Sequence record: NC_023593.1 | DNA from: Escherichia phage KBNP1711 | Strand: one strand, 5' to 3' | DNA length: 64,000 nucleotides | Part shown: one piece after another, positions 1-64,000 of the stretch | How the letters are laid out: every line of letters begins with the position of its first letter | Numbering within the stretch: position 1 is the stretch's first letter | Made by a program: the position numbers and the translations under genes | Notes under the pieces: generated by a model | Seen by the model: the letters and a program-made list of their open reading frames with translations, nothing else | Databases searched by the model: none | Told to the model about the DNA's origin: nothing

Positions 1-478
1 CGCACTGCGTGCAACGCTGAAAAAGAAAGAACATAAAGAAAGTATTAAAAGAATAATAATAACATCAATTATCAATACCAATCTAATTAATACATACATC
101 ATTAATCCACCCATAATCGTTACACTAATCATTATTTACACTCAAACCATGGGGGATGCGATTGTTTCAATCCTACACTATTCTACCTGCAATAATGTGC
201 CCTTTACTTGTTTGTTATCAGGGCTGGCCTCTCATACCCTCCCAATTAATGAATGAAATAAACGGGGTGAAAGTAATGGGTACTATATTACACGGGGTAG
301 CGATTGCACGGGATAGGACACGGGGGAGGGTTAGGGCATTCAGGCACGTTCACGGGGAAGACGAACGCCAGTGAGATAACCCTTTTTTTAATGAGGACTC
401 CCCCTTTTTAGGAAACGCGCGCGAGGCACCTAGGCACACTCGGTCAAATCAGAATTTTAAACTGTTATATATAAGCAT

Positions 479-685
479 ATGCCCCAACTTTATGTTGTGG
501 ATTTAAGGTTGAGAGAGGGATTAATGAATCTAATTAAAGTGTTTAGACGGATGAAATGTAAGCATGATTATTATCTTCTTCGTAAAGCTTACGGGGATGA
601 AAGAATACACGGGCTATACTTATCAACATGGAAGTGTAAGGAATGTGGTAAGTTAAAGTTTAGTGAATGGGTGGACAGACCGTAA
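479..685 (+). CDS. hypothetical small Cys-rich protein (possible zinc ribbon)
   Basis: ORF track; CxH...CxxC spacing; no family recognised. Confidence 0.3.
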   Translation: MPQLYVVDLRLREGLMNLIKVFRRMKCKHDYYLLRKAYGDERIHGLYLSTWKCKECGKLKFSEWVDRP

Positions 686-912
686 TGGAATGGATATTCT
701 GGTTAGTAATAATCTTCTCTTTATTCATCTGCTTCTCTATAGCAAGGTGTATCAAATATGACTAAGCCTTAACATGACATGGCCTTTATGTGAGGTCCCC
801 TTTATATCAGAGGGATGTTTATGAGGTAGTCATCAGGGATGACGTAGCCTTTACGGGGTGGCCTTAATATGAGTACCCCTTTATGTCTTCCCTTTTTCAG
901 AGGAGAATTAAT

Positions 913-1170
913 ATGTATTTTATCTTAGACTTTTTATCAGAGGTGATTCCTCGGTTTCGCACTGAAAGGTGTGCATTCACATTTGAAGACATGGGTGACG
1001 GGGAGTTAATCCTCACCTGTATTGGTCGCTTAGTAGACTTAGACGATGACGAAGACTTTGATGCCACAATGGACGTAAGCGCCTTGGGTTGGCTTTACAT
1101 GAGAGCTTTCCTGTCATTCAAAACAAACACATTTACTGATTATAGAAAAGAGGACACTGATAATGAATAA
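913..1170 (+). CDS. hypothetical protein
   Basis: Track ORF 883..1170; AGGAG 7 nt upstream of ATG at 913 suggests the shorter start. Confidence 0.4.
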   Translation: MYFILDFLSEVIPRFRTERCAFTFEDMGDGELILTCIGRLVDLDDDEDFDATMDVSALGWLYMRAFLSFKTNTFTDYRKEDTDNE

Positions 1171-1681
1171 CACAACAATCATCGCAGCACAGGCTATGGA
1201 CTTAAACGATTATAACTCTGCCCTGTGTGGCTCAGGCACTTCAACTAAACTTATTAACGGACGGTTAGAACTGGTGAATGGTCTTTGTGTCCCTGATATC
1301 CATAGTGGTTCTATCCTTAAGCCAGAACATAAGAATCCTTCTACGTTAGAAGTTATTCAGTATGAATCTACCAAGCATAACCATTTGCCGGAACATGCAC
1401 GACAGATGATCGAATGGATAGAAGAAGCAGAATATGAAATGTTGTATAACTATATGAACTCAAAAGATGAGTGGACTCGATTGGTAAGCATTAACGAAGA
1501 TGGCACAGAAAAGATTACGTGGATTCATAAAGACGAAGTGGTTAACGACGTGGTAGAAGATTACGAAAAATTTTTGGTCGGAGGGTTGGCTGAAGTTGAG
1601 AAGGGGTATGCAGTTCCTGTAGAATACGAAGGTGAGCTTGTTGCTCTGAAGAAGATGTTTAACCTGAGCATCGATTGCTAA
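1163..1681 (+). CDS. hypothetical protein
   Basis: ORF track; GAGGA RBS; followed by terminator hairpin. Confidence 0.45.
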   Translation: MNNTTIIAAQAMDLNDYNSALCGSGTSTKLINGRLELVNGLCVPDIHSGSILKPEHKNPSTLEVIQYESTKHNHLPEHARQMIEWIEEAEYEMLYNYMNSKDEWTRLVSINEDGTEKITWIHKDEVVNDVVEDYEKFLVGGLAEVEKGYAVPVEYEGELVALKKMFNLSIDC

Positions 1682-1690
1682 TTTTGGTGT

Positions 1691-1716
1691 GCCTCTCGTA
1701 GTGGGAGGCTTTTTGT
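1691..1716 (+). terminator. rho-independent terminator-like hairpin
   Basis: 'gcctctc gtagt gggaggc' stem-loop followed by TTTTT. Confidence 0.5.
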
Positions 1717-1745
1717 TATAGTGGTAATGTAAGAAGGAGAGAAAC

Positions 1746-2216
1746 ATGTTTGGTGAAAAAGGAGAACTCACGCCTCTACAGGTAGCTGAGATTACAGGAA
1801 GATTACCCGGAGTAACGGAAGAACTTGAATCCAAGGGTATGAACCCAAGCAATGGGAAGTTTCAAAAAGGAAATAAGTTTGGTAGACCAAAAGGTAGTAG
1901 AGGTAAGCTTACTCAGCTTATGTTAGACCGAGTAGCTTCTAGTCATTTGTCTCCTGATGAAGTGTTAATTCAAATTTACGAAGACCCTAATATTCCGCCT
2001 GATCTTAGATTCAAGGCTGCATCAAAAGTCGCAGATCTAGTTTACCCTAAGGCAGCTTCTGTTGAAATTAAGATGGAGGATGAGAATGCAATTAATGAGG
2101 AAACGTTGAATGCACAAATCAAGGATTTCTTGACCGGAGCTTTAGGTATTGATGTTATGCCTCCAGAAGACTCTGAGGACGCTGAAAAGGAGGAGGAAGC
2201 GGACGAGAGTAAATAA
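1746..2216 (+). CDS. putative terminase small subunit
   Basis: AAGGAGA RBS; position immediately upstream of large terminase; acidic C-terminus; no diagnostic motif. Confidence 0.35.
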   Translation: MFGEKGELTPLQVAEITGRLPGVTEELESKGMNPSNGKFQKGNKFGRPKGSRGKLTQLMLDRVASSHLSPDEVLIQIYEDPNIPPDLRFKAASKVADLVYPKAASVEIKMEDENAINEETLNAQIKDFLTGALGIDVMPPEDSEDAEKEEEADESK

Positions 2217-2321
2217 AGGAAACGGGGAGCTGTCGAAGATTCTTTTACAGTGTACCTCAGTATAGAGGGGAGGGTTCTTTTCGCGAGGGATCTCTCCCTT
2301 TTTTTAATTTTTGGAGGAAGT

Positions 2322-3863
2322 ATGTCATTAGATAAAGAAGTATACGAAGCTCTCACTGGAGATAAACTAACAGTAGAGGAAAAGAAGCATCTGTTAGGAA
2401 TATTAAAAGAGCGAGATACATGGAGAAAGTATAATAAGATTCTAGCTTTCAAAGCATATGACTTTCAGAAGAAGTTTTATGAAGCAGGACTGAAGCACCG
2501 CTTTAGATTCCTGTGTGCAGCTAACCGTGTTGGTAAATCTTATAGTGAGGCATACGAGTTTGCTTGTCATGTCACAGGTCGCTACCCAACTTGGTGGACT
2601 GGATACAAATTTAAAAGACCTATCCTTGCATGGGCAGTCGGGATTACAGGGGATTCCACAAGAAAGGTTTTGCAAAAGGAATTGTTTGGCACACCTATTG
2701 GAAAAGATACAGATCTTATTGGTACAGGTGTGATTCCTCGTGATGCTATTGTCATAGACACAATAGAACGAGATGGTAACAAGCTTCAGATCGTACAAAT
2801 CAAACATCAAAACGAAAGGGGAGAGTTTGACGGCCTGAGCACATTAGAATTCCGTTCAACCCAACAGGGTGAACATACATTGATGGGTGCTACAGTTGAT
2901 TATATTTGGCTGGATGAAGAAGATCCTTATGAAAGTATGGCAATCTTTTCTCAGTGTGTAACACGTACACTCACAACTAAAGGTTTAGTAACGATTACAG
3001 CTACACCAGAGAACGGTTTAACAGAGCTGGTGGACAAGTTTATGAAAGGTGAAGGTGATGCAGATACAGGTTCTCTGTATTTCCAGAATGCTTCTTGGTG
3101 GGATGCACATGTTGACTTAGGTGGTCACATCTCAGACAAGGATATAAAGGATATGACCGAAGGTATTCCTGCTTGGCAGCTAGAGATGCGCTCCAAAGGT
3201 ATGCCTCTGTTGGGTTCAGGTTTGATTTATGATGTATCTGATGACTCAGTTAAGTGTGAACCATTCGATATCCCTGATACATGGAAACGTGTGTGTGCGG
3301 TTGATATCGGTATTGATCACCCTACTGCTGCTGTTTGGTCGGCTTACGATGCTAACACTGATACTATTTACATCTATGACTGCTATAAAGAAGGTGGTTA
3401 CACTCCAGCTTACCATGCTCCGGCTATTAATGGTCGAGGACAGTGGATTCCGGTGGTGTTACCTCACGATGCTGACAACCTTGAGAAAGGTAGTGGTTCT
3501 TCAGTGGCCCAATTCTATAGGAATGCAGGGGTTAACGTACAATCTGAGACCTTCTACAACAAGATTGGAATGGATGGTAAAAAGAACTTCTTTGTAGAGC
3601 CGGGAATTACAGATATTCGTGAACGTATGATGTCAGGTCGATTCAAGATCTTTAATACTGCTTCCTGTGCTAAACTCTTTGAAGAAAAAGCACGATACCA
3701 CCGTAAGGTTGGTAAGATTGTTAAAGAACATGATGACTTGATGGATGCGATGCGTTATTCTGCTTGCTCCGTAACACATAGAGGTCGTAGTAAACACGAT
3801 GCTAGCTACGGAAGTTCGTCGCTTTATCAAGAAAATATTAACAGATGGAATTCGAGTTACTAA
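2322..3863 (+). CDS. terL: terminase large subunit
   Basis: Walker A-like 'AANRVGKS', nuclease-domain acidic residues; GGAGGAAG RBS before ATG 2322 (track ORF starts 2250). Confidence 0.85.
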   Translation: MSLDKEVYEALTGDKLTVEEKKHLLGILKERDTWRKYNKILAFKAYDFQKKFYEAGLKHRFRFLCAANRVGKSYSEAYEFACHVTGRYPTWWTGYKFKRPILAWAVGITGDSTRKVLQKELFGTPIGKDTDLIGTGVIPRDAIVIDTIERDGNKLQIVQIKHQNERGEFDGLSTLEFRSTQQGEHTLMGATVDYIWLDEEDPYESMAIFSQCVTRTLTTKGLVTITATPENGLTELVDKFMKGEGDADTGSLYFQNASWWDAHVDLGGHISDKDIKDMTEGIPAWQLEMRSKGMPLLGSGLIYDVSDDSVKCEPFDIPDTWKRVCAVDIGIDHPTAAVWSAYDANTDTIYIYDCYKEGGYTPAYHAPAINGRGQWIPVVLPHDADNLEKGSGSSVAQFYRNAGVNVQSETFYNKIGMDGKKNFFVEPGITDIRERMMSGRFKIFNTASCAKLFEEKARYHRKVGKIVKEHDDLMDAMRYSACSVTHRGRSKHDASYGSSSLYQENINRWNSSY

Positions 3864-4006
3864 ATACAAGTGTTTCTAGTGAGGGTTAAGTCAGTTATTG
3901 CCCTCATTAGCTTATGGTATCAGCATACTGACATGCTGACGTGAGGGGGAGTGCAACGGCCCCTCTTAGTAATTCCTTCCCAGCTATCAACCGAGGGAGA
4001 GATTAG

Positions 4007-6250
4007 ATGGCTAAGAAGAATTTTAGTGAAGATGTATTGGATGAACTGCGCGTTGATCTTCAACGTCGATTCAACTACGCTCAAGGCTACGTAGATATCG
4101 CTGTAAAAGGCTATGCTCGTGAAGCTTGGGAATATTTTTATGGGAACCTTCCTGCTCCAGTTACAGCTGGTAGTTCTAGTTGGGTCGATCGTACAGTATG
4201 GGAATCAGTAAACGGTACACTCCAAGATATCATCAACGTATTCTGTTCAGGTGATGAAGCAGTAACGTTTGTAGCGGACAACCAAGCAGATAGTGATGCA
4301 GCTGACGTAGCAACTAAGCTCGTTAACCAAATCCTGTTGCGTGATAATCCGGGATACAATGTTATTTCCTCAGCGGCACAAGAGTGTCTTGTCACTCGTA
4401 ACTCTTTTATCAAATACTATTGGGATGAACAAACCTCCACTCAGACAGAAGAGGCAGAGGGCGTACCTCCAGAAGCACTTGCTGCATATGTGCAGGGATT
4501 AGAGGCTGGCGGTCTTGAAGATTTAGAAGTATTTACCACTGATAATGATGACGGTACAGTGGACGTCAAGGTTAACTACAAACAAACAGTAAAGCGTGTG
4601 AAGGTTGAGTATGTCCCTTCCGAACAAATCTTTGTAGATGAACATGCAACCAGCTTTGCTGATGCACAATATTTCTGTCATCGTGTACGTCGTTCTAAAG
4701 AAGATCTCGTAGCTATGGGTTTCCCTAAAGATGAGATTGAAGCTTTTAACGATTGGACGGATACGATGGACACTACCCAATCGACTGTTGCTTGGTCACG
4801 TACTGACTGGCGTCAGGATATAGATTCAGATATCGGTGTAGACACTGATGATATCGCTTCTATGGTTTGGGTTTATGAACATTACATCCGTACTGGTGTA
4901 CTGGATAAGAATAAAGAAGCAAAACTCTATCAGGTTATTCAAGCAGGTGAGCATATTCTCAGTTGTGAAGAAGTAACCAGTATTCCGTTCGTAACTTTCT
5001 GCCCATACCCAATTCCGGGTTCATTTTATGGTCAGTCTGTCTATGACATTACGAAAGATATCCAAGATTTACGTACCGCACTGGTTCGTGGTTATATTGA
5101 TAACGTAAACAATGCTAACTATGGTCGTTATAAAGCGATTGTAGGGGCGTATGACCGTCGCTCTTTGCTAGACAACCGTCCGGGTGGCGTTGTTGAAATG
5201 GAGCGTCAGGATGCGATTGACTTATTCCCATACCATAATCTACCTCAGGGTATCGATGGTCTGTTGGGAATGTCTGAAGAATTGAAAGAAACTCGTACAG
5301 GTGTCACTAAGCTCGGAATGGGTATTAACCCTGATGTGTTTAAGAATGACAACGCCTATGCTACTGTAGGTTTGATGATGAATGCAGCTCAGAACCGTCT
5401 CCGTATGGTATGTCGTAACATTGCACATAACGGTATGGTTGAGTTAATGCGTGGAATCTACAACCTTATCAGAGAGAATGGTGAAACCCCTTTACAGGTT
5501 CAAACACCTCGTGGAATGGTTCAGGTAAATCCAAAACAATTACCACCTCGTCACAATTTACAAGTTGTTGTAGCTATCTCTCCTAATGAGAAAGCAGAAC
5601 GTGCACAGAAATTGATTAGTCTGAAACAGCTGATTGCTGCTGACCAACAGTTAGCACCTCTCTTTACTCTGGAGCAAGATCGTTATATGACTGCACAAAT
5701 CTTTGAGTTGATGGGAATTAAGGATACTCATAAATACTTAATGCCTCTTGAGCAGTATCAGCCACCGCAGCCGTCTCCAATGGAAATTCTCCAGCTGGAA
5801 ATGACTAAAGCTCAGGTTGAGAACGTACAGGCTTCTTCTCAGAAGATGATTGCTGATGCATTCGACCAGCGTGAACGTACTACATTCGAACAGCAGAAAG
5901 CTGCCGATGAGTTCAGTCTGAAGCAGGAAGAGTTGCAGTTCAAGCAAGAAAATGCAGCAGACGTAATGACCTTAGAGAATCGTAAGGAAGACAATAGTGC
6001 TACTCTGGAACAAGCTAAACACAAGTTGTCTCTTCTTCAGCAGCAGGTTCGTCAGTATGAATCCGTACTGAAAGAACTACAGATGGTCATGGACCATCAG
6101 GTTGACCAAGAGAAGATTGTTGCTCAAGCACAAATTCAGGATAAGACTTTGGAACTCCAAAAGAAAGAGTCAAATGTAACTAAGAAAGACCAACAGAAGA
6201 CTCTAAAAGATTCTAGGATTCCTAACAGACGTCTTGGTAGTAAAAAATAA
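4007..6250 (+). CDS. portal protein
   Basis: 747-aa ORF directly after terL with coiled-coil C-terminus; GAGGGAGAG RBS. Confidence 0.75.
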   Translation: MAKKNFSEDVLDELRVDLQRRFNYAQGYVDIAVKGYAREAWEYFYGNLPAPVTAGSSSWVDRTVWESVNGTLQDIINVFCSGDEAVTFVADNQADSDAADVATKLVNQILLRDNPGYNVISSAAQECLVTRNSFIKYYWDEQTSTQTEEAEGVPPEALAAYVQGLEAGGLEDLEVFTTDNDDGTVDVKVNYKQTVKRVKVEYVPSEQIFVDEHATSFADAQYFCHRVRRSKEDLVAMGFPKDEIEAFNDWTDTMDTTQSTVAWSRTDWRQDIDSDIGVDTDDIASMVWVYEHYIRTGVLDKNKEAKLYQVIQAGEHILSCEEVTSIPFVTFCPYPIPGSFYGQSVYDITKDIQDLRTALVRGYIDNVNNANYGRYKAIVGAYDRRSLLDNRPGGVVEMERQDAIDLFPYHNLPQGIDGLLGMSEELKETRTGVTKLGMGINPDVFKNDNAYATVGLMMNAAQNRLRMVCRNIAHNGMVELMRGIYNLIRENGETPLQVQTPRGMVQVNPKQLPPRHNLQVVVAISPNEKAERAQKLISLKQLIAADQQLAPLFTLEQDRYMTAQIFELMGIKDTHKYLMPLEQYQPPQPSPMEILQLEMTKAQVENVQASSQKMIADAFDQRERTTFEQQKAADEFSLKQEELQFKQENAADVMTLENRKEDNSATLEQAKHKLSLLQQQVRQYESVLKELQMVMDHQVDQEKIVAQAQIQDKTLELQKKESNVTKKDQQKTLKDSRIPNRRLGSKK

Positions 6251-6259
6251 GGACACTGA

Positions 6260-6496
6260 ATGAATACACAACATCAATTCAATAAAGAGCATGCCGCCAA
6301 ACTGGCGGCTCTCAATCTTACAGGCAGTCTTGACGCAGCATTAGAGGCATTGAAAGAGAAACTCATGAAAGAAATTGTATCAACCGAGCCTCATGAGAAT
6401 AAGAAACGCGAAGATTGTTATCAAAAGTATAAAATGGTGGGTAGCTTAAAAGAGGTCATAAAAGCTGCTATCAATAGTGCAGGAGATGTTTCATAA
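6260..6496 (+). CDS. hypothetical small protein
   Basis: ORF track; AAGGA RBS; between portal and scaffold. Confidence 0.4.
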   Translation: MNTQHQFNKEHAAKLAALNLTGSLDAALEALKEKLMKEIVSTEPHENKKREDCYQKYKMVGSLKEVIKAAINSAGDVS

Positions 6497-7578
6497 TGCC
6501 ACAAGATAATTATATTGACCCGAACGATTTTAAATCTTTCCTCCAACTGGATGACCTGAAAGGTTCCTTCAAAGAAGAACTTGGTCGATTAGAATCTGAA
6601 CAAGAGCCAGAAGTGGACATTGACGAAGACTTCCCTGAATCTCAGGCTGATGACTTTGACATTGACACCGACCTTCTCGGCAAAGGCGATACGCTAGCGT
6701 TCGAAGATGAAGATGGTTGGGAAGATGAAGAAGAAACGGAAGACGAAGCAGATGAGACTGATGATGTTGTCGAGGATGACGAATCAGATGAGTCCAGTGA
6801 TGCTGAACACGAAGAAACAGCTGACGAGGACGTAGACTACGAAGACGGAGACGTCTACGATGTTGACTACGAAACCGTTATCACTCTTCCGGATGGTCGT
6901 GAAATGACAATCGAAGAACTGTCTAACGGCTACTTAACTGGTTCAGCGATGACCGAACGAGAAGAAACTCTCCAACGTCATGTTGAAGCTTTTGAAGAAC
7001 GTGTTGTAGGTTTGAAGGATGTATTAGATTTGGCGTCTCTGGAAGCAGACCGTGTAATTGAAGATTACAATGGCTTTGATTGGGACAAGCTCGCACAAGA
7101 AGATCCTCAGGCTTATGTAGAAAACAAACGTTTCTTAGAAAAATATGTAGCTCGTCGTCAGCAGCTGGAAGCAGCTCAGGCTAAGGCTAAACAGGAAGCG
7201 CAAGCTAAAGAAGAAGCTGTATTCCGCTCTAAGAGTGCTGAATGCGTTGCTATTCTGAAGCGTGAGATTCCTAATTGGGATGAGAATCTGTATCAGGGAC
7301 TAATGCAATATGCAATTGATCTCGGTGCTACAGAGGAAGAAGTATTGCGGGAGAATCGTCCGTCTATCTTCTTGGCTTTACACAAAGCATACCAGTTTGA
7401 TAAAGGTAAGCAACAGGTAATGGCTAAGATTAAACGTCCAGGTGCTCCACGAAAAGTCGTGAAGTCTGATGCTTCTAAAGCTCGTACTTCCGGTAAGCCA
7501 GACAACGCTAAGGTTGCCAAGGCATTTGCAGAGGGTCGTATTCGTCATGAAGATGCATTTAAGTATCTCGTAGATTAA
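6496..7578 (+). CDS. putative scaffolding protein (highly acidic)
   Basis: D/E-rich low-complexity N-half; position between portal and capsid genes; AGGAG RBS. Confidence 0.55.
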   Translation: MPQDNYIDPNDFKSFLQLDDLKGSFKEELGRLESEQEPEVDIDEDFPESQADDFDIDTDLLGKGDTLAFEDEDGWEDEEETEDEADETDDVVEDDESDESSDAEHEETADEDVDYEDGDVYDVDYETVITLPDGREMTIEELSNGYLTGSAMTEREETLQRHVEAFEERVVGLKDVLDLASLEADRVIEDYNGFDWDKLAQEDPQAYVENKRFLEKYVARRQQLEAAQAKAKQEAQAKEEAVFRSKSAECVAILKREIPNWDENLYQGLMQYAIDLGATEEEVLRENRPSIFLALHKAYQFDKGKQQVMAKIKRPGAPRKVVKSDASKARTSGKPDNAKVAKAFAEGRIRHEDAFKYLVD

Positions 7579-7619
7579 TCGACAAATTTATTTTTTAATA
7601 GTATAGGAGCTAACATAAC

Positions 7620-8690
7620 ATGGCAAATCCAACTTTATTTGTATCTTACGACCAGAACGGTAAAAAACTTTCCTTCGCTAACTGGATCTCTGTTCTGTCC
7701 CCGCAAGACACTCCGTTTGTGTCTATGACTGGTAAAGAGTCTATTAACCAGACTATTTTCAGCTGGCAGACCGACGCACTGGCAGCAGTTGACGCAGCTA
7801 ACGCACACATCGAAGGCTCTCGTGCTGATGATGGTGAAATGCAGCCGACTGTAATTAAATCAAACGTTACTCAGATCCTGCGTAAAGTTGTTCGTGTTTC
7901 TGATACCGCTAATACCACCGCTAACTACGGTCGTGGTCGTGAACTGATGTATCAGCTGGAGAAGAAAGGTAAAGAGATCAAGCGTGACCTCGAAAAAATC
8001 CTTCTGTCCGGTCAGGCTCGTACTGACGTACTGGCTGATCAGTATCTGACTAACTCAGCAGCTGACCCGGCTCAGGTTGGTAAGAATGACGCTCATGCAG
8101 CTCGTAAGACTGGTGCTTTCCAGTTCCTGTGTGCTCACGGTGGTCTGACTGGTGCTTCTGGTTCTCAGGTTGTTGATAAGACTAAGAACGGTCCTGCTGA
8201 CCCGGATACTGGTGCAATCACTGTTAAAGTTGCACAGAATGCTTCTAACCCGACCACTAACATTGGTTTTGATGAAGCTGATATCTTTGATATGACCCTG
8301 CAACTGTACACCGCTGGTTCTGAAGCAGATATCATCATGATCAACCCTGCTCATGCTAAGATCTTTGCTGCTCTTCAGGAAAACTCTGTTGGTTCTCGTC
8401 AGCGTATCTTTGAGAACACCAAGCAGTTCATCTACGAAGTTAATAGCATCACTGACCCGCTGGGCCAGAGCTACAAAATCATCGTTAACCGTTGGATGCC
8501 TGCTGATGCAGTATACTTCTTCCGCAGCGCTGATTGGACGCAGATGGTGCTTCGTGCACCAAAACGCACGGAATTAGCGAAGGATGGTTCTTACGAGAAG
8601 TGGATGATCGAAATGGAAGTTGGTCTGCGTCACCGCAACCCGTATGCTTCTGGCGTACTGTTCACCGCTGCGGGAAAGGCGGGAGCGTAA
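7620..8690 (+). CDS. major capsid protein (short form)
   Basis: Abundant-protein codon usage, AGGAG RBS, position after scaffold; ends 10 nt after slippery site. Confidence 0.75.
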   Translation: MANPTLFVSYDQNGKKLSFANWISVLSPQDTPFVSMTGKESINQTIFSWQTDALAAVDAANAHIEGSRADDGEMQPTVIKSNVTQILRKVVRVSDTANTTANYGRGRELMYQLEKKGKEIKRDLEKILLSGQARTDVLADQYLTNSAADPAQVGKNDAHAARKTGAFQFLCAHGGLTGASGSQVVDKTKNGPADPDTGAITVKVAQNASNPTTNIGFDEADIFDMTLQLYTAGSEADIIMINPAHAKIFAALQENSVGSRQRIFENTKQFIYEVNSITDPLGQSYKIIVNRWMPADAVYFFRSADWTQMVLRAPKRTELAKDGSYEKWMIEMEVGLRHRNPYASGVLFTAAGKAGA

Positions 8691-9217
8691 CAGTTGACAG
8701 TGTAACTGTTAGTCCTGCGTCTGTTGCTAGTCTTCAGACGGGGGCTACTCGGCAGTTCACTGCAATCGCGGAGAAAAGTGATGGTTCTACCGAAACAACT
8801 GGCTTTACTTGGTCAGTGACAGGAGGTGGTTCTATCACTCAGTCTGGTTTGTATACTGCTCCGAGTGCGGCTCAATCCACTGATGTGTCCATTACTGCAA
8901 CATTAGAAGATGTTTCTGGTACAGCAACCATTTCTGAAATTGTTGCTCCTGCTCCTACCATCGTATCTCGTGGTCCAATCGCAGATAAGGTAGGCGGTTC
9001 TACTACAGCTTTCACTACAATGTTTACCGTTACCAATTCAGCTGCTTCTAACTATACTTTCGTAGTAACTCCTCCGGGAGCTGGTTCTGTAAGTGCTGCC
9101 GGTCTTCTGACCTTGGCTGATGCTGCTTCTGGTGCTGTAAGTGTTAAAGCCACCCACTCTACGGTTTCGAGTGTTACGGCTACTTGTGAATTTACAGGTG
9201 TAACTCCAAAAGAGTAA
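7620..9217 (+). CDS. major capsid protein, extended form with C-terminal Ig-like (Big_2-like) domain via -1 frameshift
   Basis: Track ORF 8534..9217 is in the -1 frame and continuous across slippery heptamer 8672-8678. Confidence 0.6.
8672..8711 (+). promoter_or_regulatory. -1 programmed ribosomal frameshift signal
   Basis: Heptamer G_GGA_AAG, 9-nt spacer, 8-bp hairpin 'taacagtt gacagtgt aactgtta'. Confidence 0.6.
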
Positions 9218-9225
9218 AACTATAA

Positions 9226-9256
9226 AGGCTGCCTTCGGGTGGCCTTTTCTTGTTTT
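9226..9256 (+). terminator. rho-independent terminator after capsid gene
   Basis: 'aggctgcc ttcg ggtggcct' hairpin followed by T-rich run. Confidence 0.55.
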
Positions 9257-9278
9257 AAGACCTATACAAGCCAGTGTG

Positions 9279-9287
9279 TAATGTATA
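9279..9287 (+). promoter_or_regulatory. TAATGTATA motif (candidate phage promoter element)
   Basis: Exact motif 34 nt upstream of ATG 9321. Confidence 0.45.
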
Positions 9288-9320
9288 TTCTTTGTCTACA
9301 TACAACTAGGAGGACAATCT

Positions 9321-10067
9321 ATGGCGATGCCAGACGTTCAAAACCCAATTAATACCTACGGATGGCTTAAGAAGGCTGTGTCCCTCTGGGCTGACCGTGA
9401 CGACCCTGAATTTGTTAATCAAATTCCAAACTTTATTAACTTTGCAGAAAAGGAAATCTACCGTAATTTACGTATTCCTCCTCTGGAAAAAGAAGTCTAT
9501 TTAGATATTAAAGATGGTGTGGCTTTTATTCCACCAGATTACTTAGAAGCTCAGTGGATGATGAGATCTAAAGATGGTTTAATCTTCCGTGTAACCTCTC
9601 TCGAAGAAGTGGATTGGCTCAAACGTAATAACTCAGTCAACCCAACCAATTGGAATCAGGGAGAAGTTGTCTTTGCTCGTTTGGGTAGCCGGTTTATCTT
9701 CTACCCTGCAATTGAAGCAGATACTCCAGTTTACCCTGATGATGGCAGCCCTGAGATTCCAGCAGACAATGCGGTTATCCTCAGCTATTATGCTGACCCA
9801 CCAGAGTTTTGGGAAGATTCAGACACAAGTGCTATTCTTACTATCGCTCCAGAGCTTCTATTGTATTTTGCTTTACGTCATGCTTCCTTGTTTGTTCAGG
9901 ACGATAATGCAGTTCAGAAGTGGTCTGCTTTAGGTAAAGCCATTCTTGATGAAGTTGTTGAGCAGAGTAAGAAAGCAGAATACTCAGGTTCACCTTTAGT
10001 TATTCCTAACACGATTAGCCGTCTACATAGCTCTCGTGAAGTATATGGGATTCGTCGTTTTAGATAA
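9321..10067 (+). CDS. virion structural protein (possible head-tail adaptor/tail tubular protein)
   Basis: Position after capsid; strong GGAGGA RBS; no diagnostic motif. Confidence 0.4.
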   Translation: MAMPDVQNPINTYGWLKKAVSLWADRDDPEFVNQIPNFINFAEKEIYRNLRIPPLEKEVYLDIKDGVAFIPPDYLEAQWMMRSKDGLIFRVTSLEEVDWLKRNNSVNPTNWNQGEVVFARLGSRFIFYPAIEADTPVYPDDGSPEIPADNAVILSYYADPPEFWEDSDTSAILTIAPELLLYFALRHASLFVQDDNAVQKWSALGKAILDEVVEQSKKAEYSGSPLVIPNTISRLHSSREVYGIRRFR

Positions 10068-10076
10068 GGAGAGAAT

Positions 10077-12857
10077 ATGATCGTTTACAATAACCAAGCA
10101 CCTTCGGCTGTTAACAACGTTGGTCAGTTTGGTGCAACAGAAGGCTCTATCGGAGCCTATAAACAAGCTGCTGAATACGCAGCTGATGCTAAATATTGGG
10201 CACTATTAGCTGAGTCTAAATTTGGTACAGTTGATGACTTGATTGCTCAGGTTGAAATTCTGTACAAGCAAGGTGTTCTATTAAAAGAAGATATTGAAGA
10301 CTTAAAACAAGACTTCATTGCACAAGATGCTCGTTTGATGAACCTCATTGCTCAGACAAATGCAGCAGTTGCTGATGCTAATAACGCAGTTGCTCTGATT
10401 AATCAGAAGCTTGTAGAAGTTCAACGCCAGCTGGATATTCTGTTGGGTATGACAGTCACCGTTACAACCCTCCCTCCAGGTTCTGAGGCCACTGGTTCAT
10501 TTAACAACCAGACCGGTGAAATCAAACTTGGTATTCCTGAAGGTGAGAAAGGTGCAGATGGTTCTGTTACTGACCTATCTACTGCTCCTACCGGTACACC
10601 AGAATTGGGGGACATTGGTTTCTATGTTGACAAAGATGATAATACTGTTCACAAAACAACTCTCGAAGATATTGCCAACTTGATACCATCTGTTCGTTCT
10701 ATTTCTGTTAACGGAGGCCCTACACTTGACGGTGAAGTATCTCTTACGATCAACAAAGAAACTGTAGGTCTTGGTAATGTTTTGAACGTGGCTCAGTATA
10801 GTCGCCAAGAGATTAACGATAAGTTTGATAAAACAACTAAAACATACCAATCGAAAGCTGAAGCTGATTTAGATGCTCAATACCGACAGGTAGGGGAAAA
10901 GGTTTTGGTGTGGGACTCAACGAAGTATGAATTCTATACTGTTGCAGCGGATAAGACCCTCACTCCAGTTAAAACAGAAGGCCGTATCCTAACTGTTAAC
11001 TCTCGTGCTCCTGATTCAACAGGTAACATCGACATTACCATTCCAACAGGAAACCCATCTTTATATCTAGGTGAGATGGTGATGTTCCCTTATGACCCAG
11101 CTAAAACTGTTTCATACCCGGGAGTTCTTCCTGCGGACGGTCGTCTTGTTCCGAAAGCAAACGCAGTAGACCTTGGACCCTCTTTAGTCAGTGGTCAATT
11201 GCCTGTAGTTTCTGAAACAGAGTGGCAAGCTGGTGCTCGTCAATATTTTTCTTGGGGTAAATTGGCTGATGGTATTACTGATGCTGATTCTTCTAATTTT
11301 ATTAACATAAGACTTCCTGATTGGACAGGTGGCGAAGCTATTCGCTCCCCTGACTCTGATAAAGATGCTAACTACAAAGGTCGTGTTTTGTCTCAGGTTC
11401 CTTATATTGTTACAGTTAACGGTAAAGCTCCTGATGACGCTAACGGGAATGTGATTCTAACAGCAGCTAATGTTGGGGCAGCATCTTCAGGTGCTAACTC
11501 TGATATCACATCTCTTAGTGGACTGACTACTCCTCTCTCTGTTGCTCAGGGTGGTACGGGTGTCACCGATATCGGCTCGCTTCGTAGAGCGGCGTTGGTT
11601 CAGGGGGTTCTGTGTAATGATCAGATTAGCCCTCAATCTTATAACAGTTATAGATCTCCTAACGGGGAGTATGCTTTCAAAGTGGATAACTCGGGACTTG
11701 TTGCTTCTATTAATGCAGGGACAGAAGATGTTGTACCTTTTGCTATAGAATCAGGCGGTACGGGAGCAACCACATTAAATGATGCTCGAATCAATTTAAA
11801 TTTGGATAGGTTTTTACAGCCTAGCAATGAAACCACAGTTATGGCTCCTAGTAAATCTTCATATTTAACAATTTCAGACACCGCTTGGGGGGCTTATAGT
11901 TCTGATAACTTAGCATGGAGGGCTTTAGGGATAGGACAAGGTGGTACAGGAGCGACCACTGAGGTTGCTGCTCGTGTCAATCTGAAGGTGGATAAACTTG
12001 TTCAAAGTTCAACAGACACAAAACTTCTGGACGGTTCTGGAGAACACACCTTCTTTATTACAGATGCAGATTGGGGGTATTTCAATAACTCTGATTCTTC
12101 TAGAATAGCTTTGCCAGTAATAAGCGGTGGTACGGGGGGTAAAACACCAGCAGAAGGTTCTGAAAACTTAGGGGCAATGCATTATCAGTACGGTTCCTCA
12201 GTCTACTACGGTGGTGGTGATTTACCAACTGGTATTGGATTCTACAGCGGGGACACGTCACCTTTTCCGGGAGGTAATGGGGCACCCTTCACATATGCGG
12301 AGATAATGACTATTGCTGAAGGTGGTCGTGGAGGTAACTGGTCCCAAATAGGGTTCTCTACTATCACATATGAAGCCCCTCGCTACAGACAAAGGACTAG
12401 TGACCCTTCTTTAATCACAAACTGGCGTGACTTCTTAGTAAGAGATTTGAACACTACCGTAGATGTTAATGGTTTTGTTAAGATTGCATCACCTATAGTC
12501 AAACTAAAATCTGACGGGTCTTCTGAAGTCAATGACCAAGCCCAAGGAGTAACAACCGAAAGATTAGATGTTGGTGTTTATAAGATCTCTGGAGTTCTAG
12601 GTTTTAACTCAGACCCTTCTTGGGGAGGTAATGGTGGCGGTTTCTCTATCCCTCAAAACTCTAATGGTTTGCCTTTGTTATGGGTGGATTACGAAGTTGA
12701 TGAAGAAGGTGATATTACTCTGAAAACTTACCATCGAACTCACGAGGGAGTTCCTTCTTTTGCAAGTAATGTAATAGAAGGTGTGGTGGATGGAGAACCT
12801 ATTGACATTCCAGAAGGACGTTGGGTAGATCTTCGTGTAGAGATGCCAGCCGAGTAA
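10077..12857 (+). CDS. tail fibre protein with phage-fibre repeats
   Basis: Four repeats of '(S/Q)GGTG(A/V)T...AR(I/V)NL' and a collagen-like 'GEKGADG' segment. Confidence 0.7.
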   Translation: MIVYNNQAPSAVNNVGQFGATEGSIGAYKQAAEYAADAKYWALLAESKFGTVDDLIAQVEILYKQGVLLKEDIEDLKQDFIAQDARLMNLIAQTNAAVADANNAVALINQKLVEVQRQLDILLGMTVTVTTLPPGSEATGSFNNQTGEIKLGIPEGEKGADGSVTDLSTAPTGTPELGDIGFYVDKDDNTVHKTTLEDIANLIPSVRSISVNGGPTLDGEVSLTINKETVGLGNVLNVAQYSRQEINDKFDKTTKTYQSKAEADLDAQYRQVGEKVLVWDSTKYEFYTVAADKTLTPVKTEGRILTVNSRAPDSTGNIDITIPTGNPSLYLGEMVMFPYDPAKTVSYPGVLPADGRLVPKANAVDLGPSLVSGQLPVVSETEWQAGARQYFSWGKLADGITDADSSNFINIRLPDWTGGEAIRSPDSDKDANYKGRVLSQVPYIVTVNGKAPDDANGNVILTAANVGAASSGANSDITSLSGLTTPLSVAQGGTGVTDIGSLRRAALVQGVLCNDQISPQSYNSYRSPNGEYAFKVDNSGLVASINAGTEDVVPFAIESGGTGATTLNDARINLNLDRFLQPSNETTVMAPSKSSYLTISDTAWGAYSSDNLAWRALGIGQGGTGATTEVAARVNLKVDKLVQSSTDTKLLDGSGEHTFFITDADWGYFNNSDSSRIALPVISGGTGGKTPAEGSENLGAMHYQYGSSVYYGGGDLPTGIGFYSGDTSPFPGGNGAPFTYAEIMTIAEGGRGGNWSQIGFSTITYEAPRYRQRTSDPSLITNWRDFLVRDLNTTVDVNGFVKIASPIVKLKSDGSSEVNDQAQGVTTERLDVGVYKISGVLGFNSDPSWGGNGGGFSIPQNSNGLPLLWVDYEVDEEGDITLKTYHRTHEGVPSFASNVIEGVVDGEPIDIPEGRWVDLRVEMPAE

Positions 12858-12866
12858 ATAATATAT

Positions 12867-12882
12867 GCTCCCTTCGGGGAGC
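12867..12882 (+). other. intergenic hairpin (possible attenuator/terminator)
   Basis: 'gctccc ttcg gggagc' between the two fibre genes; weak T-tract. Confidence 0.3.
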
Positions 12883-12897
12883 TTTAAGGAGATTTTA

Positions 12898-15024
12898 ATG
12901 TCTAGAGAATTAATGCCCAAATCTGGCATAATGATGCCTCATGTTGTAATTAACCGAGATGCTGCGGTAGTGGGTGTTTCCACTATTGACGGTATTGCTG
13001 GTGCTGTAGATTTAACAGGAAAGTATCTACAGAAAACTGATGCTGCTGATACATACCTAACTAAAACAGATGGAGCTACTAAAACTTTTGTAACTGATGC
13101 AATAGGCCCTATCATGTCTGGTGCTTTGTTTAAAGACGACCCTGTTGTTGCAAACGATGTAGCTTTCCGTTCAGGTGGGGCCAATGGTGTAGAATCTGTT
13201 GATATGATCAAAGTCACTCCGGAGAATACTATCAAGTTAGGTAGTTATGCTTCTTCCGTTCAGGGTGTAGAGATTCACTCAGCTGGTCGTCTTCAGGTTG
13301 TTGATCAAAACGACAGTGGTATAGAAACTAAATACCCTGTGTACTCTAAGCGCTATCGTCCTGAGATTGAAGATTTACCTTTTGCTGCAATTGGTTCTTA
13401 TGTTAAGGATTCAAAAGGTCGTACTGTTGGTGTAACCCGTACCGGTATCAACTCTGATATCAAACAACTTACACAGAAAGTCACTTTTACTCAACCTGTA
13501 ACCGTAGCCGATGCTGTAGGCGATTATGATGCAGTGACACTGAGACAGCTTAAGAATCAGGGTGGTGGTTCTGGTGGTCCTACCATGAGTGGTATTTCTA
13601 ACTTTGGTATTGGTGATTTTCACCTACGTGACAGTCGTGCTTTCATCCCCGCTTTTGAGGTAGTCTCTGACGGGCAGCTTTTGAATCGCGCTGACTACCC
13701 TGATTTATGGGCTTATGCTCAACTCTTAACTCCAATCAGTGACTCCCTTTGGTTAGAAGACCCTTACCAGAGAGGTAGGTATTCCACAGGGGACGGCTCC
13801 ACCACTTTCCGTGTTCCAGACCGAAACGGTATTCAGCCTAATTCCCTTCCGGCTCTTTATGGACGAGGTGATGGTGGTGCTTCCGCAGCTAATGGTCAAG
13901 TGTTTGATTCTGCAGCCCCTGACATTATTGGCTCTGTTGCAGCATATTCTGCTGGAACTTATGCCCAGCTTTTTGGAGTAGCTGCCAATGCATTTGAATC
14001 TAGCAATGCCTTCTTTCCTCAAGGTACAGGGGATACAATACCTCCGGGGTCTGGGCCAGTCGATGGTCGATATAACACTATTGAGTTTAAGGCTTCCAGA
14101 TATAATGGAGTTTATGGTCGTAGTAACACAGAAATCATGGGTCGTAACTTTGTCGGTGTGTGGACTATCCGTGCTCATGGTGGATTCACTGCTGCTAATA
14201 CTTCTTGGTCTGTTATTAACAGTGACACTGTTTTGCCAAACACTGGAACTTCTATTAACGGTGGCTCTATTATATCTGAGTACAAAGTGGGCACAAATGT
14301 TGAAGGTTCTGCTTCGTTCAAAATGGCCGGTGCAGTTGGGGCTGCCTATTCTGCTCGTATTACAGTTTCCAATAAAACTTCAGGATCTAGTAAAACTTTT
14401 GATTTTTTAAGCGATGGAGACCTAAGCGTTCCAGGAAGCTTGCTTACTCTAGAAGGCAATGTCGACGCTAAAAGTCAACTGATATCTCGAGGTGGTCGGA
14501 TAGTTCTTGTAGGTAATAATGATCAAAGCCAATCTTTTATTGAATTTAACAGCAACAATGGTTATACTGTGTACGGAAGATTTTACTCAGAACGTGATGG
14601 TGACATTACCCTATCAACATCTACAGCCGGAGCTAATCAAAAATATTTTCAATTTCTCAAGGATGGAAGTGCTACAAGCTCCGGAGGGTGGATCAATTCT
14701 TCTGATATCAGAATTAAAGAGAATATCGAACCTATTAAAAACCCACTAGACAAAATGAGGAACATTAAAGGTGTTTCTTGGAAACTTAAAAATGGAGGGA
14801 AGGTAGGATTTGGTTTTATAGCGCAAGACGTCGAAGTAGATTTCCCTGATGCGATTTCTGTTTCGGGTGATATGGAGATGGCAGACGGGTCTTTAGTGAA
14901 GGATGTGAAGTCTGTTAATACCTATGGTGTTGCAGCTGCTTTACACCACGAAGCTATTCTTGAACTTATGAAGCAGGTTGAAGACCTCAAGAAAGAGGTG
15001 TCAGAGCTTAAGTCTAGTAAGTAA
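12898..15024 (+). CDS. tail fibre/tailspike with C-terminal intramolecular chaperone (peptidase S74-like) domain
   Basis: C-terminal 'NSSDIRIKENIEPI...GFIAQDVE' motif; AAGGAG RBS before ATG 12898 (track ORF starts 12865). Confidence 0.7.
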   Translation: MSRELMPKSGIMMPHVVINRDAAVVGVSTIDGIAGAVDLTGKYLQKTDAADTYLTKTDGATKTFVTDAIGPIMSGALFKDDPVVANDVAFRSGGANGVESVDMIKVTPENTIKLGSYASSVQGVEIHSAGRLQVVDQNDSGIETKYPVYSKRYRPEIEDLPFAAIGSYVKDSKGRTVGVTRTGINSDIKQLTQKVTFTQPVTVADAVGDYDAVTLRQLKNQGGGSGGPTMSGISNFGIGDFHLRDSRAFIPAFEVVSDGQLLNRADYPDLWAYAQLLTPISDSLWLEDPYQRGRYSTGDGSTTFRVPDRNGIQPNSLPALYGRGDGGASAANGQVFDSAAPDIIGSVAAYSAGTYAQLFGVAANAFESSNAFFPQGTGDTIPPGSGPVDGRYNTIEFKASRYNGVYGRSNTEIMGRNFVGVWTIRAHGGFTAANTSWSVINSDTVLPNTGTSINGGSIISEYKVGTNVEGSASFKMAGAVGAAYSARITVSNKTSGSSKTFDFLSDGDLSVPGSLLTLEGNVDAKSQLISRGGRIVLVGNNDQSQSFIEFNSNNGYTVYGRFYSERDGDITLSTSTAGANQKYFQFLKDGSATSSGGWINSSDIRIKENIEPIKNPLDKMRNIKGVSWKLKNGGKVGFGFIAQDVEVDFPDAISVSGDMEMADGSLVKDVKSVNTYGVAAALHHEAILELMKQVEDLKKEVSELKSSK

Positions 15025-15030
15025 TCTAGT

Positions 15031-15050
15031 AGCCCCTTCGGGGGCTTTAG
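15031..15050 (+). terminator. terminator-like hairpin
   Basis: 'agcccc ttcg ggggct' followed by TTT. Confidence 0.45.
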
Positions 15051-15120
15051 TAGTGAGTATGTTCAAGAAGTAATGAAACTACTATATCACAAAAGGAATA
15101 CACATAGGAGATACGAAGAG

Positions 15121-15339
15121 ATGAAAATGATGAAACAAATCAGTTATGGGTTAGCTTGTGTTGCTACCGGTTTTGCTGTGTCAGTGGCTGTTCCTGTTAA
15201 CGCTGTGCATCCTCTGGTAACACAACCTGCACCTGTTGAGAAATTGAGTGCATCATGCAAGCAGCGTACAATTCAAAATAATCTTGTGGTTATTTGTCCG
15301 GACTCTGATTCTAGTGCTCTGAGAAATATGCTTCAGTAA
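15121..15339 (+). CDS. small membrane protein, possible holin
   Basis: One N-terminal hydrophobic segment; directly upstream of lysozyme; AGGAG RBS. Confidence 0.3.
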   Translation: MKMMKQISYGLACVATGFAVSVAVPVNAVHPLVTQPAPVEKLSASCKQRTIQNNLVVICPDSDSSALRNMLQ

Positions 15340-15369
15340 TTCAGGGCTGACTAGAAAGGGAGGTGAAAA

Positions 15370-15861
15370 ATGGATAATGTCGCATTGCCACCGATACAAC
15401 TGAGCTTAAGCCCAGAAGGGATGGAATTCATCATGAAGCATGAAGGTATGAGAACTCGTGCTTACCAAGATTCCGCAGGTATCTGGACGATATGTGTTGG
15501 GGCTACGCGCGATATGAATGGGTATCCAGTTAGACAGGGATTAACGTATTCTATAGAGGATTGTCTAGCTCTGCTAGATAGAGACACACAAGACTCTGTT
15601 CGTGCCACTCAGAAAAATATTAGGGTTCCTTTGTTAACCCACGAGTTTGATGCTCTCACCTCTTTCAACTTCAACGTTGGTGGTGGAGCTTTATCAACTT
15701 CTAAACTTAGGAAAGTTATTAACGGGGATGTGAAGGGTGATGTTTATTCTGAGTTCCTCCGTTGGGATAAAATTACAGTTAAAGGTAAGAAGATTAGTAG
15801 TCCGGGGTTGAAGAATCGTAGAACTGCTGAAGCTGATCTTTACACTGAAGGTAAATACTAA
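15370..15861 (+). CDS. lysozyme (T4 lysozyme-like glycoside hydrolase)
   Basis: 'EGMRTRAYQDSAGIWTICVGAT' matches the phage lysozyme catalytic E/D/T region. Confidence 0.75.
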   Translation: MDNVALPPIQLSLSPEGMEFIMKHEGMRTRAYQDSAGIWTICVGATRDMNGYPVRQGLTYSIEDCLALLDRDTQDSVRATQKNIRVPLLTHEFDALTSFNFNVGGGALSTSKLRKVINGDVKGDVYSEFLRWDKITVKGKKISSPGLKNRRTAEADLYTEGKY

Positions 15862-15872
15862 AAGGAGTTGTC

Positions 15873-16676
15873 ATGGCAGTAGAAACTAATGCTAACACAA
15901 TTAATGACCTCAACCCCCTGTACCCTCGTGACAGGGATTATCTTTACGAAGGGGCGGCTCAGATTCGCCTTGTTAAACAAGTATTGCAGAATACTTTTCC
16001 AAACGTAACAGAGCCAGTTCAGTTGGACTCAGATTCTCTCAATATTCTGGCTAGCAAAGTTACCTTTACTGGTGACTCTATGGATGTTGGTGGGTTGATG
16101 ATCAAGAATGCCACTCCGGGCACAGGTGATAGAGATGTTGTTACTAAAGGCCAGATGGAAGCTTTCATGCAGAACTGGATGGCTAACAAAGTATTCAGAA
16201 TTGGTTCTTACTATATCACTGAAGAAGATATTAACCCTGGTGATAGTTCTTCTCTTGGTTTTGGCTCTTGGGCTAAAGTGACTGGCGTTATCATGGGTTC
16301 TGGTGTAGTAAACCCTGATGGTTCTGTTCCTAATGCTCAGCGTGTTGAATTCCAAGCAGGTGGTACAGGTGGTCGTGTGTTTAACACTGTCCGTTCTGAT
16401 AACCTACCTCTTGTAACTATTAACGGTTCAAGCTTCTCAGTGTCTAGTAACACACACAGTCATAACATGGTGTTTGGTCGTGGTGACGCAAGTGGTCATA
16501 ACAGTTCCCCTAACTGGTATAGTCCGGGTGGTGGTTATAATCAGAGAACTGAAAATGATACACACTCTCACACAATCTCTGGTTCTGTATCTTTTGGTCG
16601 TGATGATGTTTCTCGTCAACCAATCAATACTTTACCACCTTTCCGATCTGCACACATCTGGAGACGTATTAGCTAA
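15873..16676 (+). CDS. tail fibre-like protein with HxH motifs
   Basis: Repeated 'THSH' motifs as in fibre tips; tail-gene context. Confidence 0.45.
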   Translation: MAVETNANTINDLNPLYPRDRDYLYEGAAQIRLVKQVLQNTFPNVTEPVQLDSDSLNILASKVTFTGDSMDVGGLMIKNATPGTGDRDVVTKGQMEAFMQNWMANKVFRIGSYYITEEDINPGDSSSLGFGSWAKVTGVIMGSGVVNPDGSVPNAQRVEFQAGGTGGRVFNTVRSDNLPLVTINGSSFSVSSNTHSHNMVFGRGDASGHNSSPNWYSPGGGYNQRTENDTHSHTISGSVSFGRDDVSRQPINTLPPFRSAHIWRRIS

Positions 16677-16685
16677 GGAGGAATT

Positions 16686-19600
16686 ATGGCGTTATACCCT
16701 ATAAAATCACTTGGGGCTATCGGTGTTATCGCTGATCAGGCACCAACTGATTTAGCACCTAACGCTTTCACCAACGCTATGAACGCTCGGTTTGTTGAGC
16801 AGAGAGTTTTTAAGACGGGGGGCAATGCCCCTCTTTCTTACGTGGAAGAAGACAAAGATCTGACTCCACTCTCTTTTGTCTCCATGCCTTTCGATTATTA
16901 TAGCGCAGGAAATAGCTTCCTTGTAGTAGGTACAGATAAGAAGTTATATAAACTGACAGATGAAAGCTTAACCGATATCAGTCGTAAAGTTGCTACGGTA
17001 ACTAAGAAAGCTTCTGCTATCATAAAGATCTATCCAGTGGTCTCAAGGATTGTTCCTAAAGAGAGCACTGTCACAATGAACTTTAACCAGACAAAAGAGT
17101 TAGAAGTTCAGGTTTTTCCAGAGGATGCTAATAATGCCAATCTGACTTGGGAAGTAAGTAACCCTTCTTATGCCAGTATTGCAGTAAATCCTACAGATTC
17201 TAAAAAAGCCACCCTTACTACGTTGTCTACAGAAGGAACACTGTCCATTACTGTTTCCACTGAAGATGAATCTGTGACAGCTCAAATCTCCGTTAACATT
17301 GTTGATGGGGATACGGGTATCTTCTTGAGTCAAGACACAATCACAATTCGAAGAGGTGGTACAACAACTCTTACTGCTATCTCAGGTAAGACTCCTATCA
17401 CTTGGATTAGTAGCAATGGTGGTGCTTTGTCTGTGACACCTAATGCCAATACACTAACTACTGTTCTCAATGCCATGGGAGAAGGAACTTTTACTGTTAC
17501 AGCTGATAATGGCTCTAAGTCTGCTACCTGTACAGTTAATGTGATACCTCAGATTGATTCTATTTCTCTGAGTCAGACAGATGTTCAGATGGATAGAGGG
17601 ACTCAGTATGTTCTAACTGCAACAGTCAATCCTGCTGATGCTCCTAATAAAGCAATCACTTGGACTTCCTCTAATCCTAATATTGCTACAGTATCAGGGA
17701 CAAGTACAGAGGCTACAATTACTGGACTTCTGGCTGGGTTTACAGAGATTACAGCAGTAACAGAGGAAGGTAGTCGTTCAGCTGTTTGTACTGTTCGTGT
17801 CAACCTAGCAGGTAGAATGCTAAATACCAGAAGTCTAGCGATGGCTGCTAGTGCACCTCTAGTAGAAGAGTTCAAAGAGGAAGAAGAACCAGTTGTACAG
17901 AATGAAGAAGTTGTTTACTTCATGTCTGACTCTATGGGAATTGATACCTCTGGCATGGCTGAAGGCAACAACTTCTTTGACTACTCTAACGTATTCGATA
18001 TGGAAGGTTTTGCTCGTGCTGCGGAGAACTCAAGAGCTGTTCCTCTGACAAATGTGACATTAGATATTGTTGAAGCTTCTCTAGATGTAGGTGAAGAGAT
18101 TGTCATAACTGCTACAGCAGCTCCAGAAGGAGATTACTCTTATCAGTGGGTTGTTGATAAAAGTGGTTATGTTTCTACTACCTCTACAACTGGTAGGTCT
18201 TTGAAACTTACAGCTGTTCGTAAAGGCGAGATTAAAGTTACATGTACGGCGAGTCAGATGACTCAAAGAGATTACGATGCTTTTGATGATTACCCTTGGT
18301 ATCATGCAGTAATCTCTAACTGTGCAGTAGCGACAACTCACTATGAAACTCCTCAGGTTAAAGAATTCGAATCTGAATACTTTACAGACCTTCCGGGATG
18401 GGGTGAACAGACAGTTGTTGATGGTGACGGAAACCCTTCTGTTCGTAAATTTAACTGGAAGTGCGAAAGGGTTAGAGCTTTTAACAACAGGCTATTTGCT
18501 CTGAATATGAGAGAATCTAATGCCTCTGGTGTTACCACTCATTATCCTTTACGTCTTCGCTGGTCTAACTTTGCGAATGAGAACAAGGCTCCTACTTTGT
18601 GGGATGATTATGCTTACGACCGACTGACAACTTCTGATCTTTCAGCGAACATTGTTGGACAGACTGAAGCTCTTGAGAATGGTTATGCAGGATATATTGA
18701 TCTGGCTGACTCTAATGGTAGTTTGATTGATGTTCTCCCTTTGAAAGATTACTTATTTGTTTACACCGAGTTTGAAACCTACATTGGTTCTCCTACTAAC
18801 AACACATACCAGCCTCTGATGTTTAAGAAGCTGTTTAATGATTCAGGTATTCTTGCTCCTGAGTGTGTGGTTGAAGTAGAGGGTGGTCACTTTGTTGTAA
18901 CCCAGAACGATGTGATTCTTCATAACGGTGCATCTAAGAAATCTATTGCATCTAACCGTGTCAAGAACATGCTCATTAATGAAGTGTGTTTGGTAAACCC
19001 TCTAGCGACTAGAGTTCACTTGCACCAAGATAAGAAAGAGGTTTGGGTCATGTATGTTGGGCCGGGAGAGCCGAAAGAAAGTTTTGCTTGTACAAAGGCT
19101 GCGGTCTGGAATTACGAGTTTGACACTTGGTCTTTCCGTACTATCCCTTATGCTCAGTGTATTGGTCTTGTAGATCCTCCTGTTCTCGAAAGAGGTCCAG
19201 TGTGGACTGACTTCCAAACTATCACTTGGGATGACCCTGCTATTGATAAGCTGGTGTGGAGAAAGGATGCAACTAACTTCCGTCAGAGAATTACTATCGT
19301 AGGCTCTTTCTTAAGGGGTTTCTATCAAGTAGATGTTGGTGCTTTGGATTATTTCTATGACAGAGCGAATGACAAAATAATAGAGCGTCCTCTGGAAATG
19401 AGGTTAGAGAGAACGGGGATTGATTTTGATAACGTTACTAACGAATGGAATCAAAAACATATCAACCGATTCAGACCTCAGACTACAGGTTCTGGTACGT
19501 ATATCTTTGAAGCTGGAGGTAGTCAATTCTCTAATGAGTATGGTCACAACCACACAACTAAGAGTTATACGATTGGAGTTGATAGGCACGTAGCTGTGAG

Positions 19601-19706
19601 ACTGAACCATCCATACCTATTCTATAATGTTATAGATAATGATGTTAACAGTAACGCAGCCATAAATGGGCTGACAATAGAGTTTAATGTTGGCGGTCGA
19701 AGATAA
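16686..19706 (+). CDS. large virion protein with three Ig-like (Big_2-like) domains
   Basis: Three ~80-aa repeats with 'TLT...V.P..A....W.SSN...A.V' pattern. Confidence 0.6.
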   Translation: MALYPIKSLGAIGVIADQAPTDLAPNAFTNAMNARFVEQRVFKTGGNAPLSYVEEDKDLTPLSFVSMPFDYYSAGNSFLVVGTDKKLYKLTDESLTDISRKVATVTKKASAIIKIYPVVSRIVPKESTVTMNFNQTKELEVQVFPEDANNANLTWEVSNPSYASIAVNPTDSKKATLTTLSTEGTLSITVSTEDESVTAQISVNIVDGDTGIFLSQDTITIRRGGTTTLTAISGKTPITWISSNGGALSVTPNANTLTTVLNAMGEGTFTVTADNGSKSATCTVNVIPQIDSISLSQTDVQMDRGTQYVLTATVNPADAPNKAITWTSSNPNIATVSGTSTEATITGLLAGFTEITAVTEEGSRSAVCTVRVNLAGRMLNTRSLAMAASAPLVEEFKEEEEPVVQNEEVVYFMSDSMGIDTSGMAEGNNFFDYSNVFDMEGFARAAENSRAVPLTNVTLDIVEASLDVGEEIVITATAAPEGDYSYQWVVDKSGYVSTTSTTGRSLKLTAVRKGEIKVTCTASQMTQRDYDAFDDYPWYHAVISNCAVATTHYETPQVKEFESEYFTDLPGWGEQTVVDGDGNPSVRKFNWKCERVRAFNNRLFALNMRESNASGVTTHYPLRLRWSNFANENKAPTLWDDYAYDRLTTSDLSANIVGQTEALENGYAGYIDLADSNGSLIDVLPLKDYLFVYTEFETYIGSPTNNTYQPLMFKKLFNDSGILAPECVVEVEGGHFVVTQNDVILHNGASKKSIASNRVKNMLINEVCLVNPLATRVHLHQDKKEVWVMYVGPGEPKESFACTKAAVWNYEFDTWSFRTIPYAQCIGLVDPPVLERGPVWTDFQTITWDDPAIDKLVWRKDATNFRQRITIVGSFLRGFYQVDVGALDYFYDRANDKIIERPLEMRLERTGIDFDNVTNEWNQKHINRFRPQTTGSGTYIFEAGGSQFSNEYGHNHTTKSYTIGVDRHVAVRLNHPYLFYNVIDNDVNSNAAINGLTIEFNVGGRR

Positions 19707-19712
19707 CAACTA

Positions 19713-19740
19713 AGGGGCTTCGGCCCCTTTTCTTGTTTTT
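19713..19740 (+). terminator. rho-independent terminator
   Basis: 'aggggc ttcg gcccct' hairpin followed by 'tttcttgttttt'. Confidence 0.55.
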
Positions 19741-19757
19741 AAACTTTGGAGGTACTT

Positions 19758-20726
19758 ATGGGTGCTGGAGGTTTTCGTAAGAATACTGGACGCAACAACA
19801 CCACACTTCCCTATAATGTTGGGTTTCTTAATAGGGTAGAGGATACAGAAACATATAACACCGCTGTCTATGATGAATTACAGAAAGTCAGTACAGCAAC
19901 TAACCAAATGTTCCAAGCAATCGACGAGATTCATGATGAGATTGATGTTCGTATCAAAGCTCTTAATGCTATGAACCTCCAGTTTGATGAGCTTGAGAAT
20001 AGAATTACTACAGAGATTGAAACAGCTATTGCAGATATTATCACACAGATGGGTAATTTATCTACTGAAGATATTTGGGATAATTCAACCGTTCCTCCTA
20101 CTAAACTGGATGGTACGGTAGCTGGTATTAAAACTAGCATTGAAGGGAATGATGTAAAGATTCAAACTGTTCAGGGGATTGTTAATGAGCAGGGAGAGGA
20201 GATTGCTTTAGTTCAAACAGAACTTTCTAACATTAATAGCAGTCTTTCTCAGTATATGAAGCTCACGGACTACGAAGCTACTTGGGGTGTTAATTCTAAT
20301 GTTAATGGTCGATACGCTGGAGTTAAATTAACTAACAACGGAACGAACAGTGCTTTCCAAGTGACTGCTCAGAAGTTTATTGTCGGTGATGGTAGCTCTG
20401 GTAACACCCCTTTCGTCTTTGAGAATGGTAGGGCTAGAATGGAGTTCGCTGATATAAAGAATGTCAATATCACAACTGCCATGATTGCTAATGCTCGTAT
20501 TCAGTTTGCTCAGATTGATAACGTGTGGATTACTGACGGTCAGATTGCTAACCTTACTGCTAACAAGATTACTGCTGGTTCTATGAGTGGTTCTAATTGG
20601 AGACTTACAGTAGGTGGGGATTTTGTGATGGGTGGTACAGGTGGTTCTCAATTGTGGATGAATGGTAATAGAATAGATTTTTATGATGGGAGTGGGACTC
20701 TTCGCATAAGAATAGGGAGTTGGTAA
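19758..20726 (+). CDS. virion structural protein
   Basis: GGAGG RBS before ATG 19758 (track ORF starts 19746); structural context. Confidence 0.45.
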   Translation: MGAGGFRKNTGRNNTTLPYNVGFLNRVEDTETYNTAVYDELQKVSTATNQMFQAIDEIHDEIDVRIKALNAMNLQFDELENRITTEIETAIADIITQMGNLSTEDIWDNSTVPPTKLDGTVAGIKTSIEGNDVKIQTVQGIVNEQGEEIALVQTELSNINSSLSQYMKLTDYEATWGVNSNVNGRYAGVKLTNNGTNSAFQVTAQKFIVGDGSSGNTPFVFENGRARMEFADIKNVNITTAMIANARIQFAQIDNVWITDGQIANLTANKITAGSMSGSNWRLTVGGDFVMGGTGGSQLWMNGNRIDFYDGSGTLRIRIGSW

Positions 20727-20727
20727 T

Positions 20728-21762
20728 ATGGCATATGGAATATGGACAAGACCTGTTGGTCCAGGTCCGGCGGCACCTGCTGACATTTACATCGATAGTG
20801 GTAGCACGTTTCCTCAACTCAAGAATAGAGTTAGCGGTAACTTTGCATTTAGTGGAAACATATGTGACCTCCCTATAAACGGGTGGGATGGAAGTGGTCA
20901 AATAGTTATTGTCCCGACAGGTTCTGTGGTATGGGAAAGATACATACCGCCTAATGTGACCTCAGACGTATACTGGATAAACAATATCTCAGTTATTAAT
21001 AACTCTACTTTTCGAGTTACTATGGATTATAATGTTAATGGGTGGGTCTTTGATATGGCTTTTAATGTATATCAGATATGGCCTAGAGCTAATAGAAACT
21101 ACGGAATTACTTTTTCTAACACAGCTGATTACTTCTCTATTTCTGACTCTGGCACTGTTGGTCAGTGTATCTGGGCTTGGGAAGGTGATATAAACGGCTC
21201 TCTTCAGATACCAGATATTGGAGGTTTTGATATGAGCCGGGCAACTGTTTATGCAAACTGGAGTCACGGAGGGGCTGGGTTGTTGTATAACCCATCTAAC
21301 AGAGTTGTTTATGTGTACCAAAACAGATCTCACGATAATAGTAACACAAACCAAACAGGGTCTATTGGTGGTGTTAGGATTGCTGTTTTCTGCGATGGTT
21401 CTGGAGTACCAACTCACAACGGTGGCCTAAATATCTTTTCCCCAAATGGGTCTCAGTGCGTATTCTCTACCTACAGAACCCCTTTTAGTGTTGAAGGGTT
21501 TATGCCTATGAGTGGAGGTAATACATCTCTGGCCTATCCAATGATACCACTGTCTTATGGGGCTGGGGCTATACGAGGAAGTGCTAGTGGTTGGTACTTT
21601 CAACACACAAGATCTCATATGATGAATGGATCTTCTTTTGGGACAGGGTATGGAAGAATGATATACTCTTGGTCAAATCAGTATGATCTCGGTGGTGGGG
21701 GTGCTCTAGGATTAAGTATTCCGGTATTAGACGCCAAGAAGATTTTTAGAAGCATACAATAA
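20728..21762 (+). CDS. virion structural protein
   Basis: ORF track; structural context. Confidence 0.4.
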   Translation: MAYGIWTRPVGPGPAAPADIYIDSGSTFPQLKNRVSGNFAFSGNICDLPINGWDGSGQIVIVPTGSVVWERYIPPNVTSDVYWINNISVINNSTFRVTMDYNVNGWVFDMAFNVYQIWPRANRNYGITFSNTADYFSISDSGTVGQCIWAWEGDINGSLQIPDIGGFDMSRATVYANWSHGGAGLLYNPSNRVVYVYQNRSHDNSNTNQTGSIGGVRIAVFCDGSGVPTHNGGLNIFSPNGSQCVFSTYRTPFSVEGFMPMSGGNTSLAYPMIPLSYGAGAIRGSASGWYFQHTRSHMMNGSSFGTGYGRMIYSWSNQYDLGGGGALGLSIPVLDAKKIFRSIQ

Positions 21763-21771
21763 GGAGAGGAT

Positions 21772-22566
21772 ATGGATAGAATTTTAGGAGTTTCAGAACT
21801 AGACCCACTGGTTCAACAAGCTGCTAAGAAGTATGGTATTCCTGCTGCTCTTGTTCATGCGGTTATTCAGAGGGAATCTAGTGGCAAACCCTCTGCTGCT
21901 TCAGGAACAGGGCCAGTAGGATTGATGCAGATTAGTAAAGGTTTGGCAAAAGATTATGGTTACAAATTAGAAGATCGTCTAGACCCAGCTAAGAATATCG
22001 ACATGGGTGCTAGATACATCAGGGACAATCTAAAAGCGTTTAATGGTGATGTAAGAAAGGCAATGGTAGGTTATTCAGAAGGGACTGGTGGTGCTAAGCA
22101 AATGTTTGCTGGTAAGAAAGGGTTCACCCCTCAAGCACTAGACTCCATGAACAACAAACACTTCCTCCCTTTCTTTAACCCTAATGATGCAGCAAGACAG
22201 ACAGCAAACCCTGTAGGAGCTTTACAGGAGGCTCAAGTTGTAGATCAATACAATCCATCAACACTAACTCGTGAGGGTGCTGCAAACGCTCCTACACAGG
22301 CTGAGGTGATGGCTAGTAAGACAGGCGCTCTTGGTGGGAAACCTGCTGAGTTCTACGCTGAAGAAGTGCAAGGTCAAGACCAACAAAGACCTCAGAATTT
22401 TGGTAATGCTGCACTTGCTGCTGCTGCAATGCTGGCTGGTAAAGTTCCTAACTCACAGACTGTTCAAAGAGCGCATGCACCTACTGGAGCTTCCTCTAAT
22501 TACAGTCCTCAAACTCAAGCGGTGCTCAGACGTTTAGCAAGCATCGGTACAGACATTTACAGGTAA
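21772..22566 (+). CDS. lytic transglycosylase (SLT domain), likely virion-associated
   Basis: 'QRESSGKPSAASGTGPVGLMQI' SLT catalytic-Glu region. Confidence 0.7.
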   Translation: MDRILGVSELDPLVQQAAKKYGIPAALVHAVIQRESSGKPSAASGTGPVGLMQISKGLAKDYGYKLEDRLDPAKNIDMGARYIRDNLKAFNGDVRKAMVGYSEGTGGAKQMFAGKKGFTPQALDSMNNKHFLPFFNPNDAARQTANPVGALQEAQVVDQYNPSTLTREGAANAPTQAEVMASKTGALGGKPAEFYAEEVQGQDQQRPQNFGNAALAAAAMLAGKVPNSQTVQRAHAPTGASSNYSPQTQAVLRRLASIGTDIYR

Positions 22567-22575
22567 GGAGGTTCT

Positions 22576-23619
22576 ATGTCTCTCTTCGGTTCTTCGGCTA
22601 AATCTAAAGTTACAGTAGCGCCTTCTTCTCAAGTAGATGCTCTGTTACGTCAGATTGTTTCCAATGCTCAAGGAATGAATAACGGTCAATTTGTTGGTCG
22701 TGAAATGGCAGGATTCAATCAGAATCAAAGTGCTGCTCTATCAGGTTTGGCTAACTCTGATGTACAGAAACAATTAGCTGCTCTTTATACACCCCGTACT
22801 CAGCAAGGATTAGACCAGATGAATACTCTGGCTCAGCGTTATCAAAGTATGGCAAATGGTGGTGTTACTGGTCAAGCTGTTAATGATTACAGCAAATCCC
22901 TGAATAACTCAGCTCTTGCACAAGCCACAGGTAAAGCAGCTTCTAATGTATCTCTTGGCAATGGCTCTGATTCTGGTTCACTCCGTCGTGCTAGTGCTCA
23001 AGGTGCTGCTCTGGCTAGTGCAAACACTAACCTCTCTCGTAGTATAGATGGTAAGAACATGGGGATTAATAACCTCCAGAACAATGAAGCTTTCCAACGT
23101 GGTATCCTAGGTGCTCAGACAGGTCTGGCCGGTCAGAATCTTAACTTGGGTGCACAAGGTGTTCAGGCTACTCAGCAAGCCATTCAGAATCAGCTCTTGG
23201 CTGGTAATCTGCAACAGCAGCAAGACCAGACTCAGGCTAACCTTAATTGGGAGAATGCTATTGGTAATCAACAGTTCGGTTGGAATCAACTCAACAATCA
23301 GCTTAATGTACTTAACTCAGTAAGTCCTATGGCTGGGTACACAATCAAGAATGCACAACCCGGTGTTAGTCAAGGACAGCAATTGCTTGGTGCAGGTGTG
23401 ACTGGACTAGGTATTGCAGGTCGCTTAGGTGCTTTCACTCCTAATGCTCAGACTCAGAATGCTTGGAACTCTTACAACGCTTCTGGCGGACAATCCGGTA
23501 TGGCTGGTCCTATGATTGGTGGGTCTAACCTTTCTAACCAACAGAGTCAAAACAACTGGCTATCTACCGCAGGTAATAATATTTTAGGTGGTGTTCTTGG
23601 GGCATTCGGGGCTAACTAA
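22576..23619 (+). CDS. Q/N/G-rich virion protein
   Basis: Low-complexity Q/N/G/A composition; structural context. Confidence 0.45.
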   Translation: MSLFGSSAKSKVTVAPSSQVDALLRQIVSNAQGMNNGQFVGREMAGFNQNQSAALSGLANSDVQKQLAALYTPRTQQGLDQMNTLAQRYQSMANGGVTGQAVNDYSKSLNNSALAQATGKAASNVSLGNGSDSGSLRRASAQGAALASANTNLSRSIDGKNMGINNLQNNEAFQRGILGAQTGLAGQNLNLGAQGVQATQQAIQNQLLAGNLQQQQDQTQANLNWENAIGNQQFGWNQLNNQLNVLNSVSPMAGYTIKNAQPGVSQGQQLLGAGVTGLGIAGRLGAFTPNAQTQNAWNSYNASGGQSGMAGPMIGGSNLSNQQSQNNWLSTAGNNILGGVLGAFGAN

Positions 23620-23631
23620 GGAGAAAACTTT

Positions 23632-24600
23632 ATGGCTTTATTCGGTGGTGGGGGTGGTTCTACTACCTCCAAAATGACAAGACCTGACTATATTCAGAGT
23701 TACATTGATCAATTAGTTAATCAAGTAAATAACACTAGTTCAGGCGATTATGTTTATCGAGAGAACGTAGGATTTAATAACAACCAGAACCAAGCTCTTA
23801 ATGATCTTGCTCAATCTGGTGCCTTAGGTGCCCTCTCTTCTCGATATATGGATGCAGCTGGTCAAGGGTTAGGTTATATGGATAATGCCTACCAAGGCTT
23901 TAATAACCTCTCCGGACAAGGGCCTATCTCAGCAGAACAGATTGGTGCTCTTGCTGGTGAACTCTACGACGATGCTGCTGTACAAGCAGCTATCACTGCT
24001 AACAACGAACAAACTCAACAGAGTCTGGCACGTAATGCTCTTCCTCAACTGGCTCAGCAATATGCTGGTCAACAAGGCTCTGGTGCTCGTATGGCTAAAT
24101 CTTTTGCTCAGGGTGATGCTCTGAATCAGATGCAGAATACAGCAACCAACATTACTAACAGTGCTTATGACTCTGCTCTAGGACAAGCTCAGAACATCCT
24201 CTCTGGAAACAGACAGAACCAAGCAGCTGCTCTTAGTGGACTCTCTAACATTGGTGGTAACTTGGCTGGTCTTGGTCAGCAAGGTGCTCAGTTGTCACAA
24301 CAGCAATTAACTAATCAATGGGGTGCTGGTTTGCAGCAACAGCAACAGCAACAAGCCGGTTTGGATAATGCTTATCAGAATGCTCAGAACGCAGCTAATT
24401 GGGGATGGCAAGATATTAATAACCAACTAGGTGCAGCAGGTGTCCTTAATGGTGCCCTCGGAACAACCACAACTACTAAAACAACTGGTGGCGGTGGTGG
24501 TTTCCTTGGTGGAGCAGCAAGCGGTGCAGCAGCTGGTTCAGCGTTTGGCCCTTGGGGTGCATTAGCTGGCGGTGTTATTGGTGGCTTAGCCTCTACCTAA
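23632..24600 (+). CDS. Q/N/G-rich virion protein (paralogue-like)
   Basis: Composition and motifs resemble 22576..23619. Confidence 0.45.
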   Translation: MALFGGGGGSTTSKMTRPDYIQSYIDQLVNQVNNTSSGDYVYRENVGFNNNQNQALNDLAQSGALGALSSRYMDAAGQGLGYMDNAYQGFNNLSGQGPISAEQIGALAGELYDDAAVQAAITANNEQTQQSLARNALPQLAQQYAGQQGSGARMAKSFAQGDALNQMQNTATNITNSAYDSALGQAQNILSGNRQNQAAALSGLSNIGGNLAGLGQQGAQLSQQQLTNQWGAGLQQQQQQQAGLDNAYQNAQNAANWGWQDINNQLGAAGVLNGALGTTTTTKTTGGGGGFLGGAASGAAAGSAFGPWGALAGGVIGGLAST

Positions 24601-24614
24601 CTAGGAGATTAATT

Positions 24615-26279
24615 ATGCAACAAACTTCATACGCGTACCTCCGCAGTCGAGACCCACGCAATCAGATTTATGGTGTAAATCAGGGAGGGGCACAAGCCTC
24701 TCCTTATGTTCCTCGTCCTGCTTACCCACAAGCAGATATGTCTGTTTATACCCGTCCTAATATGGCTCCTGCTGGATTAGCTGGATTGGTTTCTCAGGCT
24801 AACGAAGATCAAGAAGCAATGCTTGGTCCAAACAAACAAATTGTTCAGGGTGCTAACATCCAACCTGATATCCCTAACGAAACTCCTGTAGCAGCTCCTC
24901 AGTCAGCTTCTCCTTTTGCTAACGATGAAAGCATGGTTGCTGCTGGCCTTTCTCCAGAAACTGCTTCTCAAGAGTTCTCAGACCCTCTGCCGGTAAGTGC
25001 TCCTCCTAAACCGTTGGAACCTACTGATACAGAGTTTACTCAAGACCAAGTTAAACAGGCACAACAGGTTATGTCAACCCTTTCTTCTGGTTTACCTGAA
25101 GCTGAAGGTATGGCAGGTGCTTCTCGTAGCGCTGACCAAGAACGTGTTAACAAGGATTTGATGGAAGTGGCTAAGGCTAAGAATCCGATGGAAGAGTGGG
25201 GTAAGCTACAGAAACAACCTTTCTATCAGAACTCTAGTTTCTATACAGGCTTGATGGGTGTAGGTCTTTCTATCATGTCCGGTAAATCCCCTATTGAAGC
25301 TTTCCAGATTGGCTCTGGTATGGCTGCACAGGATGAGACTAAGAATCAACTTGAAGCTAACCGCGAATCTCTTATCGAACAAGGTTACTCTCCAGACTCA
25401 GTTGCTGCTGCAATTGCTACTGGTGACCCTTCTGCTTTGAAGATTCGTCAGATTAGCCCTCAAGAGAAACTTGCTTTGTCTGCTATTGAAGATGAGAGAG
25501 CTAACCGTGAATGGGACAGACGTCAGCAGGTTAACGAACAGTCTATGAGTCGTAGAATGGATGCAACTCGTCAGGCTGCTGAACAGCGTGCACAAGAACA
25601 GTTTGCTCGTCAGAAAGATCTTATCAACTATCGTGATAAAGTGAAAGCTGATCGTGCTGAACAGATGGCTCAGAGTTTTAACTTTAATACGAAAGAGATT
25701 CGTAACGCCCAGAACACTGCTGAAGGCACGATTGCTAAACAGTGGGCAGAGAAAGGTGGTCTGTTTAACCAGTCTCATAAAGACTTGGACTTGGCTGATC
25801 AGGCAGTTAAGGATAAAGATTATCAGACAGCTCGTTCTGCTTACATGCAAGCAATTATGAACTCCGCAAGAGCTGAAATTGGTTCTACTCGTTCTCTAAC
25901 TGAAGAAGACTTACGTCACTTTGCAGAAGACCCTTCGATCTTTGTTAAGGTCGGTAATACTTGGTCTCTGAAAGGTGGGTACCGTCCCACTGATGCCGCT
26001 CTTGCTTATGCTCGTAAACAGGCAACTGTTGGTCACACTTCAGCGATGAAGGGTGTTAAGGATGCTAAGAGGGATACTATCAATGCTTATGTGGGTTCTG
26101 GTATGGATAAGAAACGTGCTACTGCACTTGTTAACCGTGCTATACCTTCTGGTGGTTTCTATGACCCGCTGGGTACATTTGAAGCACAGGCAGAAGAGGC
26201 TGTTGGTGGTGATGCTACTAATCCACGCCTGAATGGTGCTCTTTCAGCTTCTGAAGATACTAGCTGGTTCACTCAATAA
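24615..26279 (+). CDS. internal virion protein (hypothetical)
   Basis: GGAG RBS before ATG 24615 (track ORF starts 24552). Confidence 0.4.
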   Translation: MQQTSYAYLRSRDPRNQIYGVNQGGAQASPYVPRPAYPQADMSVYTRPNMAPAGLAGLVSQANEDQEAMLGPNKQIVQGANIQPDIPNETPVAAPQSASPFANDESMVAAGLSPETASQEFSDPLPVSAPPKPLEPTDTEFTQDQVKQAQQVMSTLSSGLPEAEGMAGASRSADQERVNKDLMEVAKAKNPMEEWGKLQKQPFYQNSSFYTGLMGVGLSIMSGKSPIEAFQIGSGMAAQDETKNQLEANRESLIEQGYSPDSVAAAIATGDPSALKIRQISPQEKLALSAIEDERANREWDRRQQVNEQSMSRRMDATRQAAEQRAQEQFARQKDLINYRDKVKADRAEQMAQSFNFNTKEIRNAQNTAEGTIAKQWAEKGGLFNQSHKDLDLADQAVKDKDYQTARSAYMQAIMNSARAEIGSTRSLTEEDLRHFAEDPSIFVKVGNTWSLKGGYRPTDAALAYARKQATVGHTSAMKGVKDAKRDTINAYVGSGMDKKRATALVNRAIPSGGFYDPLGTFEAQAEEAVGGDATNPRLNGALSASEDTSWFTQ

Positions 26280-26298
26280 GACCTAAGTCCTGCCTTCT

Positions 26299-26307
26299 AT
26301 AATGTAT
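26299..26307 (+). promoter_or_regulatory. TAATGTATA motif (candidate phage promoter element)
   Basis: Exact motif 38 nt upstream of ATG 26345. Confidence 0.45.
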
Positions 26308-26344
26308 ATAGGGGGTAGGACATTTTTATTTATAAGGAGACGTT

Positions 26345-29300
26345 ATGGCTAACATTAAATCTTGGGAAGAAGCATCGAAAAGCCCCAAGTATATGAATGC
26401 AACTCCTGAGCAACAGGCTCAGTTGAGAGAGCAATATAAAGCGGCAGGTGGTACAATCCCTGAAGATAAGCCAGTACAACCACAACAAGAAGAGCGTGGC
26501 TTAGTTGGTGAGTTCGCTCAGGGAGTGTCTAATGCTATCGAATCTGGTGGAGCTAGTATTGCAGCTAGTACCGCTCGTGGTTTAGGTGGTCTGGTTGAAA
26601 TGGGTGAGAACGTTCTCGGTTCCCAAACAAGTTATGGTAAAAGAATTCAAGATAACGCAAAACAAGTATTAGAAAAGCGTATGGCTGGTATCGAGGATGG
26701 CTTTGGTAAGACTGCTGGGCAGTATGCTGGAGTGGCTGCTGATATTGGTTTGACGGTTGCTAACCCAGCTTTAGCTGCTGGTGTTATTGCGGGTCGTGAA
26801 GCAGGTCGTGCTTATGCAGACCAGACTCCAGAAGAGGGAGAAGACAAGTCAGTGTTAGATGCTGCTCTTGTTGGTGGTGCTAACTTTGCAGCTCAGAAGA
26901 TTCTTCCGGGTTTTACAGGAACATCTGAATCTACTTTAGGTCGTATTGGTCAGAGTGCTGCTTCTAACGCCGTGGCTGGCGCTAAGGGTGGTGCTCTCGT
27001 AGGTGCTGCTGAAGCTCAGAACAAATATGGTGATGACACTACACTTGCCAATGTACTAGAAGGTGCAATTGATGAAGGTGTTGCTGGTGCTGCTTATGGT
27101 GGTGCTATCGGTGGTGTTCATGGTGCGATTAGTCGCCCTAGTCCTCAAGTGTTTGATAAGACTCCTGAGAATGTTAAGACTGATATCTCCGCTGAAGATG
27201 AAGCAATTCGTAGTGCGAAGAATGCTGATGAACTCCGTGAAGCTTACTCTCAAGCCGATACTGCTAACACAGCTTCCGCTCTTAACCTGCTAGACCAGAA
27301 CGATTTCCGTATTACAGATGCTGTGGCTATGGATTCTCCAGCTGCTCAACGTATCCTTAATACTGACCAGACTCGTGCTGAGAAAGCTGCTTCCTCTCTT
27401 ACAGAGCGTTCTAACATTCCGGGTCTTAATCCTCTTGCTTCTCCAAGTAAGGTCAAGGGTAAAGCTTTTGCGGATAACGAACATAACCAGAAGCAAGCTG
27501 TAGCAATGAAAGATGCAATGGCTGACTACACTAAAGACAACACCAAGACTCTTAATGATGTTCTTGATAACCTAGACCGAGAGTTGAATGACCTTCGTGT
27601 TCGTGGTGACTTTACTGGTAGTGCTATTGACATTAAGAATCAGACTCGCAATGATCGTGATTTCATTGATGCTTACAAGAACTTCTACACTGAAGCAAAC
27701 AGATTCAAAGCTCGTGATGGTGAAGACTTTAATAACTTTGTAGAGAAAGCTACTGAACTACAGAAACTTGCTGACAATGTTTCTCCAGAGATGAAGAAAG
27801 CTATTGGTGGTTTGAAGAAACTCAAAGGTATGCCTGAAGGTTTCAACCCTATCCAAGATGCCTTTACTCTGAACAACACAGCTAAGCTAATGAGTAACCA
27901 AGACCGTGGTTGGACGACACTGACAGATGATGGTTTCCGTGAAGCCTCTTCTCCAAGCTTTGTTATGAATACCCTAGGTGCTGCTAAGTATGCTCTGAAC
28001 CGCTTCTCTTCAGAGAGGGCTAGGTCTCAACGTGCTCGACAGCAGGATTCAAATAGTGAAGCAATTCGCTCTTTGGCTCGTGGTGATTTAGAGGTTGCTC
28101 GTGCTCGAAGTGCAGCAGCAAAAGCACGCGAAGAAATGGAAGCCGAACCGGTTGTTGATGACGTCCAATTTAAGACGCAAGCTGATGACCAAAATATGGC
28201 TGGTTCTGAACCCTCTTCTCCAGCTACTGTGACGGAAGATTTCTCTCCTTCTCCAGCTCCTTTAACTGCTCGTGATTTGGTTGCTCAAAGGCGTGCTATC
28301 CGACAGGCGGAACAACGTCGTGCAGAGGAAGAAGCACAAGCTGCTCAGAATGCTCCAGTTGAACCAGAAGCTCCAGCAGAAACTCTGCCTACGCGTAACC
28401 CTCTTGAGGAACGTAGAGTGCAAGAAGCTGAGATGGAACAACAGCGTGCAGCAGAAGAGGCTGCTAAAGCTCCTGAGACGCCCGTAGAAGAGCCTACAGC
28501 TAAAGCTGAGCCATTACCTGCTCGTGCTCCTAAAGCTCCTAAGGAAGCTGCTCCTGAGGTTAAACCGGCTACTGGTGTAGAGCGTCTTGCTGCTATGTCA
28601 ACAGCTGCTCGTCAGGCTACTAAAAACCGTGCTGAACGTTTTGCTCGTTCTCTGTATACTGCCGGTGCTAAAGCTAAAGCTACTGCGGAAAACTTCTTGG
28701 CTTATAAAGGGGACCCGAAAGAGCTGATGCGTCGTATCCGTCAGGAAGACCAAGCGAACAATGCTGCTCGTCATGAAGAGATGGCTCGTAACCAATTAGC
28801 TTCTCAGCAAGGTATTGCAGCTGCTAAGTCTAACCGAGTCCGTTCTGCATTCTCCGATTGGGTTAAAGAACGTGGGCTACCTTCTGAAATCGCCTCTAAA
28901 GCTCTTCGTGCTGAAGAACGTGGATTAGACGGTAACGTGTCAAGTCTAGACTCTCTGAAGCGCAGAGCTGAGCGTATGTATCAGAAAGAGCGTGATGATG
29001 AGTTTGATAGGATGTATCGTGAAGCTCTGGAAGAAAATAAAGCTTTCGATAAGAAAGATGCACCTAAGCTGAAAGATCAGAAGGCTGAGTTCCAGTCAGA
29101 GATTGATTCTCTGCTTGAGAGCGAACCTCTTCGTCCTGCTCAGAAAGATGCAATGCGTAAGATGATGAGTGATTTTGTTGATGGGAAGTTTAAAGCGGCT
29201 GAGAAAGCTGGAAGGGAAGAAGCTTTAGAGGTTGGTCAAATGAAGGACTTGTGGGATGGATTTATTAATACCTACAATCGTGAAGTTGGCATGTTCAATA

Positions 29301-30766
29301 AAGCTAACAAGAACTCTCAGTATGAAGCAGCAGCTAAGCATCTACAAGCTCGTGAAGAACGTCTTACCTCTTTACGTAACAGAGCAGAAGCTCGTGCTCA
29401 AGCGAAAGCTACAGCAGAAGCTGAACGTCAGTCACTCGAAGCTATTGCTGGTCAGAAGACTGAGATAGAGAAGATGTTTGATGCGTTACCTAAACCTGTC
29501 CGCGAGGCTCAGGAAAGCCGTACTCTGAAACAGCTTGCAGCTCACCATGATAAGAACTCCCCTGTTCCTCCAGAACGTTTCCGTAGTATTATCGAACGTA
29601 TCCACAACGCAGAGTCTGACTACCTTGATCGTAAGCGTCGTCTCACTGATGCAGAGGAAGATGCTCGTGAAGCTAAGTGGAACAAGATGTATGAACAAGC
29701 AGAGGAGATGAACCGTAAGTTCGATATAGATGCTCGTGTATCTCGTGATAAGAGCCTCAAAGAAGCCCAGGAGCGACAGAATGATCTCATGGCAGTACAA
29801 CGCCAACGTGATGACATTCACAGCCGTCTGGTGCGTTCTATCGAAGATAAGGGCATACCTAAAGCTGATGCTGAAGCATTTGCTGGTTCTTATATGGATA
29901 ATCGTTATGCTCTTCTTGAAAAACCTATGACCCCTACCGAACATCAGAATGCTCGTGCACGTATTGAGTCCGATGTAGAGAAGTTTGCTAAGAAGTATGA
30001 AAGCTTGTCTCCTATCGAGAAAGACGTGGTTAAGATTACTGGTGATGTGGAAGGTAAACTGGATGGGTTGGATGCTGAGACTGTGAAGGCAGTTGAGGAA
30101 GCTAGGAAGGTTGACTCTGATATTAAGAAACTTCAGGATGAAGAGTTGGAGATGGAGAAAGTCCGTTCAGCTTTACCTGATGATGAAAAGTCTCAGGCAA
30201 ATTCCGACATTCTGGAAAGCATTAAAAAACAAGAAGATAAGTTTGCAGGGAAGGTTGAGAAGGCATTCTTGGAAGGCAAGGACTTGAAGGAACTGGCTAG
30301 TGTTGCAGAGGTTCTGGATAGGGTTCATGGTGCTGACAAGGCTGGGAACAACCGTAGATTTGTTCGTGCTCTACAGACTGCTGCTGACAACAAGAAGAAG
30401 TATGGTGATAATCCGGTAGCTTGGTTTAGTGCTGATGATTACTCTGCTATTGCTAAACTTGGTGCTGCATCAGCGGGTGGTAACAAATCAAGAGCGTTGG
30501 AGAAGATCTTTGGTTCTACAGCAGATCAAGCTAAGGCTAAGCTTTTGGGGAGAGATGATGTAGCGAAGATTAGACGTGTGATTGAAGCGAATCCTGAAAT
30601 CAAGATTCCTTCTTACAAGACTACTACTCGTCAAGAGTATTTACAGTTCTTGGAGAAGTATAATGATGAGGGAGTGTTGAAAGTCAAACGTGGTTCTCTG
30701 TCTGACAAGTTGGAAAGGAATAAGCGTCAAGCTAGACTTCGTGTTAGAGTTCGCTCGAAAGAGTAA
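26345..30766 (+). CDS. large internal virion/ejection protein
   Basis: 1473 aa; Gly/Ala-rich hydrophobic segments then a long A/E/K/R coiled-coil region. Confidence 0.5.
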   Translation: MANIKSWEEASKSPKYMNATPEQQAQLREQYKAAGGTIPEDKPVQPQQEERGLVGEFAQGVSNAIESGGASIAASTARGLGGLVEMGENVLGSQTSYGKRIQDNAKQVLEKRMAGIEDGFGKTAGQYAGVAADIGLTVANPALAAGVIAGREAGRAYADQTPEEGEDKSVLDAALVGGANFAAQKILPGFTGTSESTLGRIGQSAASNAVAGAKGGALVGAAEAQNKYGDDTTLANVLEGAIDEGVAGAAYGGAIGGVHGAISRPSPQVFDKTPENVKTDISAEDEAIRSAKNADELREAYSQADTANTASALNLLDQNDFRITDAVAMDSPAAQRILNTDQTRAEKAASSLTERSNIPGLNPLASPSKVKGKAFADNEHNQKQAVAMKDAMADYTKDNTKTLNDVLDNLDRELNDLRVRGDFTGSAIDIKNQTRNDRDFIDAYKNFYTEANRFKARDGEDFNNFVEKATELQKLADNVSPEMKKAIGGLKKLKGMPEGFNPIQDAFTLNNTAKLMSNQDRGWTTLTDDGFREASSPSFVMNTLGAAKYALNRFSSERARSQRARQQDSNSEAIRSLARGDLEVARARSAAAKAREEMEAEPVVDDVQFKTQADDQNMAGSEPSSPATVTEDFSPSPAPLTARDLVAQRRAIRQAEQRRAEEEAQAAQNAPVEPEAPAETLPTRNPLEERRVQEAEMEQQRAAEEAAKAPETPVEEPTAKAEPLPARAPKAPKEAAPEVKPATGVERLAAMSTAARQATKNRAERFARSLYTAGAKAKATAENFLAYKGDPKELMRRIRQEDQANNAARHEEMARNQLASQQGIAAAKSNRVRSAFSDWVKERGLPSEIASKALRAEERGLDGNVSSLDSLKRRAERMYQKERDDEFDRMYREALEENKAFDKKDAPKLKDQKAEFQSEIDSLLESEPLRPAQKDAMRKMMSDFVDGKFKAAEKAGREEALEVGQMKDLWDGFINTYNREVGMFNKANKNSQYEAAAKHLQAREERLTSLRNRAEARAQAKATAEAERQSLEAIAGQKTEIEKMFDALPKPVREAQESRTLKQLAAHHDKNSPVPPERFRSIIERIHNAESDYLDRKRRLTDAEEDAREAKWNKMYEQAEEMNRKFDIDARVSRDKSLKEAQERQNDLMAVQRQRDDIHSRLVRSIEDKGIPKADAEAFAGSYMDNRYALLEKPMTPTEHQNARARIESDVEKFAKKYESLSPIEKDVVKITGDVEGKLDGLDAETVKAVEEARKVDSDIKKLQDEELEMEKVRSALPDDEKSQANSDILESIKKQEDKFAGKVEKAFLEGKDLKELASVAEVLDRVHGADKAGNNRRFVRALQTAADNKKKYGDNPVAWFSADDYSAIAKLGAASAGGNKSRALEKIFGSTADQAKAKLLGRDDVAKIRRVIEANPEIKIPSYKTTTRQEYLQFLEKYNDEGVLKVKRGSLSDKLERNKRQARLRVRVRSKE

Positions 30767-30770
30767 ACAG

Positions 30771-30812
30771 GAAAAGCCCCCAAGGATATTCTCCAAGGGG
30801 GCTTTATTTTTA
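30771..30812. terminator. bidirectional terminator at convergence of the two gene blocks
   Basis: 'aaaagccccc...gggggcttt' hairpin flanked by A-run and T-run. Confidence 0.55.
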
Positions 30813-31007
30813 AATCTTTTTGTAGGTAATCGTTCCTTCTTTAACTGCCCTCTCATAAGATTCTTTAAACTTACGCATAGCAGCTATTTTACCTTCTCGG
30901 ATTTTATCATAATCAGGTTTATCTGTTTTCATGGGTAGTATCCTATTTAAGTTTTAGAAACCATCAAATTCGTCATACATCCCAGCACTCTTCATTCATA
31001 CAACCTC

Positions 31008-31262
31008 CTAAATTAAATCATAATATTGAATAATATCTTTCAGAGCAAAGTCACGAATCTGATCTTTCTCTGTATCGTAGGCTGTCATAATCCAGCAAGG
31101 ATTCCCGTCATTGTGATAAACGGAAACACCAACTGAAGTTCGGATAGGAATAACGGCTCGGTCTGCAACCTCACCTCTCCAATTACGATAGCGAAAGCGA
31201 AGAATTTGTTTCGTAGAGACTGGAGCATCAGTTGTTTCCTTTTTTAAATTGTTTTCTAGCAT
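31008..31262 (-). CDS. hypothetical protein
   Basis: Track ORF 31008..31370 trimmed to an internal Met to reduce overlap with the HNH gene. Confidence 0.25.
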   Translation of the reverse strand: MLENNLKKETTDAPVSTKQILRFRYRNWRGEVADRAVIPIRTSVGVSVYHNDGNPCWIMTAYDTEKDQIRDFALKDIIQYYDLI

Positions 31263-31629
31263 TATTTTCTTCTTGAGTTTTAGTTTTATGGCAAGGTTCT
31301 TTACAAAGCACTTGGAATCCGTGTTTCTCAACAAGTGCCCTCTGAATAATTTCATCCCAAGTAGCTTCATGGTCGATAGGGACCAGAGGCTCTATATGGT
31401 CAATAGCCATTTCTTTAACAGGGTGGTCGTTGCCACACATAGCACATTGATAGTGCATTGCCAGCTTCCCTGTCTTGGGGTTTATCTTGCGTTCTGTTTG
31501 AGCATCTTTAAGAGCATCGAACATAGGCTTCCACTTCCTAGTCAGAGAACGAATCCCTGACTTGATGAAGGAATTGTATCGAGCTTCTGTCCAAGTGCCA
31601 CTACAGCGAGTCTTCTCAACCTTCGCCAT
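31228..31629 (-). CDS. HNH endonuclease
   Basis: 'CAMCGNDHP...DHIEPL...CKEPCH' HNH/zinc-finger motif. Confidence 0.7.
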   Translation of the reverse strand: MAKVEKTRCSGTWTEARYNSFIKSGIRSLTRKWKPMFDALKDAQTERKINPKTGKLAMHYQCAMCGNDHPVKEMAIDHIEPLVPIDHEATWDEIIQRALVEKHGFQVLCKEPCHKTKTQEENNARKQFKKGNN

Positions 31630-31840
31630 AACCTATATCCATATCATCCTCCTGCCAGACTCGTTTATTAACACGGTGACTAACCTTGTCAGCCTTGGGG
31701 ATACGACCGGTACGTTGATCAAACAGTTGGTGTTTAATCTTCTGATCTTTACGAGTTTCACGGTTAGGTGAAGTTTCATCATAAGTACGGTAGTTGAATT
31801 TGTTACCCATTATCAATATCCTTATTCCAAATTTTATCAA
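31616..31840 (-). CDS. hypothetical small protein
   Basis: ORF track only. Confidence 0.25.
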   Translation of the reverse strand: MIKFGIRILIMGNKFNYRTYDETSPNRETRKDQKIKHQLFDQRTGRIPKADKVSHRVNKRVWQEDDMDIGYGEG

Positions 31841-32642
31841 GCCATGACCACTCGAAGAGGTCTTCTGGTGTTTGACCTACGAATAGGAGACGAGCATTTT
31901 CAAGCATCTTTTCTTCCCATTCTGTATCAAACTTCTTATAATATTCCATTCGCACTATATGATAAAGAGTCCACTTATCATTTACACCTTGTAAAAGGTT
32001 GATAGCGGCTTTCTTTCCAACCCCTTGACGACGGAGTTGTAACTTACCTCCCCACATAACTTCCTCACGTTCACCACAACCGGGAATGTTATCTGTTCCA
32101 TCACCAATGAGCATTTGATAAAAGAAGTTTTGCCAAGCAACCTCATCTGATACATAGTGAGGAGGAACCTCTTTCTGTCTTTCTCCACATGCCCACCGAT
32201 AGTGCCATCCGGGAGTTATCAATAAGTCTTTGTCTCGTGTACAGATGATAGTGTTCTTGTCAGTTCGCTGTCTTTCTGCTAATGCATCATCAGCTTCTCT
32301 TCCATAAACATCTACATACTCGTAATTGTTTTTAATGTAGTCACCAACGTTCTGCCAGTGGAAAGGTCTTTCTCCCGGAGGTCGGTTGGCTTTGTATCCT
32401 TGCTGCTTTGCTACATCAAAACGGAAATTACCGCCTTCGCTGAAGTAGAAGATTGTCTTTCGACAGCCAGCGCGAGCAATGATTGTATCAAGTTTGTTTT
32501 GAAGTCGTTCAATTAGAAACCCATAATCTACTGGTGTACGTCCTGTATCCAGAAAAGGATGCTCCTGAGTCAGAGCACCCACTTCGTATCGGAGAACATC
32601 AGCATCCACTAGAGCTACTTCAGGATACTTAACGTCTTCCAT
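31803..32642 (-). CDS. 5'-3' exonuclease / flap endonuclease
   Basis: 'LVDADVL', 'GREADDALA', 'TRDKDLL', 'IGDGTDNIPG' acidic motifs of FEN/PIN nucleases. Confidence 0.6.
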   Translation of the reverse strand: MEDVKYPEVALVDADVLRYEVGALTQEHPFLDTGRTPVDYGFLIERLQNKLDTIIARAGCRKTIFYFSEGGNFRFDVAKQQGYKANRPPGERPFHWQNVGDYIKNNYEYVDVYGREADDALAERQRTDKNTIICTRDKDLLITPGWHYRWACGERQKEVPPHYVSDEVAWQNFFYQMLIGDGTDNIPGCGEREEVMWGGKLQLRRQGVGKKAAINLLQGVNDKWTLYHIVRMEYYKKFDTEWEEKMLENARLLFVGQTPEDLFEWSWLDKIWNKDIDNG

Positions 32643-32643
32643 A

Positions 32644-33180
32644 TCACTCCCCTAAAAGTTTACGAACTTCTTTCTTGAATGTTTCATACTCTTCAGGGTA
32701 TTCAAACCCACACTCTAACATTGCATAGTGAACAACCTTAAGCAAGTCTTGAACCTTGTTCTTATCTTTGTGTCGATAAGCATACTTGATCATGTTACAT
32801 TGCTGGAAATTAAGCTGAGGGTTAGCTGCATAGAATTCAATAGGTTGAATCTTCTTGGAGTCAGGGTCATAATGAGCACCGCCAACCATTACATCTAGTG
32901 CTGGACTTCTTTGGCTAGTCTTCTCAGTTGTATTCTTAAAACTGACCACAGGAACAGAAGAGTAAACTATATACTCTTCCCCTACTGGTGGTTTTACTCT
33001 TAGTCCACGCATGGCATATTCAATCTTTATGTCAGCGGAACCTGAAGCGACCTCTTCAATAGATTTTCGATAGCTGTCAATAACTGCCCTTAGCATAGAG
33101 ATTGTTTTGGTCATATCTTTTACTTTCTCATTCAGTACAACAATCTCTGATTCTTTGAAATCGAACAAATTCATTTCCAC
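32644..33180 (-). CDS. DUF3310-like phage protein
   Basis: 'QPIEF...NMIKYAYRHKDK' resembles the DUF3310 signature (recalled). Confidence 0.3.
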   Translation of the reverse strand: MEMNLFDFKESEIVVLNEKVKDMTKTISMLRAVIDSYRKSIEEVASGSADIKIEYAMRGLRVKPPVGEEYIVYSSVPVVSFKNTTEKTSQRSPALDVMVGGAHYDPDSKKIQPIEFYAANPQLNFQQCNMIKYAYRHKDKNKVQDLLKVVHYAMLECGFEYPEEYETFKKEVRKLLGE

Positions 33181-33563
33181 TCTCCAATGATTTCCATATC
33201 AAATTTATCTCCTTTCTTCGTAAGGAGTATTGCCGGTTTATCTTTACTTTTCATATACTCAAACATGTGCAGAGACCCTCTTGACTCTCCATCCCAGAAG
33301 ACTATTGCTGAGTCAGCATACTCTCCCATGTCTACGTTTCGAAGGATACCAGCTTTCTTTCCTAAGGTTGTCCAAGAAGGGATAAACCTTTTAACCCCAA
33401 GGCCGTTGTGCTTAGCAACAATCTCTCCGTGAGAGTCTGGCCCTGTTGCTCCTCCTGATACAACTTCAGTGAAGAGCTTAGGTATTTCTTTGGGGAGTAA
33501 ATCCCACATCTGAATAAAAGAAGGCCAGTCAATAGACCGGCTTCCTGCTATAATCACTTTCAT
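33171..33563 (-). CDS. SLOG/DUF2493-like Rossmann protein
   Basis: 'VIIAGSR...SGGATGPD' N-terminal pattern (recalled). Confidence 0.3.
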   Translation of the reverse strand: MKVIIAGSRSIDWPSFIQMWDLLPKEIPKLFTEVVSGGATGPDSHGEIVAKHNGLGVKRFIPSWTTLGKKAGILRNVDMGEYADSAIVFWDGESRGSLHMFEYMKSKDKPAILLTKKGDKFDMEIIGEWK

Positions 33564-33564
33564 A

Positions 33565-34206
33565 TTAAGACCCTTGGAATTCTTCTTTGTCGAAGTGCTT
33601 CTCTACCACATACTCATACAGATCTTTATACTCTGCATAACGACGGTAGAATGTACCGTGTGAGATGCCTAATTCTTTCTGAATGGAATCGTGAGGGATA
33701 CCTAAGAAGAGCATTGAGAACATGCTTGCGAGCTTCTGTGTGTCCATTGTATCACTCAAATCTTGGAAGAAGTAGAAGATACGAGATTCCATGAAAGGGT
33801 CCCCAACTGAATCATGCTTATTAACTGCATATTCCAGAGGACCTTCTGAGTAAATGTCAGGGTTGTTAAACATATCTGCTTCTGGAATAGCATAGATACG
33901 TCGATCACCAACTGTCTGTCGATTAGAACGGATAGACCAGATGATATTCTTCACACGATAGGTCATGTGCTCAATCTCTACCTCACCTTCTAGTAGAAGC
34001 TCTTCTTGCTTGGAATAGATGAAACGCCAAGCATTAAGCAACACCTCTTGAGCTACATCCTCTGCTTCATGATAGTCACGAATGTCGTACATAAAGAATT
34101 TGTGAACCACTTTCCAGTTCACCTTATAGAACTCATCGAAGGTTGGGAAGTATTTGATTGGAATACCGTGAATACGATACCGAGTAGGTGTTGTTTTCTT
34201 AGCCAC
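33565..34206 (-). CDS. ECF-type sigma factor-like protein
   Basis: Region 2-like '[16 protein letters not shown]'; region 4-like HTH '[17 protein letters not shown]'. Confidence 0.5.
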
Positions 34207-34236
34207 AAGTTATCCTTAACTTTGTTGGTTTTAAAT

Positions 34237-34446
34237 TTATACGCTGATCAAGTAAATAGCCGTTTCGGGGTTTGGTGTGTGTTGTTGTGGTGTTCCGAGG
34301 ATACGAATCCACTCATCGTTTTCTGGTTCGTAATACAACCAAGCATCTGTGAATTTGAAAGTTTTTCCAAACACTTTGTTATCGTGTTCCCAAATTACGT
34401 GAACATTTCGAGTTCCTTGTGGTAGAACTGATTGCGCTCTAATCAT
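34237..34446 (-). CDS. hypothetical small protein
   Basis: ORF track only. Confidence 0.3.
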   Translation of the reverse strand: MIRAQSVLPQGTRNVHVIWEHDNKVFGKTFKFTDAWLYYEPENDEWIRILGTPQQHTPNPETAIYLISV

Positions 34447-34706
34447 TGGATACCTCTTTCTTTCAGAGCCTCTATTAACCCGTTGTGGTTAGCAGCACAC
34501 TCTGTGTATTGGTCTTGATACCACTCTAGTGTTGTTGATAGTGCAACACCTTGTGGACCTTCTAGCATCGGTAAATCTACCCTACACTCAGCTTTTAGGT
34601 TTGTTGGTAAGGGCATTAATTGCCTGCTGTTGTCGCTCATTGAACAACTTGACATACTCATCACTAGCGCAAACATTATAAAAAACTGGCTTAGTCTTTT
34701 CATAGT
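34443..34706 (-). CDS. lipoprotein, o-spanin-like
   Basis: Signal peptide 'MKRLSQFFIMFALVMSMSSC', Pro-rich mature part; start embedded in the upstream gene. Confidence 0.35.
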   Translation of the reverse strand, partial: TMKRLSQFFIMFALVMSMSSCSMSDNSRQLMPLPTNLKAECRVDLPMLEGPQGVALSTTLEWYQDQYTECAANHNGLIEALKERGIQ

Positions 34707-34938
34707 GCATCTCTTTGTAAACTGTCTCAGTGTTCTTCTTCCAGTCTGATAGACCATTGAGAACTCTCATAGCAACCTCATCAGCTGCTTTGTTTCTCTC
34801 TATCTCTAATTCTTGCTGATGTTTCTCTTTGTCCAGATTGTTACTATCTGTTTGGTATTCGTTAAACTTCATACCACCAAAGAACACAAGAGCTGAAAAG
34901 ACGATGAACCCTAAGTTATCGCTTAACGTGTTTTGCAT
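34588..34938 (-). CDS. membrane-anchored coiled-coil protein, i-spanin-like
   Basis: N-terminal TM 'LGFIVFSALVFFGG' then charged helical region; overlaps the lipoprotein gene out of frame. Confidence 0.35.
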   Translation of the reverse strand: MQNTLSDNLGFIVFSALVFFGGMKFNEYQTDSNNLDKEKHQQELEIERNKAADEVAMRVLNGLSDWKKNTETVYKEMHYEKTKPVFYNVCASDEYVKLFNERQQQAINALTNKPKS

Positions 34939-34949
34939 ATTATCTCCAA

Positions 34950-34975
34950 CGAAAAAAGCCACCCGAAGGTGGCTA
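34950..34975 (-). terminator. rho-independent terminator (- strand)
   Basis: 'agccacc cgaa ggtggct' hairpin with U-run on the - strand. Confidence 0.5.
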
Positions 34976-34996
34976 AACTATTACAAGGAGAGATAC

Positions 34997-35737
34997 TTAG
35001 AACGGAGATTCGTCTTCTTCAAAAGTAGACTCAGGCTCACGGTCGATAGTAGGGATAGAAGCAACCGGCTCTTTCTGCTCGTTCTCAGAAGCCTTAGTGA
35101 CTTCACGACCAGCGAGAGGAATGTTCTTAGCGTCATTAGCTTGGGTAAGCAGGTTACGCTGGAATGGGAAGATTACCTGGTAAGCAGCTACGTTATCATC
35201 TGTTTCAGCATACGGTTCGAAGAAGACCAAAGGACTGCGAGCAGCAGCAACAGCTTCACGATACTTGGTAGGAATCGGAGTAATCTGTTTGATAGAATTC
35301 TTAACTTCACCAGCTTTGTTGGTGTAAGAGTTAATCAGAACGTTTACAGGCTGACCTAACAGCATTTCTTTAAACCAAGCTAAATCACCTTTCAGTGCTT
35401 GGATGCTAGGGTCAACCATCTTAATTAGGTTGAGAATACCAGAGTTCTTAGCTCGTGGGTTTACATCGAAGCTCTTAAATTGACATGCAGGGCGCGGGTC
35501 AAGAGCGTTGCCTTCAGAGTCCTTACCGGTTGCATCAACACTAATCAGTTCAAACGCCAAGTCCATACGGAAAGCTGGGTTCTTAGGAGTAACTGCTTTA
35601 GTTTTAGGGTCAACCCAAGGGTCACGATTGTGAACACCAAGACCAACAACACGAACGATACGAGCTTCGTACTCACCATCAGGGATTACGTCGTAGTTGG
35701 ATTTACGGGAAACGGACATAGTTGGGATAGAAGACAT
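34997..35737 (-). CDS. single-stranded DNA-binding protein-like
   Basis: Acidic C-terminal tail ending in Phe ('EEDESPF'), as in SSB proteins. Confidence 0.45.
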   Translation of the reverse strand: MSSIPTMSVSRKSNYDVIPDGEYEARIVRVVGLGVHNRDPWVDPKTKAVTPKNPAFRMDLAFELISVDATGKDSEGNALDPRPACQFKSFDVNPRAKNSGILNLIKMVDPSIQALKGDLAWFKEMLLGQPVNVLINSYTNKAGEVKNSIKQITPIPTKYREAVAAARSPLVFFEPYAETDDNVAAYQVIFPFQRNLLTQANDAKNIPLAGREVTKASENEQKEPVASIPTIDREPESTFEEDESPF

Positions 35738-35794
35738 ATTTTAATTTCCTTATTTAATTTAAGATTGTTGCTCACTTTGAGCGGTTATGTATAG

Positions 35795-35803
35795 TATACA
35801 TTA
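35795..35803 (-). promoter_or_regulatory. TAATGTATA motif (- strand)
   Basis: + strand 'tatacatta'; 58 nt upstream of SSB-like gene start. Confidence 0.4.
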
Positions 35804-35866
35804 CACCTATACCGATAAGAGTGCTATGTAGTATAAGCATCAGTGGTAGTAGATATTGACTACTAG

Positions 35867-35875
35867 TAATGTATA
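35867..35875 (+). promoter_or_regulatory. TAATGTATA motif (+ strand, faces away from flanking genes)
   Basis: Exact motif in the 414-bp intergenic region. Confidence 0.3.
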
Positions 35876-35970
35876 TATTGTATAGATGATAATTCTATTG
35901 CAGGCTTGTATATTGGGCAATTCTCAGAATCCCTTGCAAGTACCGAAGGGCAGGAGACACCTGCGAGATA

Positions 35971-36038
35971 AAAATAGAGAATTAAGGAATCCTTGATTTA
36001 GGTTGTGGGGACTCCTAGGGACTTTGATTCTCTATTTA
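35971..36038. repeat. inverted repeat flanking a 45-nt spacer
   Basis: 'aaaatagagaat' ... 'attctctattt'. Confidence 0.4.
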
Positions 36039-36151
36039 AAAGATTAATAATTACTTACTACCTAAATAGTTAACTAACTTACTTAAACCAAATTCAATAA
36101 TAATAGATAAAAAGATTATTCCTAAGAAAGCTAAGATGTAAAGAACATAAG

Positions 36152-36319
36152 TTACCATTCCATCATTCCTTTTAATCTAGATTCTTCTACTATTCGCTGA
36201 TAAAGTAAGTTAGATTCAGCTTGATCTTTTAATATCTTACTATATTGATCTCTGAGACTATCTTTATAAACAACAGGTGGTTTAAATAGTGATGATACCT
36301 TGTTCTTTTCTTCTTTCAT
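36152..36319 (-). CDS. hypothetical small protein
   Basis: Track ORF 36152..36403 trimmed to an internal Met. Confidence 0.25.
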   Translation of the reverse strand: MKEEKNKVSSLFKPPVVYKDSLRDQYSKILKDQAESNLLYQRIVEESRLKGMMEW

Positions 36320-36788
36320 CAAAGGTCTTCCTAATCTCTTGCAGAGATACAGCTTTAAAGTTGATTTGTTCCATCGAAGTACAGAAGTATCTCCAATCAT
36401 CAATCACATGATTATGAGTATGAGCATAGATGTTGAACTTCCCTCTCATTTCATCAGAGTGAATAGGAATGTGAGTTACCCAAAACTCTTTGTACTTGAA
36501 GTCACCTGATACAGTTCTGAACACTTTCATAATCTGTGGTAATAAATCCAGCCTGTCATGGTTCCCTAAGACAAGATGTTTCTCACCCTTAATCTCATAG
36601 ATGATATCCAGTGCATATGGTTCAAACACCCAATCACCAGTAAAGAAAGTCTTATCACGTTTAGTCACATGGTCAAACGCTGAAAGAATTGCTTTGTCAT
36701 GTTCTTCAATACTGCCGAACTGTTTACGAAACTTGCAGATGTTACGATGACCTAAGTGACCATCTCCTGCGAAATATACCTCAGCCAT
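36282..36788 (-). CDS. metallophosphoesterase (calcineurin-like)
   Basis: 'GDGHLGH', 'GDWV', 'GNHD', 'HTHNH' metal-binding motifs. Confidence 0.65.
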   Translation of the reverse strand: MAEVYFAGDGHLGHRNICKFRKQFGSIEEHDKAILSAFDHVTKRDKTFFTGDWVFEPYALDIIYEIKGEKHLVLGNHDRLDLLPQIMKVFRTVSGDFKYKEFWVTHIPIHSDEMRGKFNIYAHTHNHVIDDWRYFCTSMEQINFKAVSLQEIRKTFDERRKEQGIITI

Positions 36789-36797
36789 AGAGACCTC

Positions 36798-36998
36798 TTA
36801 GATAGTACAACCATCACATACGAAATCCCCGCTCAGGGATTCTTGTAATAAACGACTTTGTTCGTCAGATACTAGTTGATTAACTACTTTCTGTAACTCC
36901 AATAGTTGATCAAAATCTATATATTGTCCTTCCTCAAGAACGTTAGTTTCAATCCCCCATAAAAGTGATGGCATGTTTCCGCTTGCATTAAAGATCAT
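36798..36998 (-). CDS. hypothetical small protein
   Basis: ORF track; start/stop overlap with neighbours. Confidence 0.3.
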   Translation of the reverse strand: MIFNASGNMPSLLWGIETNVLEEGQYIDFDQLLELQKVVNQLVSDEQSRLLQESLSGDFVCDGCTI

Positions 36999-37219
36999 AA
37001 TGTAGTCCTTTGTTTATTATTAATAACATCCAACGCAGTGTAAGCTTTACCTGTTCCTAAGTATTCTAGAACTGGCGGACTCTTCTTTTCTTCAGCAACC
37101 TCAACGTAGGTTTTAACTTCACCTTTCAGAACTTCTTGAGAAGCAATAGCACTTTCTTCAGAGTGGTGTACAACAGTAATTACTTTCTTTCCAATCTTAT
37201 AAGTATGAACCCAAATCAT
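36995..37219 (-). CDS. hypothetical small protein
   Basis: ORF track; start/stop overlap with neighbours. Confidence 0.3.
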   Translation of the reverse strand: MIWVHTYKIGKKVITVVHHSEESAIASQEVLKGEVKTYVEVAEEKKSPPVLEYLGTGKAYTALDVINNKQRTTL

Positions 37220-37422
37220 TTAACTTCCTCAATATCAACTAATTCAAAACTTCCTATTTCTTCAAGCTGGATAATCTCTTTAACCTTCTCAACAGCTTTA
37301 ATAGGGTTTTCTTCTTCTACAACTTTACACCCTGACACTTCAAGACTACCTGTTCCACGAAGGTATAGATTTAACTTGTAGATCACTTTGTAATATTTCA
37401 TCGTATTCCCAATTTCTTTCAT
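37216..37422 (-). CDS. hypothetical small protein
   Basis: ORF track. Confidence 0.3.
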   Translation of the reverse strand: MKEIGNTMKYYKVIYKLNLYLRGTGSLEVSGCKVVEEENPIKAVEKVKEIIQLEEIGSFELVDIEEVK

Positions 37423-37591
37423 AATATCCAGAGTTGTAGTTTAGGGCGCATTTCTCGGCCTCTTCTATGTCATCTGTGTTTAGGATATTAACCCAACCAC
37501 CAACTTCATCAAAACCCTCTTCTTCTTCATTAAACCATACGCTGTATTTCTTCATCTTGATAAGACTCTTCCCCAATCTTTTACATAGCAT
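37346..37591 (-). CDS. hypothetical small acidic protein
   Basis: ORF track; start uncertain. Confidence 0.25.
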   Translation of the reverse strand: MLCKRLGKSLIKMKKYSVWFNEEEEGFDEVGGWVNILNTDDIEEAEKCALNYNSGYYERNWEYDEILQSDLQVKSIPSWNR

Positions 37592-37731
37592 CGACCGTTA
37601 ACCCACTTTGTATCTGACTTAAATTCTTGAGACAGTCTCACTTCACAATCTTCTCTACTGGCATCCCCTCCGATATCAATCAGATACAGGAATAGGGCTA
37701 TACCTAAAGCCCAAAGAATTAACTTCTTCAT
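37573..37731 (-). CDS. small membrane protein (52 aa, below track cutoff)
   Basis: Hand-translated 'MKKLILWALGIALFLYLIDIGG...'; ATGA overlap with upstream gene. Confidence 0.25.
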
Positions 37732-38120
37732 CGAATCACCAAAGGCTCATCAGAATACACAGGAGCGGCTATTTCTACAGGAGGTGCTGCTTTAAGGTCA
37801 TTGAGTCTTACACCCTTTAGCATCCCATCTAGGTGGTCCATCTTGGGGATTCCAACAGGGAAGTCATCAATCCAAATATCTACAAAGAAACCAAGCTGCC
37901 GACAAACATCATCTTTCTGTACACCATTACAAAAGATAATAGGAATCTGCAAGCACTCTGCATCAATCTTAATGTCGTGGTTGTCGTACCCATTAGGCTC
38001 TGCAAAGCGATAAGTTACGAATCGTACATCATAACCCTTCGACTGCATTAATGCTACCACAGAACGCCACAGCTCTTTATCAGAGGTGTAGGTATCATCG
38101 TAATCTAAACCAATGTTCAT
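37728..38120 (-). CDS. HAD-like phosphatase (putative)
   Basis: N-terminal 'GLDYDDTYT' (DxDxT motif). Confidence 0.35.
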   Translation of the reverse strand: MNIGLDYDDTYTSDKELWRSVVALMQSKGYDVRFVTYRFAEPNGYDNHDIKIDAECLQIPIIFCNGVQKDDVCRQLGFFVDIWIDDFPVGIPKMDHLDGMLKGVRLNDLKAAPPVEIAAPVYSDEPLVIR

Positions 38121-38134
38121 ATCTAATCCTTAGA

Positions 38135-38160
38135 CAAGAAAAGCCGCCCGAAGGCAGCTC
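38135..38160 (-). terminator. rho-independent terminator (- strand)
   Basis: 'gctgcc ttcg ggcggc' hairpin plus 'ttttctt' on the - strand. Confidence 0.5.
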
Positions 38161-38166
38161 TTTAGT

Positions 38167-38364
38167 TTATGCTTCTTGTTCTTCTGGCTCTTCAGCATTC
38201 AGCTGTTCCAGTCGATCATTCTCAATACTCAGATCGATAACTACACCAGTGAGTTCTACTACAGCCTGACGCAGTGCATCTTTACCCATCGAGTTAACTT
38301 GGGTCATGAAGAATGCTTTACCTTCTTCTGTGGATAGGGTTTCTTTAAGTTCAATAGGGGTCAT
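38167..38364 (-). CDS. hypothetical small acidic protein
   Basis: ORF track. Confidence 0.3.
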   Translation of the reverse strand: MTPIELKETLSTEEGKAFFMTQVNSMGKDALRQAVVELTGVVIDLSIENDRLEQLNAEEPEEQEA

Positions 38365-38711
38365 TTATTATCTCTCATAAATTCGGGTCACTGTACCACC
38401 CGCAGCTTCTACTTGAGCTACGAATGAATCACGCTCTTCATCTGTATAAACCAGCTCATTCAGGAACGTTCCTTCAGAGTCTTGGTACAGGATGTTCCAC
38501 TTAGGCAGGGGCTTACGGATCAAGTCCATCATTCTTTATCCTCCCGTTCTTTCCACAGTTGGGCTAGTTCTAAATAATACTCAGCTTCGTCAGTGCGTCC
38601 TTGTTCTTTACAGATGCTATACTGACGGAAGCACCAATCTGAAGGTTGCTCTTCCACTTCCTTGTCTCCTTGAGAAGTAATCAATAAGACTACTTCATTT
38701 GTTTTTCCAAT

Positions 38712-38903
38712 TCACTCTTCCATTTGAGGAATCTCTAAATGCTTTATAGAGAAGTTTTTATTTGGGAAAGTCTTTATTAGCCAAGCTGCTTCTTGGATAG
38801 CTTTGTTTTCTTTCTCGTAAATACAAAGCCGAGAATCCAATGAAACAATCCTCCCGGTTTCGCTGAAGATAGCCCATGTTTTGTATGTGTAAGTAGGTGT
38901 CAT
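38712..38903 (-). CDS. hypothetical small protein
   Basis: ORF track. Confidence 0.3.
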   Translation of the reverse strand: MTPTYTYKTWAIFSETGRIVSLDSRLCIYEKENKAIQEAAWLIKTFPNKNFSIKHLEIPQMEE

Positions 38904-39275
38904 TTATTTCTCCAACACCGAGATGCTATATCTATCGTGTAAGGTTTTTCTAACCCAAGCAATGCGTTTAGGGTTTTTGTGATGAGAGCCTGTGTAACGT
39001 TCTCTGTGGTATGTGTCACAACCGAAAGGGTATACCGGGTCCTCAAACCCTTCGTGTTCAAACATATACGTCAGATCATTAAAGTCCGTATGTTTTGTGA
39101 AGAAGTAATAGCTTTTATAACAACGGTAGTTGAAACACAAACCGTGCTCAGGACTGAACCATTTTGGGTATTCGTCTGTCTGAGAGATGTTATAATACTG
39201 GAGGAGGAAATCCTCCATCCCCCTTTCTTTGGCAATACATCTTAGTGTTCGGTAAATAATGTTACTTTGTTTCAT
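38904..39275 (-). CDS. hypothetical protein
   Basis: ORF track. Confidence 0.35.
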   Translation of the reverse strand: MKQSNIIYRTLRCIAKERGMEDFLLQYYNISQTDEYPKWFSPEHGLCFNYRCYKSYYFFTKHTDFNDLTYMFEHEGFEDPVYPFGCDTYHRERYTGSHHKNPKRIAWVRKTLHDRYSISVLEK

Positions 39276-39284
39276 TGTGAATTC

Positions 39285-39766
39285 TCAATGTGTGTGATTC
39301 CAGTTTAATCCTATCTGACAATCAGATGCCAGAGGACATTCCATCTTGAGGTACTCACCAGCTTTCTTAACACAAAGCTCTGTAAGCTCTTTTAGCTTTT
39401 GTGCATCATTACGGTGAACAGAGAACTGCCCTTCATCGTGCATGTCAATAACCTTCGCACAACGAACACCATCACGCTCAATCCACTTGTTAAGGAAAAG
39501 CATGGCATACTTCATAACAATCGCACCAGCACTCTGTAATAGGGTATTCAGTGCTTTATGAACCATTACCTTACCTGTTGCATCACGTCTCATTGTAACA
39601 CGACGACCATCAACACCCAAGATATAACCTTGAGCTGCCTTCTCTGTCATACGTTCAATAAGAATTGCAATACAAGGATTCTCTGCCAAGAAACGTGCTC
39701 TCATTACTGCACCTTCTTCAGAGCCTCCACCAACGATAGAACCGAGCTTAGCATCACCTGCCCCAT
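39285..39766 (-). CDS. DNA polymerase (family A), exon 2
   Basis: 'GAGDAKLGSIVGG...ALNTLLQSAGA...HDE' matches the T7 DNA polymerase C-terminus; frame open upstream of track start 39704. Confidence 0.7.
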
Positions 39767-40547
39767 CAATAGTTCAAGCAAAGGCGCTACTCTTTGCTCC
39801 GTTCTCTTATGAACTGCTTACAGTTTCCTGTAAGATCGGACTATATCTTCATCTCCACCTTTACGTGCTGAGAGACAGGCGCTTCCGTAACACTTGTTAC
39901 GTACTCCCTTCCGGGATAGTCTCTGAACTTTCCGTGACACAAACTTTTCTACATAGATCAATGAACTGAGCATCAGATAGTTTACCTTTTGCATTATTCA
40001 CTTCCCAAGTTACCCATTGGACATTTCCAATTTCGTAACCTTTCGAATTATCCTTCCTATCTAAAGAAAGTTTATTCGGATGTCCGCTGACGAAAGATAG
40101 TGAATCTCCTGTCAAGGCACATTTGTAGTTTTGCTGAGAAAGAAGCTCGAATAAATAGTCTTGAGTAATCGTGAACTCAAAACCCCTTTCTCTAGCTCTG
40201 TGATGGGAGTTGTGATATCTCTCACGAACCGCTCCACCCCAAGTTTGTCGATATTGTCCCATAGCAGCAGATGCTGCACTTCTGTTTCGACGTCTCCACT
40301 CATTTGAAGCAATGAGAGCACAATTTTTTACATTGACATTGCTTTCCATCTTTACTCTTAGATGAATTATGGAAACTGTCGAGTGGCTTTTCTTCGCCAC
40401 AGCTTGAACATATCTTTGTCATAAACACCTCCTTGTGTTGATGTTTATGTCACGGCTTAGCTGCTGATTGGCATATCTTTCGACTTAGCTTTCCAGCAAT
40501 TCACCTGTTTTGCTTCTGCACATTTCTATGCAGTGAACCAATTATTT
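39767..40547 (-). mobile_element. group I intron (putative) interrupting DNA polymerase motif B
   Basis: Exon 1 ends on U, intron ends on G; splicing restores 'KTFIYAFNYGAGD'. Confidence 0.55.
39897..40400 (-). CDS. intron-encoded HNH homing endonuclease
   Basis: 'SLDRKDNSKGYEIGNVQWVTWEVNNAKG' HNH-type motif; ORF lies within the intron. Confidence 0.6.
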   Translation of the reverse strand: MAKKSHSTVSIIHLRVKMESNVNVKNCALIASNEWRRRNRSAASAAMGQYRQTWGGAVRERYHNSHHRARERGFEFTITQDYLFELLSQQNYKCALTGDSLSFVSGHPNKLSLDRKDNSKGYEIGNVQWVTWEVNNAKGKLSDAQFIDLCRKVCVTESSETIPEGST

Positions 40548-41910
40548 AGTTAAAGGCATATATAAATGTCTTCGCATTGTCACGAGTAGGAAGACCAGCA
40601 AGTCTCTGATTATGAGAATGGATATCACCTTCTAACAGAATATCACGATACATAACAGCAGAAGCTAAACCACGTTCAGCTAATGCTTTCTTACCAGCGT
40701 TACCTTCTGCAATTGCTTCAGCAAGCATGTCTCTACACTCTTTAATGAGGTAGTGAGCAAGCATACGAAGCTCTAATCCAGAACCATCATAACCTAGGAA
40801 GAGTTCTCTACCAGCTGGTACATAATACTTATATAACCCTACTGGTTTGTCTTTCTTTCCGGGTTTTCCACGTTCGTAGATAACGTTTGTATTTTTTCGT
40901 AAGTAACACCCATCAGGGATATTGTTGGTAATGATGAAAGGATAGTTATGACTATCATCTGTGGAGTAGTTAGATTGAAATAAACTCCTACACTCGTGAC
41001 CAAACAGACCGCGAGAAGGAATATTAACAACAATGCGATGTTTAAAACGAAATGTCGGAGTAGCGCAGCTATTAGCTTCCGCTGAGAGTTTACCATCTGG
41101 ACGTTCCTTATCAATCAGTCCATTAATCAAGCCTAGTCTGTGAGCCGCTACAACACGTCTCTTAAGCAGACTTCCCACCTTACCTAGATCACCCTCAAGA
41201 CCTTCTTCAAGAGTCTCTTCGAGGTTTGTAGGAGCTGTGGGCCACTTGTTCGAAGTAGCTAATGCTCTCTTAATTTCATCAAAGGTTACAGGTTTCTTCC
41301 TGTTAGGGTTTAAACCTAAACCAAAGACATAAGCCTTCATGTAGTTGACAGTTTTGTGACGAAAGTGCTTATCCAAGAATTTCTTGATATCAGCATCAAC
41401 CATCTGAGCTGTCTGTCGCTCTTTCTCATTGCCACGCATCCAAGAGTTGTACCATTCTTGATACGTTCCACACTTACGCAAGGCTCGCTTAATCTCAAAT
41501 GTGTTCCAAGGCTTCTTAGATGTATTAAATTCTGGAGGAAGAAAACCTTCATCCATCAGTGCTTCTTTAACTCGTGCATCCTTTGATGGGTCAAAGTCAA
41601 CATACTCAACACAAGTAAAAGCTCCACCGATATCTTCCCTCTTTAACCCCACTCTGTCACAATATAATTGAGGCCACTTCTGAAGAGCACCAGTCTTCTT
41701 AAAGGGTTTCATGTAAGTAGAACCATCAACCCTCATCTTAGGTAACAGAGGAATCAGCTCTCTGTCGATGTTAACGATAATCTCTCTGAGAAGGTGAACA
41801 TACCACCGTGCATTCCTCCGATTAAAGTTGACACCACTCTTCGCTTGCTTTGAAATTATATCAGCGACAGTCATCTCCGTTAAGAACGGAAGTACATCAG
41901 GGTTCTCCAT
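40548..41910 (-). CDS. DNA polymerase (family A), exon 1
   Basis: Motif A 'DGSGLELRMLAHY'; start of motif B 'RDNAKTFIY'; AAGGAG RBS. Confidence 0.7.
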
Positions 41911-41925
41911 CACCCTCTCCTTTTA

Positions 41926-42303
41926 TTATCGGTATAGTAAATCTGTAAACGCTTGGTTGTCTGCTATTACGTCCAAAGCCTCATCCGTGCTAGGAACTTC
42001 AGTTGCTTCCACTTGGTACGCAACTTCACGTACACGGAAAGCTCTTGCAGGAACCCTAAAGTCTGCATGTCTCTCCATAACATCTTTCTGAACCTGTGCA
42101 AGCTTCATACCCCACACTTCTTCATAAAGCTCTGGATGTTTGTTACTAATAACTACATACTGACGGTGTATGGATTTTGACTCTCTGACCTTAGCTAGTA
42201 GATCATTAAATAGATCTAACTCTTCTTCTGAGAGCGCATCTACAACGTCTTCCCACTTCTCTACACAGAAGCGGTGGGCATGTCTGATAGGTAATGGCAT
42301 CAC
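41926..42303 (-). CDS. hypothetical protein
   Basis: ORF track. Confidence 0.35.
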   Translation of the reverse strand: MMPLPIRHAHRFCVEKWEDVVDALSEEELDLFNDLLAKVRESKSIHRQYVVISNKHPELYEEVWGMKLAQVQKDVMERHADFRVPARAFRVREVAYQVEATEVPSTDEALDVIADNQAFTDLLYR

Positions 42304-42582
42304 TCACCCCTTAGGAAAAGGAATCAACAAATCAACTGCTGCTTGAATATCTTCTTGCACTTTAGGGTTTTTGTAAGAAACAAAACGGCCTTTGCTGTCT
42401 CGAAGCATCACATTAGTGCGGGCAGTTTCTTTAAACATTAAGATATTTTCAGCGGCATCCCTCTCTTCCATCATACCAAAATCCATAATATCTTCTGGAG
42501 CTGAGGCGATTTTGAGCTTGAAGGTCTGGCCTGTGCCGTTGTCGTAACGATCACTGATCTGGATAGTTTTCACCAGAGACAT
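42304..42582 (-). CDS. hypothetical small protein (tandem paralogue 1)
   Basis: Shares 'ARTNV.LR...G.F.SYKN..V...........L.PFPKG' with 42584..42841. Confidence 0.4.
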   Translation of the reverse strand: MSLVKTIQISDRYDNGTGQTFKLKIASAPEDIMDFGMMEERDAAENILMFKETARTNVMLRDSKGRFVSYKNPKVQEDIQAAVDLLIPFPKG

Positions 42583-42583
42583 A

Positions 42584-42841
42584 TTAAACTCCTTTAGGGA
42601 AAGGAAGAAGATTTTCTACTGCAACACGATAAACCTTTTCTACGTTTTTGTTTTTATAAGAGATGAACTTGCCATCAGCACCACGAAGGATTACGTTAGT
42701 TCGAGCTGTCTTTGGGTTATGAGAAATCTGATTAGCAATGATAGACGCGTTAAGAGCATTCTCAGCATAATTAGTGAAGTTCCATTTAACAAGTTTAGTA
42801 GAAAGAGAATCGATGATAGTTACAGTTTTTACGATAGACAT
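42584..42841 (-). CDS. hypothetical small protein (tandem paralogue 2)
   Basis: Paralogue of 42304..42582. Confidence 0.4.
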   Translation of the reverse strand: MSIVKTVTIIDSLSTKLVKWNFTNYAENALNASIIANQISHNPKTARTNVILRGADGKFISYKNKNVEKVYRVAVENLLPFPKGV

Positions 42842-42865
42842 ATTTTATTACCTAAAGGATTTGTA

Positions 42866-42895
42866 TAAAAGAAAAGGCCACCCAAATGGGTAGCC
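42866..42895 (-). terminator. rho-independent terminator (- strand)
   Basis: 'ggctaccc attt gggtggcc' hairpin plus 'ttttctttt' on the - strand. Confidence 0.5.
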
Positions 42896-42900
42896 TCTGA

Positions 42901-43215
42901 TTAACTTGAGCTTAAAGCCCCTTTGCGACCGCCAGCTGATTTTCCAGCGCGATCTCCACTTTTGCCGCCAGCTGAACGATTTCCGCTGACTGTCTCAACA
43001 CGTAAGTTGCTTGACGCATTAGAGCCTCCTGATTTAATGGCTCGTTTGTGTCCGACATCTTTACCTTTGAGTGCAGATTTTCCAACGCGTTTTTCAACGA
43101 TGCGACGTGCACGGTGGCGCTGAGCATCTCCGCTCTTACTTCCAACTCCCGTTTCACCTCTTGCGATGGCTGTACGTCTTTCTTGTGCATAATCTCTTTT
43201 AGCCTTATCAGTCAT
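42901..43215 (-). CDS. basic Gly/Ser/Lys/Arg-rich protein (possible nucleic-acid-binding)
   Basis: Strong AAGGAG RBS; TAATGTATA motif 37 nt upstream. Confidence 0.45.
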   Translation of the reverse strand: MTDKAKRDYAQERRTAIARGETGVGSKSGDAQRHRARRIVEKRVGKSALKGKDVGHKRAIKSGGSNASSNLRVETVSGNRSAGGKSGDRAGKSAGGRKGALSSS

Positions 43216-43251
43216 TTACAACTCCTTAATATATCAGTGTACACTAAGGAG

Positions 43252-43260
43252 TATACATTA
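43252..43260 (-). promoter_or_regulatory. TAATGTATA motif (- strand)
   Basis: + strand 'tatacatta' upstream of 42901..43215. Confidence 0.45.
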
Positions 43261-43286
43261 TGAGAGGGTAGCTTTAGTTGCCAGCT

Positions 43287-43472
43287 TTAGTCACACCACC
43301 CTGTAGGTGGTACAAAAGTGTCAGGAACATCAATAATAGTTGGTTCACCATCATTTACACAGGTATCTTCATTAAATTCTTCACACTCAAAACATGCTTG
43401 TTCAATGTTTTTGTAGAAGTCAATGGTAGAAGTACCATCACCACAGTCTCGGATAACTAGGGCAACTTGCAT
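43287..43472 (-). CDS. hypothetical small Cys-containing protein
   Basis: ORF track. Confidence 0.3.
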   Translation of the reverse strand: MQVALVIRDCGDGTSTIDFYKNIEQACFECEEFNEDTCVNDGEPTIIDVPDTFVPPTGWCD

Positions 43473-44213
43473 TTAATTACCACCCTTTTCCATAGCTTTA
43501 ACGATTGCTTTACAGAAACCAGAACGAACAATATCATCTGAGTCGCCATCAACAATATCAGCGAACTCGTACAGGTCGTGATCGTCAATGAACTCAGTAG
43601 CCCAAGTAAGACCGCTCTCTCGGCCTTTCATATCGTGCTGGTTAGTGTCACCCATGCAGAACAGCTGGGATGTTTCACCCAAGCGAGTCATAATAGAGAA
43701 TGCTTCATCTTTGGTTGTATTCTGGAACTCATCCACAATAACAATGGCATCATTGAAAGAGCGACCACGGAGATATTCCAGAGGCACAAACTCAATGTTC
43801 CCATTACCAAGCTGACATTCATAGAAACCTTTACCATACCGCTGAGTGATTACATCAACAATAGGCATCAGGTATGGTTCGAACTTATCACGAAGCCCAC
43901 CCGGAAGTAATCCAAGAGAGTTACCCATGCCAACAGAGGGTCGGCTAATGATAATCTTTTGAATCTTACCACTCTTCAGTGCATCAATGACAGTAGAGGT
44001 GATGACGAACGTCTTACCACAGCCCGCAGGAGCGTCTGTGAACACCACTTGTTTAGTCTTGATAGCATTGAGTAGCTCAGATTGAAACTGATTCTGAGGG
44101 ACCACTGGCTTCGCTAAAACAACCTCTTCATACTCACGCTTACCTTTCTTAGTGACTAAGGCTTCACGACGTAAATCTTTACGAGATTCTCTACGGGACT
44201 GTCTACGGCTCAT
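43473..44213 (-). CDS. phoH: PhoH-like ATPase
   Basis: Walker A 'DAPAGCGKTF', Walker B 'IVIVDEFQN'. Confidence 0.7.
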   Translation of the reverse strand: MSRRQSRRESRKDLRREALVTKKGKREYEEVVLAKPVVPQNQFQSELLNAIKTKQVVFTDAPAGCGKTFVITSTVIDALKSGKIQKIIISRPSVGMGNSLGLLPGGLRDKFEPYLMPIVDVITQRYGKGFYECQLGNGNIEFVPLEYLRGRSFNDAIVIVDEFQNTTKDEAFSIMTRLGETSQLFCMGDTNQHDMKGRESGLTWATEFIDDHDLYEFADIVDGDSDDIVRSGFCKAIVKAMEKGGN

Positions 44214-44395
44214 TTTCGCTCTCCTAGCTCTTCGTAATTAAATACAGAGGTTCGACAATCTTTACATGTTGTTGTATAGACCCGAACATTAATGAACTTC
44301 TTGTTCTTCCCTTTGGTGGGTGAGCCTTTAGCAAGCTCGCTGATAACTTTAGAACTTAAGTTTAGGTTTGTTCCTTCACATTTAGAACACTTCAC
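44210..44395 (-). CDS. small zinc-ribbon protein
   Basis: 'CSKCEG...CKDC' paired CxxC. Confidence 0.35.
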   Translation of the reverse strand: MKCSKCEGTNLNLSSKVISELAKGSPTKGKNKKFINVRVYTTTCKDCRTSVFNYEELGERK

Positions 44396-44558
44396 TCCGG
44401 CTCACCAACAGTAACATCCCATACAACTTGGGAGATGATGTTGTTAATCTGTTTGATTTGCTCGTGAGTCAGTTGCATACCTTTCATTTTCCGAGAGGCA
44501 TTACTTCGTGCTCTTCGCTGACGATAGAAGTTATTCTTTTTAGTAGAGTGTAAGCTAC

Positions 44559-44744
44559 TCATTTCACAACCTTAAATTTGAATGTTGTTGGGTGATAATA
44601 ATGCAACCTGTTAATGGTGTGCTTTGTTTCAAGATATGTCCTACAGGAGTGACACATAACATGAGACAAACCAGTCACAGGATTGGGCTTAAAATTGATG
44701 ATAGTCTTCTCTTTCTTACAGAAGCTACACACTTTCTTATCCAT
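44559..44744 (-). CDS. small zinc-ribbon protein
   Basis: 'CSFC...CHSC' paired CxxC. Confidence 0.35.
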   Translation of the reverse strand: MDKKVCSFCKKEKTIINFKPNPVTGLSHVMCHSCRTYLETKHTINRLHYYHPTTFKFKVVK

Positions 44745-44892
44745 CTTCTCTCCTGCTAATCCTCTGAGTTGTGGGAACAGCAGTATTCACATACTCCACA
44801 ACAAGGACAAATCTCTACACTTGGGTCATATGCATCATCAACTGTCATCCCACACTTGGTGCAGAACACATCATCATCATCTTCTTCCAATA

Positions 44893-45549
44893 TTAATTCT
44901 CCAAAGTTTTCTTCAGAGCTGCCCACGAGATTGGGTAGAGTTTAGCCATCTCTTCATCCAGAGATTGAGCAAACACTCGAACTTCGTATTGAGCGTGAGA
45001 GGAGAGTCGCTGACGACACAACTCAAACCAGCCATACAAAGAACCAGTCCACACCCACTCAGTGATCATTCCCTGAGGAAGAACAAATCGAGCTTGCTCT
45101 GGTGCAACGAATTCAATCAACTTGTCATATGCTGCTAGAGAGGCTTCATATGCATCGTTAATCAACATTAATGCTTCAGCTCGCTCTCCATCAATGAGTT
45201 GAACCCCTGAACCTGCATGGAGGTCCGAAGGTCTCGCAAAAATCTCTTTAGGGATGAAGACTTCAACTGCTCCATCTTTATACCTCCGGGACATTTCGTT
45301 CCACGAGAATCCAACCTGATGCTTGCCCAGCTGTCTCGCAATTGCGATAGGTGCTTTGCATCGGAAACTGACTTGCGGGTGCCTGAAAGGCGTGACATGC
45401 TTCTCTCTTGCGAGGAAGTTGATGAGACGTTCATCACGTTCATTTAAATCACCTTCACGGGTTACGCCAAAGGAAACTCGAGCTGCGTTTACTACGCTAC
45501 GATCACTTCCCATAGCTTCGATTAATGTTGCTTGTAATTGTTCATTCAT
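44893..45549 (-). CDS. thyX: flavin-dependent thymidylate synthase (ThyX family), atypical RHR motif
   Basis: Matches recalled Thermotoga ThyX ('AARVSF','KAPI..ARQ','S.RY','SHAQ.E'); has KHQ where RHR is expected. Confidence 0.65.
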   Translation of the reverse strand: MNEQLQATLIEAMGSDRSVVNAARVSFGVTREGDLNERDERLINFLAREKHVTPFRHPQVSFRCKAPIAIARQLGKHQVGFSWNEMSRRYKDGAVEVFIPKEIFARPSDLHAGSGVQLIDGERAEALMLINDAYEASLAAYDKLIEFVAPEQARFVLPQGMITEWVWTGSLYGWFELCRQRLSSHAQYEVRVFAQSLDEEMAKLYPISWAALKKTLEN

Positions 45550-45564
45550 CCGTGAATTTCCTTA

Positions 45565-45774
45565 TTAATATTCTTTTACATAATAAACCACTAAGGTTCC
45601 CATCTCTGACAATGTTGATTTATGTAAGCTTACTTTACTATAAATCTTTGGAGCCATCTTAAGAGCCTTCTTAAAACGGCGAGCATCTTTACGAGTAGCA
45701 AAGTGCTCTGTAACAGGTATAGACAGATCTTGGTAGATATAATATACCACCGTCCAATATTTTTTCATAATCAA
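45565..45774 (-). CDS. small protein, member of a 4-copy paralogue family
   Basis: 'W.V........F.TRK(D/E)AR..KK...' and C-terminal YY shared with 47631..48267. Confidence 0.4.
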   Translation of the reverse strand: MIMKKYWTVVYYIYQDLSIPVTEHFATRKDARRFKKALKMAPKIYSKVSLHKSTLSEMGTLVVYYVKEY

Positions 45775-46043
45775 ACACCTAGGGCAGTAGTTAAGAATGC
45801 TTTCAGGTTTGCTTCAGTCTGCATACCAGAGATGCTGTAGTGTGCACCACTGTTACGGTCAGGCACAACGAAAGCAGGGATACTTCGTACACCATACTTA
45901 ACAGCTTGTTCACGACCATCACCTTCAAGGATATTAATCTCTTCCACTTCTACATCAAACTCCTTAACAACCTTCTCAAAGGTAGGAGCCATTGCTTTAC
46001 ATGGAGCACACTGATCACTATAAAACTTAATTACTTTACTCAT
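45771..46043 (-). CDS. thioredoxin-like protein
   Basis: 'CAPC' active-site dithiol; AAGGA RBS before internal Met (track ORF to 46097). Confidence 0.6.
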   Translation of the reverse strand: MSKVIKFYSDQCAPCKAMAPTFEKVVKEFDVEVEEINILEGDGREQAVKYGVRSIPAFVVPDRNSGAHYSISGMQTEANLKAFLTTALGV

Positions 46044-46233
46044 TCTATTCCTTGTTAATAAACAGGTTGATATGATGCTGGGTAGCAGGAACAACAATAA
46101 AAGATTTATACTGACCTTTTGCTAAGTCATGAGCAATCTTCTTTGTCTGACCAAGACCCATCACACAGCCGCTAACGATAATGGCATGTGCTTGTAATTC
46201 TTCAGGTAGGTTTAGTTTCACTCTTTGGATTCC

Positions 46234-46419
46234 TTATAGCATACAAAGAATAATAACAAGAGGTAGTGTTATAGCAAAATGTACCAGAACAACACTACCT
46301 AGCTTGATAGCTTTAACATCCTCTTCTGCTGGGTTTTCTTTAATTGCTAAATTTCGAGCTTTATATATAACAGTACCAACTATTAACGACCACACGGCCC
46401 ACACAATCAGTGAAATCAT
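46234..46419 (-). CDS. small two-TM membrane protein (paralogue 1)
   Basis: Two hydrophobic segments; similar to 46429..46608. Confidence 0.35.
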   Translation of the reverse strand: MISLIVWAVWSLIVGTVIYKARNLAIKENPAEEDVKAIKLGSVVLVHFAITLPLVIILCML

Positions 46420-46428
46420 ATCAAACCC

Positions 46429-46608
46429 TTATGCAGTCCACAGGTGGAGAAGGAAAGGAATCACAATAGTACAAACTACCAGAGCGATGCTGCCATGTTT
46501 AATAGCTTTAGCTTCACTTGGATTTTCTTTAAGCATCTGCTTCTGGGCCAGATAGACGATACCACCAATAATGATTGCCCAAAAAGACCATACGATTGCT
46601 GAAAACAT
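46429..46608 (-). CDS. small two-TM membrane protein (paralogue 2)
   Basis: 'MFSAIVWSFWAIIIGG...KENPSEAKAIKHGS' resembles 46234..46419; track ORF trimmed to internal Met. Confidence 0.35.
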   Translation of the reverse strand: MFSAIVWSFWAIIIGGIVYLAQKQMLKENPSEAKAIKHGSIALVVCTIVIPFLLHLWTA

Positions 46609-46669
46609 ATTCACATCCTTATAAAGAAGTTCGCCCCACCTCGGATTAGGAGACAGGGCGGAGGTTTGA

Positions 46670-47254
46670 TTAGTAAGACACGTCACCACTGGAGTGGGAC
46701 ATGTTGCTCTTGACGAAGTAACAGAACTTTCCAAGACCTTCATTAATTTCTTGAAGCATACTCTGATCAACTGGATAGGTGCACAAGTCTGAATCAAACT
46801 CGTCCATCTTCTCAATGATACACATAAGAGTCATGCACATGTCAGAAAGCATACCGTCCATGTCGAGATCAGCGTTACCTTCTCGGAACCAAGCACAACC
46901 AAGATAGCTACTAGCTGTTGCATCCACTTTAATGCAGTGATAACGCATTCGCTCTGCTACCCGATCACCAGTTTCACGAGCATAATCTTCTAGTTCATCG
47001 AACATACCGTGAACACCTTGGAAACCAGCTCCAGAGACGTTCCAGTGATAGTTCTTTGATTTGATGTGTAGAAGTTCAAGGTTAGCCTGCACACCACACA
47101 GGATGTGCTCTAGGCTGTTACCGCTAATCAATTTATTCATTCCCTCTAGACGAGAGATAGAAGAGTCAGTTGTAGAGAATGGGTTGCTAGAACCCACTCG
47201 TGTCAGTTCAGGTAAGTCGAAGACATTATTATGCATTAGGTTCATCTCCTTCAA
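46670..47254 (-). CDS. Dps/ferritin-like protein
   Basis: 'ANLELLHIKSKNYHWNVSGAGFQGVHGMFDELEDYARETGDRVAERM' resembles the Dps di-iron site helix pair. Confidence 0.45.
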   Translation of the reverse strand: MKEMNLMHNNVFDLPELTRVGSSNPFSTTDSSISRLEGMNKLISGNSLEHILCGVQANLELLHIKSKNYHWNVSGAGFQGVHGMFDELEDYARETGDRVAERMRYHCIKVDATASSYLGCAWFREGNADLDMDGMLSDMCMTLMCIIEKMDEFDSDLCTYPVDQSMLQEINEGLGKFCYFVKSNMSHSSGDVSY

Positions 47255-47558
47255 GCTCAGTAGAGTTAGCTACATTTCGTTCCAGATTTGAGATTACCTG
47301 TTGGGTGATAACGATGCAGTTCTGTGGGTCAACTGACTTAGAACGTCCCATCTCAGGGTCATACACCTTAACACGTTTTGCTGTAGAACCAGTTACCTGT
47401 AATACCTTGAGAAGATAACCCTGATTCCCGATAGACCATGCAACAACATCACGATTCTTGATGAATCGACCAAGCATATCACGATGATAGAACTGCTGCA
47501 TAACCTTTGATTTATTAATCTCTTCGGCTGGCGGAGCCACTTTACTCAAATCTAACAT
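47229..47558 (-). CDS. hypothetical protein
   Basis: ORF track; variant AAATGTATA motif about 40 nt upstream. Confidence 0.35.
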   Translation of the reverse strand: MLDLSKVAPPAEEINKSKVMQQFYHRDMLGRFIKNRDVVAWSIGNQGYLLKVLQVTGSTAKRVKVYDPEMGRSKSVDPQNCIVITQQVISNLERNVANSTELEGDEPNA

Positions 47559-47630
47559 TTCACTCTCTCCTGTTTAACACAATATTCTTATACTGTATAT
47601 ACATTTGAGAGTGATCATATCTACTACCAA

Positions 47631-47840
47631 TCAGTAGTAAATTACTTTAGACATAAAAGAACCAGTGTTAGGGTCTTCATGCCAGCGATGTATGTCAGCG
47701 CTTTTTACTATTGTGCCCAGAGTCTTCAACTGTTTCTTAGCAATACGAGCCTCTTTGCGAGTGTCAAACAATTTGATGTTATCTTTTCTCATATGTTGCT
47801 CAAGATCCCAAACAACATGAATAGCCCACATCTTTTTCAT
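47631..47840 (-). CDS. small protein, paralogue family member
   Basis: Tandem array member. Confidence 0.4.
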   Translation of the reverse strand: MKKMWAIHVVWDLEQHMRKDNIKLFDTRKEARIAKKQLKTLGTIVKSADIHRWHEDPNTGSFMSKVIYY

Positions 47841-48055
47841 TAGTAATGTACCTTTCCGCTGATATAAATACGGCCTGAGGTATACTCATAGCCCTTGAGA
47901 ATCTTAACAGAGGTAGTGGAGCCATCGTTTAGTGCACAGATTGACTTCTTAAGATTGCGTGCATCTTCTCGTGTCTTCTGGTAGGTCATGGTCACACCCC
48001 CACTCTTCCACTCTGTTTTAACTAACCAAACTATTTTCATAAGACCTGCTCTCAT
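47840..48055 (-). CDS. small protein, paralogue family member
   Basis: Tandem array member. Confidence 0.4.
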   Translation of the reverse strand: MRAGLMKIVWLVKTEWKSGGVTMTYQKTREDARNLKKSICALNDGSTTSVKILKGYEYTSGRIYISGKVHY

Positions 48056-48267
48056 TAGTAGTACACCTTGCTACCAGCCATAAATGCCCCTGTTGAGTTT
48101 ATCATGGCTTTGCTGATAGTAACTTTCTTACACCGTAAACATACCTTCCAGTTCTTTTTACAGATTCGAGCTTCTTGTCGAGTGTTACAAAAAATAGCCG
48201 AAGATATTTCTTGGGTGTTGTTATCATAAACACGAACACACCACTTTTTCATTGTTCCAAACTCCAC
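48055..48267 (-). CDS. small protein, paralogue family member
   Basis: Tandem array member. Confidence 0.4.
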   Translation of the reverse strand: MEFGTMKKWCVRVYDNNTQEISSAIFCNTRQEARICKKNWKVCLRCKKVTISKAMINSTGAFMAGSKVYY

Positions 48268-48467
48268 TATCTGTCAACCGATTCAGGGACAAACTGCATT
48301 ACACAGACCTGATTACGAGGAAGGTTTATTTCACAAGCGGCTTTTCTATCAGCAACCTTAGATGACGAGTTAGGGCCAATTTGAGCCATCATTAATCCCA
48401 TAGCTAACATGCCGAGGATTACACCAATTGCTAAAGATGCTACAGTTTCTTGTTTCATCTTGATCAC
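48267..48467 (-). CDS. small membrane protein
   Basis: One hydrophobic segment 'LAIGVILGMLAMGLMMA'. Confidence 0.3.
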   Translation of the reverse strand: MIKMKQETVASLAIGVILGMLAMGLMMAQIGPNSSSKVADRKAACEINLPRNQVCVMQFVPESVDR

Positions 48468-48997
48468 ACCCCTTTAGATGCAACTACACCTTCAGAATTA
48501 TTATAACGACCCTTCACTGCATATGAATGTTCCCCTGCATGAGAGTGCTCAAACATAACCATCTGACCAACACGCATACCAGCACGAACTCGTAAGCTAT
48601 GATGCTTGGTTACGTTATGGAATTCAAATGTCAGCTTACTGCTATTAAACCCTGCGTCTGCCCACCCAGCGTGGAGATGGTTCAAGCCACAACGAGCCAT
48701 CGAAGACCGCAGGACAAACAAACTGGAGATGTTATCTGGAAGGTTAAACTCTTCCATCGAGTGAGCTAAGAAGAATTGTCCCGGAGTAATGATAATACCG
48801 TCTTCAGGGATTTTTACTTCTTTCCACTTGAGATTTTCTTTCGCATCAATGTCAACAATCCCATCAGCCTGTTCTTCAATAAGGATAGTATCACCAATAC
48901 GGATATCCACACTAGCAGCGTTAACATACTTATGCTCCGCATCCAGAAAACCGTTATCGATAACGTCGTGTAATTCCATGCTTCCTAATAAACTCAT
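48464..48997 (-). CDS. dcd: dCTP deaminase (dCTP deaminase/dUTPase superfamily)
   Basis: 'VDIRIGD', 'LRSSMARCGL', 'HAGWADAGF' match E. coli Dcd motifs (recalled). Confidence 0.65.
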   Translation of the reverse strand: MSLLGSMELHDVIDNGFLDAEHKYVNAASVDIRIGDTILIEEQADGIVDIDAKENLKWKEVKIPEDGIIITPGQFFLAHSMEEFNLPDNISSLFVLRSSMARCGLNHLHAGWADAGFNSSKLTFEFHNVTKHHSLRVRAGMRVGQMVMFEHSHAGEHSYAVKGRYNNSEGVVASKGV

Positions 48998-49011
48998 TCT
49001 TATTCCTTATG

Positions 49012-50292
49012 TTAATCTGTGATACTGTCGCTTTCGTCAACCCAGACTGGATTATTAATCTGTCCTAAACGACGAGCTGATGTTTCGTTAATAGAGTTAA
49101 CCCCTGCTGTGCGAGGGTTTGTGTACCACGGTCGGACTATGCTACCCGACTGAATTGCTTGGTTTGCTTCTACATGCCACCTGTTTGATACCGTGTTGGC
49201 TTCAAAGTTACCACCCGCTCCACCACTGATAGGCACAGCTTGAGCTGGTTGATTTACTCGGTTAGTTCCTGCCCCAAAGGCTGCTGCAAATTCAGACACA
49301 CGTGCACTAAATGAAGAACGAGCACGCTGAGGAGGTGATATATCATTTCGTGTATCTACTGCACGAGGCATAGCCCAAGTATCATCTGTTGAGATATCAG
49401 GGGTAGGCTCTTGCTCTAGAGGTTGAAGATTAGCTGTCCATTGACTATTCAGTATACGATAGAAATCTGCACCATAACCACTTCGGATAACATCCTCTCT
49501 GACACCAAAGAAGCGACTGATATCCCCACCGATTCGGGCTAGTTTGTCATTGTATGCAGGTATGATTATTCCACCCTCTGTCACTAAATCAGAGACACGA
49601 CTTGTTGTAAGTGGTGAAGTGATCCAACAATAATAATCAGTAATGTGACCATCGTATCCGAAGAATGCAATCTCTGCATCAGGCCATTTCTTGTGGACAT
49701 ATGCCACTTCACGGTTAGAACAAACAGGGATTGCACCTGTTTCAGTCATTGCATAGAAGCCGTCAGAAGAGAACCAAAGTGAATCTAGTGCTAAGAATCC
49801 ACGACACACGCTCGGGAAAGTAGCAGCCAGCGCCCCAAGTGAGGTAGGTTCATTGAACATTAACTGAATCTTTGCACTCTGATAATTAATCTCTAGGATA
49901 TCTACAAAATTCAAAGAAGACCCAGGGGCATATTGATTATTACTTCGTCCAATATCCTGCTCAATGAGAAGAGATCTTGTTTCAACACCATGAGCCTCTG
50001 CCCACTCTTTGAAATCTTCAAGGAACAAGCGAGCCTTAGCTCGCCACATCGACCGATCAGTTACAGACTGTCTCGGCAATCCACCCTCTGTAGTGATGAG
50101 AAAGATATCAATGTCGTGAGGTTCACGCGTCTGAAAGATTGCATCCCTAACAGCACCACCTGCAATGATAGGGTACACACCATCAGGGATTAAACGGTTT
50201 GCAATCAACTCGTTAATTAACGTAAGACCAGACACAAGCTGCGGACTATCATCAATCCGACGACGAATTAGTGCATTAGGGATATTATACAT
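49012..50292 (-). CDS. nucleotidyltransferase (CCA-adding/poly(A) polymerase head-domain type)
   Basis: 'IIAGGAVRDAIF...HDIDIFL' matches the 'GGxVRD...DxD' active site. Confidence 0.5.
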   Translation of the reverse strand: MYNIPNALIRRRIDDSPQLVSGLTLINELIANRLIPDGVYPIIAGGAVRDAIFQTREPHDIDIFLITTEGGLPRQSVTDRSMWRAKARLFLEDFKEWAEAHGVETRSLLIEQDIGRSNNQYAPGSSLNFVDILEINYQSAKIQLMFNEPTSLGALAATFPSVCRGFLALDSLWFSSDGFYAMTETGAIPVCSNREVAYVHKKWPDAEIAFFGYDGHITDYYCWITSPLTTSRVSDLVTEGGIIIPAYNDKLARIGGDISRFFGVREDVIRSGYGADFYRILNSQWTANLQPLEQEPTPDISTDDTWAMPRAVDTRNDISPPQRARSSFSARVSEFAAAFGAGTNRVNQPAQAVPISGGAGGNFEANTVSNRWHVEANQAIQSGSIVRPWYTNPRTAGVNSINETSARRLGQINNPVWVDESDSITD

Positions 50293-50841
50293 TTACATTT
50301 TCCAATATAAAGATGGGGGGTCATTTGGGTCAAAGTTTGCAATATGGCAAAGATATTTATAAACCTTAACCGTTAAGTTTACGTCCTGTTCACAATAAGT
50401 AAACATGTCCTCTGTAAAGGCATCCCATGCTTCTTCCTGTTCACCGTAATCACCCTTAAGCTCTTCTAAGAACTCACCCCATTGCTTTAAGCCATGACCT
50501 CTTGGGCCATGTCTAGGGTCGCCTTTCGGATACTCAGGACTGTCACCAATACGGTCAGGTTTAAGATACCGACTCAGACATAAAGTGTCTAGGACGTTGA
50601 ATTTGTAATCAATCAAATCAGGGTACATCTTCTTCAGAGCACATAAGTCGAAGTCAATAACGTTATGACCTACAACAACATCAGCCTCTGTAAGTTTCTT
50701 GATACCCTCTTCAATCTGGTGAGGGCGAAATCCCCACCGTTCACCAGTTGATATATCGAAGATAAAGATACACCATACGTTTGTGATATTGTCGTACAGT
50801 GCATCACTCTCAATATCAAATGCGTAGACTTTCTTTACCAC
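50293..50841 (-). CDS. DnaQ-like 3'-5' exonuclease
   Basis: Exo I 'YAFDIESD', Exo II-like '[11 protein letters not shown]'. Confidence 0.55.
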
Positions 50842-52625
50842 GGGCTTTTCTCTCCATCTTGAGCAAGAAGTGATGCTGCATCCTCTCCATTTGTCAGCGA
50901 GAATGGGTTTTCTTCATCAATTTCATGATCTTCACGCTCAAGCAACCGTCCCGTCTCTCCTACATACTTCGTATAGCACACCCCTGTTTGTCCATAGTTA
51001 CGCTCTTTGAGGAGTCGTATAATGGAGAGGTTCTTAGCCAGACCATCTGCTTGTTTGTCACGTTCAAAACCGATGATACATTGACACCAACGCATAAGAG
51101 AACGAGAGCCAGTAAACTGTACCTCTCGAACCTGACCACCTTCTTCATGAGGTGCACCACCTGCCGGAGCATTGAGGTGAGATAGTACGAATGCTGTGAA
51201 GTTTAATTCTTGACACATACCAGCAAGCTCGGAAGCAATCTTACTGATTTCAGTGTTAATCTCTGAAGGTGTTAAATGAGACACCAGAGCGGTAATGTTA
51301 TCAAGGATGATAAACTTACACTGGTTTTCAACAACCCAGAAACGGATACACTGTTTAATGTCGGCCCATTCATTCTGACCAAAGTTATCATAGAGGAAGA
51401 ATTTATCTGCATATCGAAGAGCTTCGTTACGCAATGTATCTTCATCATACTCAACATCAGGTCTATGGAAAGGAATAGATGCTGACTTGCCTGCAATGTT
51501 CTTAACGGACATTCCGACCTTCTCTTCCAAGAAGAATCCGCCACCATTAAAACCATGCTCAAGGCAAAGCCAAGCAACCAGTTCATGTGCAATCAATGTT
51601 TTACCAGAGCCTACACCACCACCAATTGCTACCATTTCTCCCCAACGAATACCGTAGGTCATCTCATTAAGAGTTTTCCACGGGTATGGGATACCCCACT
51701 CTGCTTTCTTCAGAGCATCATCTAAGCAATCAAAAACAGTTACAGCACCAGCTGGAGATTCCCGCTTCGCTGAATATTTAAGAATGTTAAACAATTCCTG
51801 ACCACGACCAGAGAGGAGCATATCATTCGCATCTTTAAGCTCTTTCTCAACACCGTTGTACTGGAAAGAACCTTTAGGAATACGAGCAAACTTCACATGT
51901 GGGAACAGAGCACGCCCTTTGGTAAGAGCAATCTCACCAGCATCATCGTTGTCCATACAAAGGACAACCTCTTCAAAACCATTCAAGAACTCACGGTTGC
52001 GAGACAGAACGGAAGAAATCGACCCTGCACCGAACGGTAAAGAGACACACGCTGGTTTAATGTTTGTTGCATTTGTAAAAGCTGTAAGAACGTGGAAGCC
52101 AGACATGCAAGACAAGGGGTCTTCAAAGATGAAGAGCTTCTTATTATACACATCTCCACGTTTAGCCTGTGCCATACCAAACAAATCAGCTTCTTTCACA
52201 CTACCGATGTAATAAAACTTTTTACTATCAAGTAGTTTAACCTCGTAACCGACAATGTTTCCGTCACGTTCACGAGGAAAGAAGTAACTGTCCGGTGTCT
52301 GACCATCAGTTTGACTGAGACCAATACGACATTCAAAACGCTCTGATACAGCTTTAGGGATTAATCGACGAGTGAGTTCTCCTTGAGGTAACTCCAAGCA
52401 ATCATCCAAGACCTCTCGAAGTTCTTCAGGGGACAGCTCTTTCTTTTCATTTGGTGTAGGTGTCGTGCCTTTCTCAAAGACTTCGTAATTACCACACCGG
52501 TTACAACTACCCCACTCTTCACCGGATTCCTCATTACGGAAGAGAATCATGTGATTGTGGGTTTTATCACGACCATGAGAGATGCACTCCTTACAGCCTG
52601 TGTCTCCCAAAATGATCTTTGACAT
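50835..52625 (-). CDS. primase-helicase (T7 gp4-like)
   Basis: N-terminal Zn ribbon (CxxC...CxxC), TOPRIM 'MDNDDAG', Walker A 'GGGVGSGKT'. Confidence 0.75.
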
Positions 52626-52662
52626 GCTCTATCCTCCTTGGATTCTCCTTGAGCAAACTACC

Positions 52663-52872
52663 TTACTTATAAAAACTTCGAATCATGTCCCAGATTTCTT
52701 CCTGCTGGACCCTAAAGAAAGCTAAACGTGTCGATGTACGTTCGATAAACTCTTCACTATGCTTTTCTCTATCTAGCATACTGACAAGCTTTTCGTATTT
52801 ATTGATCTTCCATCGCATTTTTAAATAGTCTGATTCTAGTGTCCTTAACCTCTGACACTCAATCAAATCCAT
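52663..52872 (-). CDS. hypothetical small protein
   Basis: ORF track. Confidence 0.3.
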   Translation of the reverse strand: MDLIECQRLRTLESDYLKMRWKINKYEKLVSMLDREKHSEEFIERTSTRLAFFRVQQEEIWDMIRSFYK

Positions 52873-53291
52873 CAGTTATCCTCTGACAGATAAAGAGACC
52901 AGTCACCAGATTCAACCAGTTCATCTTGCTCTTCATCAATGTGATAAATCCAAGCAGTGACAGTTTCACCACTATCCAGAACCACTTCGATAGGTGTACG
53001 CTTGTAGAAAGTGTGTGGGTTGTCATTACCACGATGCCCTTCCAGCATGTCATAAGCGCCCTCAACACCATCCATATCCGTCTTAAACACTTCAACACGA
53101 ACAGGTTTACCGTTACTGCTGTGTTCCAGAGAAACACTTGGGAAGTATGAACCACCGTAGCGGTACAGGTTGTAGTTTTCTTTAGTGAAACCTTCACCAA
53201 TCGATTCAGCACCTGCACGAGCATTCACTCGGAAGTTAGCCTGACCAGTACGAAGAGAACCATAAGTTGCTACATAAATTACTTCTGACAT
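52872..53291 (-). CDS. gamma-glutamylcyclotransferase-like (AIG2/YtfP family)
   Basis: N-terminal 'YVATYGSLRTGQAN', C-terminal 'VESGDW', cf. E. coli YtfP. Confidence 0.55.
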   Translation of the reverse strand: MSEVIYVATYGSLRTGQANFRVNARAGAESIGEGFTKENYNLYRYGGSYFPSVSLEHSSNGKPVRVEVFKTDMDGVEGAYDMLEGHRGNDNPHTFYKRTPIEVVLDSGETVTAWIYHIDEEQDELVESGDWSLYLSEDN

Positions 53292-53362
53292 TTTAAATAC
53301 CTTTGTTCATTGTTTAGTTAATCCGAACTAGCCTCCTCTTTCGAAGAAGCTAGAGCAGATTG

Positions 53363-53545
53363 CTATGCTGTGAAGTTTTTGATTACACCGCAAATAACAT
53401 CTGTTTCAAACGTACCCACCAGAACATCGTCTCGGTAGAAGTTAATCGCTCTACCGTCTCGGTTAAAGTGATCTGCTTCAATGAGCATTGACTGTACCTG
53501 ACCATCTGGAGTGGAGGTTCGAAAGATGACGTTATACTGACTCAT
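53363..53545 (-). CDS. hypothetical small protein
   Basis: ORF track. Confidence 0.3.
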   Translation of the reverse strand: MSQYNVIFRTSTPDGQVQSMLIEADHFNRDGRAINFYRDDVLVGTFETDVICGVIKNFTA

Positions 53546-53784
53546 AAAGAAGTTACTCCCTTATCTTCTTGGGCGATAGAGATGATACGACTCACACACT
53601 GCATTGAGTACTCATCTCCACGCTTTAGGAACGTTACGATAGCAGAGAATTGATTACCAATCATCCGCTCATTTGTGATACCGAACTCTTTGCAGAGTTC
53701 TTTCAGTTTGCTACGAGAACCAATAATCAGAGGCTCTTTTTCTTCAGTCATTCCGCGACTAATCAAATCTTCAATAGACAACAT
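53542..53784 (-). CDS. hypothetical small protein
   Basis: ORF track. Confidence 0.3.
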   Translation of the reverse strand: MLSIEDLISRGMTEEKEPLIIGSRSKLKELCKEFGITNERMIGNQFSAIVTFLKRGDEYSMQCVSRIISIAQEDKGVTSL

Positions 53785-53807
53785 AATTCCATTCCTTGGG
53801 GGTTTAA

Positions 53808-55025
53808 TTAAAAGTTTACTACTTCACCATTAACGGTAGTTACTGATGCAAGACGACGAACACGACCAATCTGTTCACGACTAATTGGAGTGTTCCAACC
53901 AGAGCGATAGAAGTTGCGACCGCAGAAGAATACAACAACATTAGAAGCAATCCGTCCGTAGTTACGATCAGGGTGGTTGATATTCGCTAGGTAATATCCA
54001 CGGGTCAGGTTTGCATTTTCATTAATGGGACGAGCATTTGGTGCAGTTGTTTCAGCTTGCATCACTTCTTGAACTTCTTCAACAACAGGCTCAACTGTAG
54101 GAGTATCACCAGCTAAAGCAAAGTTCTCATCAGCAGCCTCTTCTGCATCATCTTCCAGCTCCACAGTTTCCTGAATAACTGGCAGAGGGTATGCTACACG
54201 ATACTCAGGGTTTTGACCACGGAGAGACTCAACATACTGCAAGAAGTTGTGCTGGTAAGTTTCCAGAGTCGTACCAGTCAGGCCCGGAGCGGTGTTAACT
54301 TCTAACACCCATGCTTCCTCGCCTTTACTGATAATGTCAACAGCACCAAAGTTAAGACCGAGTGCTTGTACTGCTTTGTGCGCTTGAATCAGAACCTGAT
54401 CATTTGGTGAATCATTAAAAGCATTTGAATAAACCCAACCAGTGTGATGATTACGAACATCTTCACGATAGTCAGGGTTATCACGATACCCATTACGACG
54501 AATCTTCTTCTGTACGTAAGTAATAACACCTTCAAAGACATGAACACGCCATTCACGACGTGGGCCAGTGATTGCTTTCGTGTACAGAGGAGCCTCTGCA
54601 ATACCTTCACGAGTAAGACGAACAGTGATACCTTCACCAGAGTGACCGTTCAGTACACCACGTTCATAAACAATACTATTTCGGTTCCAGTTCTGTGCTT
54701 CTTCACGATTAGTGGTATATTCAACAGTCTTGACTTCCGCAAGACGCATAGTATTGAAAGCTGCAACCTTGTTCGCCGCACGATTCAACGCTGCTACGTT
54801 GTTCAGGACCGTTGCACCTTCGAAGAAGGATTCTTGATAACGACGGTTTCCGTAGTTGATGATCACATCACCAGAACGAGCACGGAATCGGCTGGTTCCA
54901 TCAGACAGAAGAGCCATTGCGTTAGCATTGATTCGGTTGTCACGGAGATGTTGATTCAAGCTGGACACCAGAGCATTAACAGAATCAGAAGGGCCATAAG
55001 GGAGAACACGGATACGAGTAGTCAT
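53808..55025 (-). CDS. ATP-grasp ligase (RimK-like)
   Basis: 'GAVDIISKGEEAWVLEVNTAPGL' matches the RimK C-terminal ATP-grasp motif. Confidence 0.6.
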   Translation of the reverse strand: MTTRIRVLPYGPSDSVNALVSSLNQHLRDNRINANAMALLSDGTSRFRARSGDVIINYGNRRYQESFFEGATVLNNVAALNRAANKVAAFNTMRLAEVKTVEYTTNREEAQNWNRNSIVYERGVLNGHSGEGITVRLTREGIAEAPLYTKAITGPRREWRVHVFEGVITYVQKKIRRNGYRDNPDYREDVRNHHTGWVYSNAFNDSPNDQVLIQAHKAVQALGLNFGAVDIISKGEEAWVLEVNTAPGLTGTTLETYQHNFLQYVESLRGQNPEYRVAYPLPVIQETVELEDDAEEAADENFALAGDTPTVEPVVEEVQEVMQAETTAPNARPINENANLTRGYYLANINHPDRNYGRIASNVVVFFCGRNFYRSGWNTPISREQIGRVRRLASVTTVNGEVVNF

Positions 55026-55027
55026 TT

Positions 55028-55261
55028 TTAGATACCTTTAAGTTTAAGAATTTCGTTGCGAGTACGTTGGATACGTTCTTCAAGAGTGTGATAATCAAAG
55101 ATGCAGATCTCTTCTGCTTCATCAGAAGGTGCATCCATTAAACCCATAGCAATCGGATACACTTTTCGCTGTTCCGTTGTCATGTTCTGTAGCCGGAGTC
55201 GTTGATACTCCAGCAGGGTAATTTTCGGCTTGTTAGTTTCCTTGCTTGACATGAGGCTCAA
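55028..55261 (-). CDS. hypothetical small protein
   Basis: ORF track. Confidence 0.3.
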   Translation of the reverse strand: MSLMSSKETNKPKITLLEYQRLRLQNMTTEQRKVYPIAMGLMDAPSDEAEEICIFDYHTLEERIQRTRNEILKLKGI

Positions 55262-55466
55262 CCTTGATACCTTTCAGTTTCACATAGTCAGCCAGCACGT
55301 TGTTAATAACTGTTGGGAAAGGAATCTCAACAGGTGCATTAACTAACCCACCAATACCCTCTTGCATCCACTTCTGGATTGCACGAAGGTTATCACATCC
55401 TGTGCTTGTCATTGGAATACGGCGAGTGGTTACAACGTTATCCAACATCATCTTACGAATTTCCAT
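55233..55466 (-). CDS. hypothetical small protein
   Basis: ORF track. Confidence 0.3.
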   Translation of the reverse strand: MEIRKMMLDNVVTTRRIPMTSTGCDNLRAIQKWMQEGIGGLVNAPVEIPFPTVINNVLADYVKLKGIKVEPHVKQGN

Positions 55467-55476
55467 AATACACCTC

Positions 55477-57495
55477 TTAATTATGACCTTTACAGTGCAC
55501 TGAATCGCACACCACTTGATTGGTATTGTTTAGTGTGCAGAGTTCTGCATCACGCCACGGAATCTTTTTAAAACAGACTGCACAAAACCCCAAAGTAGAC
55601 CAGAGGGCTTTTGTGAAGGTTGCTGAACGGTTTCCATCGGAAGAGGCAACTGTTCTGGTAATTGAGACTTTTGACTCACGAAAGGTTTCCGCTACTGGAG
55701 CGGATTCCTCCTTTGGGGTAGTCACTGCAATAGCATAAATACCACCCCAACGCTTCTCAATGTAAGCACCGAATACATCTTCCAGAGTGATTTCACTCTT
55801 ACGCTTGGTTGAGGATTCCATGACAACCATGTTGTCCAGAATCTTTTGATCGACACGAAGAGCTACTTCAGGACGTCGAGCACTTGTTGTATCAACACAC
55901 TTAGTCCAAACATAACCCTCTTTCAGGGTGACTTGAGTTGCTTGCTTCTTTGCTTTATTAGCACAGATTTTACAAACATCGTCACCACGAAGTTTACTGA
56001 ACTCTTCATCAAATTCAAAGTCAGACTTCACTTCACCGCACACCGAACAAACACCGATAGGAATCTCATCCTCTTCAACGTCTTCTACTTGCTTCTGGAT
56101 AGAATCAAAACAAGCTTTATGCCAATATGCTTGGTATGCGAAGATTGCACTTGGGGCTTCTTTCCAGTCGATGTGCTTATCACAGCCACCACAATCACCA
56201 TGGGAATGGGCTTCCCAGAACTTACGAGTGATAGTCACCCCATTCTTGCTGACAAAACTATCCTCTGCATCAAAAGGGATATCATCATCGAAATCAGCTG
56301 TAGTGCTTTCCGGCTCCTTTTTCGACAAGTCAAAGAAGTGACCAGAGATCAACACCAAACGAATCATGCTATTAACTTCAGAAATACAGCCAACCGTACC
56401 ACGGTAAACCATATGCTTATTCTTAAGAGCAGCTTCGTAATCAGTTTGCAGGATGTTATGAACATCACCCTCAATATACTCTTGAGCTTTGTCATCATAA
56501 ATATAACCAACCATCTTACCGCGATCGGTATCTTTATAACAAACAAACTCGTGAGGAATAATATCAACCTGCATATCACGACGGATATCAACACCTTTGT
56601 CAGATGCGATCTTGTTTTGTTTCAAGATTGCTTCACGACGACGTACATCACCTGCGGTTACGCCGGGCTTTCTTTGCTCGTCGCTGTTCCCGTTTACGTA
56701 ACTTTTTATCCCGCTTGAGTGATTGTTGCTGTAGCTGTTCGAGTAATAACTTCCCCAACGCGTTGCTACCGTAAAAACCGGGAGTTCATGTACGACCTCC
56801 TCTACCAAAGTCATCTTGTTGTCAGAAACATCAAAGATGTACTCTGTACCGACTTTACACTCAAAGTGCTCATCGATTCGATTCTTGTGGCTCTTAGAAC
56901 GCTGAAGAATCCACATCAACATAGCTTCTTCTGAAGCACCAAACCATGAAGTTCCCAGACGGGCCAGATGGAATGGACGCTCATCGTTGCGAATGATGTG
57001 AAGACGGTTATCACTTGCATCATGCCAGATCAGAGTGAATGCACCATCCAACTTCTGAATAGTCTCTGCTGCACCAATCTTGTTAATAGAGTGGCAGATG
57101 TTCTCACTATCAACCTCAAAAACCTTACTGTCAGGCAGAAGGTCTTGATCAACTAAGGTTCCGTTATGAACCAGAGTGATGTTTCCGTGAGAGAATGGGT
57201 GAGCGTTACGTGAGTTAATAGCACCTTTCGTAGCATGTCGGCTATGACCAACAATCCATGAAGGAGGCACTGTGTAATTAGTAAGGCCAGTTGTCAGCTC
57301 GGTGTACTCTTTCTGTAACATGAAAGCATAGGAAGGTAGTGCTTCTTTGTAAGAGAACACAGATCTTTCGCTTTTACGCTGACCGAAAATACCAGTTGAG
57401 TGTTGACCACGAAATACACCAGCATAAAGAAGCTGGTTGTAAACATCTAAGTCATAACTTGAGAGGCTTCCACCTGCTAATACGATACCACAAAT
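55477..57495 (-). CDS. class-II (Ntn) glutamine amidotransferase fused to a Cys-rich C-terminal domain; probable AUU start
   Basis: Frame open upstream of track start 57360 encodes 'CGIVLAGG...FRGQHSTGI'; AGGTGG 7 nt before ATT. Confidence 0.55.
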   Translation of the reverse strand: MCGIVLAGGSLSSYDLDVYNQLLYAGVFRGQHSTGIFGQRKSERSVFSYKEALPSYAFMLQKEYTELTTGLTNYTVPPSWIVGHSRHATKGAINSRNAHPFSHGNITLVHNGTLVDQDLLPDSKVFEVDSENICHSINKIGAAETIQKLDGAFTLIWHDASDNRLHIIRNDERPFHLARLGTSWFGASEEAMLMWILQRSKSHKNRIDEHFECKVGTEYIFDVSDNKMTLVEEVVHELPVFTVATRWGSYYSNSYSNNHSSGIKSYVNGNSDEQRKPGVTAGDVRRREAILKQNKIASDKGVDIRRDMQVDIIPHEFVCYKDTDRGKMVGYIYDDKAQEYIEGDVHNILQTDYEAALKNKHMVYRGTVGCISEVNSMIRLVLISGHFFDLSKKEPESTTADFDDDIPFDAEDSFVSKNGVTITRKFWEAHSHGDCGGCDKHIDWKEAPSAIFAYQAYWHKACFDSIQKQVEDVEEDEIPIGVCSVCGEVKSDFEFDEEFSKLRGDDVCKICANKAKKQATQVTLKEGYVWTKCVDTTSARRPEVALRVDQKILDNMVVMESSTKRKSEITLEDVFGAYIEKRWGGIYAIAVTTPKEESAPVAETFRESKVSITRTVASSDGNRSATFTKALWSTLGFCAVCFKKIPWRDAELCTLNNTNQVVCDSVHCKGHN

Positions 57496-57569
57496 TTTCT
57501 AATCCACCTGAAGGGTAAACCCTTTCATCTAATTAACCTTTAATTGTGCCCCTTTCGAGGCACCCATTG

Positions 57570-58670
57570 TTACAGCAGTCGTTCTAACTGAATTTCCAAG
57601 TGGTCTGGAATATACTCAGTGACGTTGTTATCAGAGACGCCAGATTCACGCATCATGTTGAGCATGTTACGAATCTGCCCTTCTGTTGCTTCACGAGTTT
57701 CACTAATCTCTGTTTCATACAGAGCCATGATCTCGTTATGAACATCTTGAGCATTACCACGGACATATCCGAGGAAGCCATAGAAGTCAGACATATCACG
57801 AAGGGATACAACTACCGACCCACTACTATCAAGAGTTTGTAAACGAATACGCCCAACCTGACGCACAGATCGGTTACGACAGAACAGGATATCACGAGCC
57901 AGACGATAACCGCTATCAAGATCTTCGTGTCTTGGGGTGTAGTCCAGAGGTAGGTGCGGGAGCATAGGGTCAAAACGAACCCTGTTGAGCATCTCAACAA
58001 ACTCTTCATTGTCCATCTCTGCATTTTCAACTGCTAATTTCTTAAGAACCAAGAAGCGGTTTACCAGATTTAACAGCTGACCTTTCTTCCACTTAGGCTC
58101 TGAGATACGGAACTCAACAGAACCGAACTGAGCCAGAGGGAGTAGGTTGAGTGATGTGTACTTATCCCAACGGTCGACGATATGTCGGAAGAAGTTCTCA
58201 CCTTCGTAGTTAAATGCTTCAGAAGCGTTCATTACTTGAGCCTGAACCACTGCAAAAGCAGGACAGAAATTACTACGGTAACGGTGATAACCAGAGCACT
58301 TAAACATCAATGCTTCATAGAAAGTCCACCCAAGGATAACTTTCTTAACGATATTGCTATCAGCATCTCGCATATCCATATGAACGTGAGTGGAACATCG
58401 CCAAGTCCCTTCTGCTTCGGACTCCATCACTGCCTCACTCAGATTGTTGATAGCGTCAAACAGTTCTACACCATTGTAAGGGCGAGAACAGACCATTTCA
58501 CATCCGTTGCGAAGCGAGCCATCCTCTGTACATTCCCACATATCTGCTTCGATATGATCGTCACCTTCAAGCTCCAGCTCAATACCAATACCGCATTGGA
58601 ATGCGATACTCGGATGTGCTTCACTCAGACGATTACTACGGTATCCAAAAGCTTGCGCTACAGTTGTCAT
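57570..58670 (-). CDS. carboxylate-amine ligase (GCS2/YbdK-like amidoligase)
   Basis: 'GIGIELELEG', 'EDGSLRNGCEMV', 'STHVHMDM', cf. YbdK. Confidence 0.5.
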   Translation of the reverse strand: MTTVAQAFGYRSNRLSEAHPSIAFQCGIGIELELEGDDHIEADMWECTEDGSLRNGCEMVCSRPYNGVELFDAINNLSEAVMESEAEGTWRCSTHVHMDMRDADSNIVKKVILGWTFYEALMFKCSGYHRYRSNFCPAFAVVQAQVMNASEAFNYEGENFFRHIVDRWDKYTSLNLLPLAQFGSVEFRISEPKWKKGQLLNLVNRFLVLKKLAVENAEMDNEEFVEMLNRVRFDPMLPHLPLDYTPRHEDLDSGYRLARDILFCRNRSVRQVGRIRLQTLDSSGSVVVSLRDMSDFYGFLGYVRGNAQDVHNEIMALYETEISETREATEGQIRNMLNMMRESGVSDNNVTEYIPDHLEIQLERLL

Positions 58671-59281
58671 AACGACTCCACTAACTCCACAGTGTATTGG
58701 TTAAAATCACTTTCAATATGCTTGAACTTGTCAAGCAGTTGTACGGTCTGACGACCACGGCTGTCATATCCAGCACTAAGAAGCACACGACCAACATGTG
58801 CACCTTTATAATAAACAAGACCATCAGAAGGATTGATGAAGATAAAGCGAGTCAACAAGCCTTCAAAGGATGGGTTAAACAGGTTATAAACCATCTCACC
58901 AGAGATGTTACGACCTAGAGAAGTTACGCCACGGAGTTTGTTACCCATCAACCCCTTAGCTCGCTGACGAACTGGATTGATGTGAGTCCAACTTACCATG
59001 TTACGTCCGTGTTGAAGATAACCAACATCAGGGGATTCCAGAATCAGGTTAGGGTTGAAAACCCCAATCTGAACTGTTGTACGGTTAAACCCTGAGTCTG
59101 TTTTAAACCAACGCTCTGCTTCGAACATCAAAGCCATCTCTGCTTCATGAGAGAAGTCATCACGAGAGAACTCACCTTGTTGGAATACGTTCATAACAAA
59201 CAGTGGGATGTTTAAGTTCCCACGTCTTTCAGCAATCCATGTCCCACAATAGTAATGAGAGAAGTCAGTTACTAAGCTCAC
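58667..59281 (-). CDS. hypothetical protein in amide-ligase cluster
   Basis: ORF track; ATGA overlap with upstream gene. Confidence 0.4.
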   Translation of the reverse strand: MSLVTDFSHYYCGTWIAERRGNLNIPLFVMNVFQQGEFSRDDFSHEAEMALMFEAERWFKTDSGFNRTTVQIGVFNPNLILESPDVGYLQHGRNMVSWTHINPVRQRAKGLMGNKLRGVTSLGRNISGEMVYNLFNPSFEGLLTRFIFINPSDGLVYYKGAHVGRVLLSAGYDSRGRQTVQLLDKFKHIESDFNQYTVELVESL

Positions 59282-59290
59282 GATAACCCC

Positions 59291-60097
59291 TTACGCTACC
59301 TGTAAACGTTTCAAGAACACATCTGCTTCACGAACATCGTTGGTGTTGATGATCTGGTGCAGCTTTTCAATCGGAAGGCGAGAGTGGAGGCTCATCAAGA
59401 ACTCCATGTCGCTATTTTGTACAACCTTGTCAACTTGATCGTACACGAATTGACGATCTTCTTTCTTGCCAATCCAGAAGTTCGACAGAGAGCGATACTC
59501 AATGCCATAAGGTTTGTAACGGATTGCGGATGCTTTACCGTACAGCTCTTTACGTCGAGTATCACCATCCATCAGAACAGCAGGCAATGACAGGAAGTAA
59601 TCACACAGAACGCCCAGCATCATCTGAACCTTCTTATTCACATCCAGAGAGCCAGTGACACCAATGTGCACATGACCACCTGCTGTACGCAAGCCCTTGT
59701 TCTCTGAAGTTGGAGAAGCATTCTTTTGACCAGTGAATGCGTTGAAGTCTGGAGTACAACCAAACACGAAAGCGGACGGATGGAATGATTCCAATTCCTC
59801 TTTAGAGAAGATATGAGAACTTACACCCAGAGCCGCTTCCATGTCCTGTTTCTTCAGAACTTCGTTGGTAAGATCAATACCGCGCTGAACGTTGTCATTA
59901 AACGCTTCAAAACCTTGTTGTGGGTTGATATCAAACTCAGCCAGCACGTTGTCTTCTTGGAGACGTACATCCTTAGCCAGATCGATTTTATTTTCTTTAG
60001 AACAACCCAGCTTGCCAGCAACAGAGGTGATGATGCCAGAAGAAGTACGAACAAACATCTCTGGGTCCGTTCCAATTAAAAAGATGCGCTTAGTCAT
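59291..60097 (-). CDS. carboxylate-amine ligase-like (second GCS2-like paralogue)
   Basis: 'LIGTDPEMFV' and 'GGHVHIG'; GGTGGA RBS before ATG 60097 (track ORF to 60178). Confidence 0.45.
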   Translation of the reverse strand: MTKRIFLIGTDPEMFVRTSSGIITSVAGKLGCSKENKIDLAKDVRLQEDNVLAEFDINPQQGFEAFNDNVQRGIDLTNEVLKKQDMEAALGVSSHIFSKEELESFHPSAFVFGCTPDFNAFTGQKNASPTSENKGLRTAGGHVHIGVTGSLDVNKKVQMMLGVLCDYFLSLPAVLMDGDTRRKELYGKASAIRYKPYGIEYRSLSNFWIGKKEDRQFVYDQVDKVVQNSDMEFLMSLHSRLPIEKLHQIINTNDVREADVFLKRLQVA

Positions 60098-61019
60098 TAT
60101 AGTATTCCACCAATTCTTTAAAGAGGGATATGATTGTTTCTTTGTTGCTCTCCATATTAGAGCCGCAACGACTTTCAATACGTTCTAAGAAACCATTTAC
60201 ATTGATGTTAGAAATCTTTTCATCAAGAGATGAACGTTTCCAACCAGTGCTCATAGACCAAACTCTCAAAAAGGTACTCATTGAAGAGTACATCTCTGCG
60301 TTTTGGTTTCGACGACGAGCAATACGACGAAGAGCTGCACGGTCATGGTTTCGGATATACCCTGATGTGTTATCACCTTCTCCGACTTTGTTTTGCAACC
60401 AAACGTCGGTTGAAAACTCACCTGTATTGCAAATAATCGGAAGAAATGCAAATGCTGGTAAATCATGCGGTAAATAGATAGATGTTGATTCGTCAGTGGA
60501 GTCATTAACTCTATCAAAGTTAAGCTCCCCAAAGAAGTCCTTACTTACCCCAGCAAGAGCTAGAGCTAATCCAACACGACGACGGAATAGCCATTCTTCT
60601 CTATCATCAACTCCCTCTGAAAGAAAATCCATAGATTCATACTCGCAATCGAGATAGCTACGGAAAGTCATTAGTCCTGTAAAAACTTTATCTGCTGCGT
60701 GTTCACGAAGATCAACCTCTACACTATTAGCAGAAGTTATTGTGAACATATCTTTGTACATAGAACAGGAGTTCAGTACATCAGCAGTATCCACCAAATG
60801 AGACTCAGTCTCATCCATGTTGCAGTGGGGCCAGTAGTTAATCTTACCCATGTGCGCTGTGAAGTTATCCAAGCTGGTTCGAGTACTCAGGCCGTTAATG
60901 TCACGAGTGCTAAAGTTGTGCATAGAGTTGTGGATACCGAAACAAACTCGGCTCGCAAAACTCTGCTCACCCAACATATCACTAACTTCTACAGGAGCTA
61001 ATGTTGTGGAAATTGCCAT
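60090..61019 (-). CDS. hypothetical protein in amide-ligase cluster
   Basis: ORF track. Confidence 0.4.
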   Translation of the reverse strand: MAISTTLAPVEVSDMLGEQSFASRVCFGIHNSMHNFSTRDINGLSTRTSLDNFTAHMGKINYWPHCNMDETESHLVDTADVLNSCSMYKDMFTITSANSVEVDLREHAADKVFTGLMTFRSYLDCEYESMDFLSEGVDDREEWLFRRRVGLALALAGVSKDFFGELNFDRVNDSTDESTSIYLPHDLPAFAFLPIICNTGEFSTDVWLQNKVGEGDNTSGYIRNHDRAALRRIARRRNQNAEMYSSMSTFLRVWSMSTGWKRSSLDEKISNINVNGFLERIESRCGSNMESNKETIISLFKELVEYYND

Positions 61020-61031
61020 TGTCTTTAACCT

Positions 61032-62225
61032 TTAATTTCCTAAGAAAAGTTTCGTGAGAATTGAATCCCACTCCGTACTAGGCAGCACATCAAAGCTGCT
61101 ATTATTTGACAAATTCGACTGTTGAAAGTGGCGAATCAGTGTGTAAGTGTTAACACGGTCATTACCAAATCGAGTATACAACAACTCGTTTCGAGTCTTG
61201 TCTGATAGGGAAATAGCTTTGGCAAAAGCTACAATCAGCATAGGCTCTTTGAGGGCACGATCTTGAAGGGCTTCTGGTTGAATAATAGGTAAGAACATCG
61301 AGTTGTTTACATACAGCTCATGCTCTTCGTGTCCGGGAACGTCATACCAAATACTCTGGTAGTCTTCATCACGAAAATGTCCTTCACCAGCCATATATGA
61401 CGGTTGACGCCACGCGGTCTGGCGAGGTTCTGCCATATTAGCTCCGATACCCACTGTGTACAGTGTTACAGGGAACAGGCAGTTGTCATATTCGTTACCA
61501 GTAAAGGCAACTCGTACTTCACCAAACAGGTTCTCTTTTGCGTTAATCAATCGAGAATAGGCAAGAGCTTGTAACGGAGACCAATTATCCATGTAGAGCT
61601 TATCAAGGAAAGTCCACACGTTTGCTTGTTCGTCTTCTTGATAGAACAGACGATTCACCATAAGGTAGAACAGGCAACGATCAGCAGGAACTGGTTCAGA
61701 TACATCTTCTGTTACTACACCCATAAAACCTTTTTCATGCCAAACAAGACATGAAGGACGATCTTTATCCATGAAAGCTTCAAGCGCTTCCATAACTGAC
61801 TTGACAGTTACATCAGGACGTTCACGATATTCAGCCCAAAGCTCAACTGCATTCTTAGGCTTTTCATCCCCTACATCAGCGTGATAGAAAGCATATTGGA
61901 AGGAGATGATGTTGTTGCTCCCATCCTTTCCACGCATAGGGATGTGGGTTCCAGAGTTCCAGATAATACGAATATCTTCCATTGACATATTTCTGCTCAG
62001 GACTTCATCTCTGCCTGAGCTTTGCATCAAGCTATAGCTGCTATCCCAAACATGGACATACTGCGTCCAGCCTTCATTGGCTTCGTAGGTAATGGGGTCG
62101 TAATAGTCGTCATCTTCATCACAATCATCACCACCATGGTAGTTGTCGTGCTGAAGAAATCCATAGCAAGGAGGCCAGACTGTTAATACGTTGTCGTGCT
62201 TATCCTGCAATGTTACTGGAAACAT
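61032..62225 (-). CDS. hypothetical protein in amide-ligase cluster
   Basis: ORF track. Confidence 0.4.
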   Translation of the reverse strand: MFPVTLQDKHDNVLTVWPPCYGFLQHDNYHGGDDCDEDDDYYDPITYEANEGWTQYVHVWDSSYSLMQSSGRDEVLSRNMSMEDIRIIWNSGTHIPMRGKDGSNNIISFQYAFYHADVGDEKPKNAVELWAEYRERPDVTVKSVMEALEAFMDKDRPSCLVWHEKGFMGVVTEDVSEPVPADRCLFYLMVNRLFYQEDEQANVWTFLDKLYMDNWSPLQALAYSRLINAKENLFGEVRVAFTGNEYDNCLFPVTLYTVGIGANMAEPRQTAWRQPSYMAGEGHFRDEDYQSIWYDVPGHEEHELYVNNSMFLPIIQPEALQDRALKEPMLIVAFAKAISLSDKTRNELLYTRFGNDRVNTYTLIRHFQQSNLSNNSSFDVLPSTEWDSILTKLFLGN

Positions 62226-62236
62226 TTTGAAACCTC

Positions 62237-62599
62237 TTATTGTTGTTTGATCAACTCAACGGACTTACGGATGTAAAGAATATCACGGAAGTTACGATAG
62301 TTGTTCATGAATTGATGCTTCTGGAACTCAGCTTCAAGCAGAGATTCTTTGGCACTTTCATAACTCTTACGGGCAAGATACACAACCCGCTCTGGTAATA
62401 CGTTTGCACGACGGATGATATACTTGTGAGCTTTCATATTGCTCTGCTCACGAGCTATCTTACTTTTTGCTACCGTAATGCCATTTGCAAGCCAAACAAG
62501 CTCTTGCTCAAGCTCTTCGTTGGACATTCCACCGAGGTTTGATGCAACCTTGTTCAGAGTTTCAATGTTAACGTTGCCCTTGATGGGACGTGTATTCAT
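62237..62599 (-). CDS. hypothetical protein
   Basis: ORF track. Confidence 0.35.
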   Translation of the reverse strand: MNTRPIKGNVNIETLNKVASNLGGMSNEELEQELVWLANGITVAKSKIAREQSNMKAHKYIIRRANVLPERVVYLARKSYESAKESLLEAEFQKHQFMNNYRNFRDILYIRKSVELIKQQ

Positions 62600-62601
62600 A
62601 C

Positions 62602-62757
62602 CTACTCCTGTTGTTTACACTCACCAATAACCCACTGATAAGAAGTGGATTGACCTGAAAAGAAACACTGAATAAATCCAGACGTTCTCTGCGTTACCAG
62701 TGCTAGTGCACATATCACTACCGCTGCTGCTAGCAGTTTCATATCTAATTTAGACAT
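62602..62757 (-). CDS. small secreted/membrane protein
   Basis: GAGAGGA RBS before internal Met; signal-like 'MKLLAAAVVICALALV'; track N-terminus would span a terminator hairpin. Confidence 0.35.
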   Translation of the reverse strand: MSKLDMKLLAAAVVICALALVTQRTSGFIQCFFSGQSTSYQWVIGECKQQE

Positions 62758-62776
62758 ATTTCCTCTCTTTGAATTT

Positions 62777-62801
62777 AAAAAAGGACTCTCCGAAAAGAGC
62801 C
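62777..62801 (-). terminator. rho-independent terminator (- strand)
   Basis: 'ggctctt ttcg gagagtcc' hairpin followed by 'tttttt' on the - strand. Confidence 0.5.
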
Positions 62802-62995
62802 AAGCTTTAAATACAAAAAAGATATTACCCAATATCTGTGGATAACCTGCTCTTAAAATATCTATCCGACGGATGTTCGAGGACTGTCCCTCTCCCTAGC
62901 ATCGGCCCCATACGGGAAATATATTAAGATTAGGTTAGTTGAGTCAGAATAACTCACATAGCCCTCCGGAGGGAAGGCTATAAATGTCACTCTAT

Positions 62996-63244
62996 CTAAA
63001 AATCGCCTGATTTTACAAAATCATCACTAAGGATTTCATCAATTTCTTTGCTGGTTAGGTCTTTTCTGAACCAACAACAAGGAACATCCACCCATTGACC
63101 AGAATTGTTTTCTACAGAGCATCTGTTTCCTGTCTTACTTTTGCATTTATAAGACTTCCCTTTATCTAGGCGATAATGGATTCTATAAACAATTGACACA
63201 AGTTCTATCATACTATTTATCCCCACCAAAGGCAAGGTAGGCAT
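62996..63244 (-). CDS. hypothetical small Cys-rich protein
   Basis: ORF track. Confidence 0.3.
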   Translation of the reverse strand: MPTLPLVGINSMIELVSIVYRIHYRLDKGKSYKCKSKTGNRCSVENNSGQWVDVPCCWFRKDLTSKEIDEILSDDFVKSGDF

Positions 63245-63455
63245 CTTTGATTTCAGTAACCTGTGAATCAGGTTTGAATGCAGACAAATGCCCTGTGTTC
63301 AGATTAACTGCGTTGGCAGGGATGATGCAACCCTCTACTTTAGTGTCAGGGATTTTCATGTAGTAGCTTGAAAAGTGCTCTGCTGAGAAAACTTCCCCAA
63401 TAGAGATATCACTAATCTTCGCTAGAACATCCTTAGCTGGTTTCCCTATTTTCAT
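63213..63455 (-). CDS. hypothetical small protein
   Basis: ORF track. Confidence 0.3.
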   Translation of the reverse strand: MKIGKPAKDVLAKISDISIGEVFSAEHFSSYYMKIPDTKVEGCIIPANAVNLNTGHLSAFKPDSQVTEIKDAYLAFGGDK

Positions 63456-63688
63456 TACTCACCTTTCTTAGCACGATCTTTGGCAGTTTTGCCAGTGCGG
63501 ATACGATGGGAAACGTTAACCAGAGTGCCACCTTCAACAATGGTAACGCTCTTGTTCTTGGCAACGTCAAACACAGACTTCTCCGTGCCACCCAAGCGAA
63601 TCTGCTTAGGCTCACTGAAGGTTTGTGTGGACTTGGACTGGATGTTGAACGGCTGACGGATTGCATCGATTGCACTTACTTTACTCAT
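63455..63688 (-). CDS. hypothetical small basic protein
   Basis: AGGAG RBS before internal Met (track ORF to 63712). Confidence 0.3.
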   Translation of the reverse strand: MSKVSAIDAIRQPFNIQSKSTQTFSEPKQIRLGGTEKSVFDVAKNKSVTIVEGGTLVNVSHRIRTGKTAKDRAKKGE

Positions 63689-64000
63689 GGGGGAATAGCT
63701 CCTAAAAATCATGACTGCGTAGAGGGAATTCCCTACGCAAAAACGACGCTAAAAGAAGCGTCACAGTAGTTGAAAAGAGGTACAGAAACAGAGGTTATTT
63801 AGCTACCTTTTTCTGACCGTTTACGAACCAGATAATTGAACCGTCGGGCTGTCGTTGACCGAAGCCTTTCATGGTTAGCATGTCTTCCGAAAACTCTTTA
63901 AAAGTAATCACTTGCTTACCCTTACATTGGAGTTAATACAATCTCTGCTTTGGCAAACCTCTCGCCAACTTCGAGAGTATCAGCAACAGGACGAGGCACA

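Follow-up and report, generated by a model that had tools for sequence, protein, structure and literature searches.

The phiEco32 gp58 orthologue of an Escherichia phage: a predicted Cys-free HNH-fold protein and candidate DNA endonuclease of the replication module

Results

The window, a 64,000-nucleotide stretch of DNA from Escherichia phage KBNP1711 (NC_023593.1), carries a 104-aa gene on its minus strand. Sequence comparison shows this gene to be orthologous to phiEco32 gp58, which belongs to the core genes of phiEco32-like phages and is expressed in the middle phase. Its product is predicted to be a Cys-free protein of the HNH (beta-beta-alpha-Me) fold with a basic, Gly/Lys-rich C-terminal tail. 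We consider it likely that this protein is a zinc-free, divalent-metal-dependent HNH DNA endonuclease driven by the promoter P58, and most likely a nicking or structure-specific one. Such an enzyme would act on phage DNA in replication or recombination, or prepare DNA for packaging; we infer this role because the family is phage-only, is fixed in the replication module and co-diverges with the polymerase. The features of the locus are as follows.

42901..43215, minus strand: coding sequence of 104 aa, gp58 orthologue (PHROG 4590 match, orthology and substitution pattern)
42912..43190, minus strand: overlapping +1-frame ORF of 92 aa, not a gene (no coding constraint, no family match)
43252..43260, minus strand: gp36 promoter element TAATGTATA, orthologue of P58 (exact match to the published tAATGTAtA)
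43222..43227, minus strand: Shine–Dalgarno (SD) sequence AAGGAG, 6 nt before the ATG (direct reading; invariant in the Kuravirus alignment)
43217..43255, minus strand: RNA hairpin in which the anti-SD ACUCCUUA pairs with the SD region UAAGGAGU (folding energy compared with shuffles)
42873..42898, minus strand: intrinsic terminator-like hairpin followed by UCUUUUAU (terminator scan)

A core gene of phiEco32-like phages

The window is a Kuravirus (phiEco32-like) genome, matched by 97 phage records at 80–95% identity. The original prediction had described a 104-aa ORF, an AAGGAG, an upstream promoter motif and an alternative ORF; all are present, all on the minus strand, and the ORF is a protein-coding gene in the frame proposed, with a strong ribosome-binding site and a real promoter element upstream. 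The product begins MTDKAKRDY and ends GGRKGALSSS, and it is as basic as had been claimed (10.8 kDa, pI 11.5), with G, R, S, A and K accounting for 70 of its 104 residues. The description of the protein as low-complexity was misleading: across 84 homologues the domain is under strong constraint, 16 of its positions being invariant and 22 nearly so.

The window protein matches PHROG 4590 over 97 of 100 profile positions (E = 1.3e-39), and the 276 homologue clusters found for the ORF place it beyond chance. It is about 88% identical to phi32_58 and to SU10 CDS56 (SU10_56), with identical gene order. The phiEco32 and SU10 genes are direct orthologues with the same position, P58 promoter, ribosome-binding site and terminator, and show no essential difference; compared with phiEco32, the window phage differs in the six N-terminal residues and has a 61-aa ORF upstream in place of gp59. 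gp58 has been listed among the genes common to all phiEco32-like phages, including 7-11 and GAP52 (PMC8948821 supplement). We found the gene, at a fixed position, in essentially every Kuravirus record and in all LUZ24-like phages.

A search with the family profile retrieved 413 clusters among 1.8 billion proteins. The family is phage-only: a set of 185,579 genomes of bacteria and archaea, one for each species, yielded only six loci, most of them on MAG fragments. PHROG 4590 is labelled 'unknown function' and the family is without a published function. An 'autotransporter adhesin' label under the DNA matches belongs to the neighbouring gp57 orthologue and was set aside. The module also occurs as a C-terminal fusion to large proteins (P0205, P0208, P0229, P0260 and P0265), whose N-terminal parts gave no Pfam match; nearby, only a PD-(D/E)XK nuclease was found.

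The main reading frame is the coding frame

The main frame is settled by substitution patterns and by mass spectrometry (MS) of the SU10 orthologue. When codons were compared between homologues, the main frame had 199 synonymous and 96 non-synonymous differences, against 23 and 279 in the +1 frame and 7 and 288 in the third, giving synonymous fractions of 0.429, 0.064 and 0.052, respectively. Differences by codon position in the main frame numbered 110/62/230. SU10 CDS56, the main-frame product of 10.8 kDa, has been detected by MS with two peptides and 18.3% coverage (PMC4281155). Proteomics, which the original prediction had proposed as a test of the frame, has found the main-frame product in SU10.

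We give next to no credence to the 92-aa +1-frame ORF (42912..43190) as a real, or additional, gene. The frame is open in SU10 and LUZ24 as well as in the window, and its LUZ24 equivalent is annotated as gp26, 'contains transmembrane domain'. However, this openness is expected because codons with T in the second position are scarce: codon shuffles of the main ORF produced, on average, 1.79 stops in that frame, compared with 2 observed. In distant homologues the frame is interrupted by up to seven stops, its substitution pattern is no better than that of the third frame, it gave no family match, and the product detected in SU10 has the main-frame mass. The 92-aa ORF is a by-product of codon composition.

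A middle promoter, a leader hairpin and a terminator flank the gene

The upstream promoter motif that had been noted is the published gp36 element, TAATGTATA, 37 nt upstream of the ATG. Six exact copies occur in the window against 0.48 expected, a number reached in 0 of 100 shuffles. phiEco32 has the element upstream of gene 58 too (position 42937, minus strand), and it is invariant in six Kuravirus sequences. P58 has been detected by experiment as a gp36 promoter (PMC4331800; PMC8948821 supplement) and is conserved in all phages of the phiEco32 subgroup (PMC4331800; PMC8948821). By orthology, TAATGTATA at 43260..43252(-) is the counterpart of P58, the middle promoter of the phage sigma factor gp36. 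Host RNA polymerase carrying gp36 would transcribe the gp58 orthologue from this promoter.

Translation would start from the strong SD sequence, the AAGGAG reported at optimal spacing and found at 43227..43222(-). Immediately 3' of the promoter element lies the anti-SD ACUCCUUA, and the leader is predicted to fold into a hairpin with a minimum free energy of -14.9 kcal/mol (z = -3.2), a stability that none of 200 shuffles equalled. gp36-type transcription starts 6–8 bp downstream of the element (PMC8948821), and RNA from the start so predicted for P58 does not contain the anti-SD, and its predicted folding is weak (-1 to -3 kcal/mol). The 42-nt stretch here is invariant in Kuravirus while its flanks diverge, and analogous anti-SD/SD hairpins of different sequence are found at loci L008 (z = -6.5), L051 (z = -5.4) and L009 (z = -2.5). 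The conserved 5' hairpin could restrict translation to mRNA initiated at P58.

A terminator-like element directly after the stop codon had gone unmentioned in the original prediction. It starts 3 nt past the stop codon and consists of an 11-pair stem with six G-C pairs, a 4-nt loop and the U-run UCUUUUAU; stem and U-run are kept in four other Kuravirus sequences (phiEco32, L004, L005 and L006). By attenuation, the terminator probably lowers transcription of the genes that follow, as far as the DNA polymerase gene; this would make the gp58 orthologue the most highly expressed gene of its unit.

The product has a predicted HNH fold

In the AF2 model (pLDDT 75), strands 52–56 and 71–75 and helix 76–81 form a beta-beta-alpha element, the beta-hairpin and alpha-helix of HNH domains. 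All 19 Foldseek matches in the PDB were entries containing an HNH nuclease domain, and the closest solved fold was that of an HNH nicking endonuclease. Structural matches in BFVD (E down to 1.8e-4) were mostly 'HNHc domain containing' phage proteins. H56, N70 and N79, corresponding to the His, hairpin Asn and helix Asn of the HNH superfamily, are among the 16 positions invariant in 84/84 aligned homologues; in 142 remote relatives, H56 and N79 reach 90% conservation or more.

Pfam PF01844 HNH was matched by 48 of the 142 remote relatives scanned (best 2.3e-10), others matched HNH_3, HNH_4 or HNH_5, and relatives are named HNH or McrA in several data sources. The window protein itself matched no Pfam or NCBIfam family, even at E ≤ 1, and matched the PHROG HNH family weakly (E = 0.074). 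Searching PDB sequences with the family profile gave only matches of E ~ 1, the best being an Rhs HNH toxin.

A nucleic-acid-related function, as had been proposed, is plausible in view of the basic character and HNH fold of the protein. In a minimal zinc-free HNH domain of this kind, His56 would be the general base, Asn70 would be structural and Asn79 would bind the metal. Upstream of the core lies a conserved N-terminal extension (RDY..ER.TA..RGETG.GS.SGDA.RHRARR). Downstream, invariant and nearly invariant positions extend, in the 84 homologues, into the Gly/Lys tail, which probably contacts DNA.

Departures from typical HNH domains and a possible binding role

The window protein has no Cys, as is also the case for 79 of the 84 homologues, and so is without the four-cysteine zinc site of the [CxxC]2 phage HNH type. 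The residue before H56 is G55 (DVGHKR) in place of an acidic or His ligand; across the 84 members, position 55 is D in 66, H in 6, E in 2 and G in 10. In the Cas9 HNH domain, T4 endonuclease VII and I-HmuI, the catalytic His is preceded by an Asp that serves as a metal ligand. The sole candidate for compensation is D53, present in 18 of 22 G55 variants versus 54 of 125 D55 members; this is suggestive, position 53 being D, H or E in most members anyway. With G55 instead of Asp, and only D53 as a possible substitute, activity may be weakened in the window phage. Our literature search found no nuclease assay for any family member.

G55 and the missing Pfam and NCBIfam matches of the window protein count against the endonuclease. 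The same fold could also have a different function. The protein may be an inactive or attenuated HNH-fold protein, not a nuclease, serving as a stoichiometric basic DNA- (or RNA-) binding factor; it might, for example, be architectural or assist the split exonuclease/polymerase replicase as an accessory or processivity factor. We regard a binding role of this kind as unlikely, although it deserves serious attention. G55 replaces the metal-ligand Asp in the clade of the window phage, the pI of 11.5 and the conserved Gly/Lys tail suit binding, and the gene is tightly co-inherited with an exonuclease-less family-A polymerase. It follows a phage promoter with no gene in between, has a strong SD and is immediately followed by a terminator; this arrangement implies abundant expression, which stoichiometric DNA binding fits at least as well as endonuclease activity does; its orthologue was, moreover, detectable by MS in a crude phage preparation. 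On the other hand, inactivated HNH domains usually lose the His and Asn residues of the active site, whereas here H56, N70 and N79 are unchanged in every aligned homologue and H56 and N79 persist in the remote relatives. Most family members (74/84) also keep D, H or E at position 55. An active endonuclease remains the reading we favour.

The gene is fixed in the replication module and co-diverges with the polymerase

The gp58 orthologue belongs to the middle-expressed replication module, where it has PhoH on one side and the DNA polymerase on the other; the late structural genes are encoded on the opposite strand. Throughout the family the position is fixed between primase/helicase–exonuclease genes and the family-A DNA polymerase; in 32 of about 50 loci the polymerase gene follows downstream with the same orientation, and the order helicase-exo-...-HNH-...-pol holds in phiEco32, LUZ24 and PhCF1.2. 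Identity of the HNH protein tracks that of the polymerase (Pearson 0.85, 252 pairs), and of the two proteins the HNH protein is the better conserved (57% vs 33%, for example).

HNH homing endonucleases are commonly found in or beside phage polymerase genes. The window has one, a 167-aa ORF within a group I intron of its polymerase gene, and in LUZ24 the family gene directly follows 'DNA polymerase part I'. We nevertheless attach very little probability to the gp58 orthologue being a free-standing selfish homing endonuclease lodged between the exonuclease and polymerase genes. Homing enzymes such as I-HmuI and the intron-encoded protein have the HNH core in common with it, as they do nearness to a phage polymerase gene, but they are sporadic in distribution and carry extra DNA-binding modules. 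The gp58 orthologue, by contrast, is a vertically inherited, highly conserved core gene: its distribution is neither sporadic nor mobile, its place being constant across Kuravirus and LUZ24-like phages and also in 7-11-like phages; it co-diverges with a polymerase that is less conserved than itself; its product has no separate DNA-recognition domain; and it comes with a promoter, 5' hairpin and terminator of its own, all conserved.

Genomic context also bears on the virion. The original prediction had raised an internal head protein, an idea that the location of the gene does not support. In favour of a basic internal or head-packaged virion protein are the very basic composition and the detection of the SU10 orthologue in a phage preparation. 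However, that sample, the only proteomic source of the protein, was a PEG-concentrated lysate, not purified on CsCl, and its authors class CDS56 among middle gene products (PMC4281155). The gene does not occupy the late location of a virion protein gene; it sits in the replication module behind a middle promoter, opposite in strand to the late structural cluster, and its product has a nuclease-type fold. A virion role is barely credible.

Relation to known HNH proteins

The small terminase-associated phage HNH nicking endonucleases (Gmet_0936/4h9d, GVE2/5h0o, N.phiGamma and HK97 gp74) are also about 100 aa long, of the beta-beta-alpha-Me fold and phage-encoded. That type has a [CxxC]2 zinc site and is encoded beside the cos site and terminase genes (PMC3592412; PMC3765158). 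The gp58 family differs in being Cys-free (79/84), in belonging to a middle-expressed replication module and in its Gly/Lys tail. It is also encoded tens of kb from the terminase, unlike the HK97 gp74/Gme HNH type: in phiEco32 the large terminase gene is at 2.2–3.8 kb and gp58 at 42.6 kb, so that the gene is not terminase-adjacent.

A likeness to Cas9, IscB and Cas8-HNH is seen in the common D-H...N...N active-site pattern without zinc cysteines and in fold matches; relatives weakly match NCBIfam IscB (E = 0.004), and some phage records call homologues 'Cas9-like'. Those HNH domains are parts of large RNA-guided enzymes, whereas the gp58 orthologue is a stand-alone protein of about 100 aa without guide-RNA machinery, and the likeness is confined to the catalytic core.

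Strand-exclusive motifs and a site-specific nickase

Localized single-strand interruptions in virion DNA, with nicks at WACTRTGAC, have been documented in tf, Rembedalsseter and LUZ24-like phages; the two papers describing them leave the enzyme unnamed (PMC3517423; PMC11780129). A homologue is present in all LUZ24-like phages, including tf, TL, LUZ24 and Rembedalsseter (H60, H67 and H80), and an HNH nickase would be a natural candidate for the activity, the closest solved fold being that of a nicking endonuclease. This co-occurrence does not discriminate, however, because any core gene of the lineage shows the same pattern.

We searched the window, phiEco32 and LUZ24 de novo for over-represented, strand-exclusive 8–12-mers. 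As a positive control, the k-mer test recovered GTACTATGAC in LUZ24 (7/0, P = 8e-16), and WACTRTGMC was strand-exclusive (6/0) in the Photobacterium phage PhCF1.2, a carrier of the gene. In the window, by contrast, WACTRTGMC occurs twice, once per strand, against 4.45 expected; the phiEco32 counts were 1 and 2, and no other strand-exclusive motif of the LUZ24-like kind was common to both Kuravirus genomes. The best strand-exclusive motif of the window, AGGTGGTACA (5/0, P = 4e-8), has no extended consensus, is absent from phiEco32 and is probably a codon-level (GGT-GGT-ACA) or strain-specific feature. The best phiEco32 motif, CACGGGGAAA, was rejected: it lies in or near the terminal repeats and is absent from the window.

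Timing bears on the same question. The gene is middle or early, whereas phiKMV-like nicks reappear late and the T5 nicking genes map late (PMC3517423). It is improbable on this evidence that the gp58 orthologue is a site-specific nickase of virion DNA. The same result, that no nick-type strand-specific motif is enriched in the window or phiEco32, also weighs against the broader endonuclease reading, which we continue to prefer.

Discussion

The gene described here is annotated as 'hypothetical' in nearly all of the approximately 250 phage genomes that carry it, and in LUZ24 the wrong frame was annotated. With the re-annotation, one of the few genes common to phiEco32-, 7-11- and LUZ24-like phages acquires a function that can be tested; several of these phages are used in phage therapy. 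Current understanding is not overturned; what is gained is a solid re-annotation and a few good leads for experiments.

One lead concerns the tf/LUZ24 nicking system, all carriers of which have a homologue. For the nicking enzyme of these phages the family offers a concrete candidate. In Kuravirus, which is without motif enrichment, the motif test does not support the same motif, however. A more ambitious proposal, which we hold to be improbable, would make the zinc-free mini-HNH family the site-specific nickase, or the nuclease initiating replication, that is missing from a large group of podophages (LUZ24/tf-like, phiEco32-like and 7-11-like phages and their marine relatives), with synthesis from P58 only, by way of the anti-SD hairpin. 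If this were true, the family would make the LUZ24-like interruptions at TACTRTGAC, and Kuravirus DNA would be nicked at a few still unrecognised sites, in concert with the exonuclease-less family-A polymerase. The anti-SD hairpin would then silence read-through transcripts, and synthesis would be licensed only from the sigma-gp36 promoter.

Whatever the activity of the protein, the anti-SD hairpin embedded in its promoter would be a compact example of how the choice of promoter could decide whether an mRNA is translated.

Coding frame of the ORF

The 1.3-kb region around the ORF matches 97 phage records at 80–95% identity, nearly all of them from phiEco32-type phages (genus Kuravirus) of Escherichia or Shigella. 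The original prediction had described the ORF, its ribosome-binding site, a promoter motif and an overlapping ORF accurately, leaving only the strand (minus) unstated; its interpretation was partly right. The gene falls in the established phiEco32 gp58 orthologous group, and its promoter is also known.

Features of the gp58 locus
42901..43215, minus strand: main ORF, 104 aa
6 nt ahead of the ATG, minus strand: Shine-Dalgarno (SD) sequence AAGGAG, in the minus-strand upstream sequence ...CATAATGTATACTCCTTAGTGTACACTGATATATTAAGGAGTTGTAAATG
43255..43217, minus strand: anti-SD/SD hairpin, -14.9 kcal/mol, z=-3.2
43260..43252, minus strand: promoter element TAATGTATA, upstream of the main ORF
42912..43190, minus strand: alternative ORF, 92 aa, +1 frame

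The 104-aa product has a mass of 10.8 kDa and a pI of 11.5, with G, R, S, A and K making up 70 of its residues. To establish the coding frame, codons were threaded onto the protein alignment of the collected homologous loci. Among Kuravirus pairs, synonymous and non-synonymous codon differences numbered 199 and 96 in the main frame, 23 and 279 in the +1 frame, and 7 and 288 in the +2 frame, and main-frame codon positions 1, 2 and 3 carried 110, 62 and 230 differences. Across all ~50 loci, the synonymous fraction was 0.429 in the main frame, 0.064 in +1 and 0.052 in +2. The +1 frame is open only because main-frame codons with a middle T are rare: with main-ORF codons shuffled, that frame had a mean of 1.79 stops versus 2 observed, and distant homologues have up to 7. 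Given its low synonymous fraction, an openness expected from codon composition and these stops, the 92-aa ORF was rejected, and is poorly supported as the gene. Proteomics, which the original prediction had proposed as a test, shows the main-frame product in a close relative: mass spectrometry identified the SU10 orthologue CDS56 (104 aa, 10.8 kDa) from two peptides, at 18.3% coverage (PMC4281155).

Earlier annotators of LUZ24 fell into the same frame trap. What was annotated as LUZ24 gp26 ('hypothetical protein, contains transmembrane domain') lies in the +1 frame, with a GTG start (4032-4301 in L003, our LUZ24 sequence), and is probably a long-standing mis-annotation. The conserved ORF of LUZ24 is L003 3986-4297 (103 aa), overlapping the end of 'DNA polymerase part I'; L003 3986-4301 corresponds to AM910650 15622-15937.

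A conserved HNH family without zinc ligands

The product had been called a low-complexity protein; instead, it belongs to a conserved family matching PHROG 4590 ('unknown function', E=1.3e-39), with 276 homologue clusters at 90% identity. An 84-sequence alignment contains 16 invariant positions (E12, A16, R19, E21, T22, G25, S28, D30, R33, H34, H56, G63, N70, N79, G84 and K92) and 22 nearly invariant ones, and conservation reaches into the Gly/Lys tail (GGK.G...GK..GGRKG). The segment DV[D/G]H-K..(L/I)KSGGSN..SNLR......N.S.GGK is an HNH motif whose H-N-N triad consists of H56, N70 and N79. AlphaFold2 with the family alignment gave a pLDDT of 75 (83–89 over residues 31-80), modelling residues 52-56 and 71-75 as strands and 76-81 as a helix, so that residues 52-81 form a beta-beta-alpha-Me unit in the model. 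All 19 Foldseek hits in the PDB contain an HNH nuclease domain, with E>=1.9, and structural hits in BFVD, mostly 'HNHc domain' phage proteins, reach E=1.8e-4.

No Pfam or NCBIfam match was found for the protein itself. A profile search of 1.8 billion representatives returned 413 clusters, and 48 of 142 of these relatives match Pfam HNH (best 2.3e-10), others matching HNH_3, HNH_4 or HNH_5. Through these intermediates, homology to the HNH superfamily is well supported. Unlike typical phage HNH enzymes, the gp58 family lacks zinc-binding cysteines (79 of 84 members are entirely free of Cys) and has a conserved N-terminal extension of ~28 residues as well as the Gly/Lys tail. Position 55 is a metal ligand in most members (D, H or E in 66, 6 and 2 of 84), but Gly in this Kuravirus clade; with D53 kept despite G55, catalysis by this particular protein appears plausible but not assured.

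Large metagenomic proteins of 250–960 aa without Pfam domains (P0205, P0208, P0229, P0260 and P0265), encoded by a few uncultured phages, carry the entire ~85-aa module (RDYK.EY...HNH) as a C-terminal fusion; the fusion genes (loci L053 and L054) adjoin a PD-(D/E)XK nuclease gene.

Association with the replication module

gp58 is one of the few genes common to phiEco32-subgroup phages, 7-11 and GAP52, with homologues in all LUZ24-like Pseudomonas phages, in phages of Aeromonas, Proteus, Vibrio and Photobacterium, and in many metagenomic phages. A search of 185,579 genomes of bacteria and archaea, each representing one species, turned up only 6 loci, mostly short fragments of metagenome-assembled genomes; the family is thus essentially confined to phages. 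Downstream, 32 of ~50 loci have a family-A DNA polymerase gene on the same strand; upstream comes a primase/helicase or 3'-5' exonuclease. The order helicase, exonuclease, HNH, polymerase, with other genes interspersed either side of HNH, is kept in phiEco32, LUZ24 and the marine Photobacterium phage PhCF1.2.

An HNH gene beside a polymerase could be a homing endonuclease, but this reading is poorly supported: pairwise identities of the HNH protein and of the polymerase rise together (Pearson 0.85, Spearman 0.77; 252 non-independent pairs), and conservation is higher for the HNH protein than for the polymerase (57% versus 33% between Kuravirus and LUZ24-likes). Co-diverging with the polymerase, gp58 behaves as a vertically inherited, strongly constrained replication-module gene. 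In contrast, the window does hold a genuine mobile element: the polymerase gene, uninterrupted (614 aa) in phiEco32, is split here by a group I intron that carries an endonuclease ORF of 167 aa. Two Rfam group I intron matches sit between and around the polymerase parts.

The split polymerase region
39285..41913, minus strand: split family-A polymerase, N-part and C-part
40546..41913, minus strand: polymerase N-part, 455 aa
40259-40557, minus strand: second Rfam group I intron match, 34.7 bits (gathering score 50)
39897..40400, minus strand: endonuclease ORF, 167 aa, HNH-like C-terminus
39817-40074, minus strand: group I intron match (RF00028), 48.1 bits, E=2e-10, just below the gathering score of 50
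39285..39704, minus strand: polymerase C-part, 139 aa, Pfam DNA_pol_A E=5e-15

Promoter, leader hairpin and terminator

The promoter reading of the original prediction was correct, and the element was already known for the phiEco32 group. E. coli RNA polymerase recognises TAATGTATA as a single-element promoter when it carries gp36, the sigma factor of phiEco32; experiments located six of these promoters, ahead of genes 6, 13, 26, 40, 58 and 68, transcription starting 6-8 bp past the element (PMC4331800; PMC8948821). A TAATGTATA 'P58' equivalent is given for every phiEco32-subgroup phage (PMC8948821 supplement). TAATGTATA occurs 6 times in the window (0.48 expected; 6 reached in 0/100 shuffles). 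The main ORF being the orthologue of phi32_58, its element is P58, and we infer a start site 6-8 bp past it. From element to ATG the sequence is invariant across six Kuravirus sequences; farther upstream the DNA differs entirely.

Two other elements, 35795-35803(-) and 35867-35875(+), point away from each other 64 bp apart, as does an equal pair in phiEco32 (36632(-) and 36704(+)). An additional exact copy lies in the late region at 21063-21071(+); no exact match corresponds to it in phiEco32. The 35867-35875(+) and 21063-21071(+) copies are candidate promoters by sequence.

Directly 3' of TAATGTATA, ACTCCTTA can base-pair with the SD region TAAGGAGT, which follows 16 nt later. With a start site 6-8 bp past the element, a P58 transcript would begin just beyond this anti-SD, leaving the SD free: predicted folding is only -1 to -3 kcal/mol for such RNA, versus ~-20 kcal/mol for read-through RNA from upstream, in which the SD is sequestered. 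Of the window's six TAATGTATA sites, only this one is followed by the anti-SD, which is hence not part of the promoter consensus. Anti-SD/SD hairpins also occur in the more distant relatives L008, L051 and L009 (z=-6.5, -5.4 and -2.5; protein identity to the window's product 74% for L008 and 71% for L051), with other sequence and geometry and a TA[AT]TGTA[TA]A-like element in the loop. These predicted structures point to, but do not prove, a conserved logic in which the protein would be translated only from the mRNA of its own promoter. Alternatively, the hairpin region could be cut by RNase III or act as an operator at the DNA level.

A terminator-like hairpin and U-run, starting 3 nt past the stop codon, is kept in phiEco32 and three IMG/VR relatives. 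Since P58 is the closest upstream promoter for the genes running to the DNA polymerase, this terminator probably attenuates transcription rather than ending it, and gp58 would then be expressed above all other genes of its unit. Directly downstream of the terminator, two adjacent small genes at 42304..42582(-) and 42584..42841(-) are paralogues (92 and 85 aa) matching PHROG 6814 (unknown function; E=2e-33 and 3e-36); the 'autotransporter adhesin' label on their orthologue in some records looks spurious.

Nick motifs and function

Localized nicks occur at WACTRTGAC in tf, Rembedalsseter and LUZ24-like phages, the nickase not being named (PMC3517423; PMC11780129). Our k-mer screen recovered this motif in LUZ24 (GTACTATGAC, 7/0, P=8e-16), and WACTRTGMC is strand-exclusive (6/0) in PhCF1.2 (L065 4196, 5139, 7041, 9623, 15202 and 28306), which has a LUZ24-like genome architecture; the nicking system may thus extend beyond Pseudomonas phages. 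Both phages carry a gp58 homologue, but co-occurrence in LUZ24-likes does not discriminate, so the idea is a lead only. [quoted passage not shown] We consider it quite improbable that the gp58 family is this nickase.

Two other repeats emerged. AGGTGGTACA has 5 plus-strand and 0 minus-strand copies (expected 0.09, P=4e-8; window 11939, 16358, 17354, 26446 and 43305), a signal stronger than that of the known promoter motif in an equal test; lacking an extended consensus and absent from phiEco32, it is likely codon-level or strain-specific. CACGGGGAAA has five one-strand copies in phiEco32 (P=3e-10; L056 65 and 92, L057 77070, 77426 and 77453), four of them within stretches that the left and right ends share identically and the fifth ~350 bp in from the right end; it may be a signal for packaging or end recognition. 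The full 10-mer was not found in the window, where its core ACGGGGAA occurs once, at 352(+).

A virion protein, as originally suggested, is poorly supported. The main rival, a non-catalytic, abundant DNA-binding protein, is suggested by G55 and the high-expression architecture; we consider it unlikely, albeit less so than the nickase. New here are the frame proof, the negative nick-motif test in Kuravirus, the 5' hairpin model and the placing of gp58 in a distinct zinc-free HNH family tied to the phage replicase. Judged from sequence and model, the best-supported reading of gp58 is a metal-dependent endonuclease that would nick DNA or cut it structure-specifically, acting alongside the replication machinery in the middle phase.

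Follow-up and report, generated by a model that had tools for sequence, protein, structure and literature searches.

The window analysed here is a stretch of 64,000 nucleotides from Escherichia phage KBNP1711 (NC_023593.1), whose genome has a GC content of 42.7%. It carries a thyX gene in which the motif that usually marks the flavin-dependent thymidylate synthases is altered, and a set of neighbours that bear on its function. The features that enter the argument, all on the minus strand, are as follows.

32644..33180, minus strand: candidate nucleotide (dNMP) kinase
44893..45549, minus strand: thyX, 218 amino acids, KHQ/SRRY subfamily
45280..45324, minus strand: variant motif within thyX, K76-H77-Q78-VGFSWNEM-S87-R88-R89-Y90 instead of RHR-X7-S-G-R-Y
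45771..46043, minus strand: thioredoxin, an immediate neighbour of thyX
46670..47254, minus strand: ferritin/Dps-like protein
48464..48997, minus strand: dCTP deaminase, possibly bifunctional and dUMP-forming

The thyX reading frame opens with an ATG, about 10 nt before which lies the ribosome-binding site AAGGA, and its product matches the Thy1 family (PF02511) from residue 8 to residue 206, which corresponds to profile positions 1–190 of 191 (E = 1.4e-43; 149.4 bits against a cutoff of 24.8), as well as the NCBIfam thyX equivalog TIGR02170 (128.8 bits against a cutoff of 87.9). The best HMMER matches in the PDB are the ThyX enzymes of Thermus thermophilus (6j61, 2.4e-31) and Thermotoga maritima (1kq4, 5e-25), and the fold is shared over the full length with both (6j61 for the former; TM0449, with 1kq4 and 1o26, for the latter). 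An AF2 monomer model built from 32 homologues has a mean pLDDT of 94.2 and a pTM of 0.88; Foldseek aligns it with T. maritima ThyX at a TM-score of 0.81 and 33–34% identity, and its top 50 PDB matches are T. maritima ThyX throughout (TM about 0.8, E about 1e-18). By homology, predicted fold and catalytic residues, then, the product is placed in the ThyX family. The initial annotation had recognised a ThyX homologue by eye from the strings AARVSF, KAPIAIARQ and SHAQYE; each of these is found in the product, and the full-length family matches and the fold bear the assignment out.

The same annotation had pointed to a dCTP deaminase and a thioredoxin nearby, and Pfam supports both. The deaminase matches Pfam DCD (1.4e-34) and also TIGR02274 (108.5 bits, cutoff 92.8), and its best PDB matches are 4xjc and 2qxx/2qlp/4a6a (6e-15 to 1e-12), which we take to be B. 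halodurans and M. tuberculosis deaminases of the bifunctional, dUMP-forming type; E. coli Dcd (1xs1) follows at 8e-8. It is the likely supplier of the ThyX substrate. The thioredoxin (Pfam Thioredoxin, 1.9e-13) has a counterpart in the related phage Bas89, where a thioredoxin domain is annotated, and the ferritin/Dps-like protein (Pfam Ferritin, 5.2e-07; PHROG 3636, 1.8e-52) is a recurrent neighbour of DCD and ThyX genes. The candidate kinase matches PHROG 26149, "deoxynucleoside monophosphate kinase" (9.6e-108), and PHROG 236, "nucleotide kinase", with DUF3310 as its one Pfam match, and it could take dTMP to dTDP. No dUTPase, thyA or ribonucleotide reductase (RNR) is annotated in Bas89.

Similar associations are seen well beyond this phage. 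On a metagenomic phage contig (L056), a thyX of the KHx type adjoins the RNR small subunit; on two others (L058 and L059) it adjoins a T4-type dNMP kinase; and on an unrelated contig (L060) a KHQ-type thyX lies with a dCTP deaminase, a ferritin-like gene and NrdD/NrdG. One homologue (P0166) is a fusion of ThyX with a dNMP kinase.

At the DNA level the region is 87–89% identical to that of Escherichia phages EP335, Bas89, NJ01, 172-1 and WFI101126. These are C3 podoviruses of the phiEco32 type with an annotated sigma factor; they belong to the genus Kuravirus in the subfamily Gordonclarkvirinae, and their annotation places the phage of the window there as well. In every one of these relatives thyX is annotated as a thymidylate synthase.

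The variant motif and the residues that change with it

The motif RHR-X7-S was reportedly put forward as the ThyX signature by Myllykallio in 2002, and the signature was defined on early sequences. It has since served as a filter in assembling ThyX data sets (PMC2826268), and arguments on the binding of FAD and dUMP have been built on it. The thyX product of the window has KHQ-X8-S in its place, with the His and the Ser kept. In the HMMER alignment, the query segment arqlgkhqvgfswnemsrry stands opposite arqwfrhria-synelsgry of 1kq4, such that K76, H77 and Q78 occupy the positions of T. maritima R78, H79 and R80, S87-R88-R89-Y90 pairs with S88-G89-R90-Y91, and the spacer is one residue longer (X8 vs X7). 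Direct reading of the DNA agrees with the alignments to 1kq4 and 6j61: the codons AAG CAT CAG lie at 45316..45324 and TCC CGG AGG TAT at 45280..45291. The replacement that the initial annotation had proposed from a by-eye alignment is confirmed by a proper one; RHR is absent, and so, judged from these sequences, the literal RHR-X7-S is not universal in the homologous ThyX family.

It had further been proposed that both arginines contact the dUMP phosphate, and this part of the claim stands only in a reduced form. Arg78 and Arg80 are indeed listed among the residues that hydrogen-bond dUMP (PMC3498832), but a review assigns RHR mainly to the phosphates and ribityl chain of FAD, with the first Arg alone also touching the isoalloxazine and dUMP (PMC6514825). 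The same source names Arg190 of the M. tuberculosis (Mtb) enzyme as a further FAD-phosphate ligand (PMC6514825), and this residue corresponds to T. maritima R165.

What else changes along with the motif can be read from an alignment of 246 members of the clade with seven canonical ThyX sequences, namely those of T. maritima and T. thermophilus and five RHR-type phage enzymes. In T. maritima numbering, which is used from here on unless query residues are named, the changes are the following.

R78K: 220 of 246 clade members
R80Q: 192 of 246; otherwise K, T, H, V and others, with R in one stray canonical sequence only
G89R (SGRY to SRRY): 233 of 246
E58 to R: 145 of 246; E58 to A: 44 of 246
R143P: 226 of 246
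N163S or D163S: 236 of 246
W76L: 212 of 246
R165 to Y: 141 of 246; R165 to L: 28 of 246

K78, Q80, R89, P143 and S163 covary across the 246-sequence set. The sole canonical sequence among them combines E58, R78, R80, G89, a residue other than Pro at 143, and D163, and the others have the alternative set. The query follows its clade, differing from the T. maritima and T. thermophilus enzymes in KHQ, in the extra residue before the Ser, and in G89R, E58R, R143P, N163S, R165Y, W76L and N169E.

This stands in contrast to the residues that are retained. R28, H53, P56, F57, H59, R74, Q75, H79, E86, S88, R90, Y91, E144, R147, R174, Q180 and E182 are kept in roughly 93–100% of the clade, most of them in at least 229 of the 246 and R174 without exception (246/246); N85 is kept in 210 of the 246 (85%), and at position 30 a Ser is found in 175 sequences and a Thr in 69. 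The query itself shares H53, R74, Q75, H79, N85, E86, S88, R90, Y91, E144, R147, R174 and H178 with T. maritima ThyX. The catalytic and dUMP-binding residues H53, Q75, E86, S88, R90, Y91, R147 and R174 (H51, Q73, E85, S87, R89, Y90, R154 and R181 of the query) are each at least 98% conserved in the clade; their roles are set out in PMC8316439 and PMC6514825, and to four of them, S88, R90, Y91 and R174, mechanistic work assigns dUMP activation and methylene transfer from the flavin (PMC8316439).

From this pattern, the part of the active site that holds phosphate appears to have been rebuilt and the part that carries out the chemistry on uracil appears unchanged. In such a rebuilding, Lys would replace the first motif arginine and Gln the second, a new Arg would arise two residues before the catalytic Tyr, and E58R, N163S and R165Y, at positions that we take to be FAD contacts (on general knowledge or from the review's mapping), would shift together with them. 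With Arg80 gone, its contact with the phosphate would then fall to the new arginine, Arg89 (R88 of the query), or to Arg87 in its stead. This proposal draws on covariation and on one published observation: the states of the signature are linked; all six sequences with Met at position 89 have Arg at position 87 (NERSMRY), which looks like compensation and suggests that the motif loop needs a positive charge; and in the ThyX of PBCV-1 the side chain of Gln89 can occupy the dUMP phosphate pocket (PMC3498832). That enzyme (A674R; 2cfa) is also viral and of similar size, but it is distant from the query (E = 2.5e-07), and its activity is proven where that of the KHQ type is predicted. Since three subunits contribute to the active site, the monomer model has no bearing on whether R88 reaches the phosphate pocket. 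If the arginine has moved in this way, the clade would offer enzymologists a natural experiment in rebuilding the phosphate/FAD pocket of ThyX, and it would also bear on inhibitor design.

Distribution of the KHQ type in phages and bacteria

Among the 120 nearest homologues (90%-identity clusters, ranging from 94% down to 54% identity), 119 have KHQ followed by xGFSWNExSRRY. These 120 take in phages of Salmonella, Yersinia and Staphylococcus. A wider search of 1.84 billion 50%-identity representatives returned at least 358 proteins at E<=1e-30, and among the best 150 of the 358, RHR does not occur at all: the majority have KHQ, and the remainder have KHK, KHT, KHE, KHM, RHT, RHQ and others. 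KHQ and SRRY are conserved together from 99% to about 40% identity, and the signature is present in hundreds of unrelated phages. Inteins usually sit at functionally essential sites, and three homologues (P0122, P0136 and P0187) have HNH inteins within the motif loop itself (KHQSGF running into CLTGDT, RHVVGT into CVTGDT). On this sequence evidence, KHQ is the mark of a large clade and neither decay nor a one-off change.

Other phage ThyX enzymes help to delimit the clade. Those of Rhodobacter phage RcRios, Gordonia phage Rickmore, Mycobacterium phage McWolfish and Pseudomonas phage BL5 belong to the same Thy1 family at 26–32% identity to the query, but they have RHR with NExSGRY (SARY in RcRios), as opposed to the K-H-x and WNExSRRY of the query clade. 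In the ThyX of Bacillus phage BSTP8 and Streptomyces phage Wipeout, the motif has become K-Y-x, with the His lost and SRRY kept. The branch that lacks RHR spans most ThyX of coliphages, vibriophages and roseophages, together with ThyX encoded on the chromosomes of several bacterial phyla that have been little studied, so what has been taken as the family signature is missing from a very large part of the family, which matters wherever annotation relies on the motif.

The KHQ/SRRY branch appears to be a real and conserved subfamily that has gone undescribed. In the literature searched, we found no description and no biochemical or genetic test of any ThyX of this type, and neither thymidylate synthesis nor restriction is dealt with in the SU10 paper. 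Nor is there a KHQ-type structure among the 21 PDB matches: none is close, the nearest standing at E = 2.4e-31 and 33–34% identity, and the T. thermophilus and T. maritima alignments show RHR.

The type is also found in bacterial chromosomes. The patterns ARQLxKHQ[VTS]G and WTGSL..., taken from an 11-sequence alignment and run against one genome per species for 185,579 species, located at least 45 KHQ-type loci, a count that the choice of patterns makes a lower bound. In two Spirochaetia (L013 and L014), whose gene order is identical, the gene lies beside those for dihydroorotate dehydrogenase, OMP decarboxylase/OPRT, aspartate carbamoyltransferase and a dihydroorotase-like amidohydrolase (pyrD, pyrF/E, pyrB and pyrC), with citrate synthase upstream. 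In Nitrospinota it lies between AcrB/HlyD and IspH/MlaA, and this synteny holds in two species; in Poribacteria it adjoins genes of the enolase superfamily and an aminotransferase gene; and in Dehalococcoidia it adjoins genes for 2-oxoacid dehydrogenase E1/E2. Two further loci have prophage or phage surroundings, one in Phenylobacterium (L032) with ERF, MT-A70, VRR-NUC and primase, the other (L038) with a T7-type primase-helicase, PolA, RNR and PhoH. Protein identity is 92–97% within Nitrospinota and 80–98% within Poribacteria, and 54–66% between lineages. Such clustering by lineage is, as far as sequence can tell, the pattern of vertically inherited housekeeping genes, and the housekeeping contexts in four lineages give the best indirect reason to think that the KHQ type has the ordinary role.

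Probable role in ordinary dTMP synthesis, and the alternatives

We consider it highly probable that thyX of the window specifies a functional flavin-dependent thymidylate synthase, a representative of a distinct and widespread subfamily in which the phosphate/FAD pocket has been rewired and the uracil chemistry has not. A KHQ-type ThyX of this kind would convert dUMP, methylenetetrahydrofolate (CH2-H4folate) and NADPH to dTMP, and the events at C5 of uracil, which involve S88, R90, Y91, R174 and the flavin, would stay the same. The dCTP deaminase would provide dUTP or dUMP from dCTP, ThyX would carry the product on to dTMP, the phage nucleotide kinase would take this to dTDP, and the host Ndk would complete dTTP. 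A module of this sort would turn C nucleotides into T nucleotides, raising the dTTP supply for a genome of this base composition. The functional consequence of the KHQ/SRRY signature is then most probably modest. Some caution is in order, since both motif arginines are replaced and several FAD-contact positions are changed, such that cofactor binding or kinetics could differ substantially.

The alternative that fares best takes this caution further and supposes that the dTMP reaction is the same but the cofactor is handled differently, through weak FAD binding, another pose or the use of FMN. It has a modest chance of being right. The changed positions, RHR and R165 (Mtb Arg190), are the very sites that the review assigns to the FAD phosphates and ribityl chain (PMC6514825); R78K, R80Q, R165Y, N163S and E58R together remodel the site for the ADP moiety; and two positive charges are lost, on balance, at FAD-phosphate/ribityl positions. 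However, Lys78 and His79 are retained, Arg58 is gained in only about 60% of the clade, and the high-confidence structure prediction gives a ThyX-like fold and pocket core.

A more far-reaching possibility is that the enzyme has acquired a new function and makes a non-canonical nucleotide, for instance 5-hydroxymethyl-dUMP, by hydration and not reduction of the exocyclic-methylene intermediate. The initial annotation had left room for a modified-pyrimidine pathway, and some outside support for one comes from relatives of this phage. The Gordonclarkvirinae are reported to be remarkably resistant to restriction–modification (RM) systems, with neither a modification pathway nor an inhibitor known in them; the authors of that work suspect modification at the nucleotide level, speculating on a dCTP deaminase and an adjacent nucleotidyltransferase with no mention of ThyX (PMC11990801). 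If the KHQ-type ThyX were the missing piece, the modified base would enter phage DNA and contribute to, or account for, the broad resistance. In favour of a new activity, changes affect the family motif as well as several residues in contact with FAD, and trapping of ThyX catalysis has yielded 5-hydroxymethyl-dUMP as a product derived from an intermediate (PMC3498832). In addition, the window contains sites for EcoRI (14), EcoRV (34), EcoKI (8) and EcoP1 (115); therefore, avoidance of sites, which might otherwise account for the reported resistance, can be rejected as its cause for these four enzymes. The reductive step of ThyX is carried out by the flavin, so a change at that step could go unseen in sequence alone.

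Several observations nevertheless make the proposal improbable. Other sites are strongly avoided in the window, with CCWGG present 8 times against about 76 expected, GAGCTC 0 against 12.8, CTGCAG once against 18.6 and GGATCC 0 against 10.9, and this avoidance suggests present or recent exposure of the DNA to type II enzymes. The signature is found in very many unrelated phages and in the housekeeping contexts of four bacterial lineages, including beside pyr genes, and the catalytic residues are all retained. Neither the window nor the annotated relative Bas89 was found to contain hypermodification genes, a dTTPase or other dTTP-exclusion genes that might accompany such a pathway, and DNA with hmU or U alone is only weakly protected from restriction. 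The ThyA-family dUMP and dCMP hydroxymethylases of SPO1 and T4 offer an analogy, in that each is a thymidylate synthase carried by a phage and changed in its active site, but their fold and family are unrelated to those of ThyX. In those enzymes, residues for base recognition or hydride transfer are changed. The query clade differs from them in conserving the residues for base recognition; its catalytic residues are likewise intact, and the kinase and dCTP deaminase that are present fit an ordinary dTTP supply equally well. The specific scheme in which a 5-substituted dUMP, made by the KHQ-type ThyX of Kuravirus-like phages with the help of the deaminase and the kinase, replaces or supplements thymine in virion DNA is thus one to which we give little credence; a modified-pyrimidine role is not supported, though the reported resistance of related phages leaves it a slight chance. 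Which of the two holds, dTMP supply or a modified base, bears on the cause of restriction resistance in the Gordonclarkvirinae, and an ordinary dTMP-supply gene is the most probable answer.

The initial annotation had also raised an altered nucleotide specificity or chemistry, which is unlikely given that the uracil-recognising and catalytic residues are kept, that a putatively compensating Arg is present at 89 or 87, and that the type occurs in housekeeping contexts in four lineages. A change in the base or sugar of the substrate would make the enzyme, for example, a C5-methylase of dCMP, or a methylase of UMP like PolB, a ThyX homologue of polyoxin biosynthesis that does act on another substrate, and the departure of the motif from the canonical form might be read in this sense. 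Such a change is very hard to credit, since R174, which activates N3/O4 of uracil (PMC8316439), is invariant in the clade, Q75, E86, S88, R90 and R147 are kept as well, and thyX is accompanied by a dCTP deaminase, a maker of deoxyuridine nucleotides.

Lastly, the idea of a relaxed thymidylate synthase, an inactive or decaying ThyX remnant whose loss of both motif arginines is tolerated since thyA of the E. coli host supplies the activity and the phage gene is probably non-essential, has next to no chance of being correct and is effectively refuted by the conservation data: the reading frame is intact and full length with a confidently predicted fold, and relaxed selection is excluded because the variant motif is strictly conserved across the clade, dN/dS between thyX of the window and its Bas89 orthologue is 0.056, and inteins have settled in the motif loop.

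Genes within the thyX and dCTP deaminase module

The genes encoding ThyX and dCTP deaminase are interspersed with four small reading frames, and a candidate nucleotide kinase is encoded elsewhere in the window.

Features of the window (coordinates, strand, description)
32644..33180, minus: candidate deoxynucleoside monophosphate kinase (named from the annotation of relatives); DUF3310; PHROG 'nucleotide kinase' families
45565..45774, minus: small ORF, PHROG 4939, one of a paralogue set of four
46670..47254, minus: ferritin/Dps-like protein, annotated 'DNA binding protein'
47631..47840, minus: small ORF, PHROG 4939, same set
47840..48055, minus: small ORF, PHROG 4939, same set
48055..48267, minus: small ORF, PHROG 4939, same set
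49012..50292, minus: 'nucleotidyltransferase', 426 aa, PHROG 12715 match

The nucleotidyltransferase gene lies on the minus strand between that of dCTP deaminase and that of a DNA polymerase exonuclease subunit, and its product has no match in Pfam or NCBIfam. The N-terminus reads GGAVRD...DIDIF, a pattern resembling the head of a nucleotidyltransferase of the pol-beta/CCA-adding type, and a role in DNA modification was suspected by the authors of the BASEL paper (PMC11990801).

The four PHROG 4939 paralogues, which are dispersed within the ThyX/dCTP deaminase module, are 69–71 aa long and share 25–33% identity; W7, T27, R28, A31, R32, K35, K36, G59 and a C-terminal Tyr are invariant among them. 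The ferritin/Dps-like gene has a counterpart (4564..5073) on L060, a metagenomic contig of an unrelated phage with NrdD/NrdG among its genes, and there it is again found beside dCTP deaminase and a KHQ-type ThyX.

Nucleotide kinases and unusual ThyX homologues

DUF3310 is the sole Pfam match of the candidate kinase, which resembles nucleotide kinases of the T7 gp1.7 type and not those of the T4 gp1 type. Among ThyX homologues outside the window, P0166 combines a KHx-type ThyX (KH followed by a variable third residue) and a T4-type dNMP kinase (PF21448) in one naturally fused protein, and on two phage contigs (L058 and L059) a KHx-type thyX adjoins a separate gene for such a kinase.

Inteins (Intein_splicing plus HNH, or LAGLIDADG) occur in the homologues P0122, P0136, P0187 and P0224; those of P0122 and P0187 interrupt the variant motif loop, with junctions KHQSGF/CLTGDT and RHVVGT/CVTGDT. 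Still more divergent are the ThyX-like proteins of Bacillus phage BSTP8 (L003) and Streptomyces phage Wipeout (L005), which lack the motif His as well (ARQWWKY...) and have an insertion ahead of GWNESSRRY, but are nonetheless annotated as thymidylate synthase.

Interrupted replication genes and restriction sites

The replication module of relatives is broken up by several HNH endonuclease genes. In the related Escherichia phage Bas89 (L001/L002), the DNA polymerase I gene (37835..40459, corresponding to about 38900..41913 of the window) is annotated as a two-piece join with an endonuclease gene within it.

Resistance to restriction-modification has been reported for relatives of the phage (PMC11990801), and the restriction-site profile of the window (1..64000) is mixed. 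Sites for EcoRI (14), EcoRV (34), EcoKI (8) and EcoP1 (115) are present at or above expectation, and strong avoidance is seen for CCWGG (8 vs. ~76 expected), CTGCAG (1 vs. 18.6), GAGCTC (0 vs. 12.8) and GGATCC (0 vs. 10.9).

Follow-up and report, generated by a model that had tools for sequence, protein, structure and literature searches.

Four small basic paralogs of phrog_4939 in the genome of a phiEco32-like coliphage

The four genes and their genomic block

The analyzed DNA, referred to here as the window, comprises 64,000 nucleotides of the Escherichia phage KBNP1711 genome (NC_023593.1). The source phage is a Kuravirus, that is, a phiEco32-like coliphage. Four small related genes lie on the minus strand of the window, three of them in tandem. 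Copy D (48055..48252, minus strand; 65 aa, MKKWCVRVYDN...GSKVYY; pI 9.8, net charge +10) opens the array and is followed by copy C (47840..48055, minus strand; 71 aa), the most divergent paralog, and by copy B (47631..47840, minus strand; 69 aa), which closes the array and is the ortholog of phiEco32 gp69 with 97% amino acid identity. Copy A (45565..45768, minus strand; 67 aa) is solitary and is found between the genes for thioredoxin (Trx) and ThyX. All four open reading frames listed in the initial annotation are present at the coordinates given there, however, the starts of A and D had probably been placed too far upstream. Copy A probably begins at the ATG at 45768 rather than at the TTG at 45774, and copy D at the ATG at 48252 rather than at the GTG at 48267, since both ATGs open a conserved MKK.W sequence and are preceded by AGGTG (7 nt 5' of the copy A start) or GGAG (9 nt 5' of the copy D start); the 4E8 ortholog of D is likewise annotated as 65 aa. 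An alternative start of copy C, the ATG at 48040, would yield 66 aa. The stop/start overlaps noted earlier within the array are confirmed, as the D/C and C/B junctions both read TAATG, so that the ATG of C lies inside the overlap with the D stop and the start of B overlaps the C stop. The array genes are co-directional, and the final codons of one copy supply the Shine-Dalgarno sequence of the next, such as the AAGGTG made by the last codons of D, 8 nt 5' of the copy C ATG. The annotations of phiEco32, Paul and 172-1 likewise show 1-nt overlaps at these junctions.

The gene order in this block is nucleotidyltransferase (NTase), dCTP deaminase (Dcd), D, C, B, a gp36-dependent P68 promoter motif, gp68, Dps, Trx, A and ThyX. 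The promoter motif, AAATGTATA at 47598..47606 (minus strand), is located 25 nt downstream of the B stop and represents a candidate gp36-holoenzyme promoter element. It matches the phiEco32 consensus tAATGTAtA and occupies the place of the middle promoter P68, the consensus and P68 having been described previously (PMC8948821; PMC12276001), and a promoter is annotated at the corresponding place in the 4E8 record. A second AAATGTATA motif (50286..50294, minus strand) is found at the start of the NTase gene, where the 4E8 and SU7 records also carry an annotated promoter, and is possibly a gp36-type promoter for an NTase-Dcd-D-C-B transcription unit. A search of the window for the gp36 promoter motif returned 8 matches, compared with 1.4 expected.

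The assignment of the four genes to an early region, as initially proposed, is doubtful, since they reside inside the nucleotide-metabolism/replication block and, in the complete genome of 4E8, a close relative that encodes exactly four family members, none falls within the far early region of small ORFs (50-76 kb). Their location is better described as the early/middle border. This border has been placed exactly at P68 (PMC4281155), in which case D, C and B would close the early set and A would belong to the middle genes, while the authors who determined the expression classes experimentally refer to the nucleotide-metabolism cluster and the farther-upstream gp79 as 'middle' (PMC8948821). The family proteins were not detected in the SU10 proteome (PMC4281155, Table 2), which is weak evidence, as 8-kDa proteins rich in Lys and Arg give few tryptic peptides.

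Paralogy, distribution and divergence of the family

The proposal that the four genes are paralogous holds. Smith-Waterman alignments evaluated against 1000 shuffles gave z-scores of 10.6 (A-B), 8.1 (B-D) and 7.7 (A-D), and of 3.6-3.7 for copy C against each of the other paralogs, at pairwise identities of 23-36%. A single PHROG profile, phrog_4939, is matched by all four proteins over its whole length (from profile position 1-2 to 67 of 67), with E-values of 4.5e-25 (A), 3.4e-28 (B), 1.3e-22 (C) and 4.8e-26 (D). When a profile built from the four copies was run against 1000 six-frame ORFs from the window, it picked up A-D only, and the best-scoring of the remaining ORFs had an E-value of 0.37. 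Hence, A-D are true paralogs of one phage-specific family without assigned function. Membership of phrog_4939 includes phiEco32 gp69, gp70 and gp71 and orthologs in Kuravirus, Nieuwekanaalvirus and Suseptimavirus; copies B, C and D of the window correspond to gp69-71, and copy A constitutes a fourth copy. The window differs from its phrog_4939 relatives only in the combination of alleles, as D and C are of the 4E8 type and A is of the NJ01 type. Each of the four types (D, C, B and A) is recognizable in different genera, and the family arose by ancient duplication. It was already known that PHROGs treats these proteins as one family and that they are annotated as "hypothetical protein" in ~100 Kuravirus records. 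A literature search found no paper that mentions the phrog_4939 family or phiEco32 gp69-71, Kuravirus and phiEco32 are absent from the gene-essentiality and accessory-gene preprints, and nothing on these genes was found in the passages searched of a paper on a prophage sRNA involving Kuraviruses.

Orthologs occur in >100 phage records, and among 1.84 billion proteins the family is represented by 35 cluster representatives, almost confined to phiEco32-like podophages. It is conserved over three genera and in metagenomes; a scan of IMG/VR returned phiEco32 and NJ01 alone. Two slots are used, namely a first between Dcd and gp68, which holds the tandem array of 2, 3 or at least 4 copies, and a second between thioredoxin and ThyX, which holds 0-1 copy. 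The order Dcd, array, gp68, Dps is the same in phiEco32, NJ01, 4E8, Paul and EP335, and also in 172-1, SU7, ECBP2, PAS59 and the metagenomic loci L005-L007, and the D-to-C-to-B order of types is kept in seven Kuravirus/Nieuwekanaalvirus isolates with a three-copy array. The slot of copy A is vacant in phiEco32 and occupied by an HNH endonuclease in EP335, SU7 and PAS59. Salmonella phage 7-11 has a single copy, which is located elsewhere.

The description of the copies as diversified is well supported by a comparison of 12 genomes, in which the family slots have a mean pairwise identity of 0.49-0.51 (minimum 0.23), as opposed to 0.79-0.93 for Dcd, gp68, Dps, ThyX and Trx of the same genomes. 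The alleles are also mosaic: copies C and D of the window are 98-100% identical to those of 4E8 but only 51-55% to those of phiEco32 and NJ01, whereas copy A has 96% identity with NJ01 and 40% with 4E8. Single copies are either swapped among phages or diverge much faster than their neighbors. The dN/dS ratios, taken from diverged ortholog pairs with finite dS, were 0.17-0.25 (D versus phiEco32, C and D versus NJ01, A versus 4E8), which shows that the hypervariable slots are nevertheless under purifying selection, with dN/dS of about 0.2. Together with the wide occurrence of orthologs, these ratios argue that A-D are coding.

Conserved residues, predicted fold and comparison with known families

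The motif pattern first described for the four proteins applies in part. The N-terminal 'W.V.V' is exact in D only and looser in A-C, the central TR motif is common to all copies, although C has one additional residue before TR, and of the C-terminal '(V)YY' it is the final Tyr that the four share, as A ends in KEY and C in VHY. Across 51 family members, W5, T27, R28 and R32 are invariant, A31 and K35 are conserved in at least 90% (K35 0.90), position 36 is K/R in 92% and position 39 is basic in a fraction of 0.69. Helix positions 31, 34 and 38 are hydrophobic in these members and are therefore likely to form the buried face of the helix. No invariant residue looks catalytic, the His of 'IHK' being replaced in C and D. 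The proteins are strongly basic, with a pI of 9.1-11.0 and a net charge of +3 to +11 in 45/45 members examined. AF2 models of copies B and C, the latter being the most divergent, have pLDDT values of 83.7 and 88.5, respectively, and share a predicted beta-beta-alpha-beta-beta topology; they were judged by secondary structure, and exposure of the basic helix face was deduced from helical periodicity.

Searches against known families returned nothing significant in Pfam for the 51 members (E up to 1; up to 10 for the four window proteins), nor in NCBIfam and PADLOC for the four window proteins. A sequence-profile search of the PDB gave only two motif-level matches (E ~0.8), to ribosomal proteins with 'TRKEAR', and matches in BFVD were limited to uncharacterized proteins of the same or allied phages. 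No significant sequence or structure similarity was found to characterized anti-CRISPR/anti-defense inhibitors. The best structural match, the photosystem I subunit PsaD (Foldseek E 0.16, identity 12-18%), belongs to unrelated biology and is treated as generic alpha+beta similarity.

Several individual candidates were rejected. DUF2188 (Pfam PF09954), a group of small bacterial proteins without assigned function, has a similar size and a similar order of a W-x-V strand, a T-x-x-E-A helix, 'IH', G and Y. None of the 51 members matched it in Pfam, and the hhalign profile-profile probability was 2.8% over 26 columns, while a positive-control DUF2188 sequence matched PF09954 at 4e-31. T7 Gp2, an inhibitor of the host RNA polymerase, shares a small beta-beta-alpha arrangement with a K-K-x-W-A-x-V strand, an analogy of size and topology only, as Gp2 is acidic whereas the phrog_4939 family is strongly basic; hhalign gave a probability of 2.2%, with a Gp2 sequence entered by hand. 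RNA polymerase purified from phiEco32-infected cells yielded gp36 and gp79 as the sole identified proteins of phage origin (PMC12276001). DNA mimics of the Ocr/ArdA type, which have a strongly acidic surface, were discarded because all 45 members examined are basic, and a GIY-YIG/SegE-like homing endonuclease because the family has neither GIY nor YIG motifs. A 45-residue tblastn match (E 0.3) to a T4-like endonuclease, located in the helix 'LFETDKEARIAEKEL', was judged to be due to chance. This endonuclease is annotated as HNH, yet it has a weak SegE GIY-YIG Pfam match.

Possible functions of the array

The four ORFs are genuine and very probably translated members of one lineage-specific family of ~67-aa single-domain proteins. 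We tentatively favor the reading that these proteins are non-enzymatic and would bind a polyanion, most likely a nucleic acid, and act in the replication/middle phase of infection. The predicted fold is a four-stranded antiparallel sheet bearing a single helix, and R28, R32, K35/K36 and K39 would form a conserved basic ridge on the putative solvent face of this helix. By means of the ridge and the universal positive charge, the proteins could dock on such a ligand, DNA or RNA being the most likely, while the variable sheet and loops may provide each paralog with a separate specificity. The uniform charge, together with the basic residues conserved on the helix, is easier to reconcile with one polyanionic ligand common to all paralogs than with a range of host proteins, although both features are also compatible with a host-takeover or anti-defense role. 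The nucleic-acid-binding class is proposed with low confidence, from the charge and from the basic side of the helix and its conservation, and two considerations speak against it: the invariant Arg/Lys could be structural or touch an acidic protein surface, and an arms-race (anti-defense) role also predicts hypervariable multi-copy small genes. More specifically, but unlikely, the array might encode small basic proteins of a new fold that coat or mark replicating phage DNA or transcripts and shield them from host nucleases, in which case the quickly exchanged paralogs would tune protection to different hosts.

Taken alone, such genes are ordinary phage 'dark matter'. Added here are an array that was duplicated long ago and keeps its genomic position, the strong positive charge of every member examined and the conserved basic residues of the helix, a fold that is predicted with confidence but has no solved relative and a turnover much faster than that of the adjacent replication genes. 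The phage group is abundant, in therapeutic use and unusually restriction-resistant. DNA protection or inhibition of a host system, if true, would be of real interest, while generic nucleic-acid binders would be of minor interest. Four genes of ~200 bp and genetically tractable BASEL Kuraviruses make a well-defined and cheap experimental target.

The initial annotation had regarded the family as typical of host-takeover or anti-defense factors, in which case every paralog would bind and neutralize its own host protein, such as a component of restriction or of another defense, and the array would diversify in an arms race. This is possible, though somewhat less likely. It agrees with slots far more variable than their flanks, with alleles shuffled between otherwise similar phages, with an array whose copy number ranges from 2 to at least 4 and with small proteins that have no enzymatic motifs and are almost confined to one phage lineage, and also with the reported, remarkable resistance of the Gordonclarkvirinae to restriction-modification, for which no modification or inhibitor is known (PMC11990801). 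However, positive selection is not seen at the gene level, where dN/dS is about 0.2. Classical anti-restriction DNA mimics are very acidic, whereas all paralogs here are strongly basic and have one conserved basic helix. Moreover, judged from the 4E8 genome, the genes are outside the far early region, which is the presumed cluster of takeover genes (PMC8948821).

It is improbable that the proteins are hetero-oligomer subunits or accessory factors of the Dcd/ThyX/thioredoxin/NTase/primase-helicase machinery, with ratios fixed by translational coupling. The family genes adjoin Dcd and Trx-ThyX in every member of the Gordonclarkvirinae analyzed, and distant relatives from metagenomes keep this position too, D, C and B are coupled by TAATG, and their order is kept in the seven three-copy isolates, but the adjacency is not specific to the family genes, as the entire block is syntenic, and 1- or 4-nt overlaps are frequent across this genome. 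Furthermore, the copy number varies, the Trx/ThyX copy is dispensable (phiEco32 lacks it), the single copy of Salmonella phage 7-11 sits elsewhere, and a 95%-conserved core enzyme should hardly be able to work with partners of 25-50% identity.

DNA-associated virion or packaging proteins, which would condense or accompany the genome, would also be small and very basic, but this role is very unlikely, as the genes belong to the leftward early/middle block, away from the late genes, and their products are not among the 34 proteins detected in the SU10 particle preparation, which include the neighboring gp68, Dps and thioredoxin (PMC4281155). Chance ORFs or decayed, unexpressed duplicates are hardly credible: proteomic or ribosome-profiling support was searched for and none was found, but the genes have full-length profile matches, Shine-Dalgarno sequences as part of a start context that is conserved, dN/dS ratios clearly under 1 despite high divergence, retention in three genera and metagenomes, and concordant, confident AF2 folds.

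Four paralogous genes and their products

The four small ORFs lie on the minus strand where the initial annotation had placed them (with the starts of A and D as revised below: A, 45565-45768; B, 47631-47840; C, 47840-48055; D, 48055-48252), and its observation of paralogy is correct and statistically solid. In Smith-Waterman local alignments against 1000 shuffles, z-scores were 10.6 for A-B, 8.1 for B-D, 7.7 for A-D and 3.6-3.7 for C with each other copy; all four proteins also match the PHROG family phrog_4939 across all 67 positions of its profile (E 1e-22 to 1e-28), which secures the membership of C. A profile of the four proteins recovers only A, B, C and D among 1000 six-frame ORFs of the window. 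The proposed motifs hold approximately, as conservation across 51 members gives W5, T27, R28 and R32 (numbering of B) as the invariant residues, with A31 and K35 at ≥90%, K or R at position 36 in 92% and the C-terminal Tyr in 88%. The start codons first assigned to D and A need correcting, since orthologs begin MKK.W; the likely starts are the ATG at 48252 for D, which GGAG precedes at a distance of 9 nt, and the ATG at 45768 for A, which AGGTG precedes at 7 nt. The stop/start overlaps are present as TAATG at the D/C and C/B junctions, and each downstream copy finds its Shine-Dalgarno sequence within the final codons (AAG GTG.. or AAG GTA..) of the copy before it, but short overlaps are common in this genome and therefore lend little weight to translational coupling.

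As far as sequence can show, A-D are real genes. Deeply diverged ortholog pairs with finite dS (D vs phiEco32, C and D vs NJ01, A vs 4E8) have dN/dS of 0.17-0.25, orthologs occur in >100 phage records, and AlphaFold2 models of B (pLDDT 83.7) and of C, the most divergent copy (pLDDT 88.5), are confident and concordant, both showing two strands, a helix and two further strands in that order (in B at 3-11, 21-25, 28-39, 45-56 and 60-68, respectively). No proteomic or ribosome-profiling evidence for A-D was found in the literature; in the SU10 proteome the neighbouring gp68, Dps and thioredoxin were detected and the family proteins were not (PMC4281155), which is weak negative evidence because the proteins are of 8 kDa and rich in Lys/Arg. 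The family is already catalogued, without functional annotation, and searches of Pfam, NCBIfam, PADLOC and PDB sequences gave no match. Two possible resemblances, to DUF2188 (hhalign probability 2.8%, positive control valid) and to T7 Gp2 (2.2%), were tested and rejected.

Genomic setting and transcription

Over positions 45000-49000 the window is 87-90% identical in DNA sequence to ~100 podophages of Escherichia and Shigella, which belong to Gordonclarkvirinae, the subfamily of Kuravirus and its relatives; phage 4E8 is the best match. In the direction of transcription, a nucleotidyltransferase (phiEco32 gp73 homolog, 49012-50292, minus strand), dCTP deaminase (Dcd, 48464-48997, minus strand) and a 66-aa membrane ORF precede the tandem array D, C, B and an intergenic spacer, after which come a 109-aa gene (phiEco32 gp68 homolog), a Dps-like protein, two small membrane proteins, a 58-aa ORF, thioredoxin, A and ThyX.

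The element AAATGTATA, 25 nt downstream of B, matches the gp36-holoenzyme promoter consensus tAATGTAtA, and its position is that of P68, used as "the middle promoter" (PMC12276001). WAATGTATA has eight exact matches in the window against 1.4 expected by chance, at 9279, 21063, 26300 and 35867 on the plus strand and 35795, 43252, 47598 and 50286 on the minus strand, oriented with the late (plus) and middle (minus) gene blocks. By homology to phiEco32, CDS 69-125 of SU10 were assigned as early and CDS 25-68 as middle, and early transcription may read through (PMC4281155); this scheme makes D-C-B the last early genes and A a middle gene. Elsewhere the nucleotide-metabolism cluster is classed as middle (PMC8948821). 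The suggestion of an early region with an anti-defence role is only partly supported. Under either transcription scheme A-D lie outside the distal stretch of small early ORFs where takeover genes are presumed to cluster; that stretch contains no family member in the complete 4E8 genome.

Distribution, divergence and exchange

Among 1.84 billion cluster representatives, a profile search found only 35 at E ≤1e-3, each of 47-82 aa and matched over most of its length, and a word-indexed search found 51 members, nearly all on ~77 kb contigs. Annotated phages with the family are limited to phiEco32-like phages of Escherichia, Shigella and Salmonella, and structural matches in BFVD are only family members and uncharacterised proteins of allied phages. 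In Gordonclarkvirinae and three distant metagenomic relatives the genes occupy two fixed slots. The slot between Dcd and gp68 holds two copies in SU7, ECBP2, PAS59 and metagenomic locus L007, three in the window, 4E8, phiEco32, NJ01, Paul, EP335, 172-1 and L006, and at least four in L005. The slot between thioredoxin and ThyX, occupied by A in the window, holds none or one and is an insertion hot spot: EP335 (L010 5352-5834) and SU7 (L013 5586-6077) have an annotated HNH homing endonuclease instead, PAS59 (L012 5586-6077) an ORF without a name that agrees in size and position, and ECBP2 both a family member and an additional ORF of 155 aa (L014 5804-6271). The complete 4E8 genome contains exactly four members and none elsewhere. 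Salmonella phage 7-11 (NC_015938; Grimontviridae) has one divergent, unannotated copy (40948-41202, minus strand; E 2.5e-6 within that genome) with "KTRAEARAHKK", between gp054 and gp055, a context that differs from the Kuravirus slots. On a short metagenomic contig (L008 3288-3879), two adjoining members, one clear (E 5.7e-16) and the other weak (E 0.004), lie downstream of a gene for DNA polymerase A, a setting likewise unlike those slots.

Paralog types are recognisable across genera (23-36% identity between types, 37-100% within), which places the duplications before the radiation of phiEco32-like phages, and the order D, C, B is kept in all seven Kuravirus and Nieuwekanaalvirus isolates with a three-copy array. 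The copies diverge quickly: within one set of 12 genomes, proteins of the first array slot average 0.49 in pairwise amino-acid identity (minimum ~0.25) and those of the last slot 0.51 (minimum ~0.23), vs means of 0.88 for Dcd, 0.93 for the gp68 homolog, 0.84 for Dps, 0.83 for ThyX and 0.79 for thioredoxin. Alleles are also mosaic, with C and D 100 and 98% identical to those of 4E8 and both 51-55% identical to those of phiEco32 and NJ01, while A is 96% identical to that of NJ01 and 40% to that of 4E8; B and its phiEco32 counterpart are almost identical at synonymous sites (dS 0.03), vs dS of 0.6-0.9 for the flanking Dcd and gp68. It follows that copies pass from phage to phage as cassettes, either of one gene or of the array. 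Rather than being surprising, A-D offer a tidy, tractable case of small phage proteins that evolve fast.

A basic helix and possible functions

Strong basicity is common to all 45 members examined, with a pI of 9.1-11.0 and a net charge of +3 to +11 over ~67 residues. The family has no enzymatic signatures, and C and D have another residue in place of a partly conserved His. Hydrophobic helix positions 31, 34 and 38 mark the face packed on the sheet, and R28, R32, K35, K36 and K39, spaced i/i+4, would form a basic ridge on the opposite face, its exposure being suggested by periodicity. R28 and R32 never vary and positions 35 and 36 are ≥90% basic; the best explanation for such a ridge, kept on a variable scaffold at ~25% paralog identity, is a polyanionic ligand shared by the paralogs. 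DNA or RNA is tentatively favoured as this ligand, and the variable sheet and loops would give the paralogs different specificities.

The main rival is that the proteins inhibit host proteins, as first proposed. Hypervariability and copy-number variation fit this, and it has some appeal in that Gordonclarkvirinae are reported to resist restriction-modification systems with no known modification or inhibitor (PMC11990801); however, the proteins are basic and not DNA mimics, resemble no known inhibitor and have low gene-level dN/dS. It is less likely that they serve the nucleotide-metabolism machinery as coupled subunits: the number of copies varies, phiEco32 does without copy A, and enzymes conserved at 95% would need to accept partners only 25-50% identical.

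Where they align, the nucleotidyltransferase and its orthologs share only 35-44% identity, vs 95-96% for the adjoining Dcd, and a link of this nucleotidyltransferase-Dcd locus to a possible DNA modification has been suggested (PMC11990801). The place between Dcd and D is another variable slot: the 66-aa ORF there (48267-48467, minus strand), with an N-terminal transmembrane segment, has no homolog at that position in 4E8, phiEco32 or NJ01. In 4E8, Paul and 172-1 the slot is filled by a gene of 207 nt (68 aa), that of 4E8 without detectable similarity to the 66-aa ORF, and phiEco32 has no gene there. The small membrane proteins (46234-46419 and 46429-46608, minus strand; 61 and 59 aa) are a second tandem paralog pair (45% identity, E 5e-16), each with hydrophobic N- and C-terminal segments, for which phiEco32 has a single annotated counterpart (gp66). 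Downstream of ThyX, where the window has 44559-44744 (minus strand) and its neighbours, a small gene bears the name "anti-restriction nuclease" in the records of Paul and SU7 (L009 6215-6448; L013 6846-7079), and the metagenomic loci L005 and L006 have at a similar position a small gene with a Pfam ExoX-like_C match.

Follow-up and report, generated by a model that had tools for sequence, protein, structure and literature searches.

The gene analyzed here lies in a 64,000-nucleotide stretch of Escherichia phage KBNP1711 (sequence record NC_023593.1; the whole stretch is called the window below). Profile and motif comparisons give good support for placing its product in a distinct branch of a phage-specific nucleotidyltransferase (NTase) superfamily, one that would derive from class II enzymes and includes small NTases and the anti-Gabija protein Gad2. 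The protein is apparently a catalytically competent, minimal class II-type nucleotidyltransferase. Its gene occupies a fixed position among the replication genes of the phage, and its sequence has diverged far more than those of its neighbors.

The 426-aa open reading frame proposed in the initial annotation was recovered on the minus strand, a detail that the annotation had omitted (Table 1). It is a genuine coding gene, as established by its orthologs, which we found in 96 phage records, by within-type dN/dS, by a start codon conserved among the orthologs, by the abutting stop codon of the exonuclease gene, by an AGGA site, and by detection of the SU10 ortholog in mass spectrometry, where a single peptide was seen and the protein was placed among the early products (PMC4281155). 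The match to the ‘nucleotidyltransferase’ PHROG phrog_12715 is full-length (E 6.5e-164), with residues 1-425 aligned to profile positions 1-396 of 457. The syntenic ortholog phiEco32 gp73 is annotated as hypothetical, and RefSeq and BASEL records carry the name ‘nucleotidyltransferase’. Annotation of the fold is thus already known. The window belongs to a phiEco32-like podophage (Gordonclarkvirinae), and a 4.3-kb query around the gene (48400-52700) shares 96% identity with Escherichia phage EP335 and 95% with BASEL phage Bas89, whose NTase allele is 91% identical to that of the window.

Table 1. Positions of the NTase gene, the segments of its product and the neighboring genes in the window
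Feature	Residues (aa)	Position	Strand	Remarks
NTase CDS, complete		49012..50292	minus	426 aa plus stop codon; ortholog of phiEco32 gp73 and SU10 gp74; member of phrog_12715
Folded region	1-285	49438..50292	minus	helical N-terminal lead, Pol-beta/class II-like head and family-specific small helical subdomain (~aa 205-271)
Motif A IIAGGAVRDAIFQTREPHDIDIFL	42-65	50098..50169	minus	G45, G46, A47, R49, D50 and metal-binding D60, D62
Beta-strand FVDILEINY	129-137	49882..49908	minus	strand predicted; holds invariant E134
Beta-hairpin strand AKIQLMFN	140-147	49852..49875	minus	Q143 and M145 invariant; common to Gad2 (IQLIH) and small NTases (vQ.m)
TFPSVCRGF	158-166	49795..49821	minus	counterpart of class II motif B (RRDxTINA) and Gad2 FDFTVCMG; F159-P160 invariant
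IPVCSNREVAYVHKKWP	188-204	49681..49731	minus	counterpart of class II motif D (EDPLRxLRxxRF) and Gad2 YPxxSxxRVxKYxxKGY
Hypervariable, intrinsically disordered tail	286-426	49015..49437	minus	rich in Ala, Ser, Asn, Thr, Pro and Arg
Tail motif SSFSARVSEFAAAFGAG	326-342	49267..49317	minus	helix weakly predicted
C-terminal segment AGVNSINETSARR...VWVDESDSITD		49015..49107	minus	contains A/S-G-[VIL]-[STN]-[FLI] element
Primase-helicase		50835..52625	minus	first gene of the block helicase, exonuclease, NTase, dCTP deaminase
DNA polymerase 3'-5' exonuclease subunit		50293..50841	minus	upstream neighbor; stop abuts NTase start (TAAATG)
dCTP deaminase		48464..48997	minus	downstream neighbor, 14 nt past the NTase stop; AGGA ribosome-binding site in the spacer

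The first ~200 residues adopt a Pol-beta fold that is nearest to the head of CCA-adding enzymes and poly(A) polymerase, an assignment we regard as well supported. All the defining features of the Pol-beta superfamily were found, namely an alpha/beta fold, the hG[GS]...DxD signature and a third carboxylate on a neighboring strand, and the initial suggestion of a nucleotidyltransferase fold is right; class II enzymes are the best structural matches. The N-terminal motif quoted in the initial annotation is present at residues 42-65 (IIAGGAVRDAIFQTREPHDIDIFL). Within it, GGAVRD-x9-DID at aa 45-62 aligns with motif A (GGAVRD...DxD) of the CCA-adding enzymes, and an alignment of 24 sequences covering all allelic types shows the motif A residues to be invariant, including the aspartate pair D60 and D62. 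The pattern GGx[VIL]RD-x(7-11)-DxD occurs only once in the six frames of the window, within the NTase open reading frame; 300 mononucleotide shuffles gave 1 match, corresponding to ~0.003 expected per window. Like the two aspartates, E134 is invariant across the 24 sequences. It aligns with a glutamate of the small NTase P0122, and we infer that it is the third catalytic carboxylate. Farther along the chain, Y198, K201 and K202 are invariant within the segment IPVCSNREVAYVHKKWP.

The initial annotation had classified the protein as a CCA-adding/poly(A) polymerase-type enzyme. The fold and motif A bear this out; the other hallmarks of these enzymes are missing. The PolyA_pol family (PF01743) scored 13.5 bits against a gathering cut-off of 23 and covered only 23 residues, with 20.2 bits for the best ortholog. 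The RRD of motif B was found nowhere in the domain and in no allelic type, its counterpart position being occupied by T, R or N followed by the invariant F-P, and the ED...R of motif D, which serves as the amino-acid template for CTP/ATP, is absent in every allelic type, where the corresponding helix reads IPVCSNREVAYVHKKWP in the present protein. The register of motifs B and D was read through Gad2 (FDFT against CCA RRDLTINA), an alignment of low confidence; hhalign comparisons with E. coli CCA and PAP, each as one sequence, reached probabilities of 3-11% and served for motif register only. No RNA-binding neck, body or tail domain was detected by Pfam at E values up to 10, and in the AlphaFold2 model only four short helices lie beyond ~aa 205, and the 140 residues after them are disordered. 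Searches of NCBIfam and PADLOC gave no match to the protein, a phmmer search of PDB sequences found nothing relevant, and the phage tRNA-NTase family phrog_2244 matched only at E 0.16. No tRNA genes were found in the window, and relatives have one tRNA-Arg elsewhere in the genome. Acidity had been considered as an argument against RNA binding and was dropped, as the pI of the domain (4.6-5.4) is comparable to that of the E. coli CCA head and neck (5.3). Neither membership in the CCA-adding/poly(A) polymerase family nor the functions that the initial annotation had put forward are established.

The same annotation was right to point to a long divergent C-terminal region. Residues 288-426 have pLDDT values below 50 in the AlphaFold2 model, and this tail can hardly be aligned between orthologs; family members have tails as short as 14 aa and as long as 214 aa. 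Strings related to SSFSARVSEFAAAFGAG occur in other allelic types (for example ARARDFARAFGSGR), and all types have the A/S-G-[VIL]-[STN]-[FLI] element near the C-terminus, in the forms RGISF, AGVTL, AGLTF and SGVSF-COOH. This element is a possible docking peptide.

The genomic setting identifies the NTase as a positionally fixed core gene, tightly packed among the phage replication genes, and its co-transcription with them is well supported. The order primase-helicase, exonuclease subunit, NTase and dCTP deaminase is the same in every representative with readable context, with the dCTP deaminase gene adjoining the NTase gene in every relative examined, including the most distant ones, and with a 4-nt overlap between the exonuclease-subunit and NTase genes in relatives. 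The sequence TAATGTATA, which we take to be the phiEco32 gp36-type promoter motif, is present in 6 exact copies in the window compared with 0.48 expected. From 43260 rightward to the end of the window, the minus strand has no copy, consistent with an early/replication transcription unit, as in SU10. Scans for sigma-70 promoters and terminators around the gene gave results at chance level overall; one terminator-like hairpin was seen after the Dps-like gene. Superfamily genes of other phages are also located near DNA polymerase, primase or ligase genes, as in Phapecoctavirus, Pseudoalteromonas J2-1 and the P. putida phage Emajogi, the superfamily gene of the last (gp22) being cytotoxic, with a Zobellviridae vibriophage as a weaker case. 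In Vequintavirinae, the Gad2-like gene comes after a large tRNA array. Such adjacency is absent in three other lineages, and we consider it a weak clue.

In comparisons of the window with phiEco32 and ECBP2, identity is 94-95% for the primase-helicase, 95-97% for the dCTP deaminase and 79-85% for the exonuclease subunit, while the NTase is only 33% identical to its phiEco32 counterpart and 30% to that of ECBP2. Among the positionally conserved genes of at least 150 aa in the 64-kb window, this is the lowest identity, under that of the tail fibres. Across 13 loci, the catalytic domains of different types share 27-45% identity, whether the accompanying helicases are 94% or 77% identical. Inside each type, purifying selection acts on the catalytic domain (dN/dS 0.04-0.14), and constraint on the tail is looser (0.26-0.52); as the within-type dN/dS of the whole gene is below 1, ongoing positive selection is not demonstrated. 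Synonymous divergence of the NTase is decoupled from that of its flanks in both directions: it reaches 0.55 between phiEco32 and SGF2 with flanks at 0.15-0.19, and is just 0.12 between ECBP2 and Bas86 with flanks at 0.34-0.82. In DNA searches, relatives align to ~68% of the 4.3-kb query as two separate pieces; the uncovered ~1.4 kb is near the 1.28-kb size of the gene. The simplest reading of these patterns is that several old, deeply diverged alleles have been kept and swapped as a cassette between phage backbones. Such a pattern would be typical of genes that meet variable host factors.

A profile search that covered 1.84 billion representative proteins exhaustively returned only 31 representatives at E <=1e-10, all within phiEco32-like phages, to which the family is restricted. 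Outside it lies a fringe of ~200-aa proteins with PolyA_pol head matches. Among these small NTases, phrog_1614 matched at E 5.9e-6, and a Foldseek search of BFVD found small NTases as well. The link to Gad2 emerges from several comparisons. Precomputed Pfam matches to Gad2 (PF26128) exist for phiEco32-type members and for P0090, all of them weak (E between 1e-5 and 1e-3), with none recorded for the allelic type of the window. Aligned by hhalign with a Gad2 alignment built from Table S10 of bioRxiv 10.1101/2023.05.01.538930, the NTase family matched with 93.3% probability (E 2.8e-7, 129 columns), pairing motif A, the IQLM strand, F[PD]..C.G and the P..S..R...Y..K helix. The match ends at Gad2 residue 163, and the Gad2 C-terminal domain (~aa 230-400) has no counterpart here. 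Of the residues invariant in Gad2, AGG, DxD and P...R...Y are common to both families, the FD of FDxT is replaced by FP, and HEDF is missing from the family studied here. The small NTases bridge the two families, with hhalign probabilities of 99.5% to this family (E 1.8e-22, 138 columns) and 98.9% to Gad2 (E 4e-17), and PHROG cross-matches connect 12715, 1614, 4400 and 18122/27100/16176.

Gad2 is the sole member of the superfamily with an experimentally demonstrated phenotype. It was described as the second anti-Gabija protein of SPbeta-like phages, ~400 aa in length, with a predicted NTase domain and toxic when expressed (bioRxiv 10.1101/2023.05.01.538930), and its mechanism is still lacking according to a 2026 review (PMC12904381). 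Because the homology is remote and limited to the core, and Gad2 itself lacks a mechanism, its function may not carry over to the present protein. Our literature search found no paper that joins Gabija with Gordonclarkvirinae, and the consulted passages of the BASEL study report defence sensitivity for Fun/Z only (PMC11990801).

The reading we prefer, which we hold tentatively, is that the protein moves a nucleotide from an NTP or dNTP onto a hydroxyl acceptor by two-metal, template-independent catalysis and has a Gad2-like part in host interaction or counter-defence rather than a housekeeping one in tRNA repair. The most plausible acceptor would be the 3' end of a nucleic acid, perhaps that of DNA or of a replication intermediate, although the choice among DNA, RNA, protein and small molecule is conjectural. 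The variable tail might act as a docking element, and the allele diversity could have arisen from an arms race with variable host factors. Known anti-defence genes tend to be accessory and to lie in variable regions, whereas this gene holds a fixed core slot in a replication/nucleotide-metabolism operon, which fits a role in replication or the nucleotide pool equally well. In a narrower form of the preferred reading, which we think unlikely in its specifics, the enzyme would be a template-independent terminal (deoxy)nucleotidyl transferase acting on DNA 3' ends, either in the phage genome or in replication intermediates; by tailing or capping them, it would foil Gabija-like end-sensing nucleases. 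The idea agrees with a chemistry of class II type, with the missing RRD, with the setting among replication genes and with relatives that are toxic. If true, the enzyme would be one reason why Gordonclarkvirinae withstand an unusually wide range of defences, and the swapped alleles and variable tail would be a record of an arms race with host factors that sense or block it.

Several other functions have to be weighed against this. The NTase and the adjacent dCTP deaminase might make or install a non-canonical nucleotide or a covalent DNA modification that shields the genome from restriction, and the 2025 BASEL paper names this gene pair as a possible DNA-modification route behind resistance to restriction-modification (RM) systems (PMC11990801). 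The invariant adjacency of the two genes across relatives agrees with it, as does the high RM resistance of Gordonclarkvirinae, for which the same paper reports no known modification or anti-restriction genes (PMC11990801). The window has 14 EcoRI, 34 EcoRV, 8 EcoKI and 115 EcoP1 sites, roughly the expected frequency, so site avoidance does not explain resistance to those enzymes. The RRD motif provides ribose recognition and NTP selection in class II enzymes, and its absence is compatible with the use of dNTPs. However, the partner of a dCTP deaminase that is 95-97% conserved would not be expected at 30-40% identity with exchangeable alleles, and no DNA-modification pathway with a class II Pol-beta NTase is known to us. 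ThyX is also encoded by the phage, so the dCTP deaminase has a conventional function in supplying dTTP. GC-rich palindromes and Dcm sites (8 observed, ~76 expected) are strongly avoided, a sign that the phage DNA has faced restriction pressure, which also counts against modification, and Gordonclarkvirinae genomes have been assembled by standard sequencing. Our literature search on phiEco32-like DNA returned no relevant restriction digest or nucleoside analysis. Taken together, a role in DNA modification or the nucleotide pool seems to us unlikely.

An enzyme acting on RNA 3' ends, whether for tRNA CCA repair after damage by host defences, maturation of the phage tRNA-Arg or RNA tailing/polyadenylation, is a still weaker candidate that we consider improbable. 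The absent RRD and EDxxR are the motifs for NTP and C/A selection, and the protein has no body/tail tRNA-binding domain, a Pfam head match that stays below threshold, and a marginal phrog_2244 score; the window has no tRNA. Adjacency to a tRNA array holds for one phage lineage and is missing from three others. The host already has cca, and allele diversity on this scale is unexpected for a housekeeping RNA enzyme. Phage replication proteins have docking tails that resemble the C-terminal motifs of the NTase tail, and a replisome accessory without any part in defence, for example one performing terminal addition at genome ends or primers while tethered by its tail to the split DNA polymerase, could draw on the recurrent short motifs near the tail C-terminus, on the abutting or overlapping exonuclease gene (4 nt in relatives), on the fixed position between primase-helicase/exonuclease and dCTP deaminase, and on the proximity of superfamily genes to polymerase, primase or ligase genes in other phages. 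Yet replisome components of the same operon are 79-95% conserved compared with 30-40% for the NTase, and a tail that varies from 14 to 214 aa is hard to square with a fixed replisome contact; we consider this function improbable as well. Least probable of all would be nucleotidylylation of a protein or small molecule, such as an AMPylation-type change of a host or defence protein, or the synthesis or consumption of a signalling nucleotide.

Gordonclarkvirinae are abundant coliphages in therapeutic use, and their resistance to restriction and other defences lacks an explanation. The NTase gene ties Gad2 to this group as a Gad2 relative in a conserved slot with intact predicted catalytic residues, and its function is directly testable, as the BASEL phages Bas86-94 grow on E. 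coli K-12. A core gene that has diverged more than any other positionally conserved locus of its window can serve as a flag for host-interaction genes hidden in ‘housekeeping’ operons. Should the protein prove to be an ordinary tRNA or RNA tailing enzyme, the finding would be of modest interest; it gains from the Gad2 link together with extreme allele divergence within a conserved replication operon.

Of the known systems, class II tRNA nucleotidyltransferases (CCA-, CC- and A-adding) and bacterial poly(A) polymerase I are the closest in structure, with alignments that span 144-169 residues. The likeness consists of motif A (GGAVRD-x9-DID) and the third carboxylate on the adjacent strand; behind the head, the helical neck, body and tail with which class II enzymes bind tRNA or RNA differ from the corresponding region of this protein. 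NTase-fold toxins of the MenT/AbiEii type, which act on tRNA 3' ends, likewise have a minimal Pol-beta fold without dedicated RNA-binding domains, and the overexpression toxicity of Gad2 and Emajogi gp22 offers a parallel to them among the relatives of this family. In sequence, the closest relatives outside the family are stand-alone phage head-domain NTases of ~200 aa (phrog_1614/10174), exemplified by the ‘putative tRNA nucleotidyl transferase/poly(A) polymerase’ of phAPEC8 and H6UK10 of Aeromonas phage phiAS7. Their genes, like this one, are often near DNA polymerase genes, but the proteins are half the size, have neither the extra helical subdomain nor a disordered tail, and still carry F-D where motif B would be.

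Gad2 (Pfam PF26128; phrog_18122; Bacillus phage SPbetaL7 and homologs) is also phage-encoded and ~400 aa long with an N-terminal NTase core, and the motifs IAGG...DxDIaF, IQLM/IQLIH, F[DP]..C.G and P..S..R...Y..K follow in the same order in both proteins. The likeness is confined to ~130-160 residues, beyond which the Gad2 C-terminus is folded whereas the present protein has a disordered tail. Within the core, Gad2 has lost the RD of GGxxRD and kept FDFT and HEDF, whereas this family has kept R49-D50, carries F-P in place of F-D and does without HEDF. The two also differ in genomic setting: the locus in SPbeta phages holds gad1 or gad2, with neither in some phages, in contrast to the NTase described here, which is a fixed core gene.

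The nucleotidyltransferase (NTase) gene is 91% identical between Bas89, a related phage of the BASEL collection, and the window, and the dCTP deaminase gene beside it is merely 57% identical in the same pair. A mosaic junction thus falls exactly at the NTase/dCTP deaminase boundary, and Bas89 has an HNH endonuclease gene inserted beside its dCTP deaminase gene. The neighbourhood also holds three tandem small ORFs that look like paralogs, with C-termini ending in VIYY, KVHY or KVYY. Their identity to relatives is very uneven, with one at 97% to its phiEco32 counterpart and the others at 41-52%. A strong terminator-like hairpin directly 3' of the gene for a Dps/ferritin-like DNA-binding protein is likely where the NTase gene's transcription unit ends.

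Among the large conserved genes of the window, two adjacent ORFs in the early region rank right behind the NTase in divergence, with 45-49% identity to phiEco32 and ECBP2. Unusual divergence also marks a 344-aa ORF of the structural module, which is 62% identical to its phiEco32 counterpart and 43% identical to that of ECBP2. Adjoining the sigma-factor region, a 178-aa ORF has a weak match to phiEco32 gp34 (27% over 110 aa) and no counterpart in ECBP2 in the gene-by-gene comparison. The DNA polymerase gene falls into two ORFs separated by a 167-aa ORF, for which the same comparison found no counterpart in phiEco32 or ECBP2. The Bas89 annotation likewise gives the polymerase in two pieces with an endonuclease within, and the insertion looks like an intron- or intein-type element carrying a homing endonuclease.

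A motif scan of the window found six exact copies of TAATGTATA, which we take to be the phiEco32 gp36-type promoter element, against 0.48 expected. The copies sit upstream of structural-gene blocks and of the DNA polymerase block, with two in facing orientation at 35795-35875.

Features of the window and of related phages (window coordinates unless a phage is named)
Feature	Coordinates	Strand	Details
TAATGTATA copies	9279, 21063, 26300, 35867	+	exact match
TAATGTATA copies	35795, 43252	-	exact match
344-aa ORF	20728-21762	+	structural module
178-aa ORF	32644-33180	-
DNA polymerase gene, two ORFs	40546-41913 and 39285-39704	-	split within 39285-41913
167-aa ORF	39897-40400
Terminator-like hairpin	46632-46660	-	11-bp stem, 7 GC pairs, then T-rich tail
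Dps/ferritin-like protein gene	46670-47254
Three tandem small ORFs	47631-48267	-	69-71 aa each; counterparts phi32_69-71
dCTP deaminase gene	48464-48997
dCTP deaminase gene, Bas89 (L001)	11595-12149
Early-region gene cluster	53808-59281 and 60090-62225	-	ATP-grasp, glutamine amidotransferase, amidoligase, COOH-NH2 ligase, gamma-glutamyl cyclotransferase
Adjacent large ORFs	60090-61019 and 61032-62225	-
Gad2-family NTase, 18-1-2 (L018)	6001-7338		Vequintavirinae
Gad2-family NTase, KpS8 (L019)	5001-6458		Vequintavirinae

Restriction-site statistics across the window (1-64000) are lopsided. We counted 636 6-bp palindromes against 1065 expected from composition, and 11 GC-rich palindromes, including GGATCC, GAGCTC and AGGCCT, have no copies at all. 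Sites for Dcm (CCWGG) and Dam (GATC) are scarce too, with 8 found against about 76 expected for the former and 130 against 240 for the latter. AT-rich sites occur near their expected frequency (EcoRI 14, EcoRV 34, HindIII 30, HpaI 26), as do EcoKI and EcoP1 sites. Because EcoRI, EcoRV, EcoKI and EcoP1 sites are all about as frequent as expected, avoidance cannot account for the restriction-modification resistance reported for Gordonclarkvirinae (PMC11990801).

Remote relatives of the NTase belong to the family of Gad2, the anti-Gabija protein of SPbeta-like phages. In two Vequintavirinae phages, 18-1-2 and KpS8, such an NTase gene directly follows an array of 16-22 tRNA genes and precedes Rz-like spanin and terminase genes. 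A tRNA array next to a gene of this family was not found in three other lineages examined.
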